Positions 1 to 64,000 of a stretch of DNA of 64,000 nt are shown one piece after another; the stretch's first letter is position 1; each line of letters opens with the position of its first letter. The notes beneath the pieces are model-generated. The model had not been told where the DNA came from and searched no databases. It saw only the letters and a program-made list of their open reading frames with translations. Source of the stretch: Candidatus Latescibacterota bacterium. Its GTDB lineage: Bacteria; Latescibacterota; UBA2968; UBA8231. Location: the NCBI GenBank assembly GCA_965221775.1, contig CBDCSU010000006.1, positions 1,504,001 to 1,568,000 on the forward strand, given 5' to 3'. The translations under genes and the position numbers were made by a program.

Positions 1-106
1 GCGGCTCGGGGTCGGGCTTGGCGCAGGCCGCGACCAGGAGGGCGGCCAGGGCCACGAGGCCGACAGCCCCCGCCGCGCGGGCGATGTACCTGCTCTTCGC
101 GTTCAT
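1..106 (-). CDS. Lipoprotein, N-terminal part (runs off the window edge)
   Basis: Manual translation MNAKSRYIARAAGAVGLVALAALLVAA-CAKPDPEP shows a basic N-region, hydrophobic core and lipobox LVAAC. TATCGT -10-like box lies 7 nt upstream. Confidence 0.75.
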   Translation of the reverse strand, partial: MNAKSRYIARAAGAVGLVALAALLVAACAKPDPEP

Positions 107-110
107 GTAT

Positions 111-290
111 TCAACGATAAGGCTGCCCTCCAACAGAGTCCACGAGGGCCGGCGCCGGGGGCGGGTCCCGCAGCAGGGACTCGCGCTCGTCGCAGCGGCG
201 CAGGGCCGAGGCCGCCACCGAGGCCCATCCGGAGCCGGCGTAGGACTCCACCAGCCGCTGGTAGAGGGGGCGGGCGCGGCGGCGCCGGCG
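111..290 (-). pseudogene. 3' remnant of a TPR-like protein gene
   Basis: Frame reads RARPLYQRLVESYAGSGWASVAASALRRCDERESLL...YR* with GC3-rich codons. No start codon upstream of the TPR-like motif before the in-frame TGA at 315-317. Confidence 0.45.
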
Positions 291-411
291 AGCCCCACTG
301 CAAGGGGCGGGTAATCAGCCCCCTGGGTGGTAGGCAGCTTGACGTACCCGTACTATCTTATTGGCGGAGCAGTCAGGGATTCGGTTCCACTTGGTGATCC
401 AGGGGTGGGAT

Positions 412-921
412 ATGGTGTCCGAAACGACCAAGGAACTCTTGTGGCAGGGGCTTGTGGATGCCACGCACTTGTCCAGGTATTACGCCTATCTGACCAAGAG
501 ACACATGAGTCGCCAAAGGTGGACAAGAGGAGGATTGCTCGTTTCTGCCATCCTTGGATTCTCCGGGCTATTCGAGGCAGTCCCTATCGGGGTTTCCGTG
601 GTAGGCAACGTGGCTGTCGTCATCGTGGTCGTGATCGATTTCATGCACGACTATGGCCCCAAGGCAGCCACCTTGAACGCCACGAGCATCGTGTGCGCGA
701 AGGTCGAAGATCAGCGACACGCACTATGGGCCGATGTGGTCGAGGATCGTATTGAAGAGGACAAGGCCAGGGAGATCAATTCCCAGTTGGAGCGCCTGAT
801 CTCGGAGGCTGCGGTTGCACCGAGCTACTTGTCCGTAGAGCTCGACGACGATCTGAACCAAATCAGCTACGAGGAATCCACTGAGATGCTGAGAAGTCGC
901 TATGCAATCAGCGAGGCGTAG
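412..921 (+). CDS. SLATT-like two-TM membrane protein
   Basis: ATG at 412. N-terminal helix with YYAYL, two adjacent hydrophobic segments, then an acidic helical C-terminus. Visibly lower GC than flanks. Confidence 0.6.
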   Translation: MVSETTKELLWQGLVDATHLSRYYAYLTKRHMSRQRWTRGGLLVSAILGFSGLFEAVPIGVSVVGNVAVVIVVVIDFMHDYGPKAATLNATSIVCAKVEDQRHALWADVVEDRIEEDKAREINSQLERLISEAAVAPSYLSVELDDDLNQISYEESTEMLRSRYAISEA

Positions 922-1009
922 TACGGAGAGGGCCTCAAGGCCGCCTCGCCCCCGGCCCCCCAATCAGCCTCCGCCCCCCAAGCCACCGCCGAAGCCGCCG
1001 AGGACGTAG
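902..1009 (+). CDS. Putative 35-aa proline/arginine-rich micropeptide
   Basis: MQSARRSTERASRPPRPRPPNQPPPPKPPPKPPRT*, overlapping the last 20 nt of the upstream gene. Weak SD. Confidence 0.4.
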   Translation: MQSARRSTERASRPPRPRPPNQPPPPKPPPKPPRT

Positions 1010-1070
1010 GAGCCAAGGAGTAGCGACAACCCAACGAGCGTTGGTCGTTCTCGGGGCTCAAGCTTCTCGG

Positions 1071-1093
1071 CCCGGCCCGCCCGGGCGGGCCGG
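1071..1093. terminator. GC-rich hairpin between convergent genes
   Basis: Inverted repeat ccggcccgcc-cg-ggcgggccgg with no clear U-tract. Confidence 0.35.
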
Positions 1094-1168
1094 ATCTCCA
1101 GACAGATCGCGCTAGCCCGCGTCGCAGATTGATCCGTAGGACGCTACGCCTTCCTGGCAGGCGGCGGC

Positions 1169-2173
1169 TCAGAAGCCGACCGGCGGCAGCTCGCCGTAGG
1201 GAGGCGTCCGCAGCGGCTGGTCGAAGGGGTAGAGGAATCCGCACAGGAGGGCGCCCAGGAGCATGAGCGCCAGGTACCAGGCGAGGACGCGGCGGCCGAA
1301 GACGGCGCCGAGGGTGCCCACGGTGTGGAGCTTGGTGGCCGGGCCGGCGATGAAGAAGGCGAGAGCGGCGCCGGGAGCCATGCCCATGCGGACCATGGTC
1401 TCGACGATGGGGATGGCGGCGCCGCCGCAGGCGTAGAGGGGCACGCCGAGGGCGACGGCGGCGGGCACCGACCAGCGGTTGCCGGCGCCGAGGACGGCGC
1501 GGATCATCTCGGGCGTGAGGAAGGTGGAAACGAGGGCGGCGAGGAAGATGCCGAGGGCGAACCACCGGGAGATGAAGGAGAGGTCGCGGGCGAAGCGCCG
1601 CCAGAGGGCGGGAGCGGGGGCGGCGGCGGCCGGGCCGGAGCCGCCGGCCACGGCGAAGGGGGCGGTACCGAGACCGGCGAGCCACCCGCGGCTCTGCAGG
1701 GCGGCGGTGCCGAAGCCGGCGGCCAGGCCGATGCCGAGGGCGGTGACCGTGCGCGCCACGGCCATCTCGAGGCCGAGGGCGCCCAGGGTGTAGGTGAAGA
1801 GGGCGGGGTTCATGAGCGGTGAGGCGAAGAGGAAGGCCATCATCGGCGGCGCCGGGCACCCGGCGCCCATGACCCGGGAGGCGACGGGGATGGCGGCGAA
1901 GGTGCACAAGGGGGAGACGAGGCCGATGAGGGAGGCGCCGACGACCGAGCCGCGGCGGTGGCGGGAGAGCAGCTCGCCGAGGCGGGTGCGGGGCAGGTAG
2001 TGGGAGGCGAGGGCGCTCAGGGCGGCGCCGCCCAGCACCCAGGGCCACAGCTCGGCGGCGAGCTCGAAGAAGCCGATGCCGACGGCGCCGGTGCGCGTGC
2101 CCGGCAGCTCGTCGCGGCACCAGTCGGCGGCGTAGTAGAGCCAGTAGGAGGGATCGAGTTCGTACCAGCGCAT
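1169..2173 (-). CDS. Predicted permease, DUF318/ArsP family
   Basis: Multi-TM protein with two repeated Cys motifs (SPLCTFAAIP, PLYACGGAAIP) and FASPLMNP / IAGPAT motifs. Confidence 0.85.
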   Translation of the reverse strand: MRWYELDPSYWLYYAADWCRDELPGTRTGAVGIGFFELAAELWPWVLGGAALSALASHYLPRTRLGELLSRHRRGSVVGASLIGLVSPLCTFAAIPVASRVMGAGCPAPPMMAFLFASPLMNPALFTYTLGALGLEMAVARTVTALGIGLAAGFGTAALQSRGWLAGLGTAPFAVAGGSGPAAAAPAPALWRRFARDLSFISRWFALGIFLAALVSTFLTPEMIRAVLGAGNRWSVPAAVALGVPLYACGGAAIPIVETMVRMGMAPGAALAFFIAGPATKLHTVGTLGAVFGRRVLAWYLALMLLGALLCGFLYPFDQPLRTPPYGELPPVGF

Positions 2174-2349
2174 CTCGGGCGCGGCCGCCGGGGCGAAGGC
2201 CCGGAACTCTCGGGAGATCTAGGATTCTACAGGGAGACGCCGCCGCTCAGGAACCTACGCAGCGGCCGTTGGTGTGTCATCTTGAGATTTGGGGGGGGAC
2301 TTGCCTCCCCGGGGTGGCGCAGATGCAACTACGGAATCCAGAACGAAGA

Positions 2350-2389
2350 AGAGCCCGCGCTCCAGCTATCGAGCGTGGGCTCTCTTTCT
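2350..2389 (-). terminator. Intrinsic terminator (possibly bidirectional)
   Basis: 13-bp stem agagcccgcgctc/gagcgtgggctct with an 8-nt loop and pyrimidine tails on both strands, just after the stop at 2399. Confidence 0.65.
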
Positions 2390-2398
2390 AGTCTTGCC

Positions 2399-2592
2399 TC
2401 ACGGACCGGGACCCGGAGGCCCACCTGGCGGCTGGCTAAGCGGGGTGCCTTGGGTAGACTTCAGACCTACCCCCTCGAGCAACCCCTCGATGCGGGCCAC
2501 GCGGCGGTCGACGTCCGCGATATCCTGCGCCATACATAGAGCACGACAGCGATGATAGCGGTAGGCTCTACCCAGAAAGGAAGATCGCTCAA
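2399..2592 (-). pseudogene. Frameshifted small membrane-anchored coiled-coil protein
   Basis: AGGAGG RBS then TTG start (TTGA overlap with the upstream stop). Frame 1 gives MSDLPFWVEPTAIIAVVLYVWRR (TM); another frame continues DIADVDRRVARIEGLLEG...PGP*. Confidence 0.5.
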
Positions 2593-2843
2593 GAGACCAC
2601 CTCCTGGATATTGAACTCCCGGGCGATCGCCTCGTGAGAGAACCCGGCTTGCAGACACCACCGGATAGCTGCATCTCGGGAGGGCAACACATAGATGCGC
2701 CCGGCCCCAGCGTCGTACTTCAGGTAATAAGGCGAGTGCTTATAGAGACGATCACCGGATGGAGCTCCCATGATGGGATTCAATCTGTCAGGATCCACGG
2801 CGATGAAGCTGCCATCCGGCAACTCGATGATCAATCGGCTCAT
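2589..2843 (-). CDS. Hypothetical 84-aa protein
   Basis: Globular composition, lower GC, AAGGGA upstream of ATG, translationally coupled to the next ORF. Confidence 0.55.
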   Translation of the reverse strand: MSRLIIELPDGSFIAVDPDRLNPIMGAPSGDRLYKHSPYYLKYDAGAGRIYVLPSRDAAIRWCLQAGFSHEAIAREFNIQEVVS

Positions 2844-3132
2844 GTCCCTTGCTCTGTCTCGCCTCCACCCCCGGCTGATCTCTCGACGCCCAGCCGGCGT
2901 CCGCTACTTCGCCCGGCCCTACCTCCCGCCTGCGCGGCTGCTGCTCTCACAGCTCGGTGCGGGCTCTCGGGCGACTCTTCGACCTCGCCGACGACCCGAC
3001 CCAGCGGGCTGGTGAACATGGACGTTGGTAGTCTACCACCCGCTTACCCGGCTGTCCAGCTTTCCAGCTCCCGGAGAGATCTACCGGGCCCGAGGATTCC
3101 AGGATTGACGGACCGCCCAGCGGCCCGGCGCT

Positions 3133-3162
3133 TTGACAACCGGAGAAAAGGCCGGTTAGGTT
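3133..3162 (+). promoter_or_regulatory. Sigma70-type promoter of the TPR-rdgB-ABC operon
   Basis: TTGACA (3133-3138), 18 nt, TAGGTT (3157-3162). Confidence 0.55.
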
Positions 3163-3213
3163 GAACCGGTTTCCACCCTCGCACCCCACCACCCGAGCAC
3201 GGAATCACCGAAA

Positions 3214-4599
3214 ATGACTGCGAGCAGATATCCCCGTACCCGGGCCCGCGCCCTGGCCGCGGCCCTGGGGATGGCGGCCCTCGCGTGGGCGGCCGCCGCC
3301 GCGGCCCAGCCGGACGAGGCGATCGTGCGCTACCGCGCCGGCTACGAACTCCTGATGAAGCGGGACTTCCGCAACGCCGCCATCGAGCTGGAGGCGGCGG
3401 CGGCGATCGACTCCACGTACGACGTGGCGCTCTACGCCCTGAGCCGGGCCCACGGGTTCCTCGGCAACTACATCAAGGCGGCCGACGCCTTGCAGGCGGC
3501 CCTGCGCCACGGCCTGCAAAAGCCGCCGGACAGGGCCCCCCGGTCCTATGTCGACTCGCTGCGCAAGGCGCTGCAGCCCGAGGCCTTCAATCCTCTCTCG
3601 AATTACCGGGGCATGCTGGGCGCAAATTACCACCGGAGCTGGATCGACTCGCTCAGGGCCTCCCGCTACCAGAGCTATGCCGTGGGTCTGGCCGACTTCC
3701 ATTACAGGGGCGGGTTGGTCTCCCGCCAGCAGCGGCGCTTCGGAGAGGCGATCGAGCACCTGGAGCTGTCCCTTCACAACCGACCTACCGACGCCTGGCT
3801 CGACTCCCTCGATGCGGCCTTCGCCGGTCCGCTGCGCCTCCTCCGTGAAGGCGAAGCGCGGCCGGCCTGGATCGACTCGCTGGAGACGGCGCGGGAGCTC
3901 GGCATCCGACACCGCCGGCACCGGGCCCAGACCTACTACACGATCGCTCTGTGCCACCTGAGCCTGCGCCAGCCGGACCGGGCCGCTTCCGCCTTGCGGC
4001 AGGCGATCGCCGTCTACCCCACCTACCCCTGGCCGTACGTCTCCCTCGGACGCATCCACCGCCAGCGCGGCGAGCTGCGGCAGGCGGCGCAGATGTACGA
4101 GAAGGCGGTCGCCGCGGACGGCTCCATCGTGCAGGCCTATTCCGGACTGGCCCGGGTGCGCCTCGACTCCGAGGACCTGGAGGGAGCGGTGAAGGCGCTG
4201 GAGAAGGCGGTCGCCGTCGACCCGGAGTACGCCGACGGCCTGGTGCTGCTCGGAACCACCCTCAACCACCTGCAGCGCTACGAGTCGGCGGTGGCGGCGC
4301 TGAAGAAGGCCGTCGAGGTCGATCCCAAGAACGCCGAGGCCCACTACCGGCTGGGCGAGGCCTACTACGGCACCGGGCAGGCGCGCCCGGCGGCCGGGGC
4401 GGCCCAGCAGGCGGTGCGCCGGCAGAAGGACTTCTACGCCGCCATGGTGGTGCTCGCCGACGCCCACCTCGACCTCGGGCAGACCGACCAGGCCCGCACC
4501 TGGTACCAGCGGGCGAGCAAGGACAGCCGCCAGCGCGACTACTGCAACCACAAGCTCCAGGAGCTGGAAGCGGCCGAGGCCGCGGCCGAAGGGCGCTAG
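3214..4599 (+). CDS. Secreted tetratricopeptide-repeat protein
   Basis: Signal peptide (ALAAALGMAALAWAAAAAA-Q) and several TPR consensus units (ALEKAVAVDPEYA, ALKKAVEVDPKNAEAHYRLG). Confidence 0.9.
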   Translation: MTASRYPRTRARALAAALGMAALAWAAAAAAQPDEAIVRYRAGYELLMKRDFRNAAIELEAAAAIDSTYDVALYALSRAHGFLGNYIKAADALQAALRHGLQKPPDRAPRSYVDSLRKALQPEAFNPLSNYRGMLGANYHRSWIDSLRASRYQSYAVGLADFHYRGGLVSRQQRRFGEAIEHLELSLHNRPTDAWLDSLDAAFAGPLRLLREGEARPAWIDSLETARELGIRHRRHRAQTYYTIALCHLSLRQPDRAASALRQAIAVYPTYPWPYVSLGRIHRQRGELRQAAQMYEKAVAADGSIVQAYSGLARVRLDSEDLEGAVKALEKAVAVDPEYADGLVLLGTTLNHLQRYESAVAALKKAVEVDPKNAEAHYRLGEAYYGTGQARPAAGAAQQAVRRQKDFYAAMVVLADAHLDLGQTDQARTWYQRASKDSRQRDYCNHKLQELEAAEAAAEGR

Positions 4600-4606
4600 C
4601 CGCGCC

Positions 4607-5212
4607 GTGGTGCTGGTCGCCACGGGCAACCCCGGCAAGCTCGCCGAGTTCCGCCGCCTGCTGAGGGGCATCCGGACGGTCTCGCCGGCCGAGCGCGGCC
4701 TGCAGGGGCTGAACGTCGCCGAGACGGGCTCCACCTTCCACGAGAACGCCCTGCTCAAGGCGCGGGCCTGGGCCGAGGCCTCCGGCCTCGTGAGCCTGGC
4801 CGACGACTCCGGCCTGGAGGTCGACGCCCTCGGCGGCGCCCCCGGGGTGCTCTCGGCGCGCTACGGCGGCGAGGGCCTCGACGACGGCGGCCGCTGCCGG
4901 CGGCTGCTGCGGGCGCTGGACGGCGTCCCCCCCCGAGAGCGCGGCGCCCGTTTCCGCTGCTGCCTGGCGGCGGCGTCCCCCGACGGGCGGCTGGCCACGG
5001 CCGAAGGCGTGTGCGAGGGGCGGATCCTCGAGGCGCCGGTGGGCCGCGGCGGCTTCGGCTACGATCCCGTGTTCCACGCCGCGGAGGCCGGTCGCGGCAT
5101 GGCCGAGCTGAGCGCCGACGAGAAGGGGGCGATCAGCCACCGGGGCCGGGCCCTGAACGCCATCCGCCCGCTGCTGCTGGAGCGCTTTCCGGAGATCGCC
5201 GACCGGCCCTGA
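4607..5212 (+). CDS. rdgB: Non-canonical purine NTP pyrophosphatase (RdgB/HAM1)
   Basis: ATGNPGK, ENALLKA, ADDSGL, GFGYDP and ISHRG motifs. Confidence 0.95.
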   Translation: MVLVATGNPGKLAEFRRLLRGIRTVSPAERGLQGLNVAETGSTFHENALLKARAWAEASGLVSLADDSGLEVDALGGAPGVLSARYGGEGLDDGGRCRRLLRALDGVPPRERGARFRCCLAAASPDGRLATAEGVCEGRILEAPVGRGGFGYDPVFHAAEAGRGMAELSADEKGAISHRGRALNAIRPLLLERFPEIADRP

Positions 5213-5217
5213 GCCCG

Positions 5218-7032
5218 ATGCTCGGACCTTTCGCCCCCTACACGCGGCCGTACCGCCTGCGCATGGCCCTGGGCGTGGGGGCGATCTTCCTCTCCCAGGC
5301 GGCCAACGCCCGCATCCCCCTCGAGATCGGCGCCGCCTTCGACGACCTGGCCCTGCCGCCGGCGGCGGACATCCCGGGCCTGGTCGAGGAGCACCTGGTG
5401 CGCATCCTCGGCCTCTCCCTCCTGGTGGCGGCCGGCGCCTTCTCCATGCGCCGCCTCCTCGGCGTGGCCGCCACCTGGATCGAGTTCGACATCCGCACCG
5501 TCTACTTCGCGCACCTGCTGCGCCAGCCCCTCTCCTTCTACCAGGGGCACCGCACGGGCGACCTGATGGCGCGGGCCACCAACGACCTCCAGCAGATCCG
5601 GCTGTTCTTCGTGTACGGCCTGCGGGGCGTGGTGGAGACGGTGCTGATCTTCCTGTTCGCCATCGTCAATATGTGCCGCATCGACTGGGAGCTGACGCTG
5701 CTGGTGCTGGTCCCGGTGCCACTCATGAGCCTGTTCATCATCCGCATGGCCTCCCTCGTGCACTCCCGCTTCCGGGCGATCCAGGACTTCTTCGGCCACA
5801 TGAGCAACTTCGTGCAGGAGAACCTCACCGGGATCCGCCTGGTGAAGGCGTTCGACCAGGGAGGGGCCCAGGCGCGCGCCTTCGAGGGCCTCAACCAGCA
5901 GTACCTGGACCGCAACCAGCGGCTGATCCGGACGCGCGCCGTGTACCGCCCCCTCTCCTTCCTGATCGCCTCCCTGAGCCTGGGGATGAACCTGTGGCTG
6001 GGGGGGCGGGCGGTGACCGCGGGGGCCCTGAGCGTGGGCGATTTCGTCGCCATCAACGCCTACCTTACCATGCTGATCCGCCCCATCTCCCATCTGGGCT
6101 GGGTCGTCGACCGCTTCCAGCGGGCCCTGGTCGCCATCCGCCGCATCAACGAGGTGCTGGCGGTGGAGCCGGCGATCCGCGACCCCGCCGCTCCCGAGGC
6201 GGGGGGACCGGAGGCCGGGGCCGGGGCCGCCGGGGTGAGGGCCCGCGCCGGGCTGGCCGAGGGGCGGCGGCGGACGTCCTCGCGGGTGCGCGGAGAGCTG
6301 CGCTTCGAGGGCGTGGGCTTCGCCTACGACGGGCTGCCGGCGCTGCGGGGCATCGACCTCACCGTGCCGGCGGGCTCCACTCTCGGCATCGTCGGCCGCG
6401 TGGGCTCGGGCAAGACGACCCTGGCGCGGCTGATCCCGCGGCTGATCGAGCCGACGGAGGGGCGGGTCCTGCTCGACGGGGTGCCGCTGGCCGAGTGGCC
6501 TCTCGACGAGCTGCGCGAGGCGATGGGCTACGTGGCGCAGACGCCGTTCCTGTTCTCGGACACGGTGGGGGCCAACGTCGGCTACGCCGTGGAGGAGGCC
6601 GGCGAGGACGAGATCCGCGCCGCCGCCGGGGAGGCGGGCCTGCGCGAGGACGTGGAAGCCTTCGACGACGGCTTCGACACCGTCGTGGGCGAGCGCGGCA
6701 TCACCCTGTCGGGGGGGCAGAAGCAGCGCACCACCCTGGCCCGGGCGCTGCTGGCGAGACCGCGGATCCTGATCCTCGACGACTCCCTCTCCGCGGTGGA
6801 CACGCACACGGAGGAGGCGATCCTCGGGCACCTGCGGGGGATCATGGCCGGGCGCACGACGATCCTCATCGCCCACCGCATCTCCACCCTGAGGGACGCC
6901 GACCGCATCGTCGTCCTCGACGAGGGCCGCATCGCCGAGAGCGGCACCCACCGGGAGCTGGCCGCCTCCGGGGGGTTCTACGCCGAGCTGGCCCGCCGCC
7001 AGCAGCTGGCCGCCGAGCTGGAGCAGCTGTGA
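5218..7032 (+). CDS. ABC exporter, fused permease/ATPase (MdlA-like half)
   Basis: TMD with TGDLMARATND, Walker A GRVGSGKT, LSGGQKQR, degenerate Walker B ILILDD. Confidence 0.92.
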   Translation: MLGPFAPYTRPYRLRMALGVGAIFLSQAANARIPLEIGAAFDDLALPPAADIPGLVEEHLVRILGLSLLVAAGAFSMRRLLGVAATWIEFDIRTVYFAHLLRQPLSFYQGHRTGDLMARATNDLQQIRLFFVYGLRGVVETVLIFLFAIVNMCRIDWELTLLVLVPVPLMSLFIIRMASLVHSRFRAIQDFFGHMSNFVQENLTGIRLVKAFDQGGAQARAFEGLNQQYLDRNQRLIRTRAVYRPLSFLIASLSLGMNLWLGGRAVTAGALSVGDFVAINAYLTMLIRPISHLGWVVDRFQRALVAIRRINEVLAVEPAIRDPAAPEAGGPEAGAGAAGVRARAGLAEGRRRTSSRVRGELRFEGVGFAYDGLPALRGIDLTVPAGSTLGIVGRVGSGKTTLARLIPRLIEPTEGRVLLDGVPLAEWPLDELREAMGYVAQTPFLFSDTVGANVGYAVEEAGEDEIRAAAGEAGLREDVEAFDDGFDTVVGERGITLSGGQKQRTTLARALLARPRILILDDSLSAVDTHTEEAILGHLRGIMAGRTTILIAHRISTLRDADRIVVLDEGRIAESGTHRELAASGGFYAELARRQQLAAELEQL

Positions 7033-8828
7033 GCCCGGCCCCCCTCTCCCGGGAAGAGGAGATCCAGGAGCGGCCCTTCAACCTGCGCCTGGCGGTGCGC
7101 CTGGTGGCCTGCCTGGGCCCCTACAAGCTGCGCGTCGCCGCCGCCCTGGTGCTGATCGTCGCCGCCGCCGCCTCCAGCCAGCTCGGCCCGTGGCTGACCC
7201 AGATCGGATTCGACGACTACATGCTGAAGGGGGACCTGGAGGGCCTCCACGTGATCGTCGCCCTCTACTTCGGTTCCCTCGCCGTGCAGTACGCCGCCCA
7301 GTACGGCCAGACGCGGGTCACGGAGATGACGGGGCAGCTGGTCATGCGCGACCTGCGGCGCCGGATCTTCGTCCATCTCCAGCGGCTGCCGATGCGCTAC
7401 TTCGACCGCACGCCGGTCGGCCGCACGATGACGCGCACCACCAACGACGTGGAGGCCCTCAACGAGTTCTTCACCGAGGGCGTGGTCTCGGTCTTCATCG
7501 ACCTGGCGACGCTGGCGGCGATCCTCGGCTTCATGGCGTTCATGGACCTGCGCCTGACCCTGGTCTCGTGCATCGTCATCCCGGTGGTGGCGGCAGCCAC
7601 CTTCTACCTGCAGGGCAAGGCGATGGGCGCCTACCGCGAGCTGCGGCTGCGGCTGGCGCGGCTCAACTCCTACCTGCAGGAGAACATCACCGGCATGGAG
7701 GTGGTGCAGCTCTTCAACCGCCAGCGGCGCAACCGCCGCGACTTCGACGGCGAGCACCTGCCCTACCGCCGCGCCGAGGACCGCGAGATCCTCTACTACG
7801 CCATTTTCTTCCCCTTCACCGAGTGGGTCTCCACGGTGGGTACGGCCCTGATCGTGTGGTACGGCGCCGGCGCGGTGCTGCAGGAGCGGATCGAGCCGGG
7901 GGTGCTGGTCGCCTTCCTCCAGTACATACGCCGGTTCTTCCGCCCCATCATGGACATCTCCGACCGCTACGCGCTGCTGCAGAGCGCCATGGCCTCGTCG
8001 GAGCGCATCTTCCTGCTGCTGGACACGCGGCCCGAGCCGGCCGGCGGCGGCGGCCTCCCGAAGGCGGGGGCCGAGGCGGAGACGCCGGCGATCGAGTTCG
8101 AGAGCGTGCGCTTCAAGTACGAGGAAGGGTCGGAGGACTGGATTTTGCGCGACGTCTCCTTTGCCGTGCCCGCCGGCCACAGCCTGGCCCTGGTGGGCGC
8201 CACCGGGTCGGGCAAGACGACGGTGGTCAACCTCCTGTGCCGGTTCTACGACGTGCAGGAGGGCTCGGTGAGGGTGGACGGGCTCGACGTGCGGGAGTGG
8301 GACGTGAACGCCCTGCGGCGGCGCATCGGCATCGTGCAGCAGGACGTCTTCCTGTTCTCCGGAGACATCGAGAGCAACATCCGCCTGGGGGACGGGGCGA
8401 TCCCGCCGGAGCAGGTGCGCAGGATGGCGCGCTACGTCAAGGCGGAGGCGTTCATCGAGCGCCTGCCGCGGGGCTACGGGCAGCCGGTGGCCGAGGGCGG
8501 CTCGAGCCTGTCGGCGGGGCAGCGCCAGCTGCTCTCCTTCGCCCGCTGCCTGGCCTTCGACCCGGCGATTCTCGTGCTCGACGAGGCCACGTCGAGCATC
8601 GACACCGAGACCGAGCAGCTGATCCAGGAAGCGGTGCAGCGGCTGATGCACGACCGCACGTCGGTGGTGATCGCCCACCGCCTGTCGACGATCCGCAGCG
8701 CCGACCAGATCCTGGTGCTGCACCGGGGGCAGGTGCGGGAGCGGGGGCGCCACGAGGAGCTGCTCGCCCGCAACGGCATCTACGCGCGGCTCTGCCGCCT
8801 GGACTACGGACGGGCGGCGGCCGGCTGA
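7029..8828 (+). CDS. ABC exporter, fused permease/ATPase (MdlB-like half)
   Basis: GTG start overlapping the upstream TGA. GATGSGKT, LSAGQRQL, VLDEATS and AHRLST motifs. Confidence 0.92.
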   Translation: MSPAPLSREEEIQERPFNLRLAVRLVACLGPYKLRVAAALVLIVAAAASSQLGPWLTQIGFDDYMLKGDLEGLHVIVALYFGSLAVQYAAQYGQTRVTEMTGQLVMRDLRRRIFVHLQRLPMRYFDRTPVGRTMTRTTNDVEALNEFFTEGVVSVFIDLATLAAILGFMAFMDLRLTLVSCIVIPVVAAATFYLQGKAMGAYRELRLRLARLNSYLQENITGMEVVQLFNRQRRNRRDFDGEHLPYRRAEDREILYYAIFFPFTEWVSTVGTALIVWYGAGAVLQERIEPGVLVAFLQYIRRFFRPIMDISDRYALLQSAMASSERIFLLLDTRPEPAGGGGLPKAGAEAETPAIEFESVRFKYEEGSEDWILRDVSFAVPAGHSLALVGATGSGKTTVVNLLCRFYDVQEGSVRVDGLDVREWDVNALRRRIGIVQQDVFLFSGDIESNIRLGDGAIPPEQVRRMARYVKAEAFIERLPRGYGQPVAEGGSSLSAGQRQLLSFARCLAFDPAILVLDEATSSIDTETEQLIQEAVQRLMHDRTSVVIAHRLSTIRSADQILVLHRGQVRERGRHEELLARNGIYARLCRLDYGRAAAG

Positions 8829-8841
8829 CCCGCGGGGCCCC

Positions 8842-8934
8842 TCAGTCGCCGGGCAGATCCTCCAGGACGGAGGGGGCGAAGAGCAGGATCCCCACCACGA
8901 GGCCGGCGATGACGCCGAGGAGGAAGCGGATCAC
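8842..8934 (-). CDS. 30-aa single-TM microprotein (YtxH N-terminus-like)
   Basis: GTG start overlapping the upstream TGA. MIRFLLGVIAGLVVGILLFAPSVLEDLPGD* with strong GC3 bias. Not in the ORF track. Confidence 0.65.
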   Translation of the reverse strand: MIRFLLGVIAGLVVGILLFAPSVLEDLPGD

Positions 8935-9272
8935 GGGGCGCGCTCCGGGCTGCCGGCGGCGGCCTCGGCGGGATCCTTCGGGGCCGGGCGGGGGGACTGC
9001 ATGGCGGCGCGCAGCTCCTCCTCGCGGCGGCCGACCTCGTCGTGGAGGCCGTCGATCCGCTCCTTGAGGACCAGGAGGCCGTGATCGCCCTCCAGGGCGC
9101 CCTCGCTGAGGCGGCCGTAGACCTCCTCGCCGAGCTCGCGCAAGGCGGCGCGCAGGCGGCGGCGGGAGGCGGCCACGTCGGCGCGGGCGCGCAGGACCTG
9201 CGCGATGACGCGGCCGCGCTCGGCGACGCCGGCGAAGCGGTCCCGCAGGCCGTCAGCTAGCGGCTTCTTCAT
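8931..9272 (-). CDS. Hypothetical coiled-coil protein
   Basis: Amphipathic helical sequence (RELGEEVY...LKERIDGLHDEV) in an operon with the YtxH-like gene. Confidence 0.75.
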   Translation of the reverse strand: MKKPLADGLRDRFAGVAERGRVIAQVLRARADVAASRRRLRAALRELGEEVYGRLSEGALEGDHGLLVLKERIDGLHDEVGRREEELRAAMQSPRPAPKDPAEAAAGSPERAP

Positions 9273-9507
9273 CGGCACCGGCTTCTCCCGCGCTGCGGTG
9301 GACCATCAGGTCCTCGACCTTCTCGATGACGCCGTCGCGGGCCTCCCCGGCGCGGCGCAGGATGCGGCGGCGGGTGACCTCGCCCCGCCGCGGCGCCAGC
9401 AGCACCCCCAGGGCGGCCCCCACGATCAGCATGAGCAGGCAACTCACCAGGAAACCGGGCAGGGCGACGTCGTCGCGGGCGGGCCGGCTTCGGATGTAGT
9501 AGGGCAT
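9253..9507 (-). CDS. YtxH domain-containing protein
   Basis: AGGAGG RBS. VGAALGVLLAPRRGEVTRRRI matches the YtxH signature. Confidence 0.85.
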   Translation of the reverse strand: MPYYIRSRPARDDVALPGFLVSCLLMLIVGAALGVLLAPRRGEVTRRRILRRAGEARDGVIEKVEDLMVHRSAGEAGADEEAAS

Positions 9508-9585
9508 GTCACTCCTCCTGTGTTTCGGCTCTGAACCAAGCACTCGAAGGTACGGCTTCCTCTCCATTCGCGCCCTCATTCTCTG

Positions 9586-9614
9586 TTGAGGAAACCGGGC
9601 CCGCCGCCTAGATT
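9586..9614 (+). promoter_or_regulatory. Sigma70-type promoter of the guaB-like operon
   Basis: TTGAGG, 17 nt, TAGATT, ending 31 nt upstream of ATG 9646. Confidence 0.5.
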
Positions 9615-9645
9615 CGACGGCCCCGCGCCGAAGGACGCCTCAGCC

Positions 9646-11127
9646 ATGAGCAAGGTTCTCGATCGACCGTCCCACAGCCTTCGCGAGTTCCGCATCCTGC
9701 CGGGGTACACGCCCCCCGACGGCAACGCCCTCAACGTCGATCTCACCACCCGCCTGTGCCGCAGCGGCGACGGCTTCCTGCGCCTGCACACGCCCTTCCT
9801 GAGCGCCGCCATGCAGGCGGTGACCGGCACCGAGATGGCGATCGCCATCGCCCAGCTCGGCGGCATTGGCATCCTGCCGGTGAGCCAGACGATCGAGGAG
9901 CAGTCCGAGAAGATCGGCCGCGTGAAGCGCTTCAAGGCCGGCTTCCAGACGAGCATCACCACGCTCTCGCCGCGGCAGACGATCGCCGACGTGATCCGCA
10001 TCATGGAGGAGACCGGCTACTCCACCTTCCCGGTGACCGACACCGGCGAGTTCCACGCCAGGCTCCTGGGGGTGATCACCGACAAGGACTTCGACGTGCG
10101 CCGCGACCACGCCCTCACCGTCGAGGAGCGCATGCGCACCGACGTGCAGTACGGCGTCGACATCTCCGACCTCAAGGAAGCCAACCGGCTGATGATCAAG
10201 TTCGGCCGCGGCTTCCTGCCCATCGTCGACGGCGGCGGCATCCTGCAGACGGCGGTCTTCAAGAAGGACCTCGACAAGCACCTGCAGCACCCCAACGAGT
10301 CGATCGACGCCCAGAAGCGCCTGCTGGTAGGGGCGGCGGTCTCCACCCATCCCGAGGACCGCGAGCGCGTCCAGTGCCTGGTGGAGCACGAGGTCGACGT
10401 CATCGTCGTCGACGCCTCCGACGGCCACACCCACTACCAGCGGCAGATGGTGGAGTGGATCAAGTCGACCTGCCGCGTGCCGGTGGTGGCCGGCAACGTG
10501 GTCACCGCCCGCGGCTTCGAGTTCCTCGCCGAGACCGGCGCCGACGGGGTGAAGGTCGGCATGGGCATCGCCTCGGGCTGCACCACCCAGGAGGTGAAGG
10601 CCACCGGCCGCGGCCAGGGATCGGCCCTGCTCGGCGTCTGCCCGGCCCGCGACCGCCACGCCGACGCCACGGGCGACTACCTGCCCCTCATCGCTGACGG
10701 CGGCATGGCGGGGCCGGCGGAGATGTCGGTGGCCCTGGCCCTCGGGGCCGACGCCCTCATGCTGGGCAACTTCTTCGCCCGCTACACCGAGTCGGCGGGG
10801 AACCTCATGCGCAACGCCGCCGGCGAGATCGTCAAGGAGTACTGGATGGAGGGCAGCGCCAAGGCCCGCAACCACCGGCGCTACGCCCAGTTGAAGGACC
10901 TGTTCTTCGAGGAGGGGATCACCGGGTACGTGCCCCATCTCGGCTCGATCTTCGAGAAGCTGCCCCTGGTGGTGCAGATCCTGCGCTCCACCCTGGCCAC
11001 CGCCGGCTGCCGGAGCATGGACGAGCTGCACGAGAAGGCGGTCCTGGAGATGCAGTCGGCCTCGGCCCTGCGCGACTCCGACATCCACGACATGGTGCCC
11101 TCCAACTTCGAGCAGCAGATCCTGTAA
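9646..11127 (+). CDS. guaB: IMP dehydrogenase (IMPDH/GMPR family) with CBS pair
   Basis: SAAMQAVT, CBS subdomain, DASDG, AGNVVT, catalytic-loop Cys (GMGIASGCTTQE), ADGG, YWMEGS and EEG motifs. Confidence 0.8.
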   Translation: MSKVLDRPSHSLREFRILPGYTPPDGNALNVDLTTRLCRSGDGFLRLHTPFLSAAMQAVTGTEMAIAIAQLGGIGILPVSQTIEEQSEKIGRVKRFKAGFQTSITTLSPRQTIADVIRIMEETGYSTFPVTDTGEFHARLLGVITDKDFDVRRDHALTVEERMRTDVQYGVDISDLKEANRLMIKFGRGFLPIVDGGGILQTAVFKKDLDKHLQHPNESIDAQKRLLVGAAVSTHPEDRERVQCLVEHEVDVIVVDASDGHTHYQRQMVEWIKSTCRVPVVAGNVVTARGFEFLAETGADGVKVGMGIASGCTTQEVKATGRGQGSALLGVCPARDRHADATGDYLPLIADGGMAGPAEMSVALALGADALMLGNFFARYTESAGNLMRNAAGEIVKEYWMEGSAKARNHRRYAQLKDLFFEEGITGYVPHLGSIFEKLPLVVQILRSTLATAGCRSMDELHEKAVLEMQSASALRDSDIHDMVPSNFEQQIL

Positions 11128-11137
11128 GCCGGCCTCC

Positions 11138-11974
11138 GTGCGGATCGGCTACTCCACGTGGGGCATGCCCGAGGTGGCGATCGACGGCGCCCTGAGGCAC
11201 CTCGCCGGCCTCGGCTTCACCGGCGTCGAGCCCACGGTCATCCCCGGCTGGTCAACGGAGCTGGACACCCTCGACGCCTCCGAGCGCAAGCGCATCCGCG
11301 CCCTCTTCGACGACCACGGCCTCGACATGCCGGCGGTGGCCGGCCACCGGTCGCTGCTGGCCGAGGGCGACGAGCACGACGAGAACTGGCGGCGCCTCAC
11401 CGGGGCCGTCGACCTGTGCGCCGAGTGGGCGCCGGCCTCGGGTCCGCCCCCCGCCCTCGACACCACCCTCGGCGCCCGCCCGGACGACTGGGAGCCGAAG
11501 CGCGATTTCATCCTCGACCGCGTGGGGCAGCTGGTCGACTACGGGGCCGCGGCCGGGGTCGTCATCGCCATCGAGCCACACGTGGGCTCCGCCCTCGACA
11601 CGCCCGAGCGGACGGTCTGGCTCCTGCGGCAGGTCGACTCGGAGTTCCTCAAGCTCAACTTCGACATCAGCCACTTCGAGGTCCTCGGTCTGCCCACGGA
11701 CCAGACCGTGGCCGCCCTGGCGCCGCACTCGGTCCACACCCACGTCAAGGACCAGCGCGGGCGCTCGCCGGCCCACGAGTTCCTGATCCCCGGCGAGGGG
11801 CCCTTCGACTTCGCCGCCTACCTGCGGGCGATGGAGGGCGCCGGCTACGAGGGCTACATCACCGCCGAGGTGAGCATGATGGTGCAGCGGCGGCCCGGGT
11901 ACGATCCCTTCGCCGCCGCCGATCTCACCTTCCGCACCCTGGACACGGCCTTCCGCGAGGCGGGCCTGTGCTGA
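11138..11974 (+). CDS. Sugar phosphate isomerase/epimerase (AP_endonuc_2 TIM barrel)
   Basis: AIEPH, NFDISH, HTHVKD, PGEG and TAEVS metal-binding motifs. Confidence 0.88.
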   Translation: MRIGYSTWGMPEVAIDGALRHLAGLGFTGVEPTVIPGWSTELDTLDASERKRIRALFDDHGLDMPAVAGHRSLLAEGDEHDENWRRLTGAVDLCAEWAPASGPPPALDTTLGARPDDWEPKRDFILDRVGQLVDYGAAAGVVIAIEPHVGSALDTPERTVWLLRQVDSEFLKLNFDISHFEVLGLPTDQTVAALAPHSVHTHVKDQRGRSPAHEFLIPGEGPFDFAAYLRAMEGAGYEGYITAEVSMMVQRRPGYDPFAAADLTFRTLDTAFREAGLC

Positions 11975-11999
11975 CCGCCCCCACGGGCCAGGCCCTGCC

Positions 12000-12650
12000 A
12001 TGAGAGTCCTGATCACCGGCGCCGGGAGCGCTCCCGGCCGCGCCGTCACCGCCGAGCTGCGCCGGCGGCGGCACCGCCTGCGGCTGACCGACCGGCGGCG
12101 CCTGCGGACGGACCTGGAGTTCGTGCAGTCGCGGCTGGGCCACACCCGGGCCACCGACGCGCTGGTGGAAGGCATGAAGGCGGTGGTCCACATTCCCGGC
12201 CCGCCGGGCGCCGGGGCGGAGGCCGCCGACTGGATCGACGCCTGCACGCGGTGCACCTACAACCTGCTCACCGCCGCCGCGGCGGCCGGCGTCGAGCACT
12301 GCGTCTACCTGAGCACGCTGGACCTGTTCGCCGCGTACGACGAGGACCTGCGGGTGACGCCGGAGTGGCGGCCGCGGCCGACCACCGAGCCGGAGGTGAT
12401 GGCCCCCGGCCTCGGGGAGTTCGTGGCCCGCGAGTTCGCCCAGACGAAGCAGATCTCGCTCACCGTGGTGCGCCTGGGGCACCTGGCGGAGGCCGGCGCC
12501 GAGGGGGAGCCGGACCCCATGGGCGTGGACCCGGCCGAGGCTGGCGCCGCCGTGGCCTCCGCCGTGGAGGCCGCCGGCCAAGGCTACCGACTGCTGCACG
12601 TGCAGGGCGAGTTCGAGGGCGCCCGCTTCGGCACAAGGAGGTCGCGATGA
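12000..12650 (+). CDS. NAD-dependent epimerase/dehydratase-like protein, degenerate
   Basis: Rossmann start VLITGAGSAPG and TYNLLTAA...VYLST. No YxxxK. Confidence 0.75.
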   Translation: MRVLITGAGSAPGRAVTAELRRRRHRLRLTDRRRLRTDLEFVQSRLGHTRATDALVEGMKAVVHIPGPPGAGAEAADWIDACTRCTYNLLTAAAAAGVEHCVYLSTLDLFAAYDEDLRVTPEWRPRPTTEPEVMAPGLGEFVAREFAQTKQISLTVVRLGHLAEAGAEGEPDPMGVDPAEAGAAVASAVEAAGQGYRLLHVQGEFEGARFGTRRSR

Positions 12651-13393
12651 AGGTCTGTCTTCTCGGCGGCCACGGCTACCTCGGCCCCTGGGTGGTGAAG
12701 GAGCTGGAGGCCCACGGCTACGACCTGCGGATCACCGACCTCGAGCCGCCGCGCGGCTCCCCCCACGAGACGATGCGGGTGGACGTGGCCGACCTGCGGC
12801 AGGTGCGGCGCGCCGCCAGGGGCTGCGACGCCATCGTCAACTGCTCGGTGCTGCGCCCGCACCGCAAGATCGCCTGGGACGTCAACACCCTGGGCACGTA
12901 CAACGCCGTGCGCACCGCCGTCGACCTCGGCCACGACCGCTTCATCAACACGGGACCGCACTTCACCATCACCGGCGAGCCCTACCACGCCTTCGACTTC
13001 GGCATCGTCGAGGAGGTGCCCGCCCACTCCGGCACCAACCTCTACGCCATCAGCAAGGCCGCGGGACAGGAGGTCTGCCGCATCTTCAGCGACAACCACC
13101 CGATCCACGTGATGTGCATGCTCTTCCTCTCCTTCCGCGCCGCCGATCCGGACGATCCGGAGCGCGGCGGACGGGGCGATCTCAACCCCTTCACGGTGAC
13201 CTTCGCCGACGCGGCGCGGGCGATCCGCTGCGGCCTCGAGGTCGACACGGCCGGGCTGCCTTCGCGCAACGAGGTGTTCTTCGTCGTCGCCGACCTGCCC
13301 CACGGCAAGTACTCCAACGCCAAGGCCCGCCGCCTCCTCGGGTTCGAGCCCGAGGACTCGCTGGAGGCCTACTACCGGGAGAACCGCCCGTGA
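12647..13393 (+). CDS. NAD-dependent epimerase/dehydratase (extended SDR)
   Basis: AAGGAGG RBS, ATGA overlap. GGHGYLG, VNTLGTYN and YAISK motifs. Confidence 0.88.
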   Translation: MKVCLLGGHGYLGPWVVKELEAHGYDLRITDLEPPRGSPHETMRVDVADLRQVRRAARGCDAIVNCSVLRPHRKIAWDVNTLGTYNAVRTAVDLGHDRFINTGPHFTITGEPYHAFDFGIVEEVPAHSGTNLYAISKAAGQEVCRIFSDNHPIHVMCMLFLSFRAADPDDPERGGRGDLNPFTVTFADAARAIRCGLEVDTAGLPSRNEVFFVVADLPHGKYSNAKARRLLGFEPEDSLEAYYRENRP

Positions 13394-14463
13394 CCGGCCA
13401 CGCCTTCGCCCAGGTCTTCGACGCGCCGGGGCGGCCCCTGCGCTACGAGCGCATCCCCCTGCCCTCGAGCCTGGAGGAAGGGGAAGCCCTGCTGACCGTC
13501 GATCTGGCGACGATCTGCGGCTCCGACCTGCACACCACCGGGGGCCGCAGGCGGCAGCCGACGCCGGCGGTGCTCGGCCACGAGGGGGTGGGCCGGGTGG
13601 CGGCCAGCGAGCGCGAAGGCCTGGAGGTGGGCGAGCGCGTGAGTTGGTCGATCGCCGACAGCTGCGGCGAGTGCCGGTTCTGCCGCGGCCACCAGCTGCC
13701 GGAGAAGTGCCTGCACCTGTTCAAGTACGGCCACGCCGACCTCGACGACGGCTGCGGCCTCAACGGCGCCTACGCCACGCATCTGCTACTGCGGCCCGGG
13801 ACGGCGGCGGTGCCGGTGCCGGAGGGGATCCCCGACGCGTTGGCGTCGACCGCCAACTGCGCCCTGTCCACCGCGGTCAACTGCGTGGAGCAGGTGCCGG
13901 AGGGGACGGCGTCGGCCCTGGTGCAGGGGGCCGGCCTCCTCGGCATCTACGCCTGCGCCCTGCTCCACGAGCGCGGCCTGCGCGTCTTCTGCAGCGATCC
14001 GCTGCCGGCGCGGCGGGACCTGGCCGCGCGCTTCGGCGCCGTCGGGCTGGACCCGGCCCTGGACCCGGGGCAGAGGCGCGAGCGGGTGCTGGAGGCGGCG
14101 CCGGACGGCGTCGACGCGGTCCTCGAGATGTCGGGGGAGACCCCGGCCGTGGCCGCCGGCATGGATCTTGTGCGCACCGGCGGCACCTACGTGCTGGCCG
14201 GCATGGTCCACCCCGACTCCGATCTGGCGGGGATCACGGGGGAGCGGATCGTCTTCAAGTGCCTGACCATGCGCGGGGTGCACAACTACTCGCCGCGGCA
14301 CCTGCGGCAGGGGATCGAGTTCCTGGCGCGCACGGCCGGGCGCTACCCCTTCGAGGATCTGTTGGGGCCGACCCTGCCGCTGCGCGACCTGGAGGAGGGC
14401 CTGGCCCTGAGCCGGCAGCGCCGCTGGCTGCGGGTCGCCGTCGCCCCGGGGCTGGAGGGGTGA
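13390..14463 (+). CDS. Zinc-binding alcohol dehydrogenase, phosphonate-catabolism-associated type
   Basis: ICGSDLH, LGHE, structural Zn motif CGECRFC-x7-C, KYGH and GVHNY. Directly upstream of phnA. Confidence 0.85.
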   Translation: MTGHAFAQVFDAPGRPLRYERIPLPSSLEEGEALLTVDLATICGSDLHTTGGRRRQPTPAVLGHEGVGRVAASEREGLEVGERVSWSIADSCGECRFCRGHQLPEKCLHLFKYGHADLDDGCGLNGAYATHLLLRPGTAAVPVPEGIPDALASTANCALSTAVNCVEQVPEGTASALVQGAGLLGIYACALLHERGLRVFCSDPLPARRDLAARFGAVGLDPALDPGQRRERVLEAAPDGVDAVLEMSGETPAVAAGMDLVRTGGTYVLAGMVHPDSDLAGITGERIVFKCLTMRGVHNYSPRHLRQGIEFLARTAGRYPFEDLLGPTLPLRDLEEGLALSRQRRWLRVAVAPGLEG

Positions 14464-15698
14464 CCGGGGCCGGGCGGGTCACCGCCAACGGCCGCTCCTA
14501 CGAGGTGCCGCGCCAGCCGGTGGTGGGCGTCTGCATCGACGGCTGCGACCCCACCTACCTGGAGGCGGCGGCCGGCGTCATGCCGGAGCTGGCGCGCCTG
14601 GCCGCCGACGGCGCCCGCGGGACGGCGCGCACAGCGGTGCCCTCCTTCACGAACCCGAACAACGCCTCCATCGCCACCGGGGCTCCCCCGGCGGTGCACG
14701 GGATCCCGGGCAACTACTACTACGACCGCGAGTCGGGCGAGGAGGTCATGATGAACGACCCCCGCTGGCTGCGGTGCCCCACGGTGCTGTCCGCCTTCGC
14801 CGGAGCCGACGCCGAGGTGGCGGTGGTGACCGCCAAGGACAAGCTCCTCGCCTTCCTGTCGCGGGGCCTGCCCGGCCGCTGCGTCCGCCTCTCGGTGGAG
14901 AAGGCCGCCGAGGCGACGCTGGAGGGCAACGGCCTGGTGGACGTGGCCGGCCTGGTGGGCGGTCCGGCCCCCGGGATCTACGACCCCGAGGCGAGCGTGT
15001 ACTGCCTGGAGGCCGGCGCCTGCCTCCTGGAGCGCGGCGGCCCCCTCGTGACCTACCTGTCGACCACCGACTACGTGCAGCACCGCTACGCGCCGGAGGA
15101 GCCGGAGGCCCTGGCCTTCCACGCGCGGCTGGACACCGTCCTCGGCCGCCTGCACCGCGCCGGGGCCGTGGTCGCGGTCACCGCCGATCACGGCATGAAC
15201 GCCAAGACGCGGCCCGACGGCTCGCCGAAGGTGGAGTACCTGGAGAGCCTGCTGCGGGAGGAGGGGGTGCCCGGGGCGCGGGTGATCCTGCCGATCACCG
15301 ATCCCTACGTGGTCCACCACGGGGCCCTGGGCTCGTACGCCACCGTCTACGTGGAGCCTGAAAGCCTGGAGAGGGCGGCGCGGGTGCTGCGCGGAGTGCC
15401 AGGCGTCGAGGCCGTCCACACCCGGGAGGAGGCGGCCGGCCTCTACCAGTTACCGCCCGACCGCATCGGCGACCTGGTGGTCCTGGCCGACGGCGGCACC
15501 GTCCTCGGGCGCACCCCGGACTGGCACGACCTGTCCCACGTCTCGGAGGGGCTGCGCTCCCACGGCGGCCTGCACGAGGCGACGGTGCCCTTCGTGGTCA
15601 ACCGGCCTTTGCGCGGCGAGACGGCGGAGGCCCTGGAGCGCGGCGAGCTGCGCAACTACGACCTCTTCGACGTGCTCTGCAACGGCGTGGGCCCCTGA
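14460..15698 (+). CDS. phnA: Phosphonoacetate hydrolase
   Basis: VCIDGC, PSFTNPNN, YLSTTDYVQH, TADHGM, LPITDPYVVHHGALGS and LRSHGG are PhnA signature motifs. Confidence 0.93.
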   Translation: MTGAGRVTANGRSYEVPRQPVVGVCIDGCDPTYLEAAAGVMPELARLAADGARGTARTAVPSFTNPNNASIATGAPPAVHGIPGNYYYDRESGEEVMMNDPRWLRCPTVLSAFAGADAEVAVVTAKDKLLAFLSRGLPGRCVRLSVEKAAEATLEGNGLVDVAGLVGGPAPGIYDPEASVYCLEAGACLLERGGPLVTYLSTTDYVQHRYAPEEPEALAFHARLDTVLGRLHRAGAVVAVTADHGMNAKTRPDGSPKVEYLESLLREEGVPGARVILPITDPYVVHHGALGSYATVYVEPESLERAARVLRGVPGVEAVHTREEAAGLYQLPPDRIGDLVVLADGGTVLGRTPDWHDLSHVSEGLRSHGGLHEATVPFVVNRPLRGETAEALERGELRNYDLFDVLCNGVGP

Positions 15699-15771
15699 CT
15701 TGGCCCCCTTCTTGCTGCCTGCACGCCAGATTCGGCGGCATTACCTTCACAAGGGACACCAGGAGAGTACG

Positions 15772-16242
15772 ATGGACTGGAGCAACCCACTGATCTACAT
15801 AGTCGGCGGCATCGCGGGGATTGGGGCCATCTGGAAGCTGGGGGAATGGAAGGAGCGCACCGATGACTCCGTCAGCGCCATCAAGGACACCATTCGAGAG
15901 ATCCGCGAAGATATCAAGAAGATCCTGGGCCGCTTGCCGCCTCCGGCTGTCGAGCAGGGCAGCCCGCTACGGCTGACCGAGTTCGGCGAAGAGATCTCCC
16001 GGCGTCTCGATGCACGATCCTGGGCCACGGAAACCGCGTCGGTCCTCCTTCCCGAAGTCCGGGGCAAGCAGGCGTTTCAGGTGGACGAGTTCTGCGAGAC
16101 CTACGTCCAGACTCGTCTGAGCGAGGAGTGGAAGACCGAGGTGGCCCGGTGCGCGTACGAGCTGGGCCGGGACCGCGAGAGCATCCTCTCCGTGCTGAGG
16201 GTTGTCCTGCGCGACGAACTGCTCTCTCGCCTCCCGGACTGA
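15772..16242 (+). CDS. Hypothetical protein with N-terminal TM anchor and coiled coil
   Basis: AGGAG RBS. TM helix, heptads (IREIREDIKKI), SPLRLTEFG segment. Lower GC. Confidence 0.8.
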   Translation: MDWSNPLIYIVGGIAGIGAIWKLGEWKERTDDSVSAIKDTIREIREDIKKILGRLPPPAVEQGSPLRLTEFGEEISRRLDARSWATETASVLLPEVRGKQAFQVDEFCETYVQTRLSEEWKTEVARCAYELGRDRESILSVLRVVLRDELLSRLPD

Positions 16243-16261
16243 GAGCAGCGGTCTACTTCGC

Positions 16262-17281
16262 CTACAGCTCCCCCAGCACCACCCTCCGGCCCTCGCGGAA
16301 ACTGACCTGCACGGCCTCGGTGAAGGCCATGTACTTCACGCCGTCCTCGAAGTTGGTGTGGGTCACCGGGCGGCCGTCGCGGACGGCGTCGACGAAGTCG
16401 GCCTCCACGTTCCAGCCCCACTGCTTCTCCGGCTCCACCACCAGCTCGCGCCAGCCGCCGTCGTCCAGGGCCACGAGGGCCTTGTCCTCCTCCAGGCGGA
16501 TCGACCCCTTGGTGCCGTGCATCTCGAAGGAGATGCCGCCGTGGGCGGCGACGCTGCTCACGTGGTAGACGGCGGTGGCGCCGCTCTCCAGCTCGGAGAG
16601 GATGCCGAGGCTCTCGGGCACGTCCGCCGGCTTCGGGGTGCCGCTCTCGGGGTCGGTGCGCTCGCCGGTGAAGATGTGGGCGTGGGCCATGAGGGCGCGG
16701 TCGTGGCCGACGTAGCGCCGCACCGTCTCGTTGAGGATGCCCATGGCCATGATGTTGTTGCCCGACAGCTCGCGCCGCTGGCGCCAGTGCAGGGGGGCGG
16801 AGGGGTCCCAGCCTCCGGTGAGGGCGCTGACGTGGACCTCCAGCCAGTCGCCGAAGACGCCGTCGGCGACCATGCCGAGGAGGGTGGGCTCGGTCTCCAG
16901 GTTGATGGGCGCCGGCACGATCATGGTCACCTTGTCGGAGGCCTGTGCCGCGGCCAGCATGCGCCGCGCCTCTTCGAGGTTCATGGCCATGCGCGCCTCG
17001 GTGAGGACGTGCTTGCCGGCGGCCAGGCCCTCCAGGGTGATGTCGCAGTGCAGGTAGGGCCAGGTGCCGATGCAGACGGCGTCCACCTCGGCGGCGTGGA
17101 CCAGCTCCTTCCAGTCGTCGTACACGGCGGGGATGCCGAATTCGTCGGCCGCCCGCTGCCCCGACTCGCGGGAGCGGTTGCAGACGGCCACCACCTCCAC
17201 GCCGTCGATCTCCTGGAACCCGGGGATGTGCCGCTCCCGGGTGTTGGCCCCGGCGCCGACGATGCCGATTCGCAATGTCAT
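16262..17281 (-). CDS. Gfo/Idh/MocA family oxidoreductase
   Basis: RIGIVGAG, VDAVCIGT, GKHVLTEARMA (variant of EKP). Confidence 0.9.
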   Translation of the reverse strand: MTLRIGIVGAGANTRERHIPGFQEIDGVEVVAVCNRSRESGQRAADEFGIPAVYDDWKELVHAAEVDAVCIGTWPYLHCDITLEGLAAGKHVLTEARMAMNLEEARRMLAAAQASDKVTMIVPAPINLETEPTLLGMVADGVFGDWLEVHVSALTGGWDPSAPLHWRQRRELSGNNIMAMGILNETVRRYVGHDRALMAHAHIFTGERTDPESGTPKPADVPESLGILSELESGATAVYHVSSVAAHGGISFEMHGTKGSIRLEEDKALVALDDGGWRELVVEPEKQWGWNVEADFVDAVRDGRPVTHTNFEDGVKYMAFTEAVQVSFREGRRVVLGEL

Positions 17282-17309
17282 GTCCTTCCTCCTGTTCTCT
17301 TCGGTTGGG

Positions 17310-18776
17310 TTACTGGTTCCACTCGTACTTGCCGCGGTCGGCGCGCCGGTAGTCCCCGGGGCCGCGGCCCATCCAGCAGGCGCCGCCGGAGTCGACCTCG
17401 ATCAGCCTCGGCGACACGGGCTCGTACGCGGCGCGCGGGGCGACGGCGCCCTTGGCGACCAGGATCTTCTGCTGCTCCGGCGCGATGCCGGCACTGGTGA
17501 TCTGGTGGATGCTCATGGGCGGCTGGCGGTTGCTGTCGAGGACGAGCAGCCCCTCCCCCTGGCCGCAGGGCACGCGCAGGACGGCGGTGAGACCCTGGTT
17601 GTGGTGGCGCCCGCCGCCGTGGCGGCGCTCGCGCTCCTCGTAGCGGCCGTCGGACAGGGTGCGCACCGTGCCCTTCACCCGCTGCGGGTCCCCGTGCATG
17701 TCGTCGGTCTTGCCGCCGGCGTCGAGCTCCACCTCGGCGCCGATGCCGGCGGCGGCGCAGGCCCGCACCGCCTCCGGATCCCACAGGGTCACCACCCAGC
17801 CGTCGGCGCTCTGCGCCAGCAGCTCTTCCAGGATCAGGGTGGAGTCCCCCGTGGAGCCGCCGCCGATGTTGTCGCCCACGTCGAGGAGGGTCACCGGGTG
17901 CTCGTCGCTCTCCATGGCCTGGCGCACCGCCTCGGCCGGGCCGGGCAGCCCCGGGATCATCTGATCGCGCGCTTCCCACATCGCCGCTGACAGAGCGTCC
18001 GCCTCGGCGCGGGCCAGCTCCGGGTCGCCGTCGGCAACGACGACCACCGAGGGGCCCATGAACTCCACGTCGGCGTACTGATAGCCGCCGGCGACCGAGC
18101 AGGAGAGGATCCCCTCCCGCTGCTCCAGCTCCACGGCGCGGGCCAGGATGGGCTGCACGGGCGGCAGGCTGGTGTTGTGGAAGCAGATGTTCAGCACCAG
18201 CCGCGGTTGAGCCAGGGCCATGGCGGGCCTCACCTCGCCGCGCGCGGTGCGCGCCAGGATCGACGCCGCCTCCCAGCCGCGCTCGCGCTGGTCGACGTGG
18301 GGGTTGGTCTTGTAGATGACCAGGGCGTCGGCCGCCTCCACCAGGGAGGGCGGCACGTTGGCGTGGTAGTCGTGGGTGACGACGAGGGGCATCTCCGGGC
18401 CCACCAGCTCTCGCACGCGGCGCACGACCTCGGCGTCGCCGTGGGGGTACTCCTCGGCGACCATGGCGCCGTGCAGGGCGAGCAGGACCCCGTCGACGGC
18501 GCCCAGATCCTCCAGGCCGGCGAGGATGCGGCCGCAGAGTTCCTCGAAGGCGCCGCGGGAGACCGGCCCGGCGGGGGTGGCCGAGGCCGAGAGGATGGGA
18601 CACAGCTCCAGGCCCAGGTCCGCGGCGGCGGCCACGTACCCGGCGATCTCGTGGTAGGTGTCGGCATGCCGGGCCAGCATCTCCTGCCCCGTGAGGATGC
18701 CGAAGTCCTCGAGGCGGGTGGGCTGCACGGAGAAGGTGTTCGACTCGTGGGCGAAGCCGGCGACGGCGATTCTCAA
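17310..18776 (-). CDS. M81/MlrC family metallopeptidase
   Basis: HESNTFS, LHGAM, HDYHAN, NPHVD and DNIGGG motifs. Confidence 0.92.
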   Translation of the reverse strand: MRIAVAGFAHESNTFSVQPTRLEDFGILTGQEMLARHADTYHEIAGYVAAAADLGLELCPILSASATPAGPVSRGAFEELCGRILAGLEDLGAVDGVLLALHGAMVAEEYPHGDAEVVRRVRELVGPEMPLVVTHDYHANVPPSLVEAADALVIYKTNPHVDQRERGWEAASILARTARGEVRPAMALAQPRLVLNICFHNTSLPPVQPILARAVELEQREGILSCSVAGGYQYADVEFMGPSVVVVADGDPELARAEADALSAAMWEARDQMIPGLPGPAEAVRQAMESDEHPVTLLDVGDNIGGGSTGDSTLILEELLAQSADGWVVTLWDPEAVRACAAAGIGAEVELDAGGKTDDMHGDPQRVKGTVRTLSDGRYEERERRHGGGRHHNQGLTAVLRVPCGQGEGLLVLDSNRQPPMSIHQITSAGIAPEQQKILVAKGAVAPRAAYEPVSPRLIEVDSGGACWMGRGPGDYRRADRGKYEWNQ

Positions 18777-19417
18777 GTGTGCTCTCCCTTCAGCAGTCCG
18801 CGGTAGAGGCCGCCGGCGAGGGCCGCCCCGAGGAAGGTCCCCACCAGGTAGATCCAGAACAGGTGCAGCGTGTCGGTGAACACCGCCGGCCCCAGGGTGC
18901 GGGCCGGGTTGAGAGAAGCGCCGGTGAGGGGGCCGCCCATGAGGATGCAGAAGATCAGGGTGAGGCCGATGGCGGCAAGCCCGAGTTCGCCCCCGCGGCC
19001 GCTGACGGCGGTGACGAGGATGGAGGTGACGAGCATGAAGGTGAGGATCGCCTCCAGGACGAGGGCCTGGCCGTGGCTGACGCCCGGGGCCGGGACGGTG
19101 GCGCCCAGGGAGTCGGTGAAGCCGCCCACGGTCAGCTGGAGAGCGAGGGCGGCGACGAGGCCGCCAGACAGCTGGGCGAGCCAGCAGGCGGGCAGATGGA
19201 CCGCCTTCACCACGCCGGCGGCGAAGAGCCCGAGGGTGACGGCGGGGTTGATGTGAGGGGCGCGGCGGCCCCAGACGAAGCTGAAGGCGAGGACGACGAA
19301 GCCGTGGGCGAAGGCGGCGCCCAGGAGGCCGCCCACACCCGCGGCCACGGCGCCGGCGCCGATGAAGACGAGGGTGAAGGTCCCCGCCAGCTCCGCCGCG
19401 TATGCCCTGGCCTCCAT
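18773..19417 (-). CDS. MIP/aquaporin family channel
   Basis: AELAGTF and two NPA boxes (HINPAV, SLNPART). Confidence 0.93.
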   Translation of the reverse strand: MEARAYAAELAGTFTLVFIGAGAVAAGVGGLLGAAFAHGFVVLAFSFVWGRRAPHINPAVTLGLFAAGVVKAVHLPACWLAQLSGGLVAALALQLTVGGFTDSLGATVPAPGVSHGQALVLEAILTFMLVTSILVTAVSGRGGELGLAAIGLTLIFCILMGGPLTGASLNPARTLGPAVFTDTLHLFWIYLVGTFLGAALAGGLYRGLLKGEHT

Positions 19418-19476
19418 GGAGGTGCTTAACTTAGTGGCCCTCCCCGCCCGCCGCACCCGGAGCCTCGCTTCCAGCC

Positions 19477-20562
19477 ATGCGCATCCTCTTCATCGCCCGC
19501 CGCTACCCGCCCTCCCTCGGCGGGCTCCAGACCCACGCCTTCAAGCTCTTCACCTACCTGAGCCAGCGGCTGCCGGTGACCCGGGTGACCCTGGGGCGCG
19601 ACTCGGTCCTGCACCTGGCCTGGTTTCTGCCCTGGGCGTGGCTGCGGGCGGCCCTGGCGCTGCTGGCGCGGCGGGTCGACCTGGTCTACTTCGGCGACGG
19701 CGTCGCCGCCTCCCTCGCCTGGACCCTGGCGCCGCTGCGCGGCCGGGCCCGCTTCTGCTGCACCCTCAACGGCCTGGAGATGACCTTCCCCGACCGCCGC
19801 GCGCGGGCCCTGATGCGGGCCGGGACCCTGCGCTGCCACGGCGTCGCCGTGTACAGCGAGAACTCCGGGCGCATCGCCGCCGAGGCCTGGGGCGTCCCCC
19901 GGGAGCGGATGCGCCTCATCCACCTGGGGGCCGAGCCGGTGGAGCCGCCGCCGGAGCGCGACGAGGAGCTGCGCCGCGCCTTCGAGGCCGAGCACGGAGT
20001 CGCCTTCGGCCGCGACCGGCTGCTGCTCAACGTGGGGCGCATGGTGCCGCGCAAGGGCCTGGCCCGGTTCGTCGAGCGCGGCATGCCGCTGCTGGCCGCC
20101 GACGTGCGCCTCCTCGTCGTCGGCGACGGGCCCGACGCCGGCCTCGTGCGCCAGGCCCGGGAAGGCCTCGACGACCCCGGCCGGGTGCTGCTCCTCGGCG
20201 TCCTCGACGACGACACCTGCTCCATGCTGCGGCGCCACTGCGACCTGTTCCTCATGCCCAACGTGGCCACCGAGGGCGACGTGGAGGGCTTCGGCATCGC
20301 CCCCCTGGAGGCGATGTACTTCGGCACGCCGGTGGTCGCCTTCGCCGTGGACGCCCTGGTGGAAGCGGTGCGCGAGGGGGGGTGGCTGGCGCCGGCGGGC
20401 GACTACCCGGCCTTTGCCGGCGCGGTGCAAGCCTTCTACGATCTGACCCCGGAGGAACGCCGCGCCGCCGGCGAGGCGGCCCGCCGCTACTGCCGCCGCG
20501 AGTACACCTGGGACACGGCCTCGTCCCGCTATCTCGATTTCTTCAAGGAGCTGAGGAGCTGA
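19477..20562 (+). CDS. Glycosyltransferase family 4
   Basis: YPPSLGG, VGRMVPRKG, VGDGP and EGFGIAPLEA motifs. Confidence 0.92.
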   Translation: MRILFIARRYPPSLGGLQTHAFKLFTYLSQRLPVTRVTLGRDSVLHLAWFLPWAWLRAALALLARRVDLVYFGDGVAASLAWTLAPLRGRARFCCTLNGLEMTFPDRRARALMRAGTLRCHGVAVYSENSGRIAAEAWGVPRERMRLIHLGAEPVEPPPERDEELRRAFEAEHGVAFGRDRLLLNVGRMVPRKGLARFVERGMPLLAADVRLLVVGDGPDAGLVRQAREGLDDPGRVLLLGVLDDDTCSMLRRHCDLFLMPNVATEGDVEGFGIAPLEAMYFGTPVVAFAVDALVEAVREGGWLAPAGDYPAFAGAVQAFYDLTPEERRAAGEAARRYCRREYTWDTASSRYLDFFKELRS

Positions 20563-20564
20563 CC

Positions 20565-21614
20565 GTGCACTACACCGAGCTGGACACGCCCGCCCTGTGC
20601 GCCGACCTCGACATCCTCGACCGCAACATCGCGCAGCTCCAGGCCGCCTGCGACGCCCTGGAGATCGACCTGCGGGTGCACACCAAGACCCACAAGACCC
20701 CGGCCATCGCCCGCAAGCAGATCGACGCCGGCGCCGTGGGGATCGTGGCCCAGAAGCTGGGCGAGGCGGAGGCGATGGCCGAGGGCGGCATCGAGGACAT
20801 CCTGATCCCCTACAACATCGTCGGGGCCCCCAAGATGCGGCGGCTGACGGAGCTGGTGAAGTCGGGAAAGACGACGCTCACCGTGGCCGCCGACTCCGCC
20901 GCCACCGTGGAGGGCATTTCCTCCGCCGCGGCGGCGGCGGGCTGCGCGGTGAGGGTGATCGTCGAGATGGACACCGGCGGCGGCCGCGTGGGCGTGCAGT
21001 CGCCGCGGGAGACGCTGGAGCTGGCGCGGCTCATCGACCGCCTGCCGGGGACCGAGTTCCTCGGCGTCATGACCTACCCCAGCCGCGAGGGGGCCCGGCC
21101 CTTCCTCGACGAGGTCCGCGGGCTGATCGCGGGCGCCGGCCTGCCCCTGCACATGATCAGCGGCGGCGGCACCGGCAGCGAGGAGGTCTCCAAGGCGATC
21201 GGCTGCACCGAGACCCGCATCGGCTCCTACGCCTGGGAGGGCATGACCCGCGTCGGCCGGCGGGAGGACCTCGACCCCTCGCGCTGCCCCCTGCGCCTGG
21301 TGACCACCGTCGTATCCACCTCGGTCCCGGGCCAGGCGATCGTCGACGCCGGGATGAAGGCCTTCACCAGCTATCCACCGATTCCCCACGGCTACTGCCT
21401 CGAGCATCCGGAGGTCCACCTCAAGGGCATGTCGGTGGAGCACGGCCACGTGGACACCACTGCCTCCGGGCATACATTCTCGGTCGGCCAGATCCTCTCC
21501 TGGATCCCCCTCCACGGCGGCATGACCACCAACCTCCACGACCGGATCTTCGTCCTGAAGGACGGACAGGTGGTCGACGAGTGGCCCGTGGCCGGGCGCG
21601 GCCGGGCCCAGTAG
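20565..21614 (+). CDS. PLP fold-type III enzyme, DSD1/D-threonine aldolase-like
   Basis: LDTPAL, HTKTHK (PLP Lys), EMDTGGGRVG, SGGGT, DAGMK and SVEHG motifs. Confidence 0.88.
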   Translation: MHYTELDTPALCADLDILDRNIAQLQAACDALEIDLRVHTKTHKTPAIARKQIDAGAVGIVAQKLGEAEAMAEGGIEDILIPYNIVGAPKMRRLTELVKSGKTTLTVAADSAATVEGISSAAAAAGCAVRVIVEMDTGGGRVGVQSPRETLELARLIDRLPGTEFLGVMTYPSREGARPFLDEVRGLIAGAGLPLHMISGGGTGSEEVSKAIGCTETRIGSYAWEGMTRVGRREDLDPSRCPLRLVTTVVSTSVPGQAIVDAGMKAFTSYPPIPHGYCLEHPEVHLKGMSVEHGHVDTTASGHTFSVGQILSWIPLHGGMTTNLHDRIFVLKDGQVVDEWPVAGRGRAQ

Positions 21615-21641
21615 ACCGAGCAGAACCGAAGGAGCCCAAGC

Positions 21642-22538
21642 ATGGAGATCCAGCCCTCCGGCGGCAGCGTCGTCGAGGTCGACGCCACCAACTTCGAGCA
21701 GGTCGTCCTCCAGGGATCGCGGGACAAGGTCGTCGTCGTCGACTTCTGGGCCGAGTGGTGCGGGCCGTGCAAGACCCTGGGCCCGATCCTCGAGGACGCG
21801 GTCACCGCCATGGGACCGAAGGTGGTGCTGGCCAAGGTCGACATCGACGCCAACCAGGACCTGGCCATGGCCTTCCGGGTGCAGAGCATTCCGGCGGTCA
21901 AGATCGTCAAGAACGGGCAGCTGGCCGACGAGTTCACCGGCGCCCTGCCGCGCGAGCAGGTGGAGGAGATCCTGCGGCGCCACGTGCCCGAGGCGCCGCC
22001 GACCCCGGCCGAGGAGATGGGGGACCTGGCCGACGCCGCCCGGCAGCAGCTCGAGATGGGCGACGTGGCCTCGGCGGAGCACCTGTTCTCCGAGGTCCTG
22101 CGCGAGGACGAGAGCAGCGGCCCCGGCCTGCTGGGAATGGCCCGCGTGCGCCTGATGCAGGACGCCGGCGAGGAAGCCGTGCGCAGCCTGGTGGACCGCA
22201 TCGAGCAGGGGACCCCCGAGTGGGAGCAGGGGCGGGCGCTGCTGCACCACCTGGAGCTGAGCGCCGCCTGCGAGGGCGGCGGCGGCCCCCGGGCCTGCGC
22301 CGAGCGCCTGCTCGCCGACCCCGACGACATGGAGGCCCGCTATCTCGTGGGCTGCTGCGCCGCCGCCGCCAGCGACTACGACACGGCCCTGCGCGAGTGG
22401 TTCGCCGTGGTGGAGAAGGACCGCAACTTCCGGGACGGGGCCGCCAAGGACGCCATGGTCTCCGTCTTCCACCTGCTGGGGCGCCAGCACCCCGCCGTGG
22501 CCGACTACCCACAGCGCCTCTACCGCATCCTGTACTGA
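21642..22538 (+). CDS. cnoX: Thioredoxin-TPR chaperedoxin (CnoX/YbbN family)
   Basis: DFWAEWCGPCK thioredoxin domain, SIPAV, C-terminal TPR-like helices. Confidence 0.85.
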   Translation: MEIQPSGGSVVEVDATNFEQVVLQGSRDKVVVVDFWAEWCGPCKTLGPILEDAVTAMGPKVVLAKVDIDANQDLAMAFRVQSIPAVKIVKNGQLADEFTGALPREQVEEILRRHVPEAPPTPAEEMGDLADAARQQLEMGDVASAEHLFSEVLREDESSGPGLLGMARVRLMQDAGEEAVRSLVDRIEQGTPEWEQGRALLHHLELSAACEGGGGPRACAERLLADPDDMEARYLVGCCAAAASDYDTALREWFAVVEKDRNFRDGAAKDAMVSVFHLLGRQHPAVADYPQRLYRILY

Positions 22539-22553
22539 GACCCGCGCCGGCCT

Positions 22554-23210
22554 TCAGCCCTCCCGCCGGCCGACCACCGATACCGCCAGCCACCCCCCCA
22601 CGGGGAGGATGTGCGACACCAGCCGCGGGTCGTCGGCGACCCGGCGGTTGTAGGTCTGGATGCCGCGGCGTCCGTCGCCGGGCTCCAGGACCTCGTGGGC
22701 GTGGCCGTGGCCGTTGGCGTTGTCGGCGATGATCAGCCCGCCTTCGCGCACGTGGCGCAGGGAGAAGTCCAGGTAGCCCGGGTAGTTCTCCTTGTCGGCG
22801 TCGATGAAGGCGAGGTCGAAGGGCCCTTCCGGCTCGACGGAGGCCATCGTCTCCAGGGCGGGGCCGAGGCGGACCTCGGCGCGGTCGGCGACGCCGGCGC
22901 GCTCGAAGTTGCGCCGCGTCAGGCCGGCGTGCTTCTCCTCCACCTCGAGGCTGATCAGGCGGCCGCCGGGGGGCAGGGCCCGGGCCAGCCAGATGCCCGA
23001 GTACCCGGCCAGGGCCCCGAACTCGAGGATGCGGCGGGCGTTCACGGCGCGGGCCAGCAGGTGCAGCACCTTGCCGGCGTCGGCGCTCACCGAGATCCCG
23101 GGGACCCCGGCCGCCGTGGCCTCGGGCATGACGCCGCGCAGGACCTCGTCCTCGTCGACGAACAAGTCGAGGCGGTAGCTCTCCAGGTCGGGATGGGTCG
23201 TCCGTGTCAT
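22554..23210 (-). CDS. O-methyltransferase (CCoAOMT/COMT-like, Methyltransf_3)
   Basis: ILEFGALAGYS, FDLAFIDADKENY and IADN motifs. Confidence 0.92.
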   Translation of the reverse strand: MTRTTHPDLESYRLDLFVDEDEVLRGVMPEATAAGVPGISVSADAGKVLHLLARAVNARRILEFGALAGYSGIWLARALPPGGRLISLEVEEKHAGLTRRNFERAGVADRAEVRLGPALETMASVEPEGPFDLAFIDADKENYPGYLDFSLRHVREGGLIIADNANGHGHAHEVLEPGDGRRGIQTYNRRVADDPRLVSHILPVGGWLAVSVVGRREG

Positions 23211-24841
23211 TGGGGCAGGCCTCCGCGGATGGGTACGTGCAGGACCACCGGCCGCGACTCCCCGAGGCCCTGGCGGAGGGCCTCGCGCAGGTGGTCCACC
23301 TCCTCGACGCGGACCCCCAGGGCGCCGCAGGCCTCGGCCGCGGCGGCGAAGTCGAAGGGCCCGAGGCCGCTGCTCCGGGGCTCGCCATAGGCGCGCAGGT
23401 CCCCGGAGAGGGTGATCCCCCAGGCCTCGTCGTCGGCGACGATCATGACGAAGGGCAGGTCCTGCCGGGCGGCGCACTCCAGGTCGGTGAGGTTGAAGGT
23501 GGCGGCGCCGTCGCCGGAGAGCAGGACCACCGGCCGGCGCGGGAACCCGAGGCGCGCCGCCATGGCGGCGCCGACCCCGTAGCCGACGACGCCGCTGGCG
23601 CCGCAGGTGAGCCAGGTGCCGGGGTAGCGGCGGCGGCCCAGGGTCTGGTGGAACCACTGGCCGATGTTGCCGCCGTCGGCGATGAGGACGGCCTCCTCCG
23701 GGGCCTCCGCGGCGACCGCCTCGCAGACCTCCAGGCCGGTGAGCCCCGCCTCGCGCAGGGCGCCGGCGGCGGGGTCGGCGCGCACCGAGGCGTCGAACTC
23801 GTCCCGGCGGCGGCGCGTCTCGGCCAGCCACTGCTCGAAGCCGGCGGTGCCGGCGGCGGCGCAGGCGTCGCCCAGGGCCTGGATGAAAGGGGCGGGCCCC
23901 GCCAGGACGGACAGGTCGGCGCGGTCCATGTGGTGCAGCCGCTCGGCGTCGACGTCGACGCGGATGACGGCGGCGTCCGGCCGCAGTGGCGGCGACTGCA
24001 GGTAGCCGACGCGGTAGTCGGCGGCCGCCCCCAGCATGAGGACGAGGTCGGCGTCCTGCAGCAGCGCCGGGCCGCCGCTGGCGGCGCCGACGACGCCGAG
24101 GTACTCGGGCCGCGCCTCGGCCACCGAGCCGCGGTCCCAGATCGGCACGGCGCAGGGGACGGCCCAGGCCGCGGCGAAGTCGGCCACCTCGCGGCCGGCG
24201 CCGCCGTAGAACACGCCGCTGCCGGCGACGATCAGGGGCCGCCGGCTGGCGGCCAGGAGATGCGCCGCCCGGCGCACGGCCTCCGGCGCCGGCGACGGGG
24301 GGCGGTCCTCCACGGGGGCGGGCATCGGCGGCGGAGCTTCGGAGAGGGCCTCCGTCTGCACGTCCATGGGAAAGGTGAGGTGCACCGGCCCCGGGCGTCC
24401 CGAGACGGCCGCGGCCAGGGCCTCGTGGACGATCTCGGGCACGCGCTCGGCGCGGTCCAGGGCGCGGGCGTACTTGCACACCGGCCGCGCCATGGCCACC
24501 TGGTCGAAGTCCTGGAAGTGCCCCTGGCCGGCCGTGCCCAGGGGCCCGGAGCCGGTGACCAGCAGCATGGGGGCGCCGTCGAAGTGGGCGTTCACCACCC
24601 CCGTGAGGGCGTTGGCGTGGGCCACCCCGGAGCTGACGGCGCAGACGCCGACGCCGCCGCTGAGCCGCCCCCAGGCCTCGGCGGCGTAGGCCGCGGTCTG
24701 CTCGTTGCGGGTGTCCACCACCCGCAGGCCGGCGCGCCCGCAGGCGCCGAAGATCTCGTTGAGGCCGTGGCCGCAGAGGGTGGAGATCCAGGTCACGCCG
24801 TGGGCCTGCAGGGCCGCCACGAGGGCGTCGGCGCCGTTCAT
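23207..24841 (-). CDS. Thiamine diphosphate-dependent enzyme (IlvB/ALS-like)
   Basis: TRNEQTAAYAA, GPVHL, DGGNIGQW and ThDP motif SGDGA...ADDEAWG. Confidence 0.9.
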   Translation of the reverse strand: MNGADALVAALQAHGVTWISTLCGHGLNEIFGACGRAGLRVVDTRNEQTAAYAAEAWGRLSGGVGVCAVSSGVAHANALTGVVNAHFDGAPMLLVTGSGPLGTAGQGHFQDFDQVAMARPVCKYARALDRAERVPEIVHEALAAAVSGRPGPVHLTFPMDVQTEALSEAPPPMPAPVEDRPPSPAPEAVRRAAHLLAASRRPLIVAGSGVFYGGAGREVADFAAAWAVPCAVPIWDRGSVAEARPEYLGVVGAASGGPALLQDADLVLMLGAAADYRVGYLQSPPLRPDAAVIRVDVDAERLHHMDRADLSVLAGPAPFIQALGDACAAAGTAGFEQWLAETRRRRDEFDASVRADPAAGALREAGLTGLEVCEAVAAEAPEEAVLIADGGNIGQWFHQTLGRRRYPGTWLTCGASGVVGYGVGAAMAARLGFPRRPVVLLSGDGAATFNLTDLECAARQDLPFVMIVADDEAWGITLSGDLRAYGEPRSSGLGPFDFAAAAEACGALGVRVEEVDHLREALRQGLGESRPVVLHVPIRGGLPQ

Positions 24842-24851
24842 CGCGGGGGCT

Positions 24852-25811
24852 TCAGGACCAGGCCGGGTAGCGGAACAGGGGGGCGCCGGCGCCGGCCTCG
24901 GGTCCCTGGGCGTCCTGATCTTCGGCCGCCGGCGCGGGGTCAGCCGGGGGCGTCGCCTCGGCCGGGGCGGTGCAGGCGTCGACGGCGGGCCAGAACAGCT
25001 CGGGGTCGCCCGGCGGCAGCAGCGAGGCGGCGCCCCGGGAGAGGGTGAAGGCGGCGGCGCGGCGGATCTGCCCCGGGTCGGCATGGGGCTCGTACCAGGT
25101 GGGCCGGGAGCGCTCCACGCCCTCGGGCCAGCGGCCCCGGGCCAGGCTCTTGAGGGCCAGCACTCCCACGCCCTGGTCCGCGGCGCGGGCCACGACCTGG
25201 GGGCCGAAGCCGGCGGACCACAGGGCGTGGTTCACGGGGAACAGGACGGTGTCGAAGGCGAAGCGGTCCATCGCCGCCAGGGCCGCCTCGACGCTGTGGG
25301 CGGAGAACCCGAGGAAGCGCACGGTGCCGGCCTCGCGGGCCTGCCGCAGGGTCTCGATGGCGCCCCCGGCGCCGAAGGCGGTCTCCACGTCTTCGCGGGT
25401 GCGCAGGGCGTGGAGCTGGTAGAGGTCGAGGCGGTCGGTGCGCAGGCGGGCCAGGGAGGAGGCCAGCTCGGCCGCGGCTTCGGCCGCGGTGCGCTTGTTG
25501 GTCTTGCTGGCCAGGAAACAGCGGTCGCGGTACGGTTCCAGGGCGGCGCCCAGGAGCTGCTCGGCGTCGCCGTAGGTGGGGGCCGCGTCGACGTAGTCGA
25601 TGCCGCGCTCGAAGGCGCGGTCCACCATGCGCCGGGCCTCGGCCTCGCCGCGGCCGCTCACGGTGATGCCGCCGAGGCCGACGACGGAGACCGAGACGCC
25701 GGTGGCGCCCAGGGGCCGGCGGGGCACACGGCCGGGGTCGGCCCAGCCGCGGCCGGCGCCGAGGCCGAGGCCGGCGGCGGAGGCCACCCGCAGGAAGTCG
25801 CGCCGATCCAT
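24852..25811 (-). CDS. Aldo/keto reductase with Tat signal
   Basis: MDRRDFL twin-arginine leader; DAAPTYG, LASK, DLYQLH and GFSAH motifs. Confidence 0.9.
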   Translation of the reverse strand: MDRRDFLRVASAAGLGLGAGRGWADPGRVPRRPLGATGVSVSVVGLGGITVSGRGEAEARRMVDRAFERGIDYVDAAPTYGDAEQLLGAALEPYRDRCFLASKTNKRTAAEAAAELASSLARLRTDRLDLYQLHALRTREDVETAFGAGGAIETLRQAREAGTVRFLGFSAHSVEAALAAMDRFAFDTVLFPVNHALWSAGFGPQVVARAADQGVGVLALKSLARGRWPEGVERSRPTWYEPHADPGQIRRAAAFTLSRGAASLLPPGDPELFWPAVDACTAPAEATPPADPAPAAEDQDAQGPEAGAGAPLFRYPAWS

Positions 25812-25905
25812 GGCGCAAACCACACCCGGCGCGCGGCGGGTGTCAAGCGGAGCGGGCACGGCGGGCCACGTGCGGGCCCCGGGCCCCGCGGCTATTCTTC
25901 GCAGC

Positions 25906-27282
25906 ATGAGAATCGACACGGACATCACCCCCCAGAGCCTGACCGCCGCCACCGACCGCTTCCTGGAGTGCAGCGGCCGCAAGATCCTCTCCATCGAGCG
26001 CAGCTGGGACCCGGCCGCCGGCGCCCCGGTGTACACGCAGGCCGGGCGCTACACCACCCGCGGGTGGACGGAGTGGACCCAGGGCTTCCAGTACGGATGC
26101 GCCGTGCTGCAGTTCGACATGACCGGCGACGAGCGCTTCCTCGAGCTGGGCCGCACCCACACGGTGGAGCGCATGGCGCCCCACGTCTCGCACGTGGGCG
26201 TCCATGACCACGGCTTCAACAACCTCTCCACCTACGGCAACCTGCGGCGCCTCATGCTCGAGGGCCGCATCCCCCACGACCCGCGGGAGCTGCAGCTCTA
26301 CGAGCTGGCCGTCAAGCTCTCCGGCGCCGTGCAGGCGGCGCGCTGGACGCCCACTGCGGCCGGCACCGGCTTCATCCACTCCTTCAACGGCCCCCACTCC
26401 CTGTTCTCCGACACGATCCGCACCCTGCGCATCCTCTGCCTCGCCGACCGCCTCGGCCACGTCCTCATGGGCGAGGGGGACCGGCCCGTCGACCTCCTCG
26501 GCCGCGCCGTGGAGCACGCCCTGACCACGGCCCGCTTCAACGTCTACTACGGCGAGGGGCGCGACGCCTGGGACGTGCCCGGCCGCGTCGCCCACGAGTC
26601 GATCTTCAACACCAACGACGGCCAGTACCGCTGCGCCAGCACCCAGCAGGGCTACTCGCCGTTCACCACCTGGACCCGCGGCCTCTCCTGGATCCTGTGC
26701 GGCTACGCCGAGCTGCTGGAGTTCTTCCGCGGCGTGCGGCCGGCGCAGCTGGAGCCCTTGGGGGTGAAGAAGCGGGACCTCGTGTCGACCATGGAGAGAG
26801 CGGCCCTGGCGGCGGCGGAGTTCCACATCGGTCACAGCTTCGCCGACGGCGTCCCCTTCTGGGACACGGGGGCCCCCGGCGCCGCCGCCTTCGGGGACTA
26901 CGCCCACCAGCCCTCCGACCCCTTCAACGACGCCGAGCCCCTGGATTCCTCGGCCGCGGCGATCTGCGCCCAGGGGTACCTGCGCCTCGGCAACTACCTG
27001 CTGAAGAGGGGCTCCCGCCGGCGCGGCGAGCGCTACCGGGCCGCCGCCTTCACCATCGCCGCGGCCCTGCTGCAGGAGCCCTACCTGGCGGCCTCGAGCC
27101 GGCACCAGGGGATCACCCTGCACGCCATCTACCACCGCCCCAACGGCTGGGACCACGTGCCCCGGGGGCGCCGCATCCCCTGCGGCGAGTCGTGCATGTG
27201 GGGCGACTACCACACCATGGAGCTGGTGCTGCTGCTTCGGCGCGAGGCCGAGGGCGGCGCCTATCCGACCTTCTTCGCCTGA
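25906..27282 (+). CDS. Unsaturated glucuronyl hydrolase-like (GH88 family)
   Basis: EWTQGF, HDHGF, WTRGLSW, DSSAAAI and WGDY motifs of the (alpha/alpha)6 barrel. Confidence 0.8.
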
Positions 27283-27300
27283 GCCCGACTGGAGAATCCC

Positions 27301-28446
27301 GTGAAGATCACCGCCATCAACACCTTCGTCGCCCGCTTCGGCAACCGCCCCCGCGCCCTCATCAAGGTGGAGACCGACGAGGGCCTGTACGGGTGGGGGG
27401 AGGCCTACTCCACCGGGCCCGACCTGTCCGTGAAGCCCGTGGCCGACTACCTCTTCGAGCTGATCGGCGGCGAGGACCCGCGGCGCATCGAGTACATCAT
27501 GATGAAGCTGATGCAGGAGTTCCGCTTCCCCCCGGGGGGTGTGGGCCTGCCGGCGATCTCGGCCCTCGATCACGCCTTGTGGGACATCTCCGGCAAGGCG
27601 GCGGGCCTGCCCGTGTACATGCTCCTCGGCGGCTCGGTGCGCGACCGGGTGCGGGTCTACCGCGCCATCGGCGGGCGCGACGGCAAGGAGGCGGCGGAGA
27701 CGGCCCACAGGCTCAACGAGGAGCACGGCTTCACCGCCTTCAAGACCAGCCCCTACCAGATCCCGCCCGACGCCAGCCGCTGGGGGCGGGTCTGCTCGAC
27801 GGCGGCCAGCTACTTCGAGGAGATCCGCGCCAACACGCCCGAGGACTGGGAGTTCGCCTTCGACCCCCACGCCAAGATCTTCGAGCCGGTGCGCGCCCTG
27901 CAGCTGGCCGACGCCCTGGCGCCGTACGACCCCCTGTTCTACGAGGAGCCCCTGCGGCCCGAGCACATCCCCCAGTGGAAGCGCCTGCGCGAGCAGATGC
28001 GGGTGCCCCTGGCCACCGGCGAGAGCCTCTACGGGCGCTTCGAGTTCCTCGACCTGATCGCCGCCAACGGCGCCGACATCATCCAGCCCGACATCTGCAT
28101 CTGCGGCGGCCTGCTGGAGATGCGCAAGATCGCCGCCATCGCCGAGGCCCACTACGTCAGCGTGGCGCCCCACAACCCCATGGGGCCGCTGGCCACGGCG
28201 GTGAACGTCCACTTCGCGGCCTCGAGCCACAACTTCAAGATCCTCGAGTACATCCTGCCCACCGAGAGCGACTGGAACGACTGGGTGGACGAGCCCTACC
28301 TGCCGAAGGACGGATACCTCGAACTGCGCCCGGACCGCCCCGGCCTCGGGGTGGAGGTGAACGAGGAGGCGATCCGCGGCGACGAGTACATCCACTGGCA
28401 GCGCACCTGCCCCATCCGGCCCGACGGCGCCACCGGGTACATCTAA
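27301..28446 (+). CDS. Mandelate racemase/galactonate dehydratase-like enolase-superfamily enzyme
   Basis: [25 protein letters not shown] and APHNP motifs. Confidence 0.9.
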
Positions 28447-28487
28447 GGGGCGCCGGGGCAGTGGCTTCCGGCGGCCGGCGGGGGAAG

Positions 28488-30320
28488 GTGCGGCGCACGT
28501 CGACACCGCCGGCCCAGGAGCGCCTGGAGGCCCTGAAGGCGCTGTTCCCGGAGGCTTTTGCCGAGGGCCGGGTCGATCTCGAGCGGCTGCGGCAGGCCCT
28601 GGGCGAGGCCGTGGACGGCGGCCCCGAGCGCTACGCCTTCACCTGGGCCGGCAAGGGCGAGGCGATCCGCCTGTTGCAGGTGCCGACGGAGGCCGCCCTC
28701 GCCCCGGCTCCGGAGGACTCGGTCGGCTTCGAGGAGACGGGCAACCTCTTCATCGAGGGCGACAACCTCGAGGCCCTCAAGCTCCTCTACAAAGCCTGCG
28801 CCGGGCGGGTGAAGATGATCTACATCGACCCGCCGTACAACACCGGCGGCGAGTTCGTCTACCCGGACGACTACTCCGACCCCCTGGGGACCTACCTGCG
28901 GCTCACCGGCCAGAGCGACCGGCGGGGGAACCTGCTCACCAGCAACCCCGAGACCTCGGGCCGCCACCACTCGGCCTGGCTCTCGATGATGTACCCGCGG
29001 CTGTTCCTCGCCCGCCAGCTGCTGCGCGACGACGGCATCCTCTTCGTCTCCATCGACGAGCACGAGCGCCACAACCTGCAGCTCCTCCTGAACGAGATCT
29101 TCGGCGAGGAGAACCTGGTGGCCGACCTGATCTGGAAGAAGAAGTCCGGCGGCGGGTCGGACGTGAAGGAGATCGTCGTCGACCACGAGCACATCCTCGC
29201 CTACGGGCGGTCGCGTCCGGCGGCCCTGTTCGCCGACAAGGGGGCGACGGCGGCGACGCGCTACAACGAGACCGACGACGAGGGCCGGCGCTACAGCCTC
29301 GACCGGCTGGACAAGCCGAGCCTGGGCTACCAGGAGAGCCTGGACTTCCCCATCGAGGGGCCCGACGGCCGGACCTACCGCGTGCCCCACGCCGACCCCC
29401 GGCGCAAGGTGGCGCGCTGGCGCTGGTCCCGGAAGAGGGTGGAGGAGCGCCGCGGCGAGCTGGTCTTCCGCTGGCCCCACGTGTACACGCGCAACTACGA
29501 GAAGGAGGGCTCGAGGCCGCGCAGCCTGCTGGTGGACCGGCGCTTCGGGCGCACGCGCACGGGCAAGACGGACCTCACCGCCCTGTTCGGGGCCGAGGTC
29601 CTGGAGCGGGCCAAGCCGGTGCGGCTGATCAAGCACCTGTGCGCCATCGCCACCGGGCCGGGGGACATCGTCCTCGACTTCTTCGCCGGCTCGGGGACCA
29701 CCGGTCAGGCGGTGATGGAGCTGAACCGCGAGGACGGGGGCCGGCGGCGGTGGATCCTGGTGCAGCTGCCGGAGCCGACGGACGAGAGGTCGGCGGCGAA
29801 GGCGGAGGGACTGGGCACCATCGCCGGGATCTGCGCCGAGCGCCTGCGGCGGAGCATCCGCCGGCTGCGGGAGGAAGAGGGTGCGCCTTCCGGCGGCGGC
29901 GCCCCGGAGGAGGACCTCGGCTTCCGCCTGTTCCGCCTGGGGGAGAGCAACTTCCGCGGCTGGCCCGCCGTGGAGGAGGGCGACCCGGAGGAGTACGAGA
30001 GCGCCCTGGAGCGGTTCGTCGATCCCCTGCGCGAGGGCTGGAAGGCGATGGACGTGCTCTTCGAGGTGGCGCTGAAGGAGGGCTTCGGCCTCGACTGCCG
30101 GGTCGCCCGCCTCGACGGGACCGGGGAGAACACCGTGTACCGCGTCACCGACGAGGAGCGGGAGCAGTCCTTCCACCTGTGCCTGGACGGCGAGCTGAAG
30201 GCGGAAACTCTGCGGGCCCTGGGACTCGGCCGCGACGACCTGCTCATCTGCCGGGACGCGGCCCTCTCCGACGAGGCCGCCGCCAACGCGGCCATGACCT
30301 GCCGCCTCAAGACCCTCTGA
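28488..30320 (+). CDS. mod: Type III R-M DNA methyltransferase (Mod)
   Basis: [35 protein letters not shown] region and [10 protein letters not shown]. Alternative GTG start at 28461. Confidence 0.92.
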
Positions 30321-30325
30321 TCCCG

Positions 30326-32965
30326 ATGAAGCTGCGGTTCGACGCCCACCAGCCCTTCCAGGTGCGGGCCGTCGAGGCGGTGGCCCACCTGCTTGACGGG
30401 CAGCCCCCGGTGGAGGCGGGGGTGGACCTGGGCCCCGGGGACCTGCCCGCGGTGGCCAACCGGCTGGACCTGGACGAGCCGCGGCTTGTGGCCAACCTGC
30501 GGCGGGTGCAGGAGGACAACGGCATCCGCCCCGACGACGGGCTGCGCCCCATGGAGGAGGAGATCGAGGCCCCGGGGGGCACCCGCACCGTCCGCTTCCC
30601 CAACTTCTCCGTGGAGATGGAGACGGGCACGGGCAAGACCTACGTCTACCTGCGCACCATGCTGGAGCTGTTCCACCGCTACCGCCTGCGCAAGTTCATC
30701 ATCGTCGTGCCCTCGGTGGCGATCCGCGAGGGGGTGCTCAAGAGCCTGGTGGTGACGCGGGACCACTTCGCCCGCCTCTACGGCAACACCGTCCTGCGCC
30801 ACGCCGGGTACGACGCCTCGAGCCGCTCCCAGGTGAGCCAGTTCGCCCTCTCCGGGGGCGTCGAGGTGCTGGTGATGACGATCGACGCCTTCAACAAGGC
30901 GGCCAACGTCATCCGCCGGAGCGCCGACCGCCTCCAGGGACGGGCGCCGATCGAGTACATCCAGGCGGCGCGGCCGGTGCTGATCCTCGACGAGCCGCAG
31001 AATATGGAGAGCCCCAAGAGCCGGGCGGCCCTGGCCTCCCTCGACCCCCTGCTTGCCCTGCGCTACAGCGCCACCCACCGGCGCCCCTACAACCTCGTCT
31101 GCCGCCTGACCCCTTTCGACGCCTACCGCCAGGGCCTGGTGAAGCGCATCGAGGTCGCCTCCGTGTCCCGGGAGGAGGACCCCGGACGGCCCTGGCTGCG
31201 CGTGGCCCGGGTGAGGAGCGGCCAACGCAGCGTCACGGCGCGGCTGGCGGTGCGCAAGCTCTCCGCCGGGGGTACGCCGCGGGAGAGCACGCTCACGGTG
31301 CGGGCCGGCGATTCCCTCTCGGAGAAGACCGGCCGCGGGGAGTACCGCGGATTCGACGTCGACGAGATCGACGCCGGCCGCGGCGTGGTCCGCTTCGCCA
31401 ACGGCGTGGAGCTGCGCGCCGGCGAGGAGCACGGCCCCGACCGTGAGGCCCTCTTCCGGGAGCAGATCCGCCTCACCGTGGACGAGCACTTCCGCAAGCA
31501 GGACCGGCTGAGGGCGGCGGGAATCAAGGTCCTCTCCCTGTTCTTCATCGACCGGGTGGCCAACTACGCGACGCCGGACGGGCTGATCCGGCGGCTCTTC
31601 GACGAGGCCTTCGACGCGCTGAAGGGCGGCTACCCGGAGTGGCGGGACCTGGCGCCGGAAGCGGTGCAGGCCGGGTACTTCGCCCACCGGCGGCGGCGGG
31701 GCGCCGTGGAGTGGCTGGACTCGGTCTCCGGCGAGAGCGCCGAGGACGCAGCCGCCTACGCCCTGATCATGCGCGACAAGGAGGCCCTGCTCTCCTTCCC
31801 GGGGCCGGGGGACGGCGATGAGGAGCGGCGCCGGAAGCGGGTGGCCTTCCTGTTCTCCCACTCGGCCCTGCGCGAGGGCTGGGACAATCCCAACGTCTTC
31901 CAGATCTGCACCCTGAACCAGTCGGTCTCGGAGGTGAGGAAGCGCCAGGAGGTGGGGCGCGGCATGCGGCTGTGCGTCGACCAGGAAGGGCGCCGGGTGC
32001 GCGACGGCGAGATCAACGTGCTGACGGTGGTGGCCAACGAGAGCTACCGCCGCTACGCCGCCAGCCTGCAGAGCGAGATCGCCGAGGAGTACCGGCAGGA
32101 GATCGAGAGCCGCTGCGGCCGGCCGCTCTCCGCCCTCGGCGAGGCGGAGCGCCGCCGCCTGGAGGAGGAGTACGGCGCCGGGATTCTGCCCCCGGCTCCG
32201 CGCCGGGCGGGCTCGCCGCCTTCGGCGGGGCGGGACGGCGAGCTGAGCCCGGAGTTCCGGCGGCTCTGGGAGCGCGTCGAGGCCCGGACCCGCTTCGCCC
32301 TGCGCATCGACACGGACCAGCTCGTGGCCGGGGCCATCGGCGAGCTGGAGAGCCGCCCCCTCTCGCGGCCGGGGCTGACCGTCGCCCGGGGGCGGATCCA
32401 GGTGAAGGGATCCGGCGCCTTCGAGGCGCAGGCGCGGGGCGAGACCCGGGGCGTCGCCGCCGAGGGCGGCAGCCTCCTGCCCAACCTCCTGGAGACCATG
32501 GCCGATCTCCTGGAGCGCGTCTCACCGCCGGTGCGAGTGACCCGCCGCACGCTGCTGGAGATCTTCCGGGCGGCGCCCGACTCGGAGGCGGCCCTGGCCA
32601 GCCCGCACGAGTTCGCCGCCGCGGCGGCGGCCGGGCTCCGCAGGAGCCTCGCCGGGCTGCTGGCCAGGGGGGTCCAGTACGAGCGCAGGAACGGCTGGTA
32701 CGAGATGAGCCAGGTGGAGGAGGGAGATCCTCTGTCATTCGCGGGGCTGGAGGGGCGCGGCGGCGTGGAGCTGTGCGCCCGCCTGCCGCGGTCGTTCACC
32801 GTGCCCACTCCGGCGGGCGCCTGCGACCCCGACTGGGCGGTGGTGACCTCCCGGGAGGGGGAAGGATGGAGGCTCTACCTGCTGCCGGAGGCGGAGGCTG
32901 ACGGGGAGGCTCGGGGCCGCGGTTGGCGGGGCGGAATGCCCGCCGGAGGCGCCCGTGGCCGGTGA
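30326..32965 (+). CDS. res: Type III R-M restriction subunit (Res), nuclease site apparently degenerate
   Basis: EMETGTGKT, DEPQN, YSAT, LREGWDNPNVFQICTL and QEVGRGMRL motifs. C-terminus has PDW but EAE instead of ETK. Confidence 0.88.
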   Translation: MKLRFDAHQPFQVRAVEAVAHLLDGQPPVEAGVDLGPGDLPAVANRLDLDEPRLVANLRRVQEDNGIRPDDGLRPMEEEIEAPGGTRTVRFPNFSVEMETGTGKTYVYLRTMLELFHRYRLRKFIIVVPSVAIREGVLKSLVVTRDHFARLYGNTVLRHAGYDASSRSQVSQFALSGGVEVLVMTIDAFNKAANVIRRSADRLQGRAPIEYIQAARPVLILDEPQNMESPKSRAALASLDPLLALRYSATHRRPYNLVCRLTPFDAYRQGLVKRIEVASVSREEDPGRPWLRVARVRSGQRSVTARLAVRKLSAGGTPRESTLTVRAGDSLSEKTGRGEYRGFDVDEIDAGRGVVRFANGVELRAGEEHGPDREALFREQIRLTVDEHFRKQDRLRAAGIKVLSLFFIDRVANYATPDGLIRRLFDEAFDALKGGYPEWRDLAPEAVQAGYFAHRRRRGAVEWLDSVSGESAEDAAAYALIMRDKEALLSFPGPGDGDEERRRKRVAFLFSHSALREGWDNPNVFQICTLNQSVSEVRKRQEVGRGMRLCVDQEGRRVRDGEINVLTVVANESYRRYAASLQSEIAEEYRQEIESRCGRPLSALGEAERRRLEEEYGAGILPPAPRRAGSPPSAGRDGELSPEFRRLWERVEARTRFALRIDTDQLVAGAIGELESRPLSRPGLTVARGRIQVKGSGAFEAQARGETRGVAAEGGSLLPNLLETMADLLERVSPPVRVTRRTLLEIFRAAPDSEAALASPHEFAAAAAAGLRRSLAGLLARGVQYERRNGWYEMSQVEEGDPLSFAGLEGRGGVELCARLPRSFTVPTPAGACDPDWAVVTSREGEGWRLYLLPEAEADGEARGRGWRGGMPAGGARGR

Positions 32966-33444
32966 CGCGGGATTGGCTCCGGCGGGGTGCGGGCGGCCAG
33001 GGCCTCTTCGAGGGCGGCGCACAGCGCCTGCGGCTCGTCGGTGCCGATGCGGACGGCCTTCCCGCTCTTCATCTTCAGCTCCACCGCGTCGAGGCCCGAG
33101 ACGTTGTAGAGCCAGGCTCCGGGGATCTTGCGGATGCCCCAGCCGTAGAGCCAGGAGTTCCTCACCGGCCGGCAGCCCTCGATCCCGTCGAGGGGCCAGC
33201 GCTTGCGGATCAGGCCGACGCCGAAGCGGATCCGCAGGTGGCCGCCGGCGATCTCCACCGTCAGGCTGCCGAAGAGCAGGAGCACCAGCACCAGCACCCC
33301 CACGATCGCCGCCGCCACCCAGTTGCCCTCCGGGGTCCGGATGTACCACACCAGGACCACGGCCGGCACCAGGCCGGGGAGGCAACTGGCCGCGATGACC
33401 CGGCCGAACTGGGTGCGGCGGTAGGATTGCGGGGGGGTGGTCAT
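32875..33444 (-). CDS. Hypothetical membrane protein, two TMs plus bacterial PH-like domain
   Basis: Two hydrophobic helices, then LTVEI...GWGIR...VELKMKSGKAVRIGTDEP. Confidence 0.8.
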   Translation of the reverse strand: MTTPPQSYRRTQFGRVIAASCLPGLVPAVVLVWYIRTPEGNWVAAAIVGVLVLVLLLFGSLTVEIAGGHLRIRFGVGLIRKRWPLDGIEGCRPVRNSWLYGWGIRKIPGAWLYNVSGLDAVELKMKSGKAVRIGTDEPQALCAALEEALAARTPPEPIPRHRPRAPPAGIPPRQPRPRASPSASASGSR

Positions 33445-33505
33445 CGGCTATATTGCGCCCGGCCCACACGTTAGCAGGGCCTCTTCTCCCCCGTCAAGGT
33501 GGCCG

Positions 33506-34171
33506 ATGAACCTCGTTTTCGTGGGATGCGAATACGCCGGCAAGTCCACTCTCGCCGGCGAAGTGTTGAAGTGGGCGGAGGAGGCCCTGGGCGGGACCAG
33601 CCACTTCCACGATCACTTCAGCGTGCCCTCCAGCGAGCTCTCCCCCGAAGCGCAGGAGTCGGTGCTGGCGGTCCATCCCCAGTTCCTGGAGATGTTCCAG
33701 CGCTACTCCCTGACCTACCACCTGGGCGACTCCTTCTACTCCCACGGCGACCACAACCTGATGGGGTTCGTCATCGAGGAAGCGGTCTACGCGCCGCTCT
33801 ACTACGGGTACGGAGGCCCGGAGACCGGGGCGCCCAAGCGCAGCCCCGAGGGCCAGCGCACCGAGATGGCGCGCCGCTTCGAGAGCGAGATGCTCGACAA
33901 GGCGCCGGGCACGGTGCTGGTGCTGCTGAAGGCCGCCCCGGAGGTGATCCGGCGGCGTATGAGGGAGGCCCCCCACACCCACCCGATCGTGCGCGACCAG
34001 GACGTGGAGCGCGTGCTGGGGCGGTTCGAGGAGGAGTTCGAGGCCTCCCTGATCCAGCGGCGCATCGTCCTCGACACGTCGACGGCGACGGTGGAGCGGA
34101 CCCTGGCGGAGTTCCTCCAGGCCCATGAGCCGTTCATGAGCCGGGAGGACCGGCAGCGGATGGAGAAGTAA
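33506..34171 (+). CDS. P-loop nucleoside-monophosphate-kinase-like protein
   Basis: Walker A GCEYAGKST at the N-terminus, LVLLKAAPEVIRRR lid, LDTS. Confidence 0.75.
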   Translation: MNLVFVGCEYAGKSTLAGEVLKWAEEALGGTSHFHDHFSVPSSELSPEAQESVLAVHPQFLEMFQRYSLTYHLGDSFYSHGDHNLMGFVIEEAVYAPLYYGYGGPETGAPKRSPEGQRTEMARRFESEMLDKAPGTVLVLLKAAPEVIRRRMREAPHTHPIVRDQDVERVLGRFEEEFEASLIQRRIVLDTSTATVERTLAEFLQAHEPFMSREDRQRMEK

Positions 34172-34229
34172 GGGAGCCGCTGAGGCGGCGCCGATCGCGG
34201 ACAGGGATCACCAAGCGGAGGAGGAAGCC

Positions 34230-35066
34230 GTGAGCGAGACGAAGGGCGACGCCCAGTACACCATGGGCCGCAGCAAGGAGGAGGAGGACCGCCTGATCCA
34301 GCAGTCGCAGCTCTACGACGCGGTGACGCGCCGGATGCTGCACTCGGCGGGCCTGGCCGGCGGCATGAAGGTCCTCGACATCGGCAGCGGCACCGGCGAC
34401 GTGGCCATGACCGCCGCCGAGCTGGTCGGACCGGAGGGCTCCGTGGTCGGCGTCGACATGAACCCGGAGATCCTCGAGACGGCGCGGGCCCGGGCCGGGC
34501 AGGCCGGGTTCGCCAACATCGAGTTCGTCGCCGGAGACGCCAGGACCCTCGACCTGGGGGACGATTTCGACGCCCTCATCGGCCGCCTGGTCCTCATGTA
34601 CATGGCCGATCCCGCCGACGCCCTCCGGCAGCTCTCGGCGCGCCTGGCCCCCGGGGGAATCGTCGCCTTCCAGGAGGTCGACTTCAGCCCCTACCGGAAT
34701 ACCAGCCACGACGACACGCCGCTGATGAACCAGCTCGTCGACTGGGGCCTGGGCGTGTTCGAGCGCTCGGGGGCGCACACCGACATGGGCTTCGACCTCT
34801 ACGGCGCCTATGTCGAGGCCGGCCTGCCCGAGCCGTACATGCACTTCGATTCCCCCGTGGGCGGCCCCGAAGGCTGGGCGGGCTACTCCTTCCTCGCCAA
34901 CAGCTTCCGCAGCCTGGTCCCGCTCCTGGAGCAGTTCGGCATGGCGACGGCCGACGAGGTCGACGTGGACACCCTGGCCGAGCGCGTCCGGCAGGAGGTG
35001 GTGGCCTCGAAGCGGCCCCTGCGCCTGCCCCCGCACGTGACCGCCTGGACCCGCCTCCCGGCCTGA
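34230..35066 (+). CDS. Class I SAM-dependent methyltransferase
   Basis: GGAGG RBS. VLDIGSGTGDV, VVGVD, FDALIGR and LAPGG motifs. Confidence 0.92.
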   Translation: MSETKGDAQYTMGRSKEEEDRLIQQSQLYDAVTRRMLHSAGLAGGMKVLDIGSGTGDVAMTAAELVGPEGSVVGVDMNPEILETARARAGQAGFANIEFVAGDARTLDLGDDFDALIGRLVLMYMADPADALRQLSARLAPGGIVAFQEVDFSPYRNTSHDDTPLMNQLVDWGLGVFERSGAHTDMGFDLYGAYVEAGLPEPYMHFDSPVGGPEGWAGYSFLANSFRSLVPLLEQFGMATADEVDVDTLAERVRQEVVASKRPLRLPPHVTAWTRLPA

Positions 35067-35111
35067 CCCTCCAGGCCTGAGGAGCCGCCCGGCGGCAGAC
35101 AGGATCTCCCC

Positions 35112-36722
35112 GTGAACTACGATACCCGGACCCTGCGCGGCGACTTCTTCGGCGGCCTCACCTCCATGGTGGTGGGCCTGCCCGTGGCCCTGGCCTTCGG
35201 GGTGGCCTCGGGCATGGGGGCGGCGGCCGGCCTCTACGGCGCCATCGCCGTCGGCTTCTTCGCCTCGATCTTCGGCGGCACCCGCTCGCAGATCTCCGGC
35301 CCCACGGGCCCCATGGCCGTGGCCATGGCGGTCATCGTCACCAGCCGCGCCGGCACCCTCGCCGAAGCGCTGACCATCGTCGTCCTCGCCGGCCTTCTGC
35401 AGGTGCTCCTCGGCCTGTCGAAGGTGGGCCGCTTCGTGGCCTACACGCCGTACGTGGTCATCTCCGGATTCATGTCCGGCGTCGGCCTCATCATCATCCT
35501 GATCCAGGCCATGCCCTTCCTCGGGGCGCCCACCGCCTCGGGCGGGCCGATGGGCGCCGTCGCTGCTCTGCCCGGGGCCGTGGCCGGCGTCGACTTCGGC
35601 GCCTTCGCCATCGCCGCCGTCACCCTCGCCGTGGCCGTGCTCTGGCCCGCCCGCCTGACCCGGTACGTGCCGGGGCTGCTGGTGGCCCTCCTGGCCGGCA
35701 CCCTCATGGGCGTCTTCTGGGTGAGCGGCGCCCCGGTCATCGGGCCGGTGCCCACCGGCCTGCCGAGCCTGCAGTTCTCCCTGCCGTCGGCCGCCTTCCT
35801 CGCCCGCGCCCTGGAGCCGGCCATCATCCTCGCCCTCCTCGGCTCGATCGACAGCCTCCTCACCTCCCTGGTGGCCGACTCGCTCACCGGCACGCGCCAC
35901 AACGCCAACCGCGAGCTGGTGGGCCAGGGCATCGGCAACATGGTCTCCGGACTCTTCGGGGGCGTGCCGGGGGCCGGCGCCACCATGGGCACGGTGACCA
36001 ACATCCGCTCCGGCGGACGGACCCAGGTCTCCGGGGCGCTGCGGGCGCTGCTGCTGCTGGCGCTGCTGCTCGGCCTCGGCCGCTTCGTCGAGCCGATCCC
36101 CCACGCGGCCCTGGCCGGCATCCTGATGAAGGTCGGCTGGGACATCATCGACTGGCGGATGCTCACCCGCATCCACCGCGTCCGCCGCGAGCACCTGCTG
36201 GTCATGGGGATCACCCTGGGGCTGACGGTCTTCGTCGACTTGGTGACCGCCGTGGCCATCGGCCTGATCGCCGCGGGCATGGCCAACGCCCGCCAGCTGG
36301 AGAGTCTGGAGCTCGACAGCGTCGTATCCGTGCCCCTGCTGGACCAGACCTTCCTCGAGCGGGAGGGCGAGGAGGCCGATCCCTTCGCGGCCCGGGTCGG
36401 CCTGGTAGCCCTCCGGGGCAGCTTCACCGTCGCCTCCTCCACCAAGCTGGTGGCCGTCATCGGCGGCGACATCAAGGACCACGAGGTGGTCATCTTCGAC
36501 TTCTCGGGAGCCACCTATCTCGACGACAGCGCCGCCATGCTGATCCGGCAGCTGATCGAGGTGGCCGGCAAGGAAGAGACGGAGTGCGTGATCATGGGTC
36601 TCTCGGGCTCGGTGGAGCAGACGCTGCTCACCCTCGACGTGCTGCGGGACGTCCCCGGGGACCGGGTCGTCGAGAGCCTGGACGAGGCGCGCCAAGTCGC
36701 CCGGAACCTGCTCGACGACTGA
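35112..36722 (+). CDS. SulP family anion transporter with STAS domain
   Basis: GDFFGG, GLYGA, ISGPTG, NRELVGQG and C-terminal STAS (FDFSGATYLD). Confidence 0.94.
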   Translation: MNYDTRTLRGDFFGGLTSMVVGLPVALAFGVASGMGAAAGLYGAIAVGFFASIFGGTRSQISGPTGPMAVAMAVIVTSRAGTLAEALTIVVLAGLLQVLLGLSKVGRFVAYTPYVVISGFMSGVGLIIILIQAMPFLGAPTASGGPMGAVAALPGAVAGVDFGAFAIAAVTLAVAVLWPARLTRYVPGLLVALLAGTLMGVFWVSGAPVIGPVPTGLPSLQFSLPSAAFLARALEPAIILALLGSIDSLLTSLVADSLTGTRHNANRELVGQGIGNMVSGLFGGVPGAGATMGTVTNIRSGGRTQVSGALRALLLLALLLGLGRFVEPIPHAALAGILMKVGWDIIDWRMLTRIHRVRREHLLVMGITLGLTVFVDLVTAVAIGLIAAGMANARQLESLELDSVVSVPLLDQTFLEREGEEADPFAARVGLVALRGSFTVASSTKLVAVIGGDIKDHEVVIFDFSGATYLDDSAAMLIRQLIEVAGKEETECVIMGLSGSVEQTLLTLDVLRDVPGDRVVESLDEARQVARNLLDD

Positions 36723-36855
36723 CGCGCCCGGCCGAGGGGCAGGCCGCCGCAGGACCGCGGGGCTCTCCTCCAGGACTGACGGGACCGCCCGCTCGAGCCC
36801 GCTGACCGAGGCCGCTCCCGGCGCCTGGCAGGCCCTGGCTCCGCCGGGCCCGCCC

Positions 36856-37665
36856 TCAGGCCGGCGCCGCGCTCGCGGCCGAGCGCCGGCGCAGCCACTC
36901 CACCGCGAACAGCAGCAGCACCGCGAAGAGGATGAGGAAGGTCGCCACCGCGAGGATGGCGGGGCTGATCTGCTCGCGGATGCCGGCCCACATCTGGCGC
37001 GGGATGGTGCGCTGCTCGATGCCGGCCATGAAGAGGACGGCCACCACCTCGTCGAAGGAGGTGGCGAAGGCGAAGAGGGCCCCCGAGATGACGCCCGGCG
37101 CGATGAGGGGCAGCTGCACGCTGCGGAAGGTGCGCAGCGGTCCGGCGCCGAGGCTGGCGGCGGCGCGGGTCAGATTGTCGTCGAAGGCCGACAGGGTGGC
37201 GGTCACCGTGATCACCACGAAGGGCGTGCCCAGGGCGGCGTGGGCCAGGATCAGCCCGAGGTGGGTCTGTGACAGCCCCAGCCCCGAGTAGAAGAAGAAC
37301 ATGCCCGCCGCGGCGATGATCACCGGCGTCACCATGGGCGAGATCAGCAGCCCCATGGCCAGGCGCCGGGCGGGCATGGCGGCGCTCGACAGGCCCAGGG
37401 CGGCCAGCGTCCCCAGGGTGGTGGCCAGGGCGGTGGCGGCGACGCCGATGATCAGGCTGTTGGCCAGGGCCCGCCGCCAGACGTCCTCCTCGACGATCTG
37501 CCGGTACCAGCGCAGCGACCAGGCCTCGGGGTCGAGGCGCAGCATGCCCTCGGTGAAGGTGAAGTAGGGCTCGGCGTTGAAACTCAGGGGCACGATCACC
37601 AGGATCGGCGCCACCAGGAAGGCGAAGACCGCGGCGCAGAACCCCAGGTAGAGGAAGCGGGCCAT
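36856..37665 (-). CDS. potC: Polyamine/opine-type ABC permease (PotC-like)
   Basis: LSFN, AAASLGA loop, SFDE and TIPRQMW motifs. Start overlaps the upstream stop. Confidence 0.85.
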   Translation of the reverse strand: MARFLYLGFCAAVFAFLVAPILVIVPLSFNAEPYFTFTEGMLRLDPEAWSLRWYRQIVEEDVWRRALANSLIIGVAATALATTLGTLAALGLSSAAMPARRLAMGLLISPMVTPVIIAAAGMFFFYSGLGLSQTHLGLILAHAALGTPFVVITVTATLSAFDDNLTRAAASLGAGPLRTFRSVQLPLIAPGVISGALFAFATSFDEVVAVLFMAGIEQRTIPRQMWAGIREQISPAILAVATFLILFAVLLLFAVEWLRRRSAASAAPA

Positions 37666-38849
37666 CAGCCGAGCCTCATGCCCTCGACCCCCACGAGGCG
37701 GTCGTAGAGCCGGTAGAGGACCATGACGCAGACCAGGAGGAGACCGCCCAGGGCCGCGGCGAGGGGCCAGTTGAGGGAGGTCTGCATGTGGTAGGCGATC
37801 ATGTTGGAGATCAGCTGGCCGCGGCTGCCGCCCACCAGGGCCGGGGTGATGTAGTAGCCGATGGCAAGGATGAAGACCAGCAGCGAGCCGGCGCCCACCC
37901 CGGGCAGGGTCTGGGGCCAGTAGACGCGGAAGAAGGCCTGCGCCGGACCCGCCCCGAGAGAGGCGGCGGCGCTCATCTGCACCGGCGGGATGGCGCGCAT
38001 GATCGAGTACAGGGGCAGGACCATGAAGGGCAGGAGCACGTGGGTCATGGCGACGAAGGTGCCGGTCATGTTGTAGACCAGGGCGAGGCGGCCGTCGTCG
38101 CCGATCAGCCCGAGGGCCACCATCGCGTCGTTGAGGACCCCCTGGTTCTGGAGCAGGACGATCCACGAGGTGGTGCGCACCAGCAGCGACGTCCAGAACG
38201 GGACCAGCACCAGGGCCAGCAGCAGGTTGGCGCGACGCGGCGGCGCGTGGGCGATCAGGTGGGCCACGGGGTAGCCGAGGAGCAGGCACAGGCCGGTGAT
38301 GCCCAGGCTCACCAGCAGGGTCCGCCCCAGGAGGGCCACGTAGATGCGGCGCTCCTCCGGCTGGCGGGCGACGGAGCCGTCGGGCAGCCGCTGCAGGTCC
38401 AGGGCGTTCAGGTAGTGGCGCGCGGTGAGCCGCTCCCCGGCGCTGCGCAGGGCGTGCCAGGTGCCGGCGTCGCCCCAGGCCTCGTCGGCGGCGATCATCG
38501 CCTCGCGCCAGGGCCCCTCGTCGACGCGCTGCAGCTTGCGGGCGCTGCGCGTAAAGACGCTGCGCAGGCCCCCCTGGACGCGGTTGACGCGGGTCGCCAC
38601 CTGCCCGAGGGTGCGGTCGGCCCGCGCCTTCACCAGCTCCCGCGCCGCCGCCTGGTACACCGCCTCGGGCGGAGCCTCCTCGCCGTCCCAGCCGCGCAGC
38701 AGACGCAGGGTCTCCGGCAGGACGCCGGCCACCACCGGGTCGTAGACGCTGCGCACCAGCATCGTCGCCAGCGGCGCGATGAAGGTCACGCCGATGAAGA
38801 CCAGCAGGGGCAGGACCAGCCCCGCGGCGCGCAGCCGGGGGCGGTTCAT
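37665..38849 (-). CDS. potB: Polyamine/opine-type ABC permease (PotB-like, long periplasmic insert)
   Basis: LGYPVA, PFWTSLLVRT, LPFMVLPLY and GYYITPALVGG motifs. Confidence 0.85.
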   Translation of the reverse strand: MNRPRLRAAGLVLPLLVFIGVTFIAPLATMLVRSVYDPVVAGVLPETLRLLRGWDGEEAPPEAVYQAAARELVKARADRTLGQVATRVNRVQGGLRSVFTRSARKLQRVDEGPWREAMIAADEAWGDAGTWHALRSAGERLTARHYLNALDLQRLPDGSVARQPEERRIYVALLGRTLLVSLGITGLCLLLGYPVAHLIAHAPPRRANLLLALVLVPFWTSLLVRTTSWIVLLQNQGVLNDAMVALGLIGDDGRLALVYNMTGTFVAMTHVLLPFMVLPLYSIMRAIPPVQMSAAASLGAGPAQAFFRVYWPQTLPGVGAGSLLVFILAIGYYITPALVGGSRGQLISNMIAYHMQTSLNWPLAAALGGLLLVCVMVLYRLYDRLVGVEGMRLG

Positions 38850-38863
38850 CGCTGCCGGGCCCT

Positions 38864-40030
38864 TCAGGAGATCACCTCGCCTGCCCAGAGCGATTGCAGG
38901 AACGCCTTCCATGGGACGATGCGAATCGGCCCTGCGACCCGTTCTGCCGGCTCGTTGCAGACGACGATCGCTTTGCGGGGAGCGTACTCGTCGATAAAGG
39001 CGCGCAGGGCTCGCAGGGCCCTGTCTTCCACCCGGGCCGTCCCCTTTACCTCGATGGCCACCTCGCCGTCCCCCAGCACGAAGTCGACCTCCAGGCCGGA
39101 CTTCGTCCGCCAGAAGCAAACGTCATAGCGCAGTTCGCTGTATGAACTGTGCGCCCTCAATTCGGTGAAGACGAAATGCTCGAAGGCCTTGCCGAAGGTC
39201 GCACCCCGGGCCTCCTGCAAGTGCCGTCTGGCCAGGGCCCCGGCCAAGCCCACATCGAACAGATAGAACCTGGATGCCTTCGAGATGACCTGACGGCCTT
39301 GCCGTCTCTTGAAAGGCGCGACCATGGCGCCCAGGAGCGTATCCACGAGAATCTGGTAGTACTCCTTGACGGTCTTGGAACTGACGCCGCACTCGCGCGC
39401 GATATTGGAGAAGTTGGTCAGCTCGCCGTGCGAATACGCCATGGCCTCGAAGAATCTGGAGAAGGCGGGAATGTCGCGCGTCAACCCCTCGGCGAAGACT
39501 TCCTCCTTCAGGTAATCCTGCAGATATGCGTTCAGGGAACGGCGGTATTGCAGGCTGACGAAGTGGTCGGGAATCAGACCGCGGTTCAGGATCGTCAGGA
39601 GATCGATGTCGCCGTCGCTCAATTCGTCGCTCACCAGCGGGAACATCTCGTAGCGCCAGGCGCGTCCTCCGAGCAGATTGGCCCGTCCCCGCTTGAGCTT
39701 GCGCGCACTGGACCCGCACAGGATGAAGCGCAATCCCTTGTTCTCGATGAGCCAGTGCACTTCATCGAGCAGGAGCGGCACATGCTGCACTTCGTCCAGG
39801 ATGATCGGATGCGCCCGCGATGTTTCGGATCGTGCGAGCAGTTGCTCGCGCAGGAGGGCCGGCCGGCGATTGAAGTCCAGCATCAAGTCGGTCTTCAGAA
39901 AATCAAAGACCAGGCTGTCGGGAAAGGTCTGCTGGAGATAGGTGGATTTGCCCGTCTTCCGCGGTCCCCACAAGAAGGCCGACTGGCGCTCGGGCAAGTC
40001 CATCTTCAGGCGCCGGGCATACTGAACCAT
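38864..40030 (-). CDS. AAA_14 ATPase with DUF4143 and C-terminal PD-(D/E)xK-like motif
   Basis: GPRKTGKST, ILDEVQ, CGSS, YLFDVG and WRTKSGLEVDFV...IEVK. Lower GC. Confidence 0.92.
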   Translation of the reverse strand: MVQYARRLKMDLPERQSAFLWGPRKTGKSTYLQQTFPDSLVFDFLKTDLMLDFNRRPALLREQLLARSETSRAHPIILDEVQHVPLLLDEVHWLIENKGLRFILCGSSARKLKRGRANLLGGRAWRYEMFPLVSDELSDGDIDLLTILNRGLIPDHFVSLQYRRSLNAYLQDYLKEEVFAEGLTRDIPAFSRFFEAMAYSHGELTNFSNIARECGVSSKTVKEYYQILVDTLLGAMVAPFKRRQGRQVISKASRFYLFDVGLAGALARRHLQEARGATFGKAFEHFVFTELRAHSSYSELRYDVCFWRTKSGLEVDFVLGDGEVAIEVKGTARVEDRALRALRAFIDEYAPRKAIVVCNEPAERVAGPIRIVPWKAFLQSLWAGEVIS

Positions 40031-40060
40031 TTTGACCCGTGTTTCACAACGGTCGGATTT

Positions 40061-40096
40061 TTTTGGAAGCTACTCCAAAATTTCCAAGACTGTCAA
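40061..40096 (-). promoter_or_regulatory. Sigma70 promoter with overlapping palindromic operator
   Basis: Minus strand TTGACA (40096-40091), 18 nt, TAGCTT (40072-40067). Palindrome TTTTGGA-N6-TCCAAAA at 40061-40080. Confidence 0.65.
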
Positions 40097-40114
40097 CCCC
40101 TCTCCGCTTGCCGC

Positions 40115-41197
40115 TCAGCGCGCCAGCCAGGTGCTGAAGCGCTCGTTCATCTCGTCGCCGTGGTCGCTCCACCACTCCCAGTCGTTGTGCAGGGCGCGGC
40201 TGGCGTTCTGCTCGCTCGTGGGCATGTGGGGGCTCATCTCCACGCCCTTTTCCGCGTGGGTCGAGATCAGGGCCCCCGCGGAGCGGCGCGTCGGGCTGTA
40301 GGCGATGAAGCGGCCCACGTCGGAGATGGACCGCGCCGTGGAGGCGAAGTGGACGAACTTCCGCGCCGCTTCCAGCCTCGGGGTGCCGGCGACGATGGCG
40401 AGGCCGCCGGTGTCGAGCACCTGGCCGTCCCAGACGATGACGAAGGGCTGGTCCTCGAGGACCTGGGCGTTGAAGATGCGGCCGTTGTAGGCGGTGGTCA
40501 TCACCACCTCGCCGTCGGCCAGCATCTGCGGCGGCTGGGCCCCGGCCTCCCACCAGACGATCTGCTCCTTGATGGTGTCGAGCTTGCGGAAGGCGCGGTC
40601 CACGCCCCCGGGGGTGTCGAGGGCGGCGTAGACGCTGTCGAGGGGGACGCCGTCGGCGATGAGGGCGAACTCCAGGTTCGCCAGGGGCGAGCGGCGCATG
40701 CCGCGGCGGCCCGGAAACTTCTCCAGGTCGAAGAAATCGGCCATGGTGGCGGGTTTCTCGCCCTCGATGTTCTCGTCGTTGTAGGCGTACACCGTGGAGT
40801 AGAAGATCGTCGCCGGGCCGCAGTCGGTGATCGTGCCTTCGACGAAGTCGTCGGCCGCGGGGGTGCCGTCGGCTCCGGCCGCCAGGGAGTCGATCTCCAC
40901 GTACTCGAGCAGCCCCTCGTCGCAGCCGCGCGCGAGGTCGGGGATCTCCAGGTCGACCACGTCCCAGTAGACGTTGCCCACGTCGACCTGGGCGCGGATC
41001 TGCGCCAGCCCGCCGTTGTAGTCCTCGAGGTTGATGGCGATCCCCGTCTCGGCGGTGAAGCGCTCGTGGTAGCCCTTGACGCAGGCGCGCGCGTACGAGC
41101 CGCCCCAGGAGACCACGGTCAGGGACTGGTCCCCGGCGGCGGCGGCGCTCCAGGAAAGCAGGCCCAGGACCGCGGCCGCGGTGATTCGGAAGGTCAT
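40115..41197 (-). CDS. ABC substrate-binding protein (PotD/PotF-like)
   Basis: Signal peptide; VVSWGGSY, WDVVD, FFDLEKFPGRRG and YNGR motifs. Confidence 0.9.
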   Translation of the reverse strand: MTFRITAAAVLGLLSWSAAAAGDQSLTVVSWGGSYARACVKGYHERFTAETGIAINLEDYNGGLAQIRAQVDVGNVYWDVVDLEIPDLARGCDEGLLEYVEIDSLAAGADGTPAADDFVEGTITDCGPATIFYSTVYAYNDENIEGEKPATMADFFDLEKFPGRRGMRRSPLANLEFALIADGVPLDSVYAALDTPGGVDRAFRKLDTIKEQIVWWEAGAQPPQMLADGEVVMTTAYNGRIFNAQVLEDQPFVIVWDGQVLDTGGLAIVAGTPRLEAARKFVHFASTARSISDVGRFIAYSPTRRSAGALISTHAEKGVEMSPHMPTSEQNASRALHNDWEWWSDHGDEMNERFSTWLAR

Positions 41198-41208
41198 TCT
41201 CCGTCCTC

Positions 41209-42954
41209 TCATATCTCGTCTCCTTCGACTCGCACCGTCACGATGTCGGTGTCGTGGTACTGCTGGTGGCGCACCGAGGAGGCCACGTGCCGCAGCAGGC
41301 GCAGCGACAGCTCGCGCTCGTCGGGCGCCTCGGCCCGCTCTCCCAGGAGCACCATCATGTCTTCGAGGTTCTCCTCGCCGATGGCGGCGACGAACTCCAG
41401 CTCCAGGGCCCGTCCGTCGCGGTTGGCGAAGACGAGGAGACGCCGCTTCGACCCGGCTTCGTCCCCCTCTTCCGGCATGCCGAGGCTCAACAAGGTCTCC
41501 TCCCCGGCCAGGCACAGGCGGTCGATGGCCCTCTCGCTCCAGCCCATGCGGCCGGCGCTCTCGCGCAGGAAGGCTTCCACCCCCGGCACGGCGGCCTGGT
41601 CCAGGTCCATCTCGATGCGCCGCCGGCGCGGGCGGGTCAGCTCCATGAACAGAGTCAGGACGATGGCGACCAGGCCCCCGGTGGTCATGCCGTTGCCCAG
41701 CAGCACCCTCCCGGTCTCGCCGAGGGAATCGGCGAAGATCGCCTGGTTCTGGAACCCCGTGCCGATCCAGAAGGCGAGGCCGGCCACCGTGGCCTTGCGG
41801 TAGTCGATCCCGTCCTGGACGACGATCCTCATGCCCTGCACGAAGAGCAGGGCCAGCAGCATGGTGAGGTAGGCCGCGGCCACGGGATTGGGGATGGTCA
41901 GGGGAAGGGCCGTCATCTTGGGCATGAAAGCCAGGACGGCCAGGACGATGCCGATGCACAGGCCGACGTTGCGGGAGGCCACCCCGGTCATCTCCGCCAG
42001 GGGAATGCTCGAGGAGTAGGTCGTGTTGGGCACCGTCGCCGCGACCCCGGAGAGCAGGTTGCCCACCCCGTCGGCGGCGACCGCTCCCTGCACGGTGCGG
42101 AAGTCGACGGCCCTCTCCGCCCGCCAGGAGACCCGCTGGATGGCCACGGCGTCGCCGATCGTCTCGATGGCCCCGACGAGGGTCACGAAGATGAAGGCCG
42201 GCAGCAGGGCCCAGAAAGCGGTCCCGAGGTCCCACTCGAGTCCCCGCCAGCCCCCGGCGGGAACCCCCACCCACGCGGAGGAGGCGATGGGCTCCACGTC
42301 ATACAGGCCGAAGAGCGACGCCGTGCCGCAGCCGGCGACGATGCCGACGACCGGGGCCCACAACCGCCAGGCTCCCGAGGCCCGCAGCCCCAGGGCCGCC
42401 ACCACCGCCAGGGTGACCCCGGCGGTCACCGGGGCCGCGGCCGGCGGCGTCCCCTCGGGCACGTCCGAGAGCATGTCGAAGGCGATGGGCATGATGGTGA
42501 CGGCGATGAGCATGATCACCGTGCCGGAGACGACCGGCGTGAGGATGCGCCGCAGCAGCGACAGCCGCGCCGACAGGGCGAACTGGAACAGGGACGAGAC
42601 GACGACGAGGGCGGCCAGCAGCGGCGGCCCCCCCTCCACCAGGGCCGCGACGCAGACGGCGATGAAGGCCCCGGAGGTGCCCATGATGAGCACGTGCCCG
42701 GAGCCGATGCGCCCGAGGCGGACCGCCTGCAGCACGGTGGTGAAGCCGCTGATGATCAGGGCCGCGAAGATCGCCCAGGTCAGGTAGGAGTCGTCCTGGT
42801 CCGCCGCCCGGATCACGATGGCGGGAGTCAGGACGATCCCCGCCAGGACGAGCATCGCCGCCTGCACGCCCAGGCCGATGGAGAGGGGGTGCGGCGGCTG
42901 CTCGTCGGGCTGGTAGCGGATCCCCGTGGGGCTGGTCCGGTCCTCGGCGGGCAT
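41209..42954 (-). CDS. NCS2 (xanthine/uracil-type) permease fused to an RsbW/HATPase-like C-terminal domain
   Basis: YQPDEQPP, GLGVQ, GTSGAF, ETIGD and ADGVGN NCS2 motifs, then a soluble tail of about 140 aa. Confidence 0.85.
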   Translation of the reverse strand: MPAEDRTSPTGIRYQPDEQPPHPLSIGLGVQAAMLVLAGIVLTPAIVIRAADQDDSYLTWAIFAALIISGFTTVLQAVRLGRIGSGHVLIMGTSGAFIAVCVAALVEGGPPLLAALVVVSSLFQFALSARLSLLRRILTPVVSGTVIMLIAVTIMPIAFDMLSDVPEGTPPAAAPVTAGVTLAVVAALGLRASGAWRLWAPVVGIVAGCGTASLFGLYDVEPIASSAWVGVPAGGWRGLEWDLGTAFWALLPAFIFVTLVGAIETIGDAVAIQRVSWRAERAVDFRTVQGAVAADGVGNLLSGVAATVPNTTYSSSIPLAEMTGVASRNVGLCIGIVLAVLAFMPKMTALPLTIPNPVAAAYLTMLLALLFVQGMRIVVQDGIDYRKATVAGLAFWIGTGFQNQAIFADSLGETGRVLLGNGMTTGGLVAIVLTLFMELTRPRRRRIEMDLDQAAVPGVEAFLRESAGRMGWSERAIDRLCLAGEETLLSLGMPEEGDEAGSKRRLLVFANRDGRALELEFVAAIGEENLEDMMVLLGERAEAPDERELSLRLLRHVASSVRHQQYHDTDIVTVRVEGDEI

Positions 42955-42959
42955 GGGTC

Positions 42960-44095
<1,136 letters not shown>

Positions 44096-44099
<4 letters not shown>

Positions 44100-45277
44100 G
44101 CCAGACCCCCGCGGCGCAGGTCCATGGCCAGGGCGCGGAAGCCGCGCACCCGGTGGACGGTGCACAGGTCGGCGTCGTGCTGGTCGCCGGAGTCCCGGCT
44201 GGTGCGCGACAGCACCACCAGGTCGTCGCCGTCGACGACGGCGCTCGGGTACATGAAGCTGCGGTGCGCGTGGTCGGGCCAGCGGGCCACGCAGCCGGCG
44301 GGGAACCAGTTGAGGCAGTCGACGCCGTAGTGCAGGAACAGCCACCGGCGCTCGTTTCCCGGCCCCCCGTGGTAGCCGGTCTCGCGCATGCGCGCCCCCC
44401 ACCCCAGCAGGTCCTGCGAGTTGGTGGCCAGGTTGCTCAGCATCCAGTACATGCCCCCGGGCCGGTCGTGGATCAGGTAGAACTTGCACTGCGCCCCCGG
44501 CCACGCGGCGAACTGGGTGAAGGAGAGGCGGTTCGCCTCCGGGTCGTAGTCGAGGACGGCGGCGACGTTGGCGGTGGCGTACTCGTCGATGACGCAGCGG
44601 GTGAAGACGCGGATCCGCGAGCCGACCTCCACGGTGTTGGGCTCCAGCCAGACGAGGGGGTCCGGCCAGCCGCGGTAGAGCTCCTCCCGGTCCCCTTCGG
44701 GGTAGAGGCCCCGCGTCAGGGAGCGGGGCAGGGGCGGCGCCTCGACGATGTTGGAGAGGCTCCAGGCGGCGGGGTCCAGCGGCGACTTCCGCCTGTCGAT
44801 GCGGACCATCACCTTGCCGCCGTGGGTGCGCTCCGGCAGGTCCCGGTCCATGGCCCAGTAGACATAGTCGGGCCTGAGCAGCATGGCGGTGGAGATGTTC
44901 CACAGCGGCCCCTCCAGGACGCGCACCGGATCGGACCAGGACTGCCCCCGGTCGCGGCTGTGGGCGATGAGGACGTCCTTGTGGCAGGTCTCCTGGGCGA
45001 AGAGGTAGAGCTCGCCGTCGAGGACGAAGGGCGTGCCCTCCTCGAAGGGGAGGGAGGGCAGCTCGTCCCAGGCGGAACCGCCGTCGGAGCTGCGCAGCAT
45101 GCGGAGGTGCCGGCCCGTGCCGCGGCCGGGGCGCCCCCACTCGGGGGCGGCGATGAGCAGGGTGCCGTCGTCGAGGCGGGTCATGTCCGGGTCGTGGAAG
45201 AACAACCGCCCGGGATCGGGGACCCTCGCGGCGACGGCGAAGTCCTGGGCGAGGGGCTCGACGTTGGGGTTGGCCAT
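44096..45277 (-). CDS. BNR/Asp-box sialidase-like beta-propeller protein
   Basis: Asp boxes SSDGGSAW and SRDRGQSW, plus WLEPN and FMYP. Confidence 0.75.
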
Positions 45278-45291
45278 GCCGGGGCCGCGCT

Positions 45292-47973
<2,682 letters not shown>

Positions 47974-48066
47974 GGGGATCCCTTGTCCATTATGGTAGTT
48001 GGCGAGCCGGCGTACGAAGCGGGCGGCCCCCCGGGATGTCAAACGCCGCGCATCGGCGGCGCCCGC

Positions 48067-48095
48067 TTGACCGCCCCGGGGCGCTGGGATAGCCT
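48067..48095 (+). promoter_or_regulatory. Sigma70 promoter, probably leaderless transcript
   Basis: TTGACC, 17 nt, TAGCCT, 8 nt, ATG 48104. No SD. Confidence 0.55.
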
Positions 48096-48103
48096 GTCCG
48101 CCC

Positions 48104-48679
48104 ATGCCCGGTTCCCTCAGCCAAGGCGGCCTGCTCTGGTCGGGCCAGCACTGGATCGCCTACCTGCGCCGGCCCGGGAGCCAGGACCACACGGGCATGG
48201 TCAGCCTCTACCGCGGCGACACCTCGCCCGCCGGCGCCGGCACCGCCGCCTTCGTGCAGGTCCCGGGGGCCGATGGCTTCACCGGCCTGTGCACGGACAA
48301 CCGCGAATTCGCCGAGTTCGTGCGCCAGACGCAGGTCGTGCCCACCTCCCCCTTCGACCGCGGCATGGAGGTGGTCGAGGCCCGCCTGTCCCCCGGGGGC
48401 GACATCCGCACGGAGCCCACGTGGCAGATCGACGCCGCCGGCCGCCGCATCGATGTCTGCTGGCGCGAGCTGGACCCGCCCCTGGTCGGGCCTCCCACCG
48501 CCCATCCGCGGATCGTCTTCACTATCCTGGTCTTCGCCGGCGGCGGCTCGATCCGGCTCGACGGGCGGGACGTGGGCGGCGAGGCCTACCCGCGCGACAC
48601 CTGGGCCCGGACCCTCGGCCAGCCGCGCTCCTCCTGCTGCTTCGCCCTGGCGGAGACGATGATCGCCGAGGACGGCTGA
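48104..48679 (+). CDS. Hypothetical protein
   Basis: GC3-biased 191-aa ORF, beta-rich, with its own promoter. Confidence 0.75.
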
Positions 48680-48694
48680 GCCGCCAGCCGGGGC

Positions 48695-50161
48695 TCAGCG
48701 GCTCAGCCCCATCCTCTCGAACTGCTCCGCCGGCGCGTCGCACTCGGCCATGAGCCTGGCCATCTGGCCGCCGAGGCGCTCCACCACCTCCGCATCGTCG
48801 AGGGGACTCTCCTGCTTCGGGTCGGCCCGCAGGTCGTAGAGCAGGTCGCCCACGTCGCCCTCCACCGGTTGCGAGATGTTGCCCCCCGCCGGCAGACGCA
48901 GGGTGGGCATCCCCCGGGTGAATGAGAAGGGGTCGGCGAGTCCGGCCTCCGGGAGCCGCCCCTTGTAGCCGCGCATCGCCGTGGGCAGGAGGGTGTAGGC
49001 GTTGAGTGGCTGGTTGTGGGGGGTGCGGCAGGTGCGGTAGTAGACGTGGCGGCCGTCGGTGACGTTCACGCGGTTGCCGTGGTAGCCGAAGATGGCGGCG
49101 TCGCGCACGGGCCGGTCCCCGGCGACGACGCCGGCCAGGTCGTGGCCGCGCATGCCCTCGGTGGGCTCCTGGCCGAAGAACCGGAGCAGCGTCGGCCCCA
49201 GGTCGATGGCCGGCTGCACCAGGGCGTTGCGGGTCTGCCCCGCCGCCCCCGGGCTGCGCGGGTCCCAGACGAAGAACGGGGTGTGGCTCAGCTCCTCGTA
49301 CAAGGGCGGCCAGTTCTTGGCGTAGCCGCCGTGCTCTCCCAGCAGGAAGCCGTGGTCCGTCCACAGGACCAGCATCGTGTCGTCCCACATGCGGTGACGG
49401 TCCATGAGGTCGAGGACATCGCCGAGGCTGGCGTCGCACTTGGAGACCAGGGCGGCGTAGTTGCGGCGCACCTCGGCGACCTGCTCCGGGGTCTCGCGGA
49501 CCGGACCGTACGACGGCCAGTCGAAGAGGGGGCCGTCGTAGTCGGAGGGGTAGAGGTCCTGGTAGCGGCGGTTGCTGAAGAACGGCTCGTGGGGGTCGAA
49601 GCACTCGATCTGCAGGAACCAGTCGTCCTCGCCGGCGTTGGTCTCGATGAAGCGGCAGCCGGCCTCGAAGGTGCGGCTCTGGGGCAGGTCGGCCTCGCGC
49701 CGCTGGAAGGGGCGGTTCACCCAGTCGCTGCGGCGCCCCTTCTGGTTGAGGTTCTCCGGCACCTCGGGGTCGGCGACCTGGCCGATGTGGGGGTCCCCCT
49801 CCTGGCCGCGGTAGAACTCCCACGAGCTGTAGCGGCCGTGGTAGGTGGCGCCGCCGTCCTCCCAGTAGTGGTAGTGATCGGAGCACAGGTGGGTGTAGAC
49901 GCCGGCCTCCTGCAGCATCTGCGGCACCGAGTCGTCGAAGGGCTCCAGGGGCCCCCAGGGGCAGTGCAGGAAGTTGGGACGCCCCGTGTGCAGGTCGCGG
50001 CGCGCCGGCATGCACGGCATGGAGCAGACGTAGCTGGTGGAGAAGGTGGCGGCGCGCTCGGCGAGGCGGCGGAAGTTGGGCGCCTGCACCCAGGTGTCGG
50101 GAGCGTAGGGCGGCAGCATGTGGCGGTTGAGGGAGTCGAACATCACCATGATGCAGCGCAT
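48695..50161 (-). CDS. Formylglycine-dependent sulfatase
   Basis: FDSLN, CMPAR (CxPxR), FDPHEP and TDHGFLLGEH motifs. Confidence 0.93.
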   Translation of the reverse strand: MRCIMVMFDSLNRHMLPPYAPDTWVQAPNFRRLAERAATFSTSYVCSMPCMPARRDLHTGRPNFLHCPWGPLEPFDDSVPQMLQEAGVYTHLCSDHYHYWEDGGATYHGRYSSWEFYRGQEGDPHIGQVADPEVPENLNQKGRRSDWVNRPFQRREADLPQSRTFEAGCRFIETNAGEDDWFLQIECFDPHEPFFSNRRYQDLYPSDYDGPLFDWPSYGPVRETPEQVAEVRRNYAALVSKCDASLGDVLDLMDRHRMWDDTMLVLWTDHGFLLGEHGGYAKNWPPLYEELSHTPFFVWDPRSPGAAGQTRNALVQPAIDLGPTLLRFFGQEPTEGMRGHDLAGVVAGDRPVRDAAIFGYHGNRVNVTDGRHVYYRTCRTPHNQPLNAYTLLPTAMRGYKGRLPEAGLADPFSFTRGMPTLRLPAGGNISQPVEGDVGDLLYDLRADPKQESPLDDAEVVERLGGQMARLMAECDAPAEQFERMGLSR

Positions 50162-50240
50162 GGAGGATCTCCTGTGCGATGTGGGCGGCGGCCGCCGGGG
50201 CCGTCCTGACTCGGGACCCCGGGCGGGCTACCTTTGCCGG

Positions 50241-51020
50241 ATGACCCGGAGACTCGCGGACAAGGCGGCGCTCGTCACCGGCGCCGGCTCCGGCATCGGC
50301 CGGGCGACGGTGCACCGGTTCCTCGAGGAGGGGGCCCGCGTCGCCGCCGCCGACATCGACCCCGCGGCCCTGGAGGCCCTGGCCAAGGAGGCGGAAGCGC
50401 CCGAGGGCCGCCTCCTCGAGATCGCCGGCGACGTCTCCGACCGCGCCGACAGCGAGCGGATCGTGGCCGCGGCGGTTAGCGCCTTCGGCCGCCTGGACAT
50501 CCTCGTGAACAGCGCCGGCATCACGCCGCGCACCGTCGATCCGGCCGCCGACTTCGACGAGCGCTGGGACGCGGTGATGCGGGTCAACGCCCGGGGAACC
50601 TTCCTGATGTGCCACGCCGCCGTCAAGGAGATGCGTCGGACCGGGGGCGGCGCCATCGTCAACCTCGCCTCGGTCATGGGGCTGGTGGGCTACCCCACCT
50701 CCCTGCCCTTCTCCGACGGCTTCACCGCCTATCCGCACAGCAAGGGCGCCATCGTCCAGCTCACCCGCGACATGGGCGTGCGGCTGGCGGCGGAGGGCAT
50801 CCGCATCAACGCCGTCTGCCCCGGCTTCGTGTACACGCCGCTCACCGCCAACGTCACCGGCGACGAAGATGTCCACGCCGCCATGCGGCGCCTCCACCCC
50901 CTCGGGCGCATGGGCCAGCCGGAGGAGATCGCCCGCGTCATCGCCTTCCTCGCCTCCGACGAGGCGAGCTTCATCGTCGCCGCGGCGATCCCCGTCGACG
51001 GCGGCTACACCGCCCAGTAG
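50241..51020 (+). CDS. Short-chain dehydrogenase/reductase
   Basis: TGAGSGIG, VNSAG, YPHSK, PG and VDGG motifs. Confidence 0.93.
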   Translation: MTRRLADKAALVTGAGSGIGRATVHRFLEEGARVAAADIDPAALEALAKEAEAPEGRLLEIAGDVSDRADSERIVAAAVSAFGRLDILVNSAGITPRTVDPAADFDERWDAVMRVNARGTFLMCHAAVKEMRRTGGGAIVNLASVMGLVGYPTSLPFSDGFTAYPHSKGAIVQLTRDMGVRLAAEGIRINAVCPGFVYTPLTANVTGDEDVHAAMRRLHPLGRMGQPEEIARVIAFLASDEASFIVAAAIPVDGGYTAQ

Positions 51021-51054
51021 CCGAGCCCCAGGGCGCCCGCCCCGGGCGGCGCGC

Positions 51055-51948
51055 TCAGTCCCGGTGCAGCCTGGCGATGCCGATGGCGCGCTCGCCGGAG
51101 CCCGAGTACAGCAGGTAGAGCCGGCCGTCCTCCTCGTAGATCCCCGGGTCGCGCAACTGGTGCACGAGGCCGGCCACGGCGCCGGGGCGCGACGGCTCGA
51201 CCGGCGCGCCCGCCCCCTCCCAGTCCAGCTCCGGCCGCAGCACCAGCCTCCCGGGGCCCGGCTGCCACTTCTCCCACGGCCGTGACAGATCCACCGCCGA
51301 CACCAGGATGCGCTCCGGAGAGTCCCCCTTGCGCGAGTAGAACAGGTGCAGGGTGCCGCCGTCGACCCAGGCGGCGGCGTGGCGGCACCCCGGCAGGATG
51401 GCCGCTCCCTCCTCGAAGGCGGTGAGCCCGTCTCGGGAGCGCAGGAACAGTCCGCCGCCCGGGCTCGGGCTCATGGCACAGGCGTAGAACCGCCCCCCGT
51501 GGGGAAAGACGCGGAAATAGGATGGCCCCAGGTCGGCGGGGTTCACCTGCCAGCACAGGCCGTCCTCCGACAGAGCCGCGTGCGACCGCTGTTCCCCTCG
51601 CCCCGTGGGCTGGTGGAAGTACATGCGCAGCCGGCGCTCCGCCGTGTCGACGTGCACGTCGGGGCTGGCGATGTGGTGGAGGCCGGGGCCCCGGTCCATG
51701 TGCAGGACCCCGGGCTCGGGGAGCACCGTCCACGGCCCCGTGAGGTCGTCGGCCCAGGCCATGCGCAGGTAGTGCCCGCCGTGGTGGGCGAAGTAGAGGT
51801 AGTAGCGCCCCAGGGGCCGCGGGATCCACGAGGGCACGCGGATCAGGGACGGTCCGTTGATGTTGGCCCCGCGCCCGCCCTCCAGGTTCGGGAGACGGGC
51901 GTGGATGATGGGCTCGGGGGAGAGGCGCTCGGCCCGGAAGTGGGTCAA
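51055..51948 (-). CDS. Five-bladed beta-propeller glycoside-hydrolase-like protein
   Basis: NINGPS, YYLYFAHH, ASPDV, SEDG and LRDP motifs. Confidence 0.7.
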   Translation of the reverse strand: MTHFRAERLSPEPIIHARLPNLEGGRGANINGPSLIRVPSWIPRPLGRYYLYFAHHGGHYLRMAWADDLTGPWTVLPEPGVLHMDRGPGLHHIASPDVHVDTAERRLRMYFHQPTGRGEQRSHAALSEDGLCWQVNPADLGPSYFRVFPHGGRFYACAMSPSPGGGLFLRSRDGLTAFEEGAAILPGCRHAAAWVDGGTLHLFYSRKGDSPERILVSAVDLSRPWEKWQPGPGRLVLRPELDWEGAGAPVEPSRPGAVAGLVHQLRDPGIYEEDGRLYLLYSGSGERAIGIARLHRD

Positions 51949-52060
51949 CGAAGGAGGGCTCCCGGAAGTTGCCGGTGGCTGCCGCGAAGTTCGCCATCGC
52001 CACCGGCGGCGGCAATCGGGCGCCTGTCCGGGCGGGGCCCGTTGTCCTAATCTCAGACCC

Positions 52061-53443
52061 GTGCAGACCCTCGATCACCGCAAGCGCCTGTTCGTCGACA
52101 TGGAGGACGTGGACGGCGCCGAGAGCGTGGAGCGCATGTTCCACGCCGCCGTCAAGCACCCGGACCCCGTGCTGCGCCAGGAAGCGGCGTGGGAGCGCCA
52201 CACGGGGATGACGGCGTCGGTGATCCACGACGAGGAGGAGGGGCTCTTCAAGGCCTGGTACATGGGCGGCCACTACGAGGAGGGCTGCGGCCACGTGCAG
52301 TGCCTGGCCACCTCGCCCGACGGCATCCACTGGGAACGGCCGGAGCTGAGGCTGCACGAGGCCCTCGGGTCGAGGCGCAACAACATCGTCATCCCGGCAT
52401 CCCACCATGAGGGCCAGGACCACTGGGAGTCGATGCTGAAGGACCCCGCCGACCCGGACCCGAGCCGCCGCTACAAGGCCCTCGGCTGGTCGAGCCACGA
52501 CTGGGACGGGCCGCGCTCCGGCATCTACTCGGCCACCTCGCCGGACGGTCTGCGCTGGGAGCACTCGCCGGACCCCCTCTTCCGCTATCACCCGCGGCCG
52601 GGCACCGGCGACCTGGGTCCCGTGGGCGACGCCCAGTCGCTGATGATCGACGCCGACGCCGGGCGCTGCGTCGCCTTCCTGCGGGGCCAGCCCGAGCGCC
52701 TGCTGAGCGTCAGCCGCGACTTCGTCGAGTGGACCCCGCCGCGGCCCTTCCTGTCGCCCCTGCACGAGGAGGAGGCCCTCTACAACAACACCGGCTTCCC
52801 CTACGGCGCCCACTACCTCGGCGTCCTCACCCACTTCGACAAGCGCCGCCTGCGGCAGACCCAGAGCCTGCGGCTGCTGACCAGCCGCGACGGCGAGCGC
52901 TGGAACCGGGCGCCGGCCGAAGAGCCCCTCGTCGGCCTGGGGGAGATCGGCGAGTGGGACCGCTTCCAGATCATGCTCACCGGCGCGCCCCCCGTCGCCG
53001 TGGACGACCGCCTGTACATCTACTACCGGGGCACCCCCCGCCGGCATGCCAAGATCCCCCGCGAGTACGACCCCCGGATCGCCGCCGACCAGCACACGGG
53101 GACGATGTCCATCGGCCTCGCCTTCCTGCGCCTCGACGGCTTCGCCTCGGTGGCCGGCAGCTTCGACGGAGGGCGGCTGACGACGCGTCCCTTCGAGCTG
53201 GCGGGCGGAGAGCTGCGGGTCAACGCCAAGGCGGACCACGGCTCCCTGCGGGTGGAGCTGCTCGACGAGGAGGAGGGCGTCCTGCCCGGGTACGGCGCCG
53301 ACCGCTGCGTCCCCATCGAGGAGGACGGGGTCGACCTGCCGGTGCGCTGGTGGGGAGCCCGCGGGTTGCCGCCGGGGCCGGTGCGGCTGCGGCTCCACCT
53401 CGTCAACGCACGGCTCTACTCCTACTGGGTATCCCCGGACTGA
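52061..53443 (+). CDS. GH32/GH43-clan-like beta-propeller protein with C-terminal beta-sandwich
   Basis: LFVD, FKAWY, repeated TSPDG.xW / TSRDG.xW, LYIYY and LRLDGF motifs. Confidence 0.75.
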   Translation: MQTLDHRKRLFVDMEDVDGAESVERMFHAAVKHPDPVLRQEAAWERHTGMTASVIHDEEEGLFKAWYMGGHYEEGCGHVQCLATSPDGIHWERPELRLHEALGSRRNNIVIPASHHEGQDHWESMLKDPADPDPSRRYKALGWSSHDWDGPRSGIYSATSPDGLRWEHSPDPLFRYHPRPGTGDLGPVGDAQSLMIDADAGRCVAFLRGQPERLLSVSRDFVEWTPPRPFLSPLHEEEALYNNTGFPYGAHYLGVLTHFDKRRLRQTQSLRLLTSRDGERWNRAPAEEPLVGLGEIGEWDRFQIMLTGAPPVAVDDRLYIYYRGTPRRHAKIPREYDPRIAADQHTGTMSIGLAFLRLDGFASVAGSFDGGRLTTRPFELAGGELRVNAKADHGSLRVELLDEEEGVLPGYGADRCVPIEEDGVDLPVRWWGARGLPPGPVRLRLHLVNARLYSYWVSPD

Positions 53444-53530
53444 CCGGCCTCCGCGCCGGACTCCTCCGGGCGGGTTCGGCCAGACCGTCCGCCTCCGGCG
53501 CAGGATCCGGCCCCGGAACTCCGCGGCGTG

Positions 53531-53702
53531 TTCAGCAGAGGGATCCTGCGCTGATCCACCACATCCCCGCTCCACAGACGGACCACGCCGCTGGCCAGGG
53601 GCCGCCCCGGCCTACTTCAGCAGCGCGACCTTGCGCTGATCCACCACATCCCCGCTCCGCAGGCGGACCACGTAGGCGCCGCTGGCCACGGGCCGGCCCC
53701 GG
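53531..53702. repeat. Imperfect ~80-bp direct duplication of the 3' end of the FG-GAP gene
   Basis: 53531-53610 vs 53616-53702 share tgcgctgatccaccacatccccgctcc and flanking similarity. Confidence 0.85.
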
Positions 53703-56656
53703 GCGTCGAGGCCGTCCCAGAGCGCCCGGTGGTCGCCGGCGGGCACCCAGCCGTCGACCAGCCGCAGAAGACGCTGCCCCGTCATGGAGAACACCTCCAG
53801 GCGCACGGAACCCGTCGTCTCGATCCGGTACGGGATGGTTACCCGGTGGTTGAAGGGGTTCGGCCAGGGCGCCTCGAGCACGGCCGCCGCCGGCAGGGCG
53901 GCCAGGGGGCCGGTCACGGCGGTGCTCGCGTCCCCGGTCCAGGCCCTCACGTAGCCGTCCGTGGTGAGCGCCACGAGGTCGAGGAAGCCGTCGGCGTCGA
54001 CGTCGGCCAGGGCCGGGTCGCTCGGCCGGCCCCCGGTCTCCAAGGTCCAGGGGTTGCGCAGCTCGCCGGCCTCCAGCTCCACCATGGCCAGTCCGGGCGG
54101 CCCGGGGAGGGCCCAGCGGCGTCCGCCCAGCCCGAGGAGGAACTCGTCCCGGCCATCGCCGTCGAGGTCGCCGGAGACCACGTCGGTCGTGGCGGGACCC
54201 AGGTCGATCGCCTGCAGCACGGCGCCGTCCGCAGGCTCCAGCAGTTGCACGCCCTCCGCGGTGGAGGCCAGCAGCTCCAGGTCGCCGTCGCCGTCGGCGT
54301 CACCCGGAACCATGAGCGACTGCACCTGAGTGTTGTTGAGGTACTCCGTCTGCCACCAGACCTCGCCCTCGGCCGAGAGCACGGCGTTCAGGTAGCCGCA
54401 GTGGCCCCAGATCAGCTCCGGGGCCGGGTCCCCGAAGAGGTCGACCAGCGCCGGGAAGGCGTAGCCCACGAAGGCGGGGGCGGCGAACATGGGCGACAGC
54501 CCCTCCCCGTAGGCCTGGCGCACGACCTGGGCGTCGCCGGTGACGCCGTCGACCACGTGCAGCCGGTCCGGCCACATGACCACGATCTCCTCCAAGCCGT
54601 CGCCGTCGACGTCCCCGGCGGCGCTCGGATGGCCTCCGAGGCTGCGGCCGCTGCCGTCGACGGGCAGGGTGTAGCCGTTGCTCTCCCAGACGACGGCGCC
54701 GGTCCCGCCGTCGAGGAGGAAACCGACCTCGCTGCCGATCTTGCCGCGGCGCAGAGTGACGAAGACGTCGTTGCGCCCGGCCTCGCGGAAGTGGCCGGTG
54801 TTCCACCAGGAGAGGCCGCTGAAGTTCCAGATCGGCATGCTGCCGTCGAAGCCGTCGAAGACGGTCTGCCAGAGTACCTCGCCCGCGGCGGTGACCGCCG
54901 CCAGGCTGGCGTTGCCGCTGGGCGCCTCGCGGGCGAAGAGGGTCTCCAGGGAGCCGTCGCCGTCGAGGTCGGAGGCGACCACTCCCCAGTGCCAGGGGGC
55001 GCTGTTCGTCTGGCCGTGGCCCTGCATCTGCCAGCGGACGCGGGCCTCGCCGTCGCCGCGCCGGGGCGCCTCCAGGCAGAGGACCTCCTCGTTGGCCGTC
55101 TGCACCACCACCTCGATGGTACCGTCGCCGTCGAGATCGGCGACCACCGGTGTGCCGGCGGGGGTGAAGCTCTGCCCGCTGAACTGGTGCAGCCGGGCCC
55201 CGGCGCCTTCCACCATGAGCGACTGGCCGGCGGCCCCCCGGCCCTTCCACGAGACCAGCGCGGCGGGGCCCTCCTCGCCGGTGGCCGTGGCCGCCGCCTG
55301 CAGGCGGGCCCCCGCCGGGCCCGCGACCGTCCACAGGTCCCGCACGGCGCCGCCGGCGCCCGCACCCCAGGCGGTCAGGGCCTCTCCCTCCGCGGCGGGG
55401 GTGACGACGAAGAAGTCGGACCGGCCGTCGCCGTCGGCGTCACCGGTGACGGCGGTGCGCAGACCGTCGGAGGCGCTTGTGTTCACCGTCAGGGGCAACT
55501 CGTCGAGGGGCCGGCTGCTGAAGGCGGCGCGGTCGTGCCGCCAGCGCTCCACATGGCCCTTCGAGTGGAGGGTCAGCACCGAGACCGGCGCATAGGGCGG
55601 CAGGGCCTCGCCCTCGGCCTGCGACAGGAACCACTCGGGGCGGCCGTCGGCGTCGATGTCGTGGAGGCCGTGGAGGTAGCGCCCGGGGAAGTCGTGGTCC
55701 GTCTCGCCGCTGAGGGCGTCGACGGCGATCGTGTGCCAGAGGCGGTCGCCGGTGTCGTCGTAGACGCTGTAGACGACCTCCACGGCGCCGTCCCCGTCGG
55801 CGTCGAGGAAGGCCGAAGGCCGGGGGCGCACCACCTTCGTCGTCTGCGAGGGATCGGGCTGGATCTCGCGGATCCAGCGCAGGGTCAGCCCGCTGCCGTC
55901 GTTGTCGATGACCTCGGCGTGCATGCTGAAGTCGGCGACGACGGCGAACTCGGGATAGGGGTCGTCGTCGATGTCGGCGGCGGCGAAGTGGCCGTAGTTG
56001 CGGTAGCCGTGGTAGCGCAGCTCCATCATCGTCTCGCCCGTGGCCCCGTGGAAGACGAGGATGCGGTAGTGGGTGGCCACCGCCAGGTCGAGCTGTCCGT
56101 CGGCATCGGCGTCGACGACGAGGACGTTCGGGGCCCATGTGTTCTCGAAGGGCTCGGTCTCCCACACGACCCGCGGCTCCCCCGTGTCGTAGGCCAGGAG
56201 ACGGCCCCGCTTCGGCTCCGCCCCCCCGTCGGAGAAGGAGTCGCCCATCTCGAAGCGCTGCAGACCGGGAACGCCGGGCAGGATGGCGGCCACCTTGTAG
56301 GCGTTGTACGCGTGCATGGGGACGAGAGCGCCGTCGCCGGCCAAGTCATGGAGCGGCGGACCCAGCCCCCAGGCCGACTGCTCGCGGCCGAGCCAGCCGG
56401 CGTCGAGGCCACCCGGGAAGGGCAATTGCAGGACCGGCGCACCCGCACCGGGGGTCACCGAGGCGTAGCCCTCCCAGGCGGCGATGTCATGGCGCCAGGC
56501 CTCGGCGGGAGGACCGTCCGTCATGCGGCCGGTGCCGGCGGCGCGGCCGCTCATGTGCCGGTCGCCGCGCAGCTGCAGCCAGCCGGACTCCTCGGCGGCG
56601 GCCGGAGCGGCGGCGGCCGCCGCCAGCAGGAGGAGCAAGGTCGAGATCGCCGTCAT
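53612..56656 (-). CDS. Secreted FG-GAP (integrin-like) repeat protein with C-terminal FlgD-Ig/T9SS-CTD-like domain
   Basis: Signal peptide, many DxDGDG repeats, and a PNPFN...WDG...VASGAY...LLK tail. Confidence 0.9.
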   Translation of the reverse strand: MTAISTLLLLLAAAAAAPAAAEESGWLQLRGDRHMSGRAAGTGRMTDGPPAEAWRHDIAAWEGYASVTPGAGAPVLQLPFPGGLDAGWLGREQSAWGLGPPLHDLAGDGALVPMHAYNAYKVAAILPGVPGLQRFEMGDSFSDGGAEPKRGRLLAYDTGEPRVVWETEPFENTWAPNVLVVDADADGQLDLAVATHYRILVFHGATGETMMELRYHGYRNYGHFAAADIDDDPYPEFAVVADFSMHAEVIDNDGSGLTLRWIREIQPDPSQTTKVVRPRPSAFLDADGDGAVEVVYSVYDDTGDRLWHTIAVDALSGETDHDFPGRYLHGLHDIDADGRPEWFLSQAEGEALPPYAPVSVLTLHSKGHVERWRHDRAAFSSRPLDELPLTVNTSASDGLRTAVTGDADGDGRSDFFVVTPAAEGEALTAWGAGAGGAVRDLWTVAGPAGARLQAAATATGEEGPAALVSWKGRGAAGQSLMVEGAGARLHQFSGQSFTPAGTPVVADLDGDGTIEVVVQTANEEVLCLEAPRRGDGEARVRWQMQGHGQTNSAPWHWGVVASDLDGDGSLETLFAREAPSGNASLAAVTAAGEVLWQTVFDGFDGSMPIWNFSGLSWWNTGHFREAGRNDVFVTLRRGKIGSEVGFLLDGGTGAVVWESNGYTLPVDGSGRSLGGHPSAAGDVDGDGLEEIVVMWPDRLHVVDGVTGDAQVVRQAYGEGLSPMFAAPAFVGYAFPALVDLFGDPAPELIWGHCGYLNAVLSAEGEVWWQTEYLNNTQVQSLMVPGDADGDGDLELLASTAEGVQLLEPADGAVLQAIDLGPATTDVVSGDLDGDGRDEFLLGLGGRRWALPGPPGLAMVELEAGELRNPWTLETGGRPSDPALADVDADGFLDLVALTTDGYVRAWTGDASTAVTGPLAALPAAAVLEAPWPNPFNHRVTIPYRIETTGSVRLEVFSMTGQRLLRLVDGWVPAGDHRALWDGLDARGRPVASGAYVVRLRSGDVVDQRKVALLK

Positions 56657-56714
56657 GGCTCGATCCCCTGGGCTCGAGTGAGGCGCGCACCAGGCGGTGG
56701 CCCATCCGCGCCGG

Positions 56715-56937
56715 CCGGCCGCGGCGCGGGCCACATGGGACGGGGGCGCCGCGGTGTCGAGACTGTGGGCGGCGGCGACCATCAGCCGCTGCGCAACGGC
56801 TTCCCCAGGCTACCCCGGCCGCCGCGCGGGCCACATCGGGACGGCGGAGCCGCGGTGTCGAGACTGTGGCCGGCGCCGACCCGGAGCCGCTGTACCACGC
56901 CTCCCAAGCTACCCCGGCCGACGGCGGCGAGCCACAC
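56715..56937. repeat. Imperfect tandem repeat, period 100 bp, about 2.2 copies
   Basis: gcgcgggccacat at 56724 and 56824; gccgcggtgtcgagactgtgg and gctaccccggccg each occur twice. Confidence 0.85.
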
Positions 56938-56986
56938 CGCTCGCCGCCGTTGTCGCCCTCCGGGGCCGCGGCTACACTCTGCCGGC

Positions 56987-58342
56987 ATGCGCTTCCCCGA
57001 CATCGGCCTGAGCGTGCCCCGCGTACTGCTGCCGCGCCCGGAGGTGGATCTCGAGGAGTGGGCGGTCATCGCCTGCGACCAGCACACCTCGAACCCCGAG
57101 TACTGGGAGGAGGCCGCCCGCCTCGTTGGGGACCGGCCCTCCACCCTGCACCTGGTCTTCCCCGAGGCCTTCCTGGAGTCACCCGGCCGCGGGGCCCGCA
57201 TCCGCCGCATCCACGGGCAGATGGAGAGCTACCTCCGGGACGGGGTGCTGCAGCCCCTGGAGCCCGGCTTCGTGCTGGTGGACCGGCGCACGCCGCACGC
57301 CGCCTCCCGCAAGGGCCTGATCGCGGCCCTCGACCTGGAGCGGTACAGCTTCGCGCCGGACGCCTCGACCCTGATCCGCACGACGGAAGGGACCGACCCC
57401 GGGCGCTTGCCGCCGCGGGTGGAGGTCCGCCAAGGGGCGGCCCTGGAGGTGCCCCACATCCTGGTCCTCATCGATGATCCGCAGGGCACCGTGATCGAGC
57501 CCCTCTTCGAGAGGGCGCTGCCCCTGCTCTACGACACGGATCTGATGCTGGGCGGCGGCCGCGTGCGCGGCTGGCACGTGACAGCGGAGGATGCGATCCG
57601 CCAGGCCGCCGAAGCCCTCACCCGGCTGGCGGCGCCGGAGGCGGTGTCCGAGCGCTACGGCCTCGAAGCGGGCGCCCCGGCGCTCTACGCCATGGGCGAC
57701 GGCAACCACTCCTTCGCCGCCGCGCGGGAGGTGTGGAACGGGGTCAAGGCCGAGGCCGGCGGTCTCGACGCGGCGGCCGGCCACCCGTCGCGGCACGCCC
57801 TCGTGGAGCTGGTCAACCTGCACGACCCCGGGCTGCGCTTCGAGCCGATTCACCGGGTGCTCTTCGGCGTCGACGGCGGCGAGATGGTGCGGGAGATGGA
57901 GGCACTCTTCCGCGACCAGGGCTCGGGTGTGCGGACCGATGTCTTCGACTCCCCCGCCCCCTGGCGCCGGGGCCGGGAGGACCTCGCTGCCCGCGGCCTG
58001 CATCACCTGCCCTTCGTCGCCGGACGCGAGGACGGCCCTCCCCGCTGGGGGATCGTCGTGGTCCACGACCCCCGGCATGACCTCGAGGCCGCTTCCCTGG
58101 ACGCCTTCCTCACCGACCTCGGCGCCCGGCGCGGCCTGCGCCTCGACTACATCCACGGCGAGGAGGAGGTCACCGAGTTGGGAACGCGCGCCGGCAACGC
58201 GGGGCTCCTCTCCCGGGCCCTCGACAAGCACGCCCTGTTCCGCACGGTGCTGCGCGACGGCCCGCTGCCGCGCAAGAGCTTCTCCCTCGGCGAGGCGGAG
58301 GAGAAGCGCTACTACATGGAATGCCGGCGCCTGATCCCCTGA
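56987..58342 (+). CDS. DUF1015 family protein
   Basis: WAVIACDQ, DLERY, TTEGT, AMGDGNHS, FEPIHR and LPRKSFS motifs. Promoter TTGTCG-17-TACACT lies 8 nt upstream. Confidence 0.88.
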   Translation: MRFPDIGLSVPRVLLPRPEVDLEEWAVIACDQHTSNPEYWEEAARLVGDRPSTLHLVFPEAFLESPGRGARIRRIHGQMESYLRDGVLQPLEPGFVLVDRRTPHAASRKGLIAALDLERYSFAPDASTLIRTTEGTDPGRLPPRVEVRQGAALEVPHILVLIDDPQGTVIEPLFERALPLLYDTDLMLGGGRVRGWHVTAEDAIRQAAEALTRLAAPEAVSERYGLEAGAPALYAMGDGNHSFAAAREVWNGVKAEAGGLDAAAGHPSRHALVELVNLHDPGLRFEPIHRVLFGVDGGEMVREMEALFRDQGSGVRTDVFDSPAPWRRGREDLAARGLHHLPFVAGREDGPPRWGIVVVHDPRHDLEAASLDAFLTDLGARRGLRLDYIHGEEEVTELGTRAGNAGLLSRALDKHALFRTVLRDGPLPRKSFSLGEAEEKRYYMECRRLIP

Positions 58343-58429
58343 CGGCGGCGATTGACAGGAGGGACCCCGAAGCGTCGCTTATCCCCCGGCAGCATGAAGC
58401 CGCACGGCCCCGCGGCAAGGAGGTGTCCC

Positions 58430-59212
58430 ATGCTCCGCAAGTCCCTGCCTTCCATCCTGTTCCTCGCCCTCTGCGTCCCTCCCCTTGCCGCCGCCGAGGA
58501 CAGCCTCGTCGGCACCTGGGAGGCGAGCGGCGAGGTCGACGGAGTTTCTATCACCACGCGCCTGGTCTTCCTGGACGACGGAAACTTCGAAGTCAGCAGC
58601 GTCAGCCGGACCGAAGATGGATACTGGAGACTGCCGGAGGTGGTCTTCGAGGAAGACGACGACCTCACCGCTGCGGAAGCCGATGCCCTGAACCAACTCT
58701 TCCGGGAGGCTTGGCCCGAGACCCCTCTGGAGGCCAGCACGCTCCTCGGCTCCGGTACCTACACGACCTCCGGCGACAGCCTCCGGCTGGAGTGGATCTC
58801 GGCCGACCTCAGGCTCGACGACAGGGATTTCACCGATTTCATGGTCTCGCACTGGATCCAGTTCGGTCTCACCTGGGAGGCGGCGATCCGGGCCTTCGAG
58901 GGACGCGACTTCCCCGAAGAGGACCGTCGGGCCCTCGAGGAGGAACTGAGGGTCCTCTACCAGGACATCCTGACCGCGGAGGTGATCCTCGACGCCCTGA
59001 ACGAATCCCCGCCAAGAGCCTTCGAGCTTCGCGATGGCGGCGAGGTTCTGGTTCTTCACTACCCCGAGATCCCCGTGGACGCCCTGCTGTTCCAGCAGGC
59101 GGAGCCGCGCGTCAGACCGCAGGCCAAACCGCTGACCTACCGCCGCGTCGACGTCGCCAGCGCGGTCTCGCCCGCCACCTGGGGCGGCGTTAAGTCCACC
59201 CTGGCGCCGTGA
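58430..59212 (+). CDS. Secreted protein with lipocalin-like start and C-terminal TWGxVK motif
   Basis: AAGGAGG RBS, signal peptide, LVGTW, tail ASAVSPATWGGVKS. Confidence 0.8.
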   Translation: MLRKSLPSILFLALCVPPLAAAEDSLVGTWEASGEVDGVSITTRLVFLDDGNFEVSSVSRTEDGYWRLPEVVFEEDDDLTAAEADALNQLFREAWPETPLEASTLLGSGTYTTSGDSLRLEWISADLRLDDRDFTDFMVSHWIQFGLTWEAAIRAFEGRDFPEEDRRALEEELRVLYQDILTAEVILDALNESPPRAFELRDGGEVLVLHYPEIPVDALLFQQAEPRVRPQAKPLTYRRVDVASAVSPATWGGVKSTLAP

Positions 59213-59282
59213 ACCCGCGCCGGGGCGGCACCACCTCTCCCCCCACGACATCGAGGACAGCCGAGTAGACGCCTGAGGCTGT

Positions 59283-59453
59283 CCCGCCCGCCGTCTGCAG
59301 CACCGCCAGCCGACCCGCCTCGGCACCGCAAGCGACCGAGTCCCTTCGAGGAATCCTACTCGAGGCCCGCCCGCCGTCTGCAGCACCGCCAGCCGTCCGT
59401 CTCGGCAGCGCAAGCGACCGAGTCCCCCCTTCGATGAAACCTGCTCGCGGCCC
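59283..59453. repeat. Imperfect tandem repeat, about 83-bp unit, two copies
   Basis: cccgcccgccgtctgcagcaccgccagccg at 59283 and 59366; cgcaagcgaccgagtccc occurs twice. Confidence 0.85.
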
Positions 59454-59687
59454 GGCCGCCGCATGGCGGACCGGAGCCGTCCCGACGCGGGAGGCGCCTG
59501 CCTCGAAGCTCTCTTCTTGCGCCTGAGGCAGCCGGTCCGCCCTCCGCCGCGAGACCCGCCCCCGACGGACCCGCAAGAGCTTCCCCCCGGAAGCGCCCCC
59601 CGCCTCCTTCCTGAGGGACCGGGCGGCCGTGGTCGGCGCCTTCCGCGCGCAATAGATTGACCGCGCCATGATGCCGAAGCCGACGAC

Positions 59688-60497
59688 ATGACGCCCTCCC
59701 AGTCCGTCGTCCTCGGCCTCGTCCAGGGTCTCACCGAGACTCTGCCCGTCTCGTCCACGGCCCACCTGCGCATCGTCCCCCACTACCTCGGGTGGGGCGA
59801 TCCCGGGCTCGCCTTCTCCGCCGCCATCCACCTCGGCACCCTGGCGGCGGTCCTCGCCTTCTTCGCCGCGGACATCCGCCGCCTCGCCGGGGCCGCGGTC
59901 GAGGGGCTCCGCCGGCGGGACCTGCGCCACTCCCCGGAGTGCCTCACCGCCTGGGCGATCGTGCCGGCCACGGTGCCCGCCGTCGTCTGCGGCCTGGGGC
60001 TGAAGGGCTTCATCGCCGGCGACGCCCGCGCCCTGCCGGTCATCGCCTGGGCGCTGATCCTGCTGGCTCCCTGCCTGCTGCTGGCCGAGCGCCTCGGGCG
60101 CCGGGACCGCGACCTGACGGAGCTCTCCTTCTGGCGCATCCAGGTGATCGGGCTGTTCCAGGCCCTGGCCCTGATCCCGGGGGTGTCGCGGTCGGGCTCG
60201 ACGATCCTGGCGGGTCTGCTCGTCGGCCTGCGCCGCGAGCAGGCGGCGCGGTTCGCCTTCCTCCTCGGGCTGCCCGCCATCACCGGCGCCGGCCTGCTGG
60301 AGCTGATGGAGCTTCTCGGCGCCGGCCCGGGAGGCGAGCAGGTTCTCAGCCTGGTCATCGGCATCGCCGCCGCCGCGGTGAGCGGCTACGCCGCCATCGG
60401 CCTGCTGCTGCGACTTCTCGAACGCTTCGGCACCCCTCCCTTCGCCGCCTACCGCGTCGGGCTGGGTGCCTTCATCCTCTTGACCCAGCGCGCCTGA
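59688..60497 (+). CDS. uppP: Undecaprenyl-diphosphate phosphatase
   Basis: QGLTETLPVSSTAH, HLGT and PGVSRSGST motifs; multi-TM. Confidence 0.94.
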   Translation: MTPSQSVVLGLVQGLTETLPVSSTAHLRIVPHYLGWGDPGLAFSAAIHLGTLAAVLAFFAADIRRLAGAAVEGLRRRDLRHSPECLTAWAIVPATVPAVVCGLGLKGFIAGDARALPVIAWALILLAPCLLLAERLGRRDRDLTELSFWRIQVIGLFQALALIPGVSRSGSTILAGLLVGLRREQAARFAFLLGLPAITGAGLLELMELLGAGPGGEQVLSLVIGIAAAAVSGYAAIGLLLRLLERFGTPPFAAYRVGLGAFILLTQRA

Positions 60498-60516
60498 GGC
60501 GCCCAAGGAAGACCGC

Positions 60517-61296
60517 ATGTACCCCAACCCGATCAAGCAGAAGCTCGACGACGGGCAGGTCGTCTTCGGCACCGGCCTGCCCGCCTTCACCCCCCACTTC
60601 GCCGGCCCCACCCTCGACACGGGAATCGACTTCCTGTGGATCGACACCGAGCACATGCCGTACGGGGTAGAGTCCCTCGACGTCATCCCCGTCCTCGCCC
60701 GGCAGCGGGGGGTGGCGCCCCTGATCCGGGTGGCCAACAACGACCCGGGCCTGATCAAGAAGGCCTACGACGCGGGGGCGGTGCTGGTCATGATCCCCCA
60801 GGTCAACTCGGCCGAAGAGGCGGCGCGGGCCGTCGACGCGGCCCACTACCCGCCCGAGGGCAACCGCGGCCTGTCGCCCATGTGGACGAGGATCGCCGGC
60901 CAGGACTGGGACCACGTCCTGGCCACGGCCAACGACGAGACCCTGCTGGTCTGCCAGCTCGAGAGCCTGCAGGCCTGGGAGAGCCTGGACGAGATCGCCG
61001 CCGTGCCCGGCATCGACGTCATCCTGGTGGGACCCCTGGACCTGTCGGCGTCCCTGGGGGTGATGGGGCAGACGGGCTCCAAGGAGGTGCAGAGCATCAT
61101 GGAGGCGGTGCCCCGGCGGCTGGAGGGGACGGGCATCGTCACGGGCACGACCCTGGCCGAGCCCGGCGACATCCGCCAGAAGATCGACTGGGGCTACCGC
61201 TTCCTGAACGTGGGCACCCCCCTCTCCTACGGGGTGCAGGTGGTGACGTCGCACGTGGCCTCCCTGCGCGAGTACGCCGACCGACGCGGCAAGTGA
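60517..61296 (+). CDS. HpcH/HpaI aldolase family protein
   Basis: IDTEH, IRV, DAGA, YPPEGNRG, QLES and GPLDLS motifs. Confidence 0.92.
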   Translation: MYPNPIKQKLDDGQVVFGTGLPAFTPHFAGPTLDTGIDFLWIDTEHMPYGVESLDVIPVLARQRGVAPLIRVANNDPGLIKKAYDAGAVLVMIPQVNSAEEAARAVDAAHYPPEGNRGLSPMWTRIAGQDWDHVLATANDETLLVCQLESLQAWESLDEIAAVPGIDVILVGPLDLSASLGVMGQTGSKEVQSIMEAVPRRLEGTGIVTGTTLAEPGDIRQKIDWGYRFLNVGTPLSYGVQVVTSHVASLREYADRRGK

Positions 61297-63854
61297 CCGC
61301 CGCCCTCCCGCCCGTCGCCGACCGCCTGCGGCGCGGACTGTTCGTCGTCACCGCCGAGCAGACGCACCCGGCGCAGGCGCCGCGCTATGCGCGGCTCATC
61401 GAGCGCGGCGCCGTCGACGCCGTCACCCTGCCCGACATCCCGCTGGTGGGCCGCCTCGGCGACGCGGTGCGCCTCTTCGGGCGCCGGGAGCGGCCGAAGG
61501 GCCTCTTCGACGTTCTGGGGGAGACCCGCGAGCCGGTGGTGACGATCGCCGCCGGGACCCGCACACGGAGCACGGTGGAGGCCCGCATCCTGCGGGCCGT
61601 GAGCGGCGGCGCCCGGGGGCTGCTGGTGCTCTCGGGGGGAGACCTGGTGCGGCGCGGGATGGGGGCGGTCCCCGGCGGCGCCTCGCTGCTGCCGATGGAC
61701 GCCTTCCGGACCCTGGAGCTGACACGCCGCCTGCGCGAGTCCGGCCAGCTGCCGGAGGGACTGCCCGTGTGGGCCGTGGAGAACCCCCTCGTGGGGCGGG
61801 TCGAGGCGCGGGTCGACCGCCTGGCCCGCAAGATCGACGCCGGCGCCGAGGCGGTCCTGCTGCAGCCGCCGCTGCTGTGGGAGCGCCACGAGGCCTGGTG
61901 GGATCGCGCCCACGCCCGCGGGCTCACCTCGACCCCGCTGGTGGTCGGCGTTCCCGTGATCGGCTCGGCGGCGATGCTCCGGTTCTGGTTCTTCCTCATC
62001 GGCTGCGGGGCCCGCTCCGCGGAGGCGCGCGCCCTGCTGCGCGACTACCGCGCCGCCGAGGGCGACCTCGACGAAGAGGAGTTCACCGCCTTCAAGCGCC
62101 AGTGGTCCGCCGATCTGATCGGCCGCATCCGCCGGCTGCCCGGGGCCGCCGGCATCCACCTGATGCCGATCAGCGGCACCGCGGACCTGCTGCCGGTGCT
62201 GTCGGCGGCGGGCCTGGCGCCGAGCGAGCGGGCGCGGTCGGACGTGGACCGGCTGAGCGCCGACCTCCAGGAGCGCGGCGTCTCCGTGGTCCACGAGCCG
62301 GGCCTGCGCGACGACGGCTACGCGCGCTCCTTCCGCGGCGCCCTGCGCAGCCTCGAGCGCGTCGTCGAGACCGAGGCCGGCGATCCCGCCTTCCGCACCT
62401 ACTGGAACCGCATCACCTACGCCCAGCACTTCCGCGTGCCCATCGCCTACCGGCCCTTCGTCGGCCCGGGGGGAGAGCCGGAAGAGACGTGGGAGCTGGC
62501 CCTCGACGTGCGCCAGCTCGACACCGGACCGGCCCTCGAAGAGGCGGTGCGCGCCGCCCTGCGCCGCCGCGAGGCCGGCTCCACCGAGAGCGAGGGCGGC
62601 GCCGTCATCGGCGGCTGGGTGCCCTACAGCCGGAGCCCGGTGTGGCAGTTCAACGAGACCTTCTGGCGGCACATGCGGGCCTACGTCGGCACCCACGGCC
62701 GCGACTATCGCGACAGCATCAGCGGCTCGCCGGACTCCGTCGTGGAGCTGGTGCGCGCCAACGCCCGGCGGTTCCTGGAGCAGGTCGTCGAGGCGCGCCA
62801 GGAAGACCCGGCCGCCGAGCTGGCCTGCGTCGAGTTCGGCGTCTCCAGCGTCGACTACGCGCGGGAGTTCATCGACACGGTGACCCGCTTCGCCCAGGCC
62901 GGGAGACTGGACCCGGGGCCGCTCTGCTACGTGCTGGCCGACGCCGCGCCGGCGTCGCTGGAGGCGGCGCGGGAGGAGCTGGGCGAGCGGCGCCGGGGGT
63001 TCCGCCTGGACTACGTGCAGACCAACCTCGAGGCGCCGGTGCAGCTGGAATCCTACCGGGGGCGGATCCTGCGCGTGCACATCACCTCCGTCGTCAACAA
63101 CCTTCCCAACGACAAGCTGGCCCAGATCGACGGCGAGTGCTTCGCCATCGAGACCCGCCTCTACCTGCCCGGCCCGCAGCTCGACTCCCTCTCGGAGCAG
63201 TACGGTCTCGACGCGGAGCGGCTGCGTGACGACCTGGAGGCGATCGCGGGATCCGGCGTCTCCGCCTTCCTCGACCTGTACCGCGGACGCTTCCGGGAGA
63301 GCCTGGGAGAGAAGGAGGGGGACTACCGGTTCTACCACTTCTGGCAGGACCTCTACGGCAACCCGGAGGACCGCGGCACGGGCCTGAAGCTGGAGGAGCG
63401 CTACGTGCGCATCCCCGACCTGGGCCGGTTCTCCTTCCTCGACCCGGACCGCCTCGCCGGCCTGCCGCTGGACCCGGCGGCGATCCTGCGGGAGGTCCTC
63501 GACGAGTACCCCCCCAACGTCTGGATGCACCTCTCCAACCGCTCGATCGAGGGCTGCCTGCTGCTCATCGACCTCCTGCACCCGCGGGGGGCGCTGGAGC
63601 TGATCGACCTCATCGTGCGCGTCATCGCCGACTACCACGAGGTCCCCCGGCGCCGCAACCGCCGGGGCCGCAGCCTCTACCGCATGGGCTTCAAGGGGCC
63701 GGCCAAGTTCGACGGCTCCGCCGTGGACTGGTTCAACGGCCGCCTCTTCGAGGCCGCGGCGCGCCGGGCCTTCCCCGGCTGCCGCGTGAGCTGGTCCAGC
63801 CTCGAGGAGTACGGGCGGCCCCACATGTCGCTCATGGAGGTCCGGCGCTCTTGA
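61293..63854 (+). CDS. Fusion of MTHFR (MetF)-like barrel and SAM-methyltransferase-like domain
   Basis: GTG overlapping the upstream TGA. N-terminus has TAE, DAVTLPD, LSGGD, ENP, RKIDAGA..LLQP and GIHLM. C-terminus has VEFGVS, YVLAD and NNLPND. Confidence 0.75.
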   Translation: MTAALPPVADRLRRGLFVVTAEQTHPAQAPRYARLIERGAVDAVTLPDIPLVGRLGDAVRLFGRRERPKGLFDVLGETREPVVTIAAGTRTRSTVEARILRAVSGGARGLLVLSGGDLVRRGMGAVPGGASLLPMDAFRTLELTRRLRESGQLPEGLPVWAVENPLVGRVEARVDRLARKIDAGAEAVLLQPPLLWERHEAWWDRAHARGLTSTPLVVGVPVIGSAAMLRFWFFLIGCGARSAEARALLRDYRAAEGDLDEEEFTAFKRQWSADLIGRIRRLPGAAGIHLMPISGTADLLPVLSAAGLAPSERARSDVDRLSADLQERGVSVVHEPGLRDDGYARSFRGALRSLERVVETEAGDPAFRTYWNRITYAQHFRVPIAYRPFVGPGGEPEETWELALDVRQLDTGPALEEAVRAALRRREAGSTESEGGAVIGGWVPYSRSPVWQFNETFWRHMRAYVGTHGRDYRDSISGSPDSVVELVRANARRFLEQVVEARQEDPAAELACVEFGVSSVDYAREFIDTVTRFAQAGRLDPGPLCYVLADAAPASLEAAREELGERRRGFRLDYVQTNLEAPVQLESYRGRILRVHITSVVNNLPNDKLAQIDGECFAIETRLYLPGPQLDSLSEQYGLDAERLRDDLEAIAGSGVSAFLDLYRGRFRESLGEKEGDYRFYHFWQDLYGNPEDRGTGLKLEERYVRIPDLGRFSFLDPDRLAGLPLDPAAILREVLDEYPPNVWMHLSNRSIEGCLLLIDLLHPRGALELIDLIVRVIADYHEVPRRRNRRGRSLYRMGFKGPAKFDGSAVDWFNGRLFEAAARRAFPGCRVSWSSLEEYGRPHMSLMEVRRS

Positions 63855-64000
63855 GCGGTGGCGCCCAGGTCGCGACGGGCCCTCCCGGGACGGCGCTGAC
63901 CGTCAGCGCCCGGGTGGCCGCCGACGACGGCCGCGCCGAGACCCTGCAGGCCCTGGTCTCCCGCTGGCGGCCCCCGGACGAGTGGCCCGGGTTCGCCGCC
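63851..64000 (+). CDS. Hypothetical protein, N-terminal part (runs off the window edge)
   Basis: GGAGG RBS and TTG start overlapping the upstream TGA. Open GC3-rich frame MSGGAQVATG...WPGFAA. Confidence 0.65.
   Translation, partial: MSGGAQVATGPPGTALTVSARVAADDGRAETLQALVSRWRPPDEWPGFAA

What the first reader, a model, noticed from the sequence alone, without database searches (positions are those of the whole stretch)
61293..63854. MTHFR-like barrel fused to a SAM-methyltransferase-like domain
Seen: one 853-aa ORF. The first ~310 aa follow the MetF FAD barrel pattern with substitutions (TIAAGTR where MetF has HLTCRD; LQP for TQ). A linker domain follows, then a Rossmann-like domain (SPVWQFNETFW, VEFGVS, YVLAD, NNLPND). 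It is coupled to an HpcH aldolase upstream and an unknown gene downstream. Knowledge: bacterial MetF is normally standalone, and eukaryotic MTHFR carries a SAM-binding regulatory domain. Inference: either a bacterial SAM-regulated MTHFR analogue or a channelled folate-to-methylation enzyme in an undescribed pathway.
Basis: partly seen in the sequence, partly recalled or inferred. Interest (0 to 1): 0.75.

Follow-up and report, generated by a model that had tools for sequence, protein, structure and literature searches.

The report
Divergent MTHFR fused to MidA-like methyltransferase
This is a real, conserved bacterial gene that joins an unusual folate-reductase (MTHFR) barrel to a methyltransferase-like domain, a combination not described so far, and in one group of sponge-associated bacteria it is the only MTHFR-type gene found.

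Summary
The 853-aa ORF (window 61293-63854, +) is real. Its third-codon-position GC is 0.97, independent DNA assemblies carry it intact, and full-length orthologues occur in several phyla.

**N-terminal domain (residues 1-312).** This is an MTHFR-fold barrel (Z 26.5 to Thermus MTHFR). It belongs to a separate clade:
- It keeps the catalytic Glu, the pterin-binding Gln and the stacking aromatic residue.
- It has Gly in place of MetF Asp120, and Ser and Thr in place of Arg118 and His88.

**Linker (residues 316-435).** An unassigned alpha/beta domain.

**C-terminal domain (residues 436-853).** A class I methyltransferase fold, closest to MidA/NDUFAF7 (COG1565; Z 17.9). The first glycine of motif I, the post-I Asp and the D/N-N-L-P motif are kept. 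The canonical GxGxG loop is not.

**Link between the two modules.** The same C-domain is also fused to a different MTHFR clade (MetF+DUF5981). In one metagenome contig it lies 2.6 kb from such a gene.

**Distribution.** In four related Poribacteria-labelled genomes the fusion is the only full-length MTHFR-superfamily gene, although FolD and a methyl-folate-binding MetH-type protein are present.

**Best reading (about 0.45).** A bifunctional enzyme: a working, possibly flavin-altered MTHFR joined to an active SAM-dependent methyltransferase of unknown substrate, analogous to YitJ.

**Main rival.** A SAM-sensing regulatory domain, convergent with eukaryotic MTHFR.

The HpcH neighbour is conserved only within the genus.

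The parts
60517..61296 (+). Upstream HpcH/HpaI-type class II pyruvate aldolase gene (259 aa). Its stop overlaps the start of the fusion gene by 4 nt.
   Evidence: PF03328, E 3.1e-29. About 140 bits to the YfaU/GarL/HpaI equivalogs, all below their cut-offs. Junction sequence read. The neighbour is conserved only in L003-L006.
61293..63854 (+). The whole fusion gene, 853 aa, GTG start, TGA stop.
   Evidence: Translation. Third-position GC 0.97. Full-length orthologues. Gap-free independent DNA contigs.
61293..62228 (+). N-terminal MTHFR-fold (beta-alpha)8 barrel, residues 1-312, of the 'S-G-G / TQPP' clade.
   Evidence: AF2 model pLDDT 91.7. Foldseek top hits are MTHFRs, E 1e-11. VIA Z 26.5, rmsd 2.9 A, 270 residues aligned to 1v93. 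Profile against PDB MTHFR E 1.4e-9. hhalign to E. coli MetF, probability 90%.
61356..61358 (+). Glu22 codon, aligned to the MetF catalytic acid Glu28 (position A).
   Evidence: hhalign. Glu in 38 of 44 family members, with 4 gaps. Role of Glu28 from PMC11094777.
61629..61643 (+). L-S-G-G-D (residues 113-117) in place of the MetF L-R118-G-D120 motif. Position D is Gly116.
   Evidence: hhalign. Ser114 in 41 of 44. Position 116 is G in 30, S in 11, T in 2 and D in 1 of 44.
61857..61871 (+). LLQPP (residues 189-193). Gln191 aligns to MetF Gln183 (position C).
   Evidence: hhalign. Gln in 43 of 44.
61986..61988 (+). Trp232 codon, aligned to MetF Phe223 (position B, stacks on the folate phenyl ring).
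   Evidence: hhalign. Trp in 43 of 44.
62238..62597 (+). Linker alpha/beta domain, residues 316-435, holding the conserved YWNRITYxQHFR motif (62400-62435). It is also present in stand-alone C-domain proteins.
   Evidence: AF2 model pLDDT above 80 over this part. It is not covered by any MidA or methyltransferase structural alignment; those start at model residue 121. Motif conservation.
62598..63851 (+). MidA/NDUFAF7 (COG1565)-like class I methyltransferase-fold domain, residues 436-853.
   Evidence: Foldseek 4f3n, 4g67, 5zu0 and 1zkd at E 3.5e-8 to 1.7e-6. VIA 5zu0 Z 17.9, rmsd 3.3 A, 294 aligned, against Z 15.1 or less for other methyltransferases. PF02636 hit in 4 of 37 relatives.
62829..62846 (+). 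Motif I region VEFGVS. Gly516 is kept, but the second and third glycines of GxGxG are replaced.
   Evidence: Gly516 in 37 of 37. Position 518 is A in 26, G in 7 and S in 4. Distant members keep E-[LI]-G-V-G-x-G.
62928..62942 (+). YVLAD. Asp550 is the acidic post-I residue at the end of strand beta2.
   Evidence: Asp in 36 of 37.
63096..63113 (+). NNLPND, the (D/N)-N-L-P motif.
   Evidence: Position 602 is D in 34 and N in 2 of 37. Asn603 in 35 of 37. Pro605 in 33 of 37.
63851..64000 (+). Start of the downstream 549-aa gene (runs off the window). It has about seven 'FDGRxVYFVP' repeats plus a C-terminal Laminin_G_3 domain. Its start overlaps the fusion gene's stop by 4 nt.
   Evidence: Conserved only in L003-L006.

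Best explanation
**Shown.** One polypeptide holds three folded parts:
1. a divergent MTHFR-fold barrel;
2. an unassigned alpha/beta linker domain;
3. a MidA/NDUFAF7-type seven-beta-strand methyltransferase-fold domain.

All three are conserved to the same degree across orthologues from several phyla.

**Inferred.**
- The barrel is still a methylene-/methyl-tetrahydrofolate oxidoreductase. It keeps the catalytic Glu, the pterin-binding Gln and the stacking aromatic residue.
- It has lost Asp120 and the residues that in MetF lie at Arg118 and His88. Its flavin site is therefore altered, or absent as in the flavin-independent mycobacterial enzymes.
- The C-domain still binds S-adenosylmethionine and is an active methyltransferase. 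Its substrate is unknown. By analogy with MidA it could be a guanidino or amino nitrogen of a protein or small molecule.

The protein would then be a bifunctional 'methyl supply plus methyl use' enzyme of the methionine/SAM cycle. It is comparable in logic to the YitJ-type homocysteine S-methyltransferase/MTHFR fusion. In some lineages it serves as the cell's only MTHFR.
For: **Fold**
- N-domain: Z 26.5 to 1v93. FAD-type MTHFRs score Z 23-26, flavin-independent Mfr 18.6-19.8, and unrelated barrels 15.9 or less.
- C-domain: Z 17.9 to MidA 5zu0, against 15.1 or less for other methyltransferases.

**Catalytic positions of the barrel.** hhalign to E. coli MetF (probability 90%, E 1.6e-6) places Glu22 on Glu28, Gln191 on Gln183 and Trp232 on Phe223. 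These residues are present in 38, 43 and 43 of 44 family members. The roles of these positions come from PMC11094777 (passages read). The same paper reports that position D is not strictly conserved in flavin-independent Mfr.

**The barrel is needed.**
- In a 151-genome sample of the phylum of G168, 151 of 151 genomes have a PF02219 match.
- The fusion is in 4 of the 151.
- Those four are the ones without another full-length match. G171 and G172 have none. G168 has a 16.8-bit fragment beside a YitJ-like gene truncated to its S-methyl_trans domain. G170 has a 163-aa-frame fragment.
- All four have FolD and a 348-aa MetH-type pterin-binding protein.

**The C-domain looks like an enzyme.**
- Residues invariant across the superfamily, including stand-alone members with a canonical GxGxG, are kept in the fused clade: Gly516, Asp550, Asn603, Asp481, Trp458, Glu702, Arg703, His763, Gly766 and Asp772, each in 34-37 of 37.
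- Stand-alone proteins of about 500 aa form large clusters.

**Functional link between the two modules.**
- The same C-domain is fused to a separate MTHFR clade, MetF+DUF5981, in P0046 and P0053.
- In L020 it lies 2.6 kb upstream of such a gene.
- MTHFR domains are also fused to other methyl-transfer domains: S-methyl_trans and Pterin_bind.

**Equal constraint on all parts.** Identity to orthologues is 46-63% for the barrel, 42-55% for the linker and 46-63% for the C-domain, leaving out the 92% orthologue P0002.
Against: - No activity, cofactor or ligand has been measured.
- This protein is below the Pfam cut-offs: PF02219 scores 14.9 bits against 24, and PF02636 gives no hit at all.
- Asp120, whose Asn mutant keeps 0.3% of kcat in E. 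coli MetF, is Gly here.
- The glycine loop of motif I is degenerate in the fused clade (G-V-A/S-S), so SAM binding is not certain.
- The four genomes where it is the only MTHFR-type gene are close kin (82-100% identity). That is one evolutionary event. They might instead do without MTHFR.
- In the window's own genome, and in G071, G070 and G169, a canonical MTHFR coexists with the fusion.
- The fusion is patchy: 9 of 168 genomes of its phylum, and 5 of 10 in its genus. Here it is an accessory gene.
- No conserved neighbour points to a substrate.
- A conserved C-domain is equally expected of a regulatory domain.
Confidence: 0.45

Rival explanations
1. SAM-regulated MTHFR. The barrel is the only catalytic part. 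The MidA-like domain has become a SAM/SAH sensor that inhibits or activates the barrel. This would be convergent with the C-terminal regulatory domain of eukaryotic MTHFR, but built from a different fold.
For: - The domain order matches eukaryotic MTHFR: catalytic barrel, linker, C-terminal SAM-binding module.
- The hallmark SAM-binding positions are kept while the catalytic-type GxGxG loop has decayed in the fused clade.
- In four genomes it is the only MTHFR-type gene, where feedback control would be useful.
- The 2026 review states that a regulatory domain is known only in eukaryotic orthologues, so a bacterial analogue would fill a gap (PMC13001107, passages read).
Against: - Stand-alone C-domain proteins are common and carry the same invariant polar residues. 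That is easier to explain for an enzyme.
- The other known bacterial MTHFR fusions join catalytic methyl-transfer domains, not sensors.
- The fold is unrelated to the eukaryotic regulatory domain.
Confidence: 0.25
2. Folate-gated protein methyltransferase or signalling module. The MidA-like domain methylates a protein, as NDUFAF7 methylates Arg85 of NDUFS2. The MTHFR-like barrel is a non-catalytic sensor of folate or one-carbon status.
For: - MidA/NDUFAF7 are protein arginine methyltransferases (PMC3829151, abstract and passages). They are the closest structures.
- Relatives of the module are fused to regulatory or kinase-type domains: AceK in P0037, HATPase_c in P0059 and Usp in P0066. The P-loop-like stretch in P0036 is my own reading of the sequence, not a family hit.
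- An MTHFR-like protein of unknown function, 3ijd, was crystallised with methyl-H4folate bound (title).
Against: - The catalytic Glu, not only the binding residues, is kept in 38 of 44 members.
- In four genomes the barrel is the only MTHFR-type gene, although enzymes on both sides of the step are present.
- No candidate protein substrate is encoded nearby.
Confidence: 0.12
3. Channelled, SAM-independent methylation. The barrel makes 5-methyl-H4folate and the methyltransferase-fold domain takes the methyl group directly from it. It would occupy the place that the Pterin_bind domain has in MTHFR+DUF5981+Pterin_bind fusions.
For: - In P0046 and P0053 the C-domain sits where Pterin_bind sits in L038, L039 and L040: MTHFR, DUF5981, then the third domain.
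- The glycine-rich SAM loop is altered in the MTHFR-linked clades.
Against: - To my knowledge (recalled), no class I methyltransferase fold is known to use methyl-folate.
- The post-I Asp and the D/N-N-L-P motif typical of adenosyl binding are kept.
- Distant stand-alone members have a fully canonical SAM motif.
Confidence: 0.08
4. Assembly chimera or decaying gene: two unrelated genes joined by a misassembly or a frameshift.
For: One database protein, P0033, looks like such a chimera. It has a 2-hydroxyacid dehydrogenase followed by the last ~145 aa of the C-domain.
Against: - Intact orthologues at 45-95% identity in 13 genome loci, several from single-contig chromosomes.
- Gap-free contigs from two other studies.
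- Uniform third-position GC.
- A confident AF2 model for each part.
Confidence: 0.01

Closest known systems
FAD-dependent bacterial MTHFR (MetF; E. coli, Thermus thermophilus 1v93/3apt)
   Same: The same (beta-alpha)8 fold (Z 23-26.5). The profile hits it at E 1.4e-9. The catalytic Glu, the pterin Gln, the stacking aromatic residue, Lys172, Ala177 and His273 equivalents are kept.
   Different: - About 15-19% identity.
- Asp120 is Gly, Arg118 is Ser and His88 is Thr.
- It forms a separate clade (SH-aLRT 99, quick tree).
- It carries 540 extra residues.
- It is below the Pfam gathering score.
Eukaryotic MTHFR with a C-terminal SAM-binding regulatory domain (6fcx, 8qa6, 8uy2)
   Same: The order is the same: barrel, linker, then a C-terminal domain that plausibly binds SAM. 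The barrel matches at Z 23-25.
   Different: The eukaryotic regulatory domain is described as a novel fold of two five-stranded sheets (PMC13001107). Here the C-domain is a class I methyltransferase fold of MidA type. Any likeness would be convergent.
YitJ-type bifunctional homocysteine S-methyltransferase/MTHFR (NCBIfam NF006396)
   Same: A bacterial MTHFR fused to a methyl-transfer domain. One is encoded in the same genome (636 aa, 370 bits).
   Different: The partner domain there is N-terminal and is a PF02574 barrel. Its MTHFR part keeps T-G-D and T-Q. There is no homology to the C-domain here.
MidA / NDUFAF7 / COG1565 (PF02636; 5zu0, 1zkd, 4g67)
   Same: These are the best structural matches to residues 436-853 (Z 16-17.9, 274-294 residues aligned). 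Distant family members reach PF02636 (4 of 37, best E 8.9e-7).
   Different: - 7-13% identity.
- No PF02636 hit for this protein.
- GxGxG is replaced by G-V-S-S.
- There is an extra 120-residue N-terminal alpha/beta domain.
- It is fused to MTHFR, and no link to complex I is apparent.
Flavin-independent MTHFR (Mfr; MSMEG_6649 7wmx, M. hassiacum 8bgr)
   Same: An MTHFR-type barrel in which position D is not a conserved Asp and no flavin is bound (PMC11094777). This offers a precedent for how the barrel here could work without the MetF flavin contacts.
   Different: It is structurally farther from this protein (Z 18.6-19.8) than the FAD-type enzymes are. Mfr is monomeric and single-domain.
MetF+DUF5981 (MetV-like) fusions, with or without Pterin_bind
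   Same: These are other multi-domain MTHFRs in the same phyla. P0046 and P0053 join this type to the same C-domain.
   Different: They belong to a different MTHFR clade, keep S/T-G-D, and have a Cys-rich domain that this protein lacks.

Membership tests
MTHFR superfamily (PF02219) | (beta-alpha)8 barrel superposable on solved MTHFRs | tested here: met
   Z 26.5, rmsd 2.9 A, 270 residues aligned to 1v93. The 23 best entries are all MTHFRs. Foldseek E 1.4e-11.
MTHFR superfamily (PF02219) | Score above Pfam's gathering threshold (24 bits) | tested here: not met
   14.9 bits, E 0.017, residues 92-231. Relatives do pass: 12 of the 37 sequences of A1 match PF02219 at E 0.1 or better (best 6.8e-13), and the family profile hits PDB MTHFR at E 1.4e-9.
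MTHFR superfamily (PF02219) | Catalytic acid (E. coli Glu28, position A) | tested here: met
   Glu22 by hhalign. Glu in 38 of 44. It is invariant in the 16 fused proteins.
MTHFR superfamily (PF02219) | Pterin-binding Gln183 (position C) and stacking Phe223 (position B) | tested here: met
   Gln191 in 43 of 44 and Trp232 in 43 of 44.
FAD-dependent MetF | Asp120 (position D), bidentate to pterin N3 and the exocyclic NH2 | tested here: not met
   Gly116. The family has G in 30, S in 11, T in 2 and D in 1 of 44.
FAD-dependent MetF | Residues at MetF Arg118 and His88. That these contact FAD is recalled, not taken from a call. | tested here: not met
   Ser114 (41 of 44) and Thr84 (38 of 44) by hhalign. 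Whether a flavin still binds cannot be tested with these tools.
FAD-dependent MetF | NAD(P)H:methylene-H4folate oxidoreductase activity | not testable with these tools
   There is indirect support only. It is the sole full-length MTHFR-type gene in G171 and G172, and nearly so in G168 and G170, with FolD and a pterin-binding MetH-type protein present.
Flavin-independent Mfr | Closest structural and sequence neighbour is Mfr | tested here: not met
   Z 18.6-19.8 to 7wmx, 8bgr and 8qpj, against 23-26.5 to FAD-type MTHFRs.
MidA/NDUFAF7 (PF02636, COG1565) | Seven-beta-strand fold with the MidA-specific additions | tested here: met
   5zu0 Z 17.9 (294 aligned), 1zkd Z 17.2 and 4g67 Z 16.1. The next family scores Z 15.1.
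MidA/NDUFAF7 (PF02636, COG1565) | Pfam PF02636 match | tested here: not met
   No hit at E 1 or better for P0001, nor for residues 316-853. 4 of 37 relatives hit, best E 8.9e-7.
MidA/NDUFAF7 (PF02636, COG1565) | Canonical motif I E-x-G-x-G-x-G | tested here: not met
   E-F-G-V-S-S-V here. Distant members P0035, P0063, P0065, P0082, P0111 and P0081 keep G-V-G-x-G.
MidA/NDUFAF7 (PF02636, COG1565) | Acidic residue after strand beta2 (adenosyl ribose contact, general class I feature; recalled) | tested here: met
   Asp550, in 36 of 37.
MidA/NDUFAF7 (PF02636, COG1565) | Methylation of an arginine of NuoD/NDUFS2 | not testable with these tools
   The function is known from PMC3829151. Nothing here bears on it.
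Eukaryotic MTHFR regulatory domain | The fold of the SAM-binding regulatory domain | tested here: inconclusive
   No chain of 6fcx, 8qa4-6 or 8uy1-2 appears among the matches to the C-domain model. The model is positively assigned to another fold.
YitJ-type bifunctional enzyme (NF006396) | Homocysteine S-methyltransferase domain (PF02574) | tested here: not met
   No PF02574 hit. NF006396 matches only its MTHFR part, profile positions 398-523, E 0.011.

The most novel reading that the evidence does not exclude
The module is a self-contained, SAM-independent methylation machine. A flavin-free MTHFR barrel would make 5-methyl-tetrahydrofolate, and the attached MidA-type Rossmann domain, with its remodelled cofactor loop, would use that methyl-folate directly as methyl donor. 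It would be the first class I methyltransferase fold to run on a folate instead of SAM.
Probability: 0.08. Interest if true: 0.9.

Novelty: new variant of a known kind. Interest (0 to 1): 0.6.

Why it matters
[quoted passage not shown] According to a 2026 review, extra regulatory domains are known only in eukaryotic orthologues.

This family shows a third way in which bacteria extend the enzyme, beside the YitJ and MetF/MetV types. It also defines a whole clade of MTHFR-like barrels lacking Asp120, which is important in E. coli MetF.

If the barrel is active, it widens the known sequence space of the reaction. It may be a second flavin-independent solution. It would also correct genome-based metabolic models that would call these sponge-associated bacteria MTHFR-negative.

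If the C-domain senses SAM, this is convergent evolution of feedback control. If it is an enzyme, there is an unknown methylation product tied to folate metabolism in uncultured symbionts.

The stand-alone C-domain family has clusters of about 76-309 members, mostly in Actinomycetota. It too has no assigned function.

Tried and rejected
- **Domain docking.** Complex prediction with the N-domain (A2) against the C-domain (A1) returned 'no answer', score 0.00. It says nothing either way about whether the domains dock.
- **Single-sequence PDB search.** 0 hits. Profiles were needed.
- **Locus search with A1.** The narrower A3 worked.
- **Metagenome scan for stand-alone C-domains.** It gave only one locus, L020, so the 'neighbour of MTHFR+DUF5981' observation rests on one case.
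- **Conserved operon.** None was found.
  - The BacA, HpcH, 549-aa and PhyH neighbours are kept only in L003-L006.
  - L009 and L010 sit among sugar-acid-type genes.
  - L011 sits between an LpoB gene and the mur/fts cluster.
  - L007 sits beside a polysaccharide cluster.
  - PhyH genes recur near the gene in the window, L009, L010 and L011. I treat this as chance because the distance and orientation differ each time.
- **2-oxoacid lyase link.** The HpcH neighbour here, and the ICL-domain neighbour and fused HMGL-like domain in L015, suggested a link to 2-oxoacid lyases. Two cases are too few.
- **Three weak own-phylum hits.** L029-L031 proved to be ordinary Wood-Ljungdahl-type MetF/MetV genes, not relatives of this clade.
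- **Frames of 835-924 aa in the phylum of G168.** The three I cut out (821-901 aa) are MTHFR+DUF5981+Pterin_bind, not this fusion.
- **The linker domain (residues 316-435).** I make no claim about its fold.
- **RNA libraries.** Contigs of X19 cover 25 of 30 bins, including both junctions, at 88-99% likeness. Such a library can hold DNA, so this is only a hint of expression. X20 gave only short, mostly unlike pieces.
- **Literature.** Searches for the fusion found no paper describing it. Supplements were not consulted.

Full report
**1.

The + frame from GTG 61293 to TGA 63854 translates to 853 residues without a stop. The DNA is 72-75% G+C, so long spurious frames occur on both strands. Third-position G+C picks out the real gene: it is 0.97 for this frame and 0.76 for the overlapping antisense 865-aa frame.

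The start codon overlaps the stop of the upstream HpcH/HpaI aldolase gene by four bases (GTGA). The stop overlaps the TTG start of a downstream 549-aa gene (TTGA). A BacA gene ends 19 bases before HpcH.

Independent support that the frame is unbroken:
- 20 of the 34 proteins found cover at least 93% of the query (831-894 aa).
- 13 loci in species-representative genomes hold uninterrupted matches.
- Contigs from two other DNA studies cover 60631-64000 (X7) and 61947-63843 (X5) without gaps.

Contigs of one metatranscriptomic library (X19) also cover most of the gene and both junctions. Such libraries can contain DNA, so this is only a hint of expression.

**2. The N-terminal domain**

On its own sequence the protein barely touches Pfam MTHFR (14.9 bits, cut-off 24), and it hits nothing in the PDB.

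A profile of 44 relatives hits Thermus MTHFR at E 1.4e-9 and human MTHFR at 7e-9.

The AlphaFold2 model of residues 1-320 (pLDDT 91.7) superposes as follows:

| Structure | Z |
|---|---|
| Thermus MTHFR 1v93 (rmsd 2.9 A, 270 residues) | 26.5 |
| Other FAD-dependent MTHFRs | 23-26 |
| Cthe_2304 (3ijd) | 20.8 |
| Flavin-independent mycobacterial enzymes | 18.6-19.8 |
| Mer | about 16 |
| Unrelated barrels | 15.9 or less |

Profile-to-sequence alignment to E. coli MetF (hhalign probability 90%, E 1.6e-6) gives this mapping. Counts are from 44 family members.

| This protein | E. coli MetF | Count in family |
|---|---|---|
| Glu22 | Glu28 | E in 38 |
| Gln191 | Gln183 | Q in 43 |
| Trp232 | Phe223 | W in 43 |
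| Lys180 | Lys172 | K in 44 |
| Ala185 | Ala177 | A in 43 |
| His289 | His273 | H in 43 |
| Gly116 | Asp120 | G in 30, S in 11, T in 2, D in 1 |
| Ser114 | Arg118 | S in 41 |
| Thr84 | His88 | T in 38 |

PMC11094777 (passages read) defines four positions:
- A is the catalytic acid Glu28.
- B is Phe223, which stacks on the folate phenyl ring.
- C is Gln183, bidentate to the pterin.
- D is Asp120, bidentate to N3 and the exocyclic NH2.

The same paper reports that D is not strictly conserved in the flavin-independent enzyme. Three of the four carrier-binding positions are therefore kept here, including the catalytic one. Position D and two neighbouring MetF residues are not. That Arg118 and His88 contact FAD is my recollection, not a call result.

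A quick maximum-likelihood tree of 52 N-domains puts all 43 'S-G-G / TQPP' barrels, fused and solo, on one side of a branch with SH-aLRT 99. On the other side are E. coli MetF, two Wood-Ljungdahl MetFs, the YitJ-like enzyme of this genome and four MetF+DUF5981 types.

Caveats on the tree:
- The careful search did not finish.
- E. coli MetF sits on a very long branch.
- No rows were dropped.
- The 'solo' rows P0042, P0052 and P0057 may be fragments of fused genes.

**3. The C-terminal part**

No Pfam or NCBIfam model matches it.

The model of residues 316-853 is confident (pLDDT 93.1).
- Foldseek ranks COG1565/MidA structures first: 4f3n, 4g67, 5zu0 and 1zkd at E 3.5e-8 to 1.7e-6.
- VIA-align gives MidA 5zu0 Z 17.9 (rmsd 3.3 A, 294 residues), 1zkd Z 17.2 and 4g67 Z 16.1. 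Other methyltransferases score 15.1 or less. This holds both in the re-ranking and in the Foldseek-independent search.
- All these alignments start at model residue 121. Residues 316-435 therefore form an extra alpha/beta domain whose fold I could not test separately.

Among 37 family members, Pfam methyltransferase models match weakly:
- Methyltransf_12 in 11
- Methyltransf_33 in 5
- Methyltransf_28 in 4 (best E 8.9e-7)
- Methyltransf_25 in 4

Column counts over the 37 sequences:
- Gly516 of motif I in 37
- Asp550 (post-I) in 36
- (D/N)602 in 36 and Asn603 in 35
- Asp481 in 37, Trp458 in 37, Glu702 in 35, Arg703 in 35, His763 in 34, Gly766 in 37, Asp772 in 36

The second and third glycines of GxGxG survive only in distant stand-alone members (E-L/I-G-V-G-x-G). 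The MTHFR-fused clade has E-I-G-V-A-S, and this protein has E-F-G-V-S-S.

The language-model atlas places the domain next to clusters of about 500-aa 'putative SAM-dependent methyltransferases', mostly from Actinomycetota. PF02636 is found on 15-18% of their members.

**4. How widely the fusion occurs**

The exhaustive representative search found 419 proteins at E 1e-3 or better, 180 at 1e-10 and 37 at 1e-30.

Full-length fusions come from records labelled as follows:
- Latescibacterota
- Gemmatimonadaceae (near-identical sequences carry either of these first two labels)
- Poribacteria
- Omnitrophica
- Elusimicrobiota
- Planctomycetota

In the window's own phylum the full-length gene is in 9 of 168 genomes, including this one, and in 5 of 10 genomes of its genus. 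It is patchy there.

The module also sits inside larger proteins:
- P0037, 2863 aa: AceK, then the module, then an HMGL-like domain. It lies next to a 1720-aa protein with an isocitrate-lyase domain.
- P0036, 1390 aa: an N-terminal part that looks like a P-loop kinase. This is my reading of its sequence, not a family hit.
- P0059, 2746 aa: HATPase_c.

The three parts of the protein diverge at the same pace. Identity to the 14 orthologues other than the 92% one is 46-63% for the barrel, 42-55% for the linker and 46-63% for the C-domain.

**5. Evidence that the two modules belong together functionally**

1. P0046 (1194 aa) and P0053 (1232 aa) carry the same C-domain behind a different, more canonical MTHFR clade with a DUF5981 (MetV-like) domain. 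PF02219 scores E 1e-22 and 1.6e-20, and the 'L-T-G-D' motif is kept.
2. In the one metagenome contig recovered for a stand-alone C-domain (L020), a 652-aa MTHFR+DUF5981 gene lies 2.6 kb downstream on the same strand. This is a single case.
3. MTHFR domains in these phyla are repeatedly fused to methyl-transfer domains:
   - homocysteine S-methyltransferase, in the 636-aa YitJ-like protein of this very genome (370 bits to NF006396);
   - Pterin_bind, in MTHFR+DUF5981+Pterin_bind proteins of 821-901 aa.

**6. Evidence that the barrel works as an MTHFR**

In a 151-genome sample of the phylum of G168, the genome of a Poribacteria-labelled locus, every genome has a PF02219 match (151 of 151).

Most matches lie in frames of about 620-650 aa. 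I take these to be YitJ-like from their length and profile range, but I did not check them one by one. A further group of genomes has a frame of about 540 aa. I examined one of these, and it is MetF+DUF5981.

The fusion, searched with P0021 at E 1e-30 or better, is in 4 of the 151 genomes. Those four are the ones lacking another full-length MTHFR:
- G171 and G172 (single-contig genomes): the fusion is the only match at E 0.01 or better.
- G170: also a partial match in a 163-aa frame.
- G168: also a 16.8-bit fragment lying just behind a 409-aa gene. That gene keeps the homocysteine S-methyltransferase domain and stops early in the MTHFR part.

All four genomes have FolD. All four have a cluster with a 260-aa B12-binding protein and a 348-aa MetH-type pterin-binding protein. 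Enzymes that make methylene-folate and that handle methyl-folate are therefore present.

The four genomes are close kin (82-100% identity in this protein). This is one lineage and one event, not four. Elsewhere the fusion coexists with a canonical MTHFR, in G000, G071, G070 and G169.

**7. Context**

The BacA-HpcH-fusion-549-aa arrangement is kept only in the four closest genomes (87-95% identity).

| Locus | Surroundings |
|---|---|
| L009, L010 | Two enolase-superfamily genes upstream; GFO/IDH/MocA, Ldh_2 and PhyH genes around |
| L011 | An LpoB gene and an unknown 552-aa gene upstream; murD-ftsW-murG-murC downstream |
| L007 | A polysaccharide cluster on the other strand |

No neighbour is shared across lineages, so context gives no substrate.

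The window's stretch is held by runs labelled sponge metagenome from several studies. I laid contigs from two of those studies.

**8. Interpretation**

The domain identities are secure, about 0.9 each. The mechanism is inferred.

I favour a bifunctional enzyme (0.45): an active, flavin-altered or flavin-free MTHFR plus an active SAM-dependent methyltransferase. The reasons are:
- The barrel keeps its catalytic residue and appears indispensable in one lineage.
- The C-domain keeps every superfamily-wide invariant residue that its stand-alone, presumably enzymatic, relatives have.
- The other bacterial MTHFR fusions join catalytic methyl-transfer partners.

The rivals are:
- A SAM/SAH-sensing regulatory domain, convergent with eukaryotic MTHFR (0.25). 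It fits the domain order and the decayed glycine loop. It would answer the statement in the 2026 review that regulatory domains occur only in eukaryotes (PMC13001107, passages read).
- A folate-gated protein methyltransferase (0.12). It draws on the MidA/NDUFAF7 precedent (PMC3829151, abstract and passages) and on the fusions to AceK, HATPase_c and Usp.
- Direct use of methyl-folate by the Rossmann domain (0.08). This is the boldest reading not excluded.
- An assembly artefact. This is excluded for practical purposes.

**9. Novelty**

Three full-text searches found no description of this fusion:
- MTHFR + MidA + methyltransferase + fusion
- COG1565
- MTHFR-like + bacteria + methyltransferase domain

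The database names seen are 'hypothetical protein' or plain 'methylenetetrahydrofolate reductase'.

I file it as a new variant of a known kind. It is an MTHFR fused to a methyl-handling domain, with a new partner fold and a new MTHFR clade lacking Asp120.

Noticed in passing
G000:C4:788931-790841 (L017:502-2412, +), outside the window: The genome's canonical MTHFR is itself a fusion. It is a 636-aa YitJ-like homocysteine S-methyltransferase/MTHFR (NF006396, 370 bits, below the 453-bit cut-off) that keeps the T-G-D and T-Q motifs.
   Followed up: partly
window 63851-64000, continuing to L002:11851-13500: The downstream 549-aa protein has about seven repeats built around 'FDGRxVYFVP' (propeller-like) and a C-terminal Laminin_G_3 domain. 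It has no other family hit and is conserved only in the closest genomes.
   Followed up: partly
L035:2608-3837 (-), genome G168: A YitJ-like gene truncated to 409 aa. The homocysteine S-methyltransferase domain is intact. The MTHFR part stops after about 100 residues, and only a 16.8-bit remnant follows. This looks like gene decay in a lineage that has the fusion.
   Followed up: partly
L038:8262-10727, L039:7630-10284, L040:6135-8840: Three-domain proteins of 821-901 aa with MTHFR + DUF5981 + Pterin_bind. They join the reductase to a methyl-folate-binding methyltransferase domain.
   Followed up: partly
L015 (Omnitrophica-labelled contig), 386-14245: Two giant adjacent genes. One is a 1720-aa protein with an isocitrate-lyase domain. 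The other is a 2863-aa protein with AceK, the MTHFR/MidA-like module and an HMGL-like domain. A riboflavin operon (ribBA, ribH, ribD, ribE-like) follows.
   Followed up: partly
L032, L033, L034 (same phylum as the window): Wood-Ljungdahl-type clusters. MetF and a MetV-like DUF5981 protein lie with FlpD/MvhD, a very large HdrA-like flavoprotein and FolD. In L034, CdhD and a CO dehydrogenase (Prismane family) are also present.
   Followed up: no
L003/L004 versus L005/L006 (record titles): Near-identical loci (87-95% protein identity, same synteny) are labelled Gemmatimonadaceae in two records and Candidatus Latescibacterota in two others. One of the two labels must be wrong.
   Followed up: no
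P0033: A 482-aa database protein joins a complete D-2-hydroxyacid dehydrogenase to the last ~145 residues of a C-domain that is identical to P0008 apart from one residue. It comes from a 2.5-kb contig and is probably an assembly chimera.
   Followed up: no
window 53612-56782 (-) and about 57000-58342 (+): A 1056-aa repeat-rich protein lies on the - strand. On the + strand, the C-terminal part of a long frame begins near 'MRFPDIGLSVPRVLLP'. Neither was examined.
   Followed up: no
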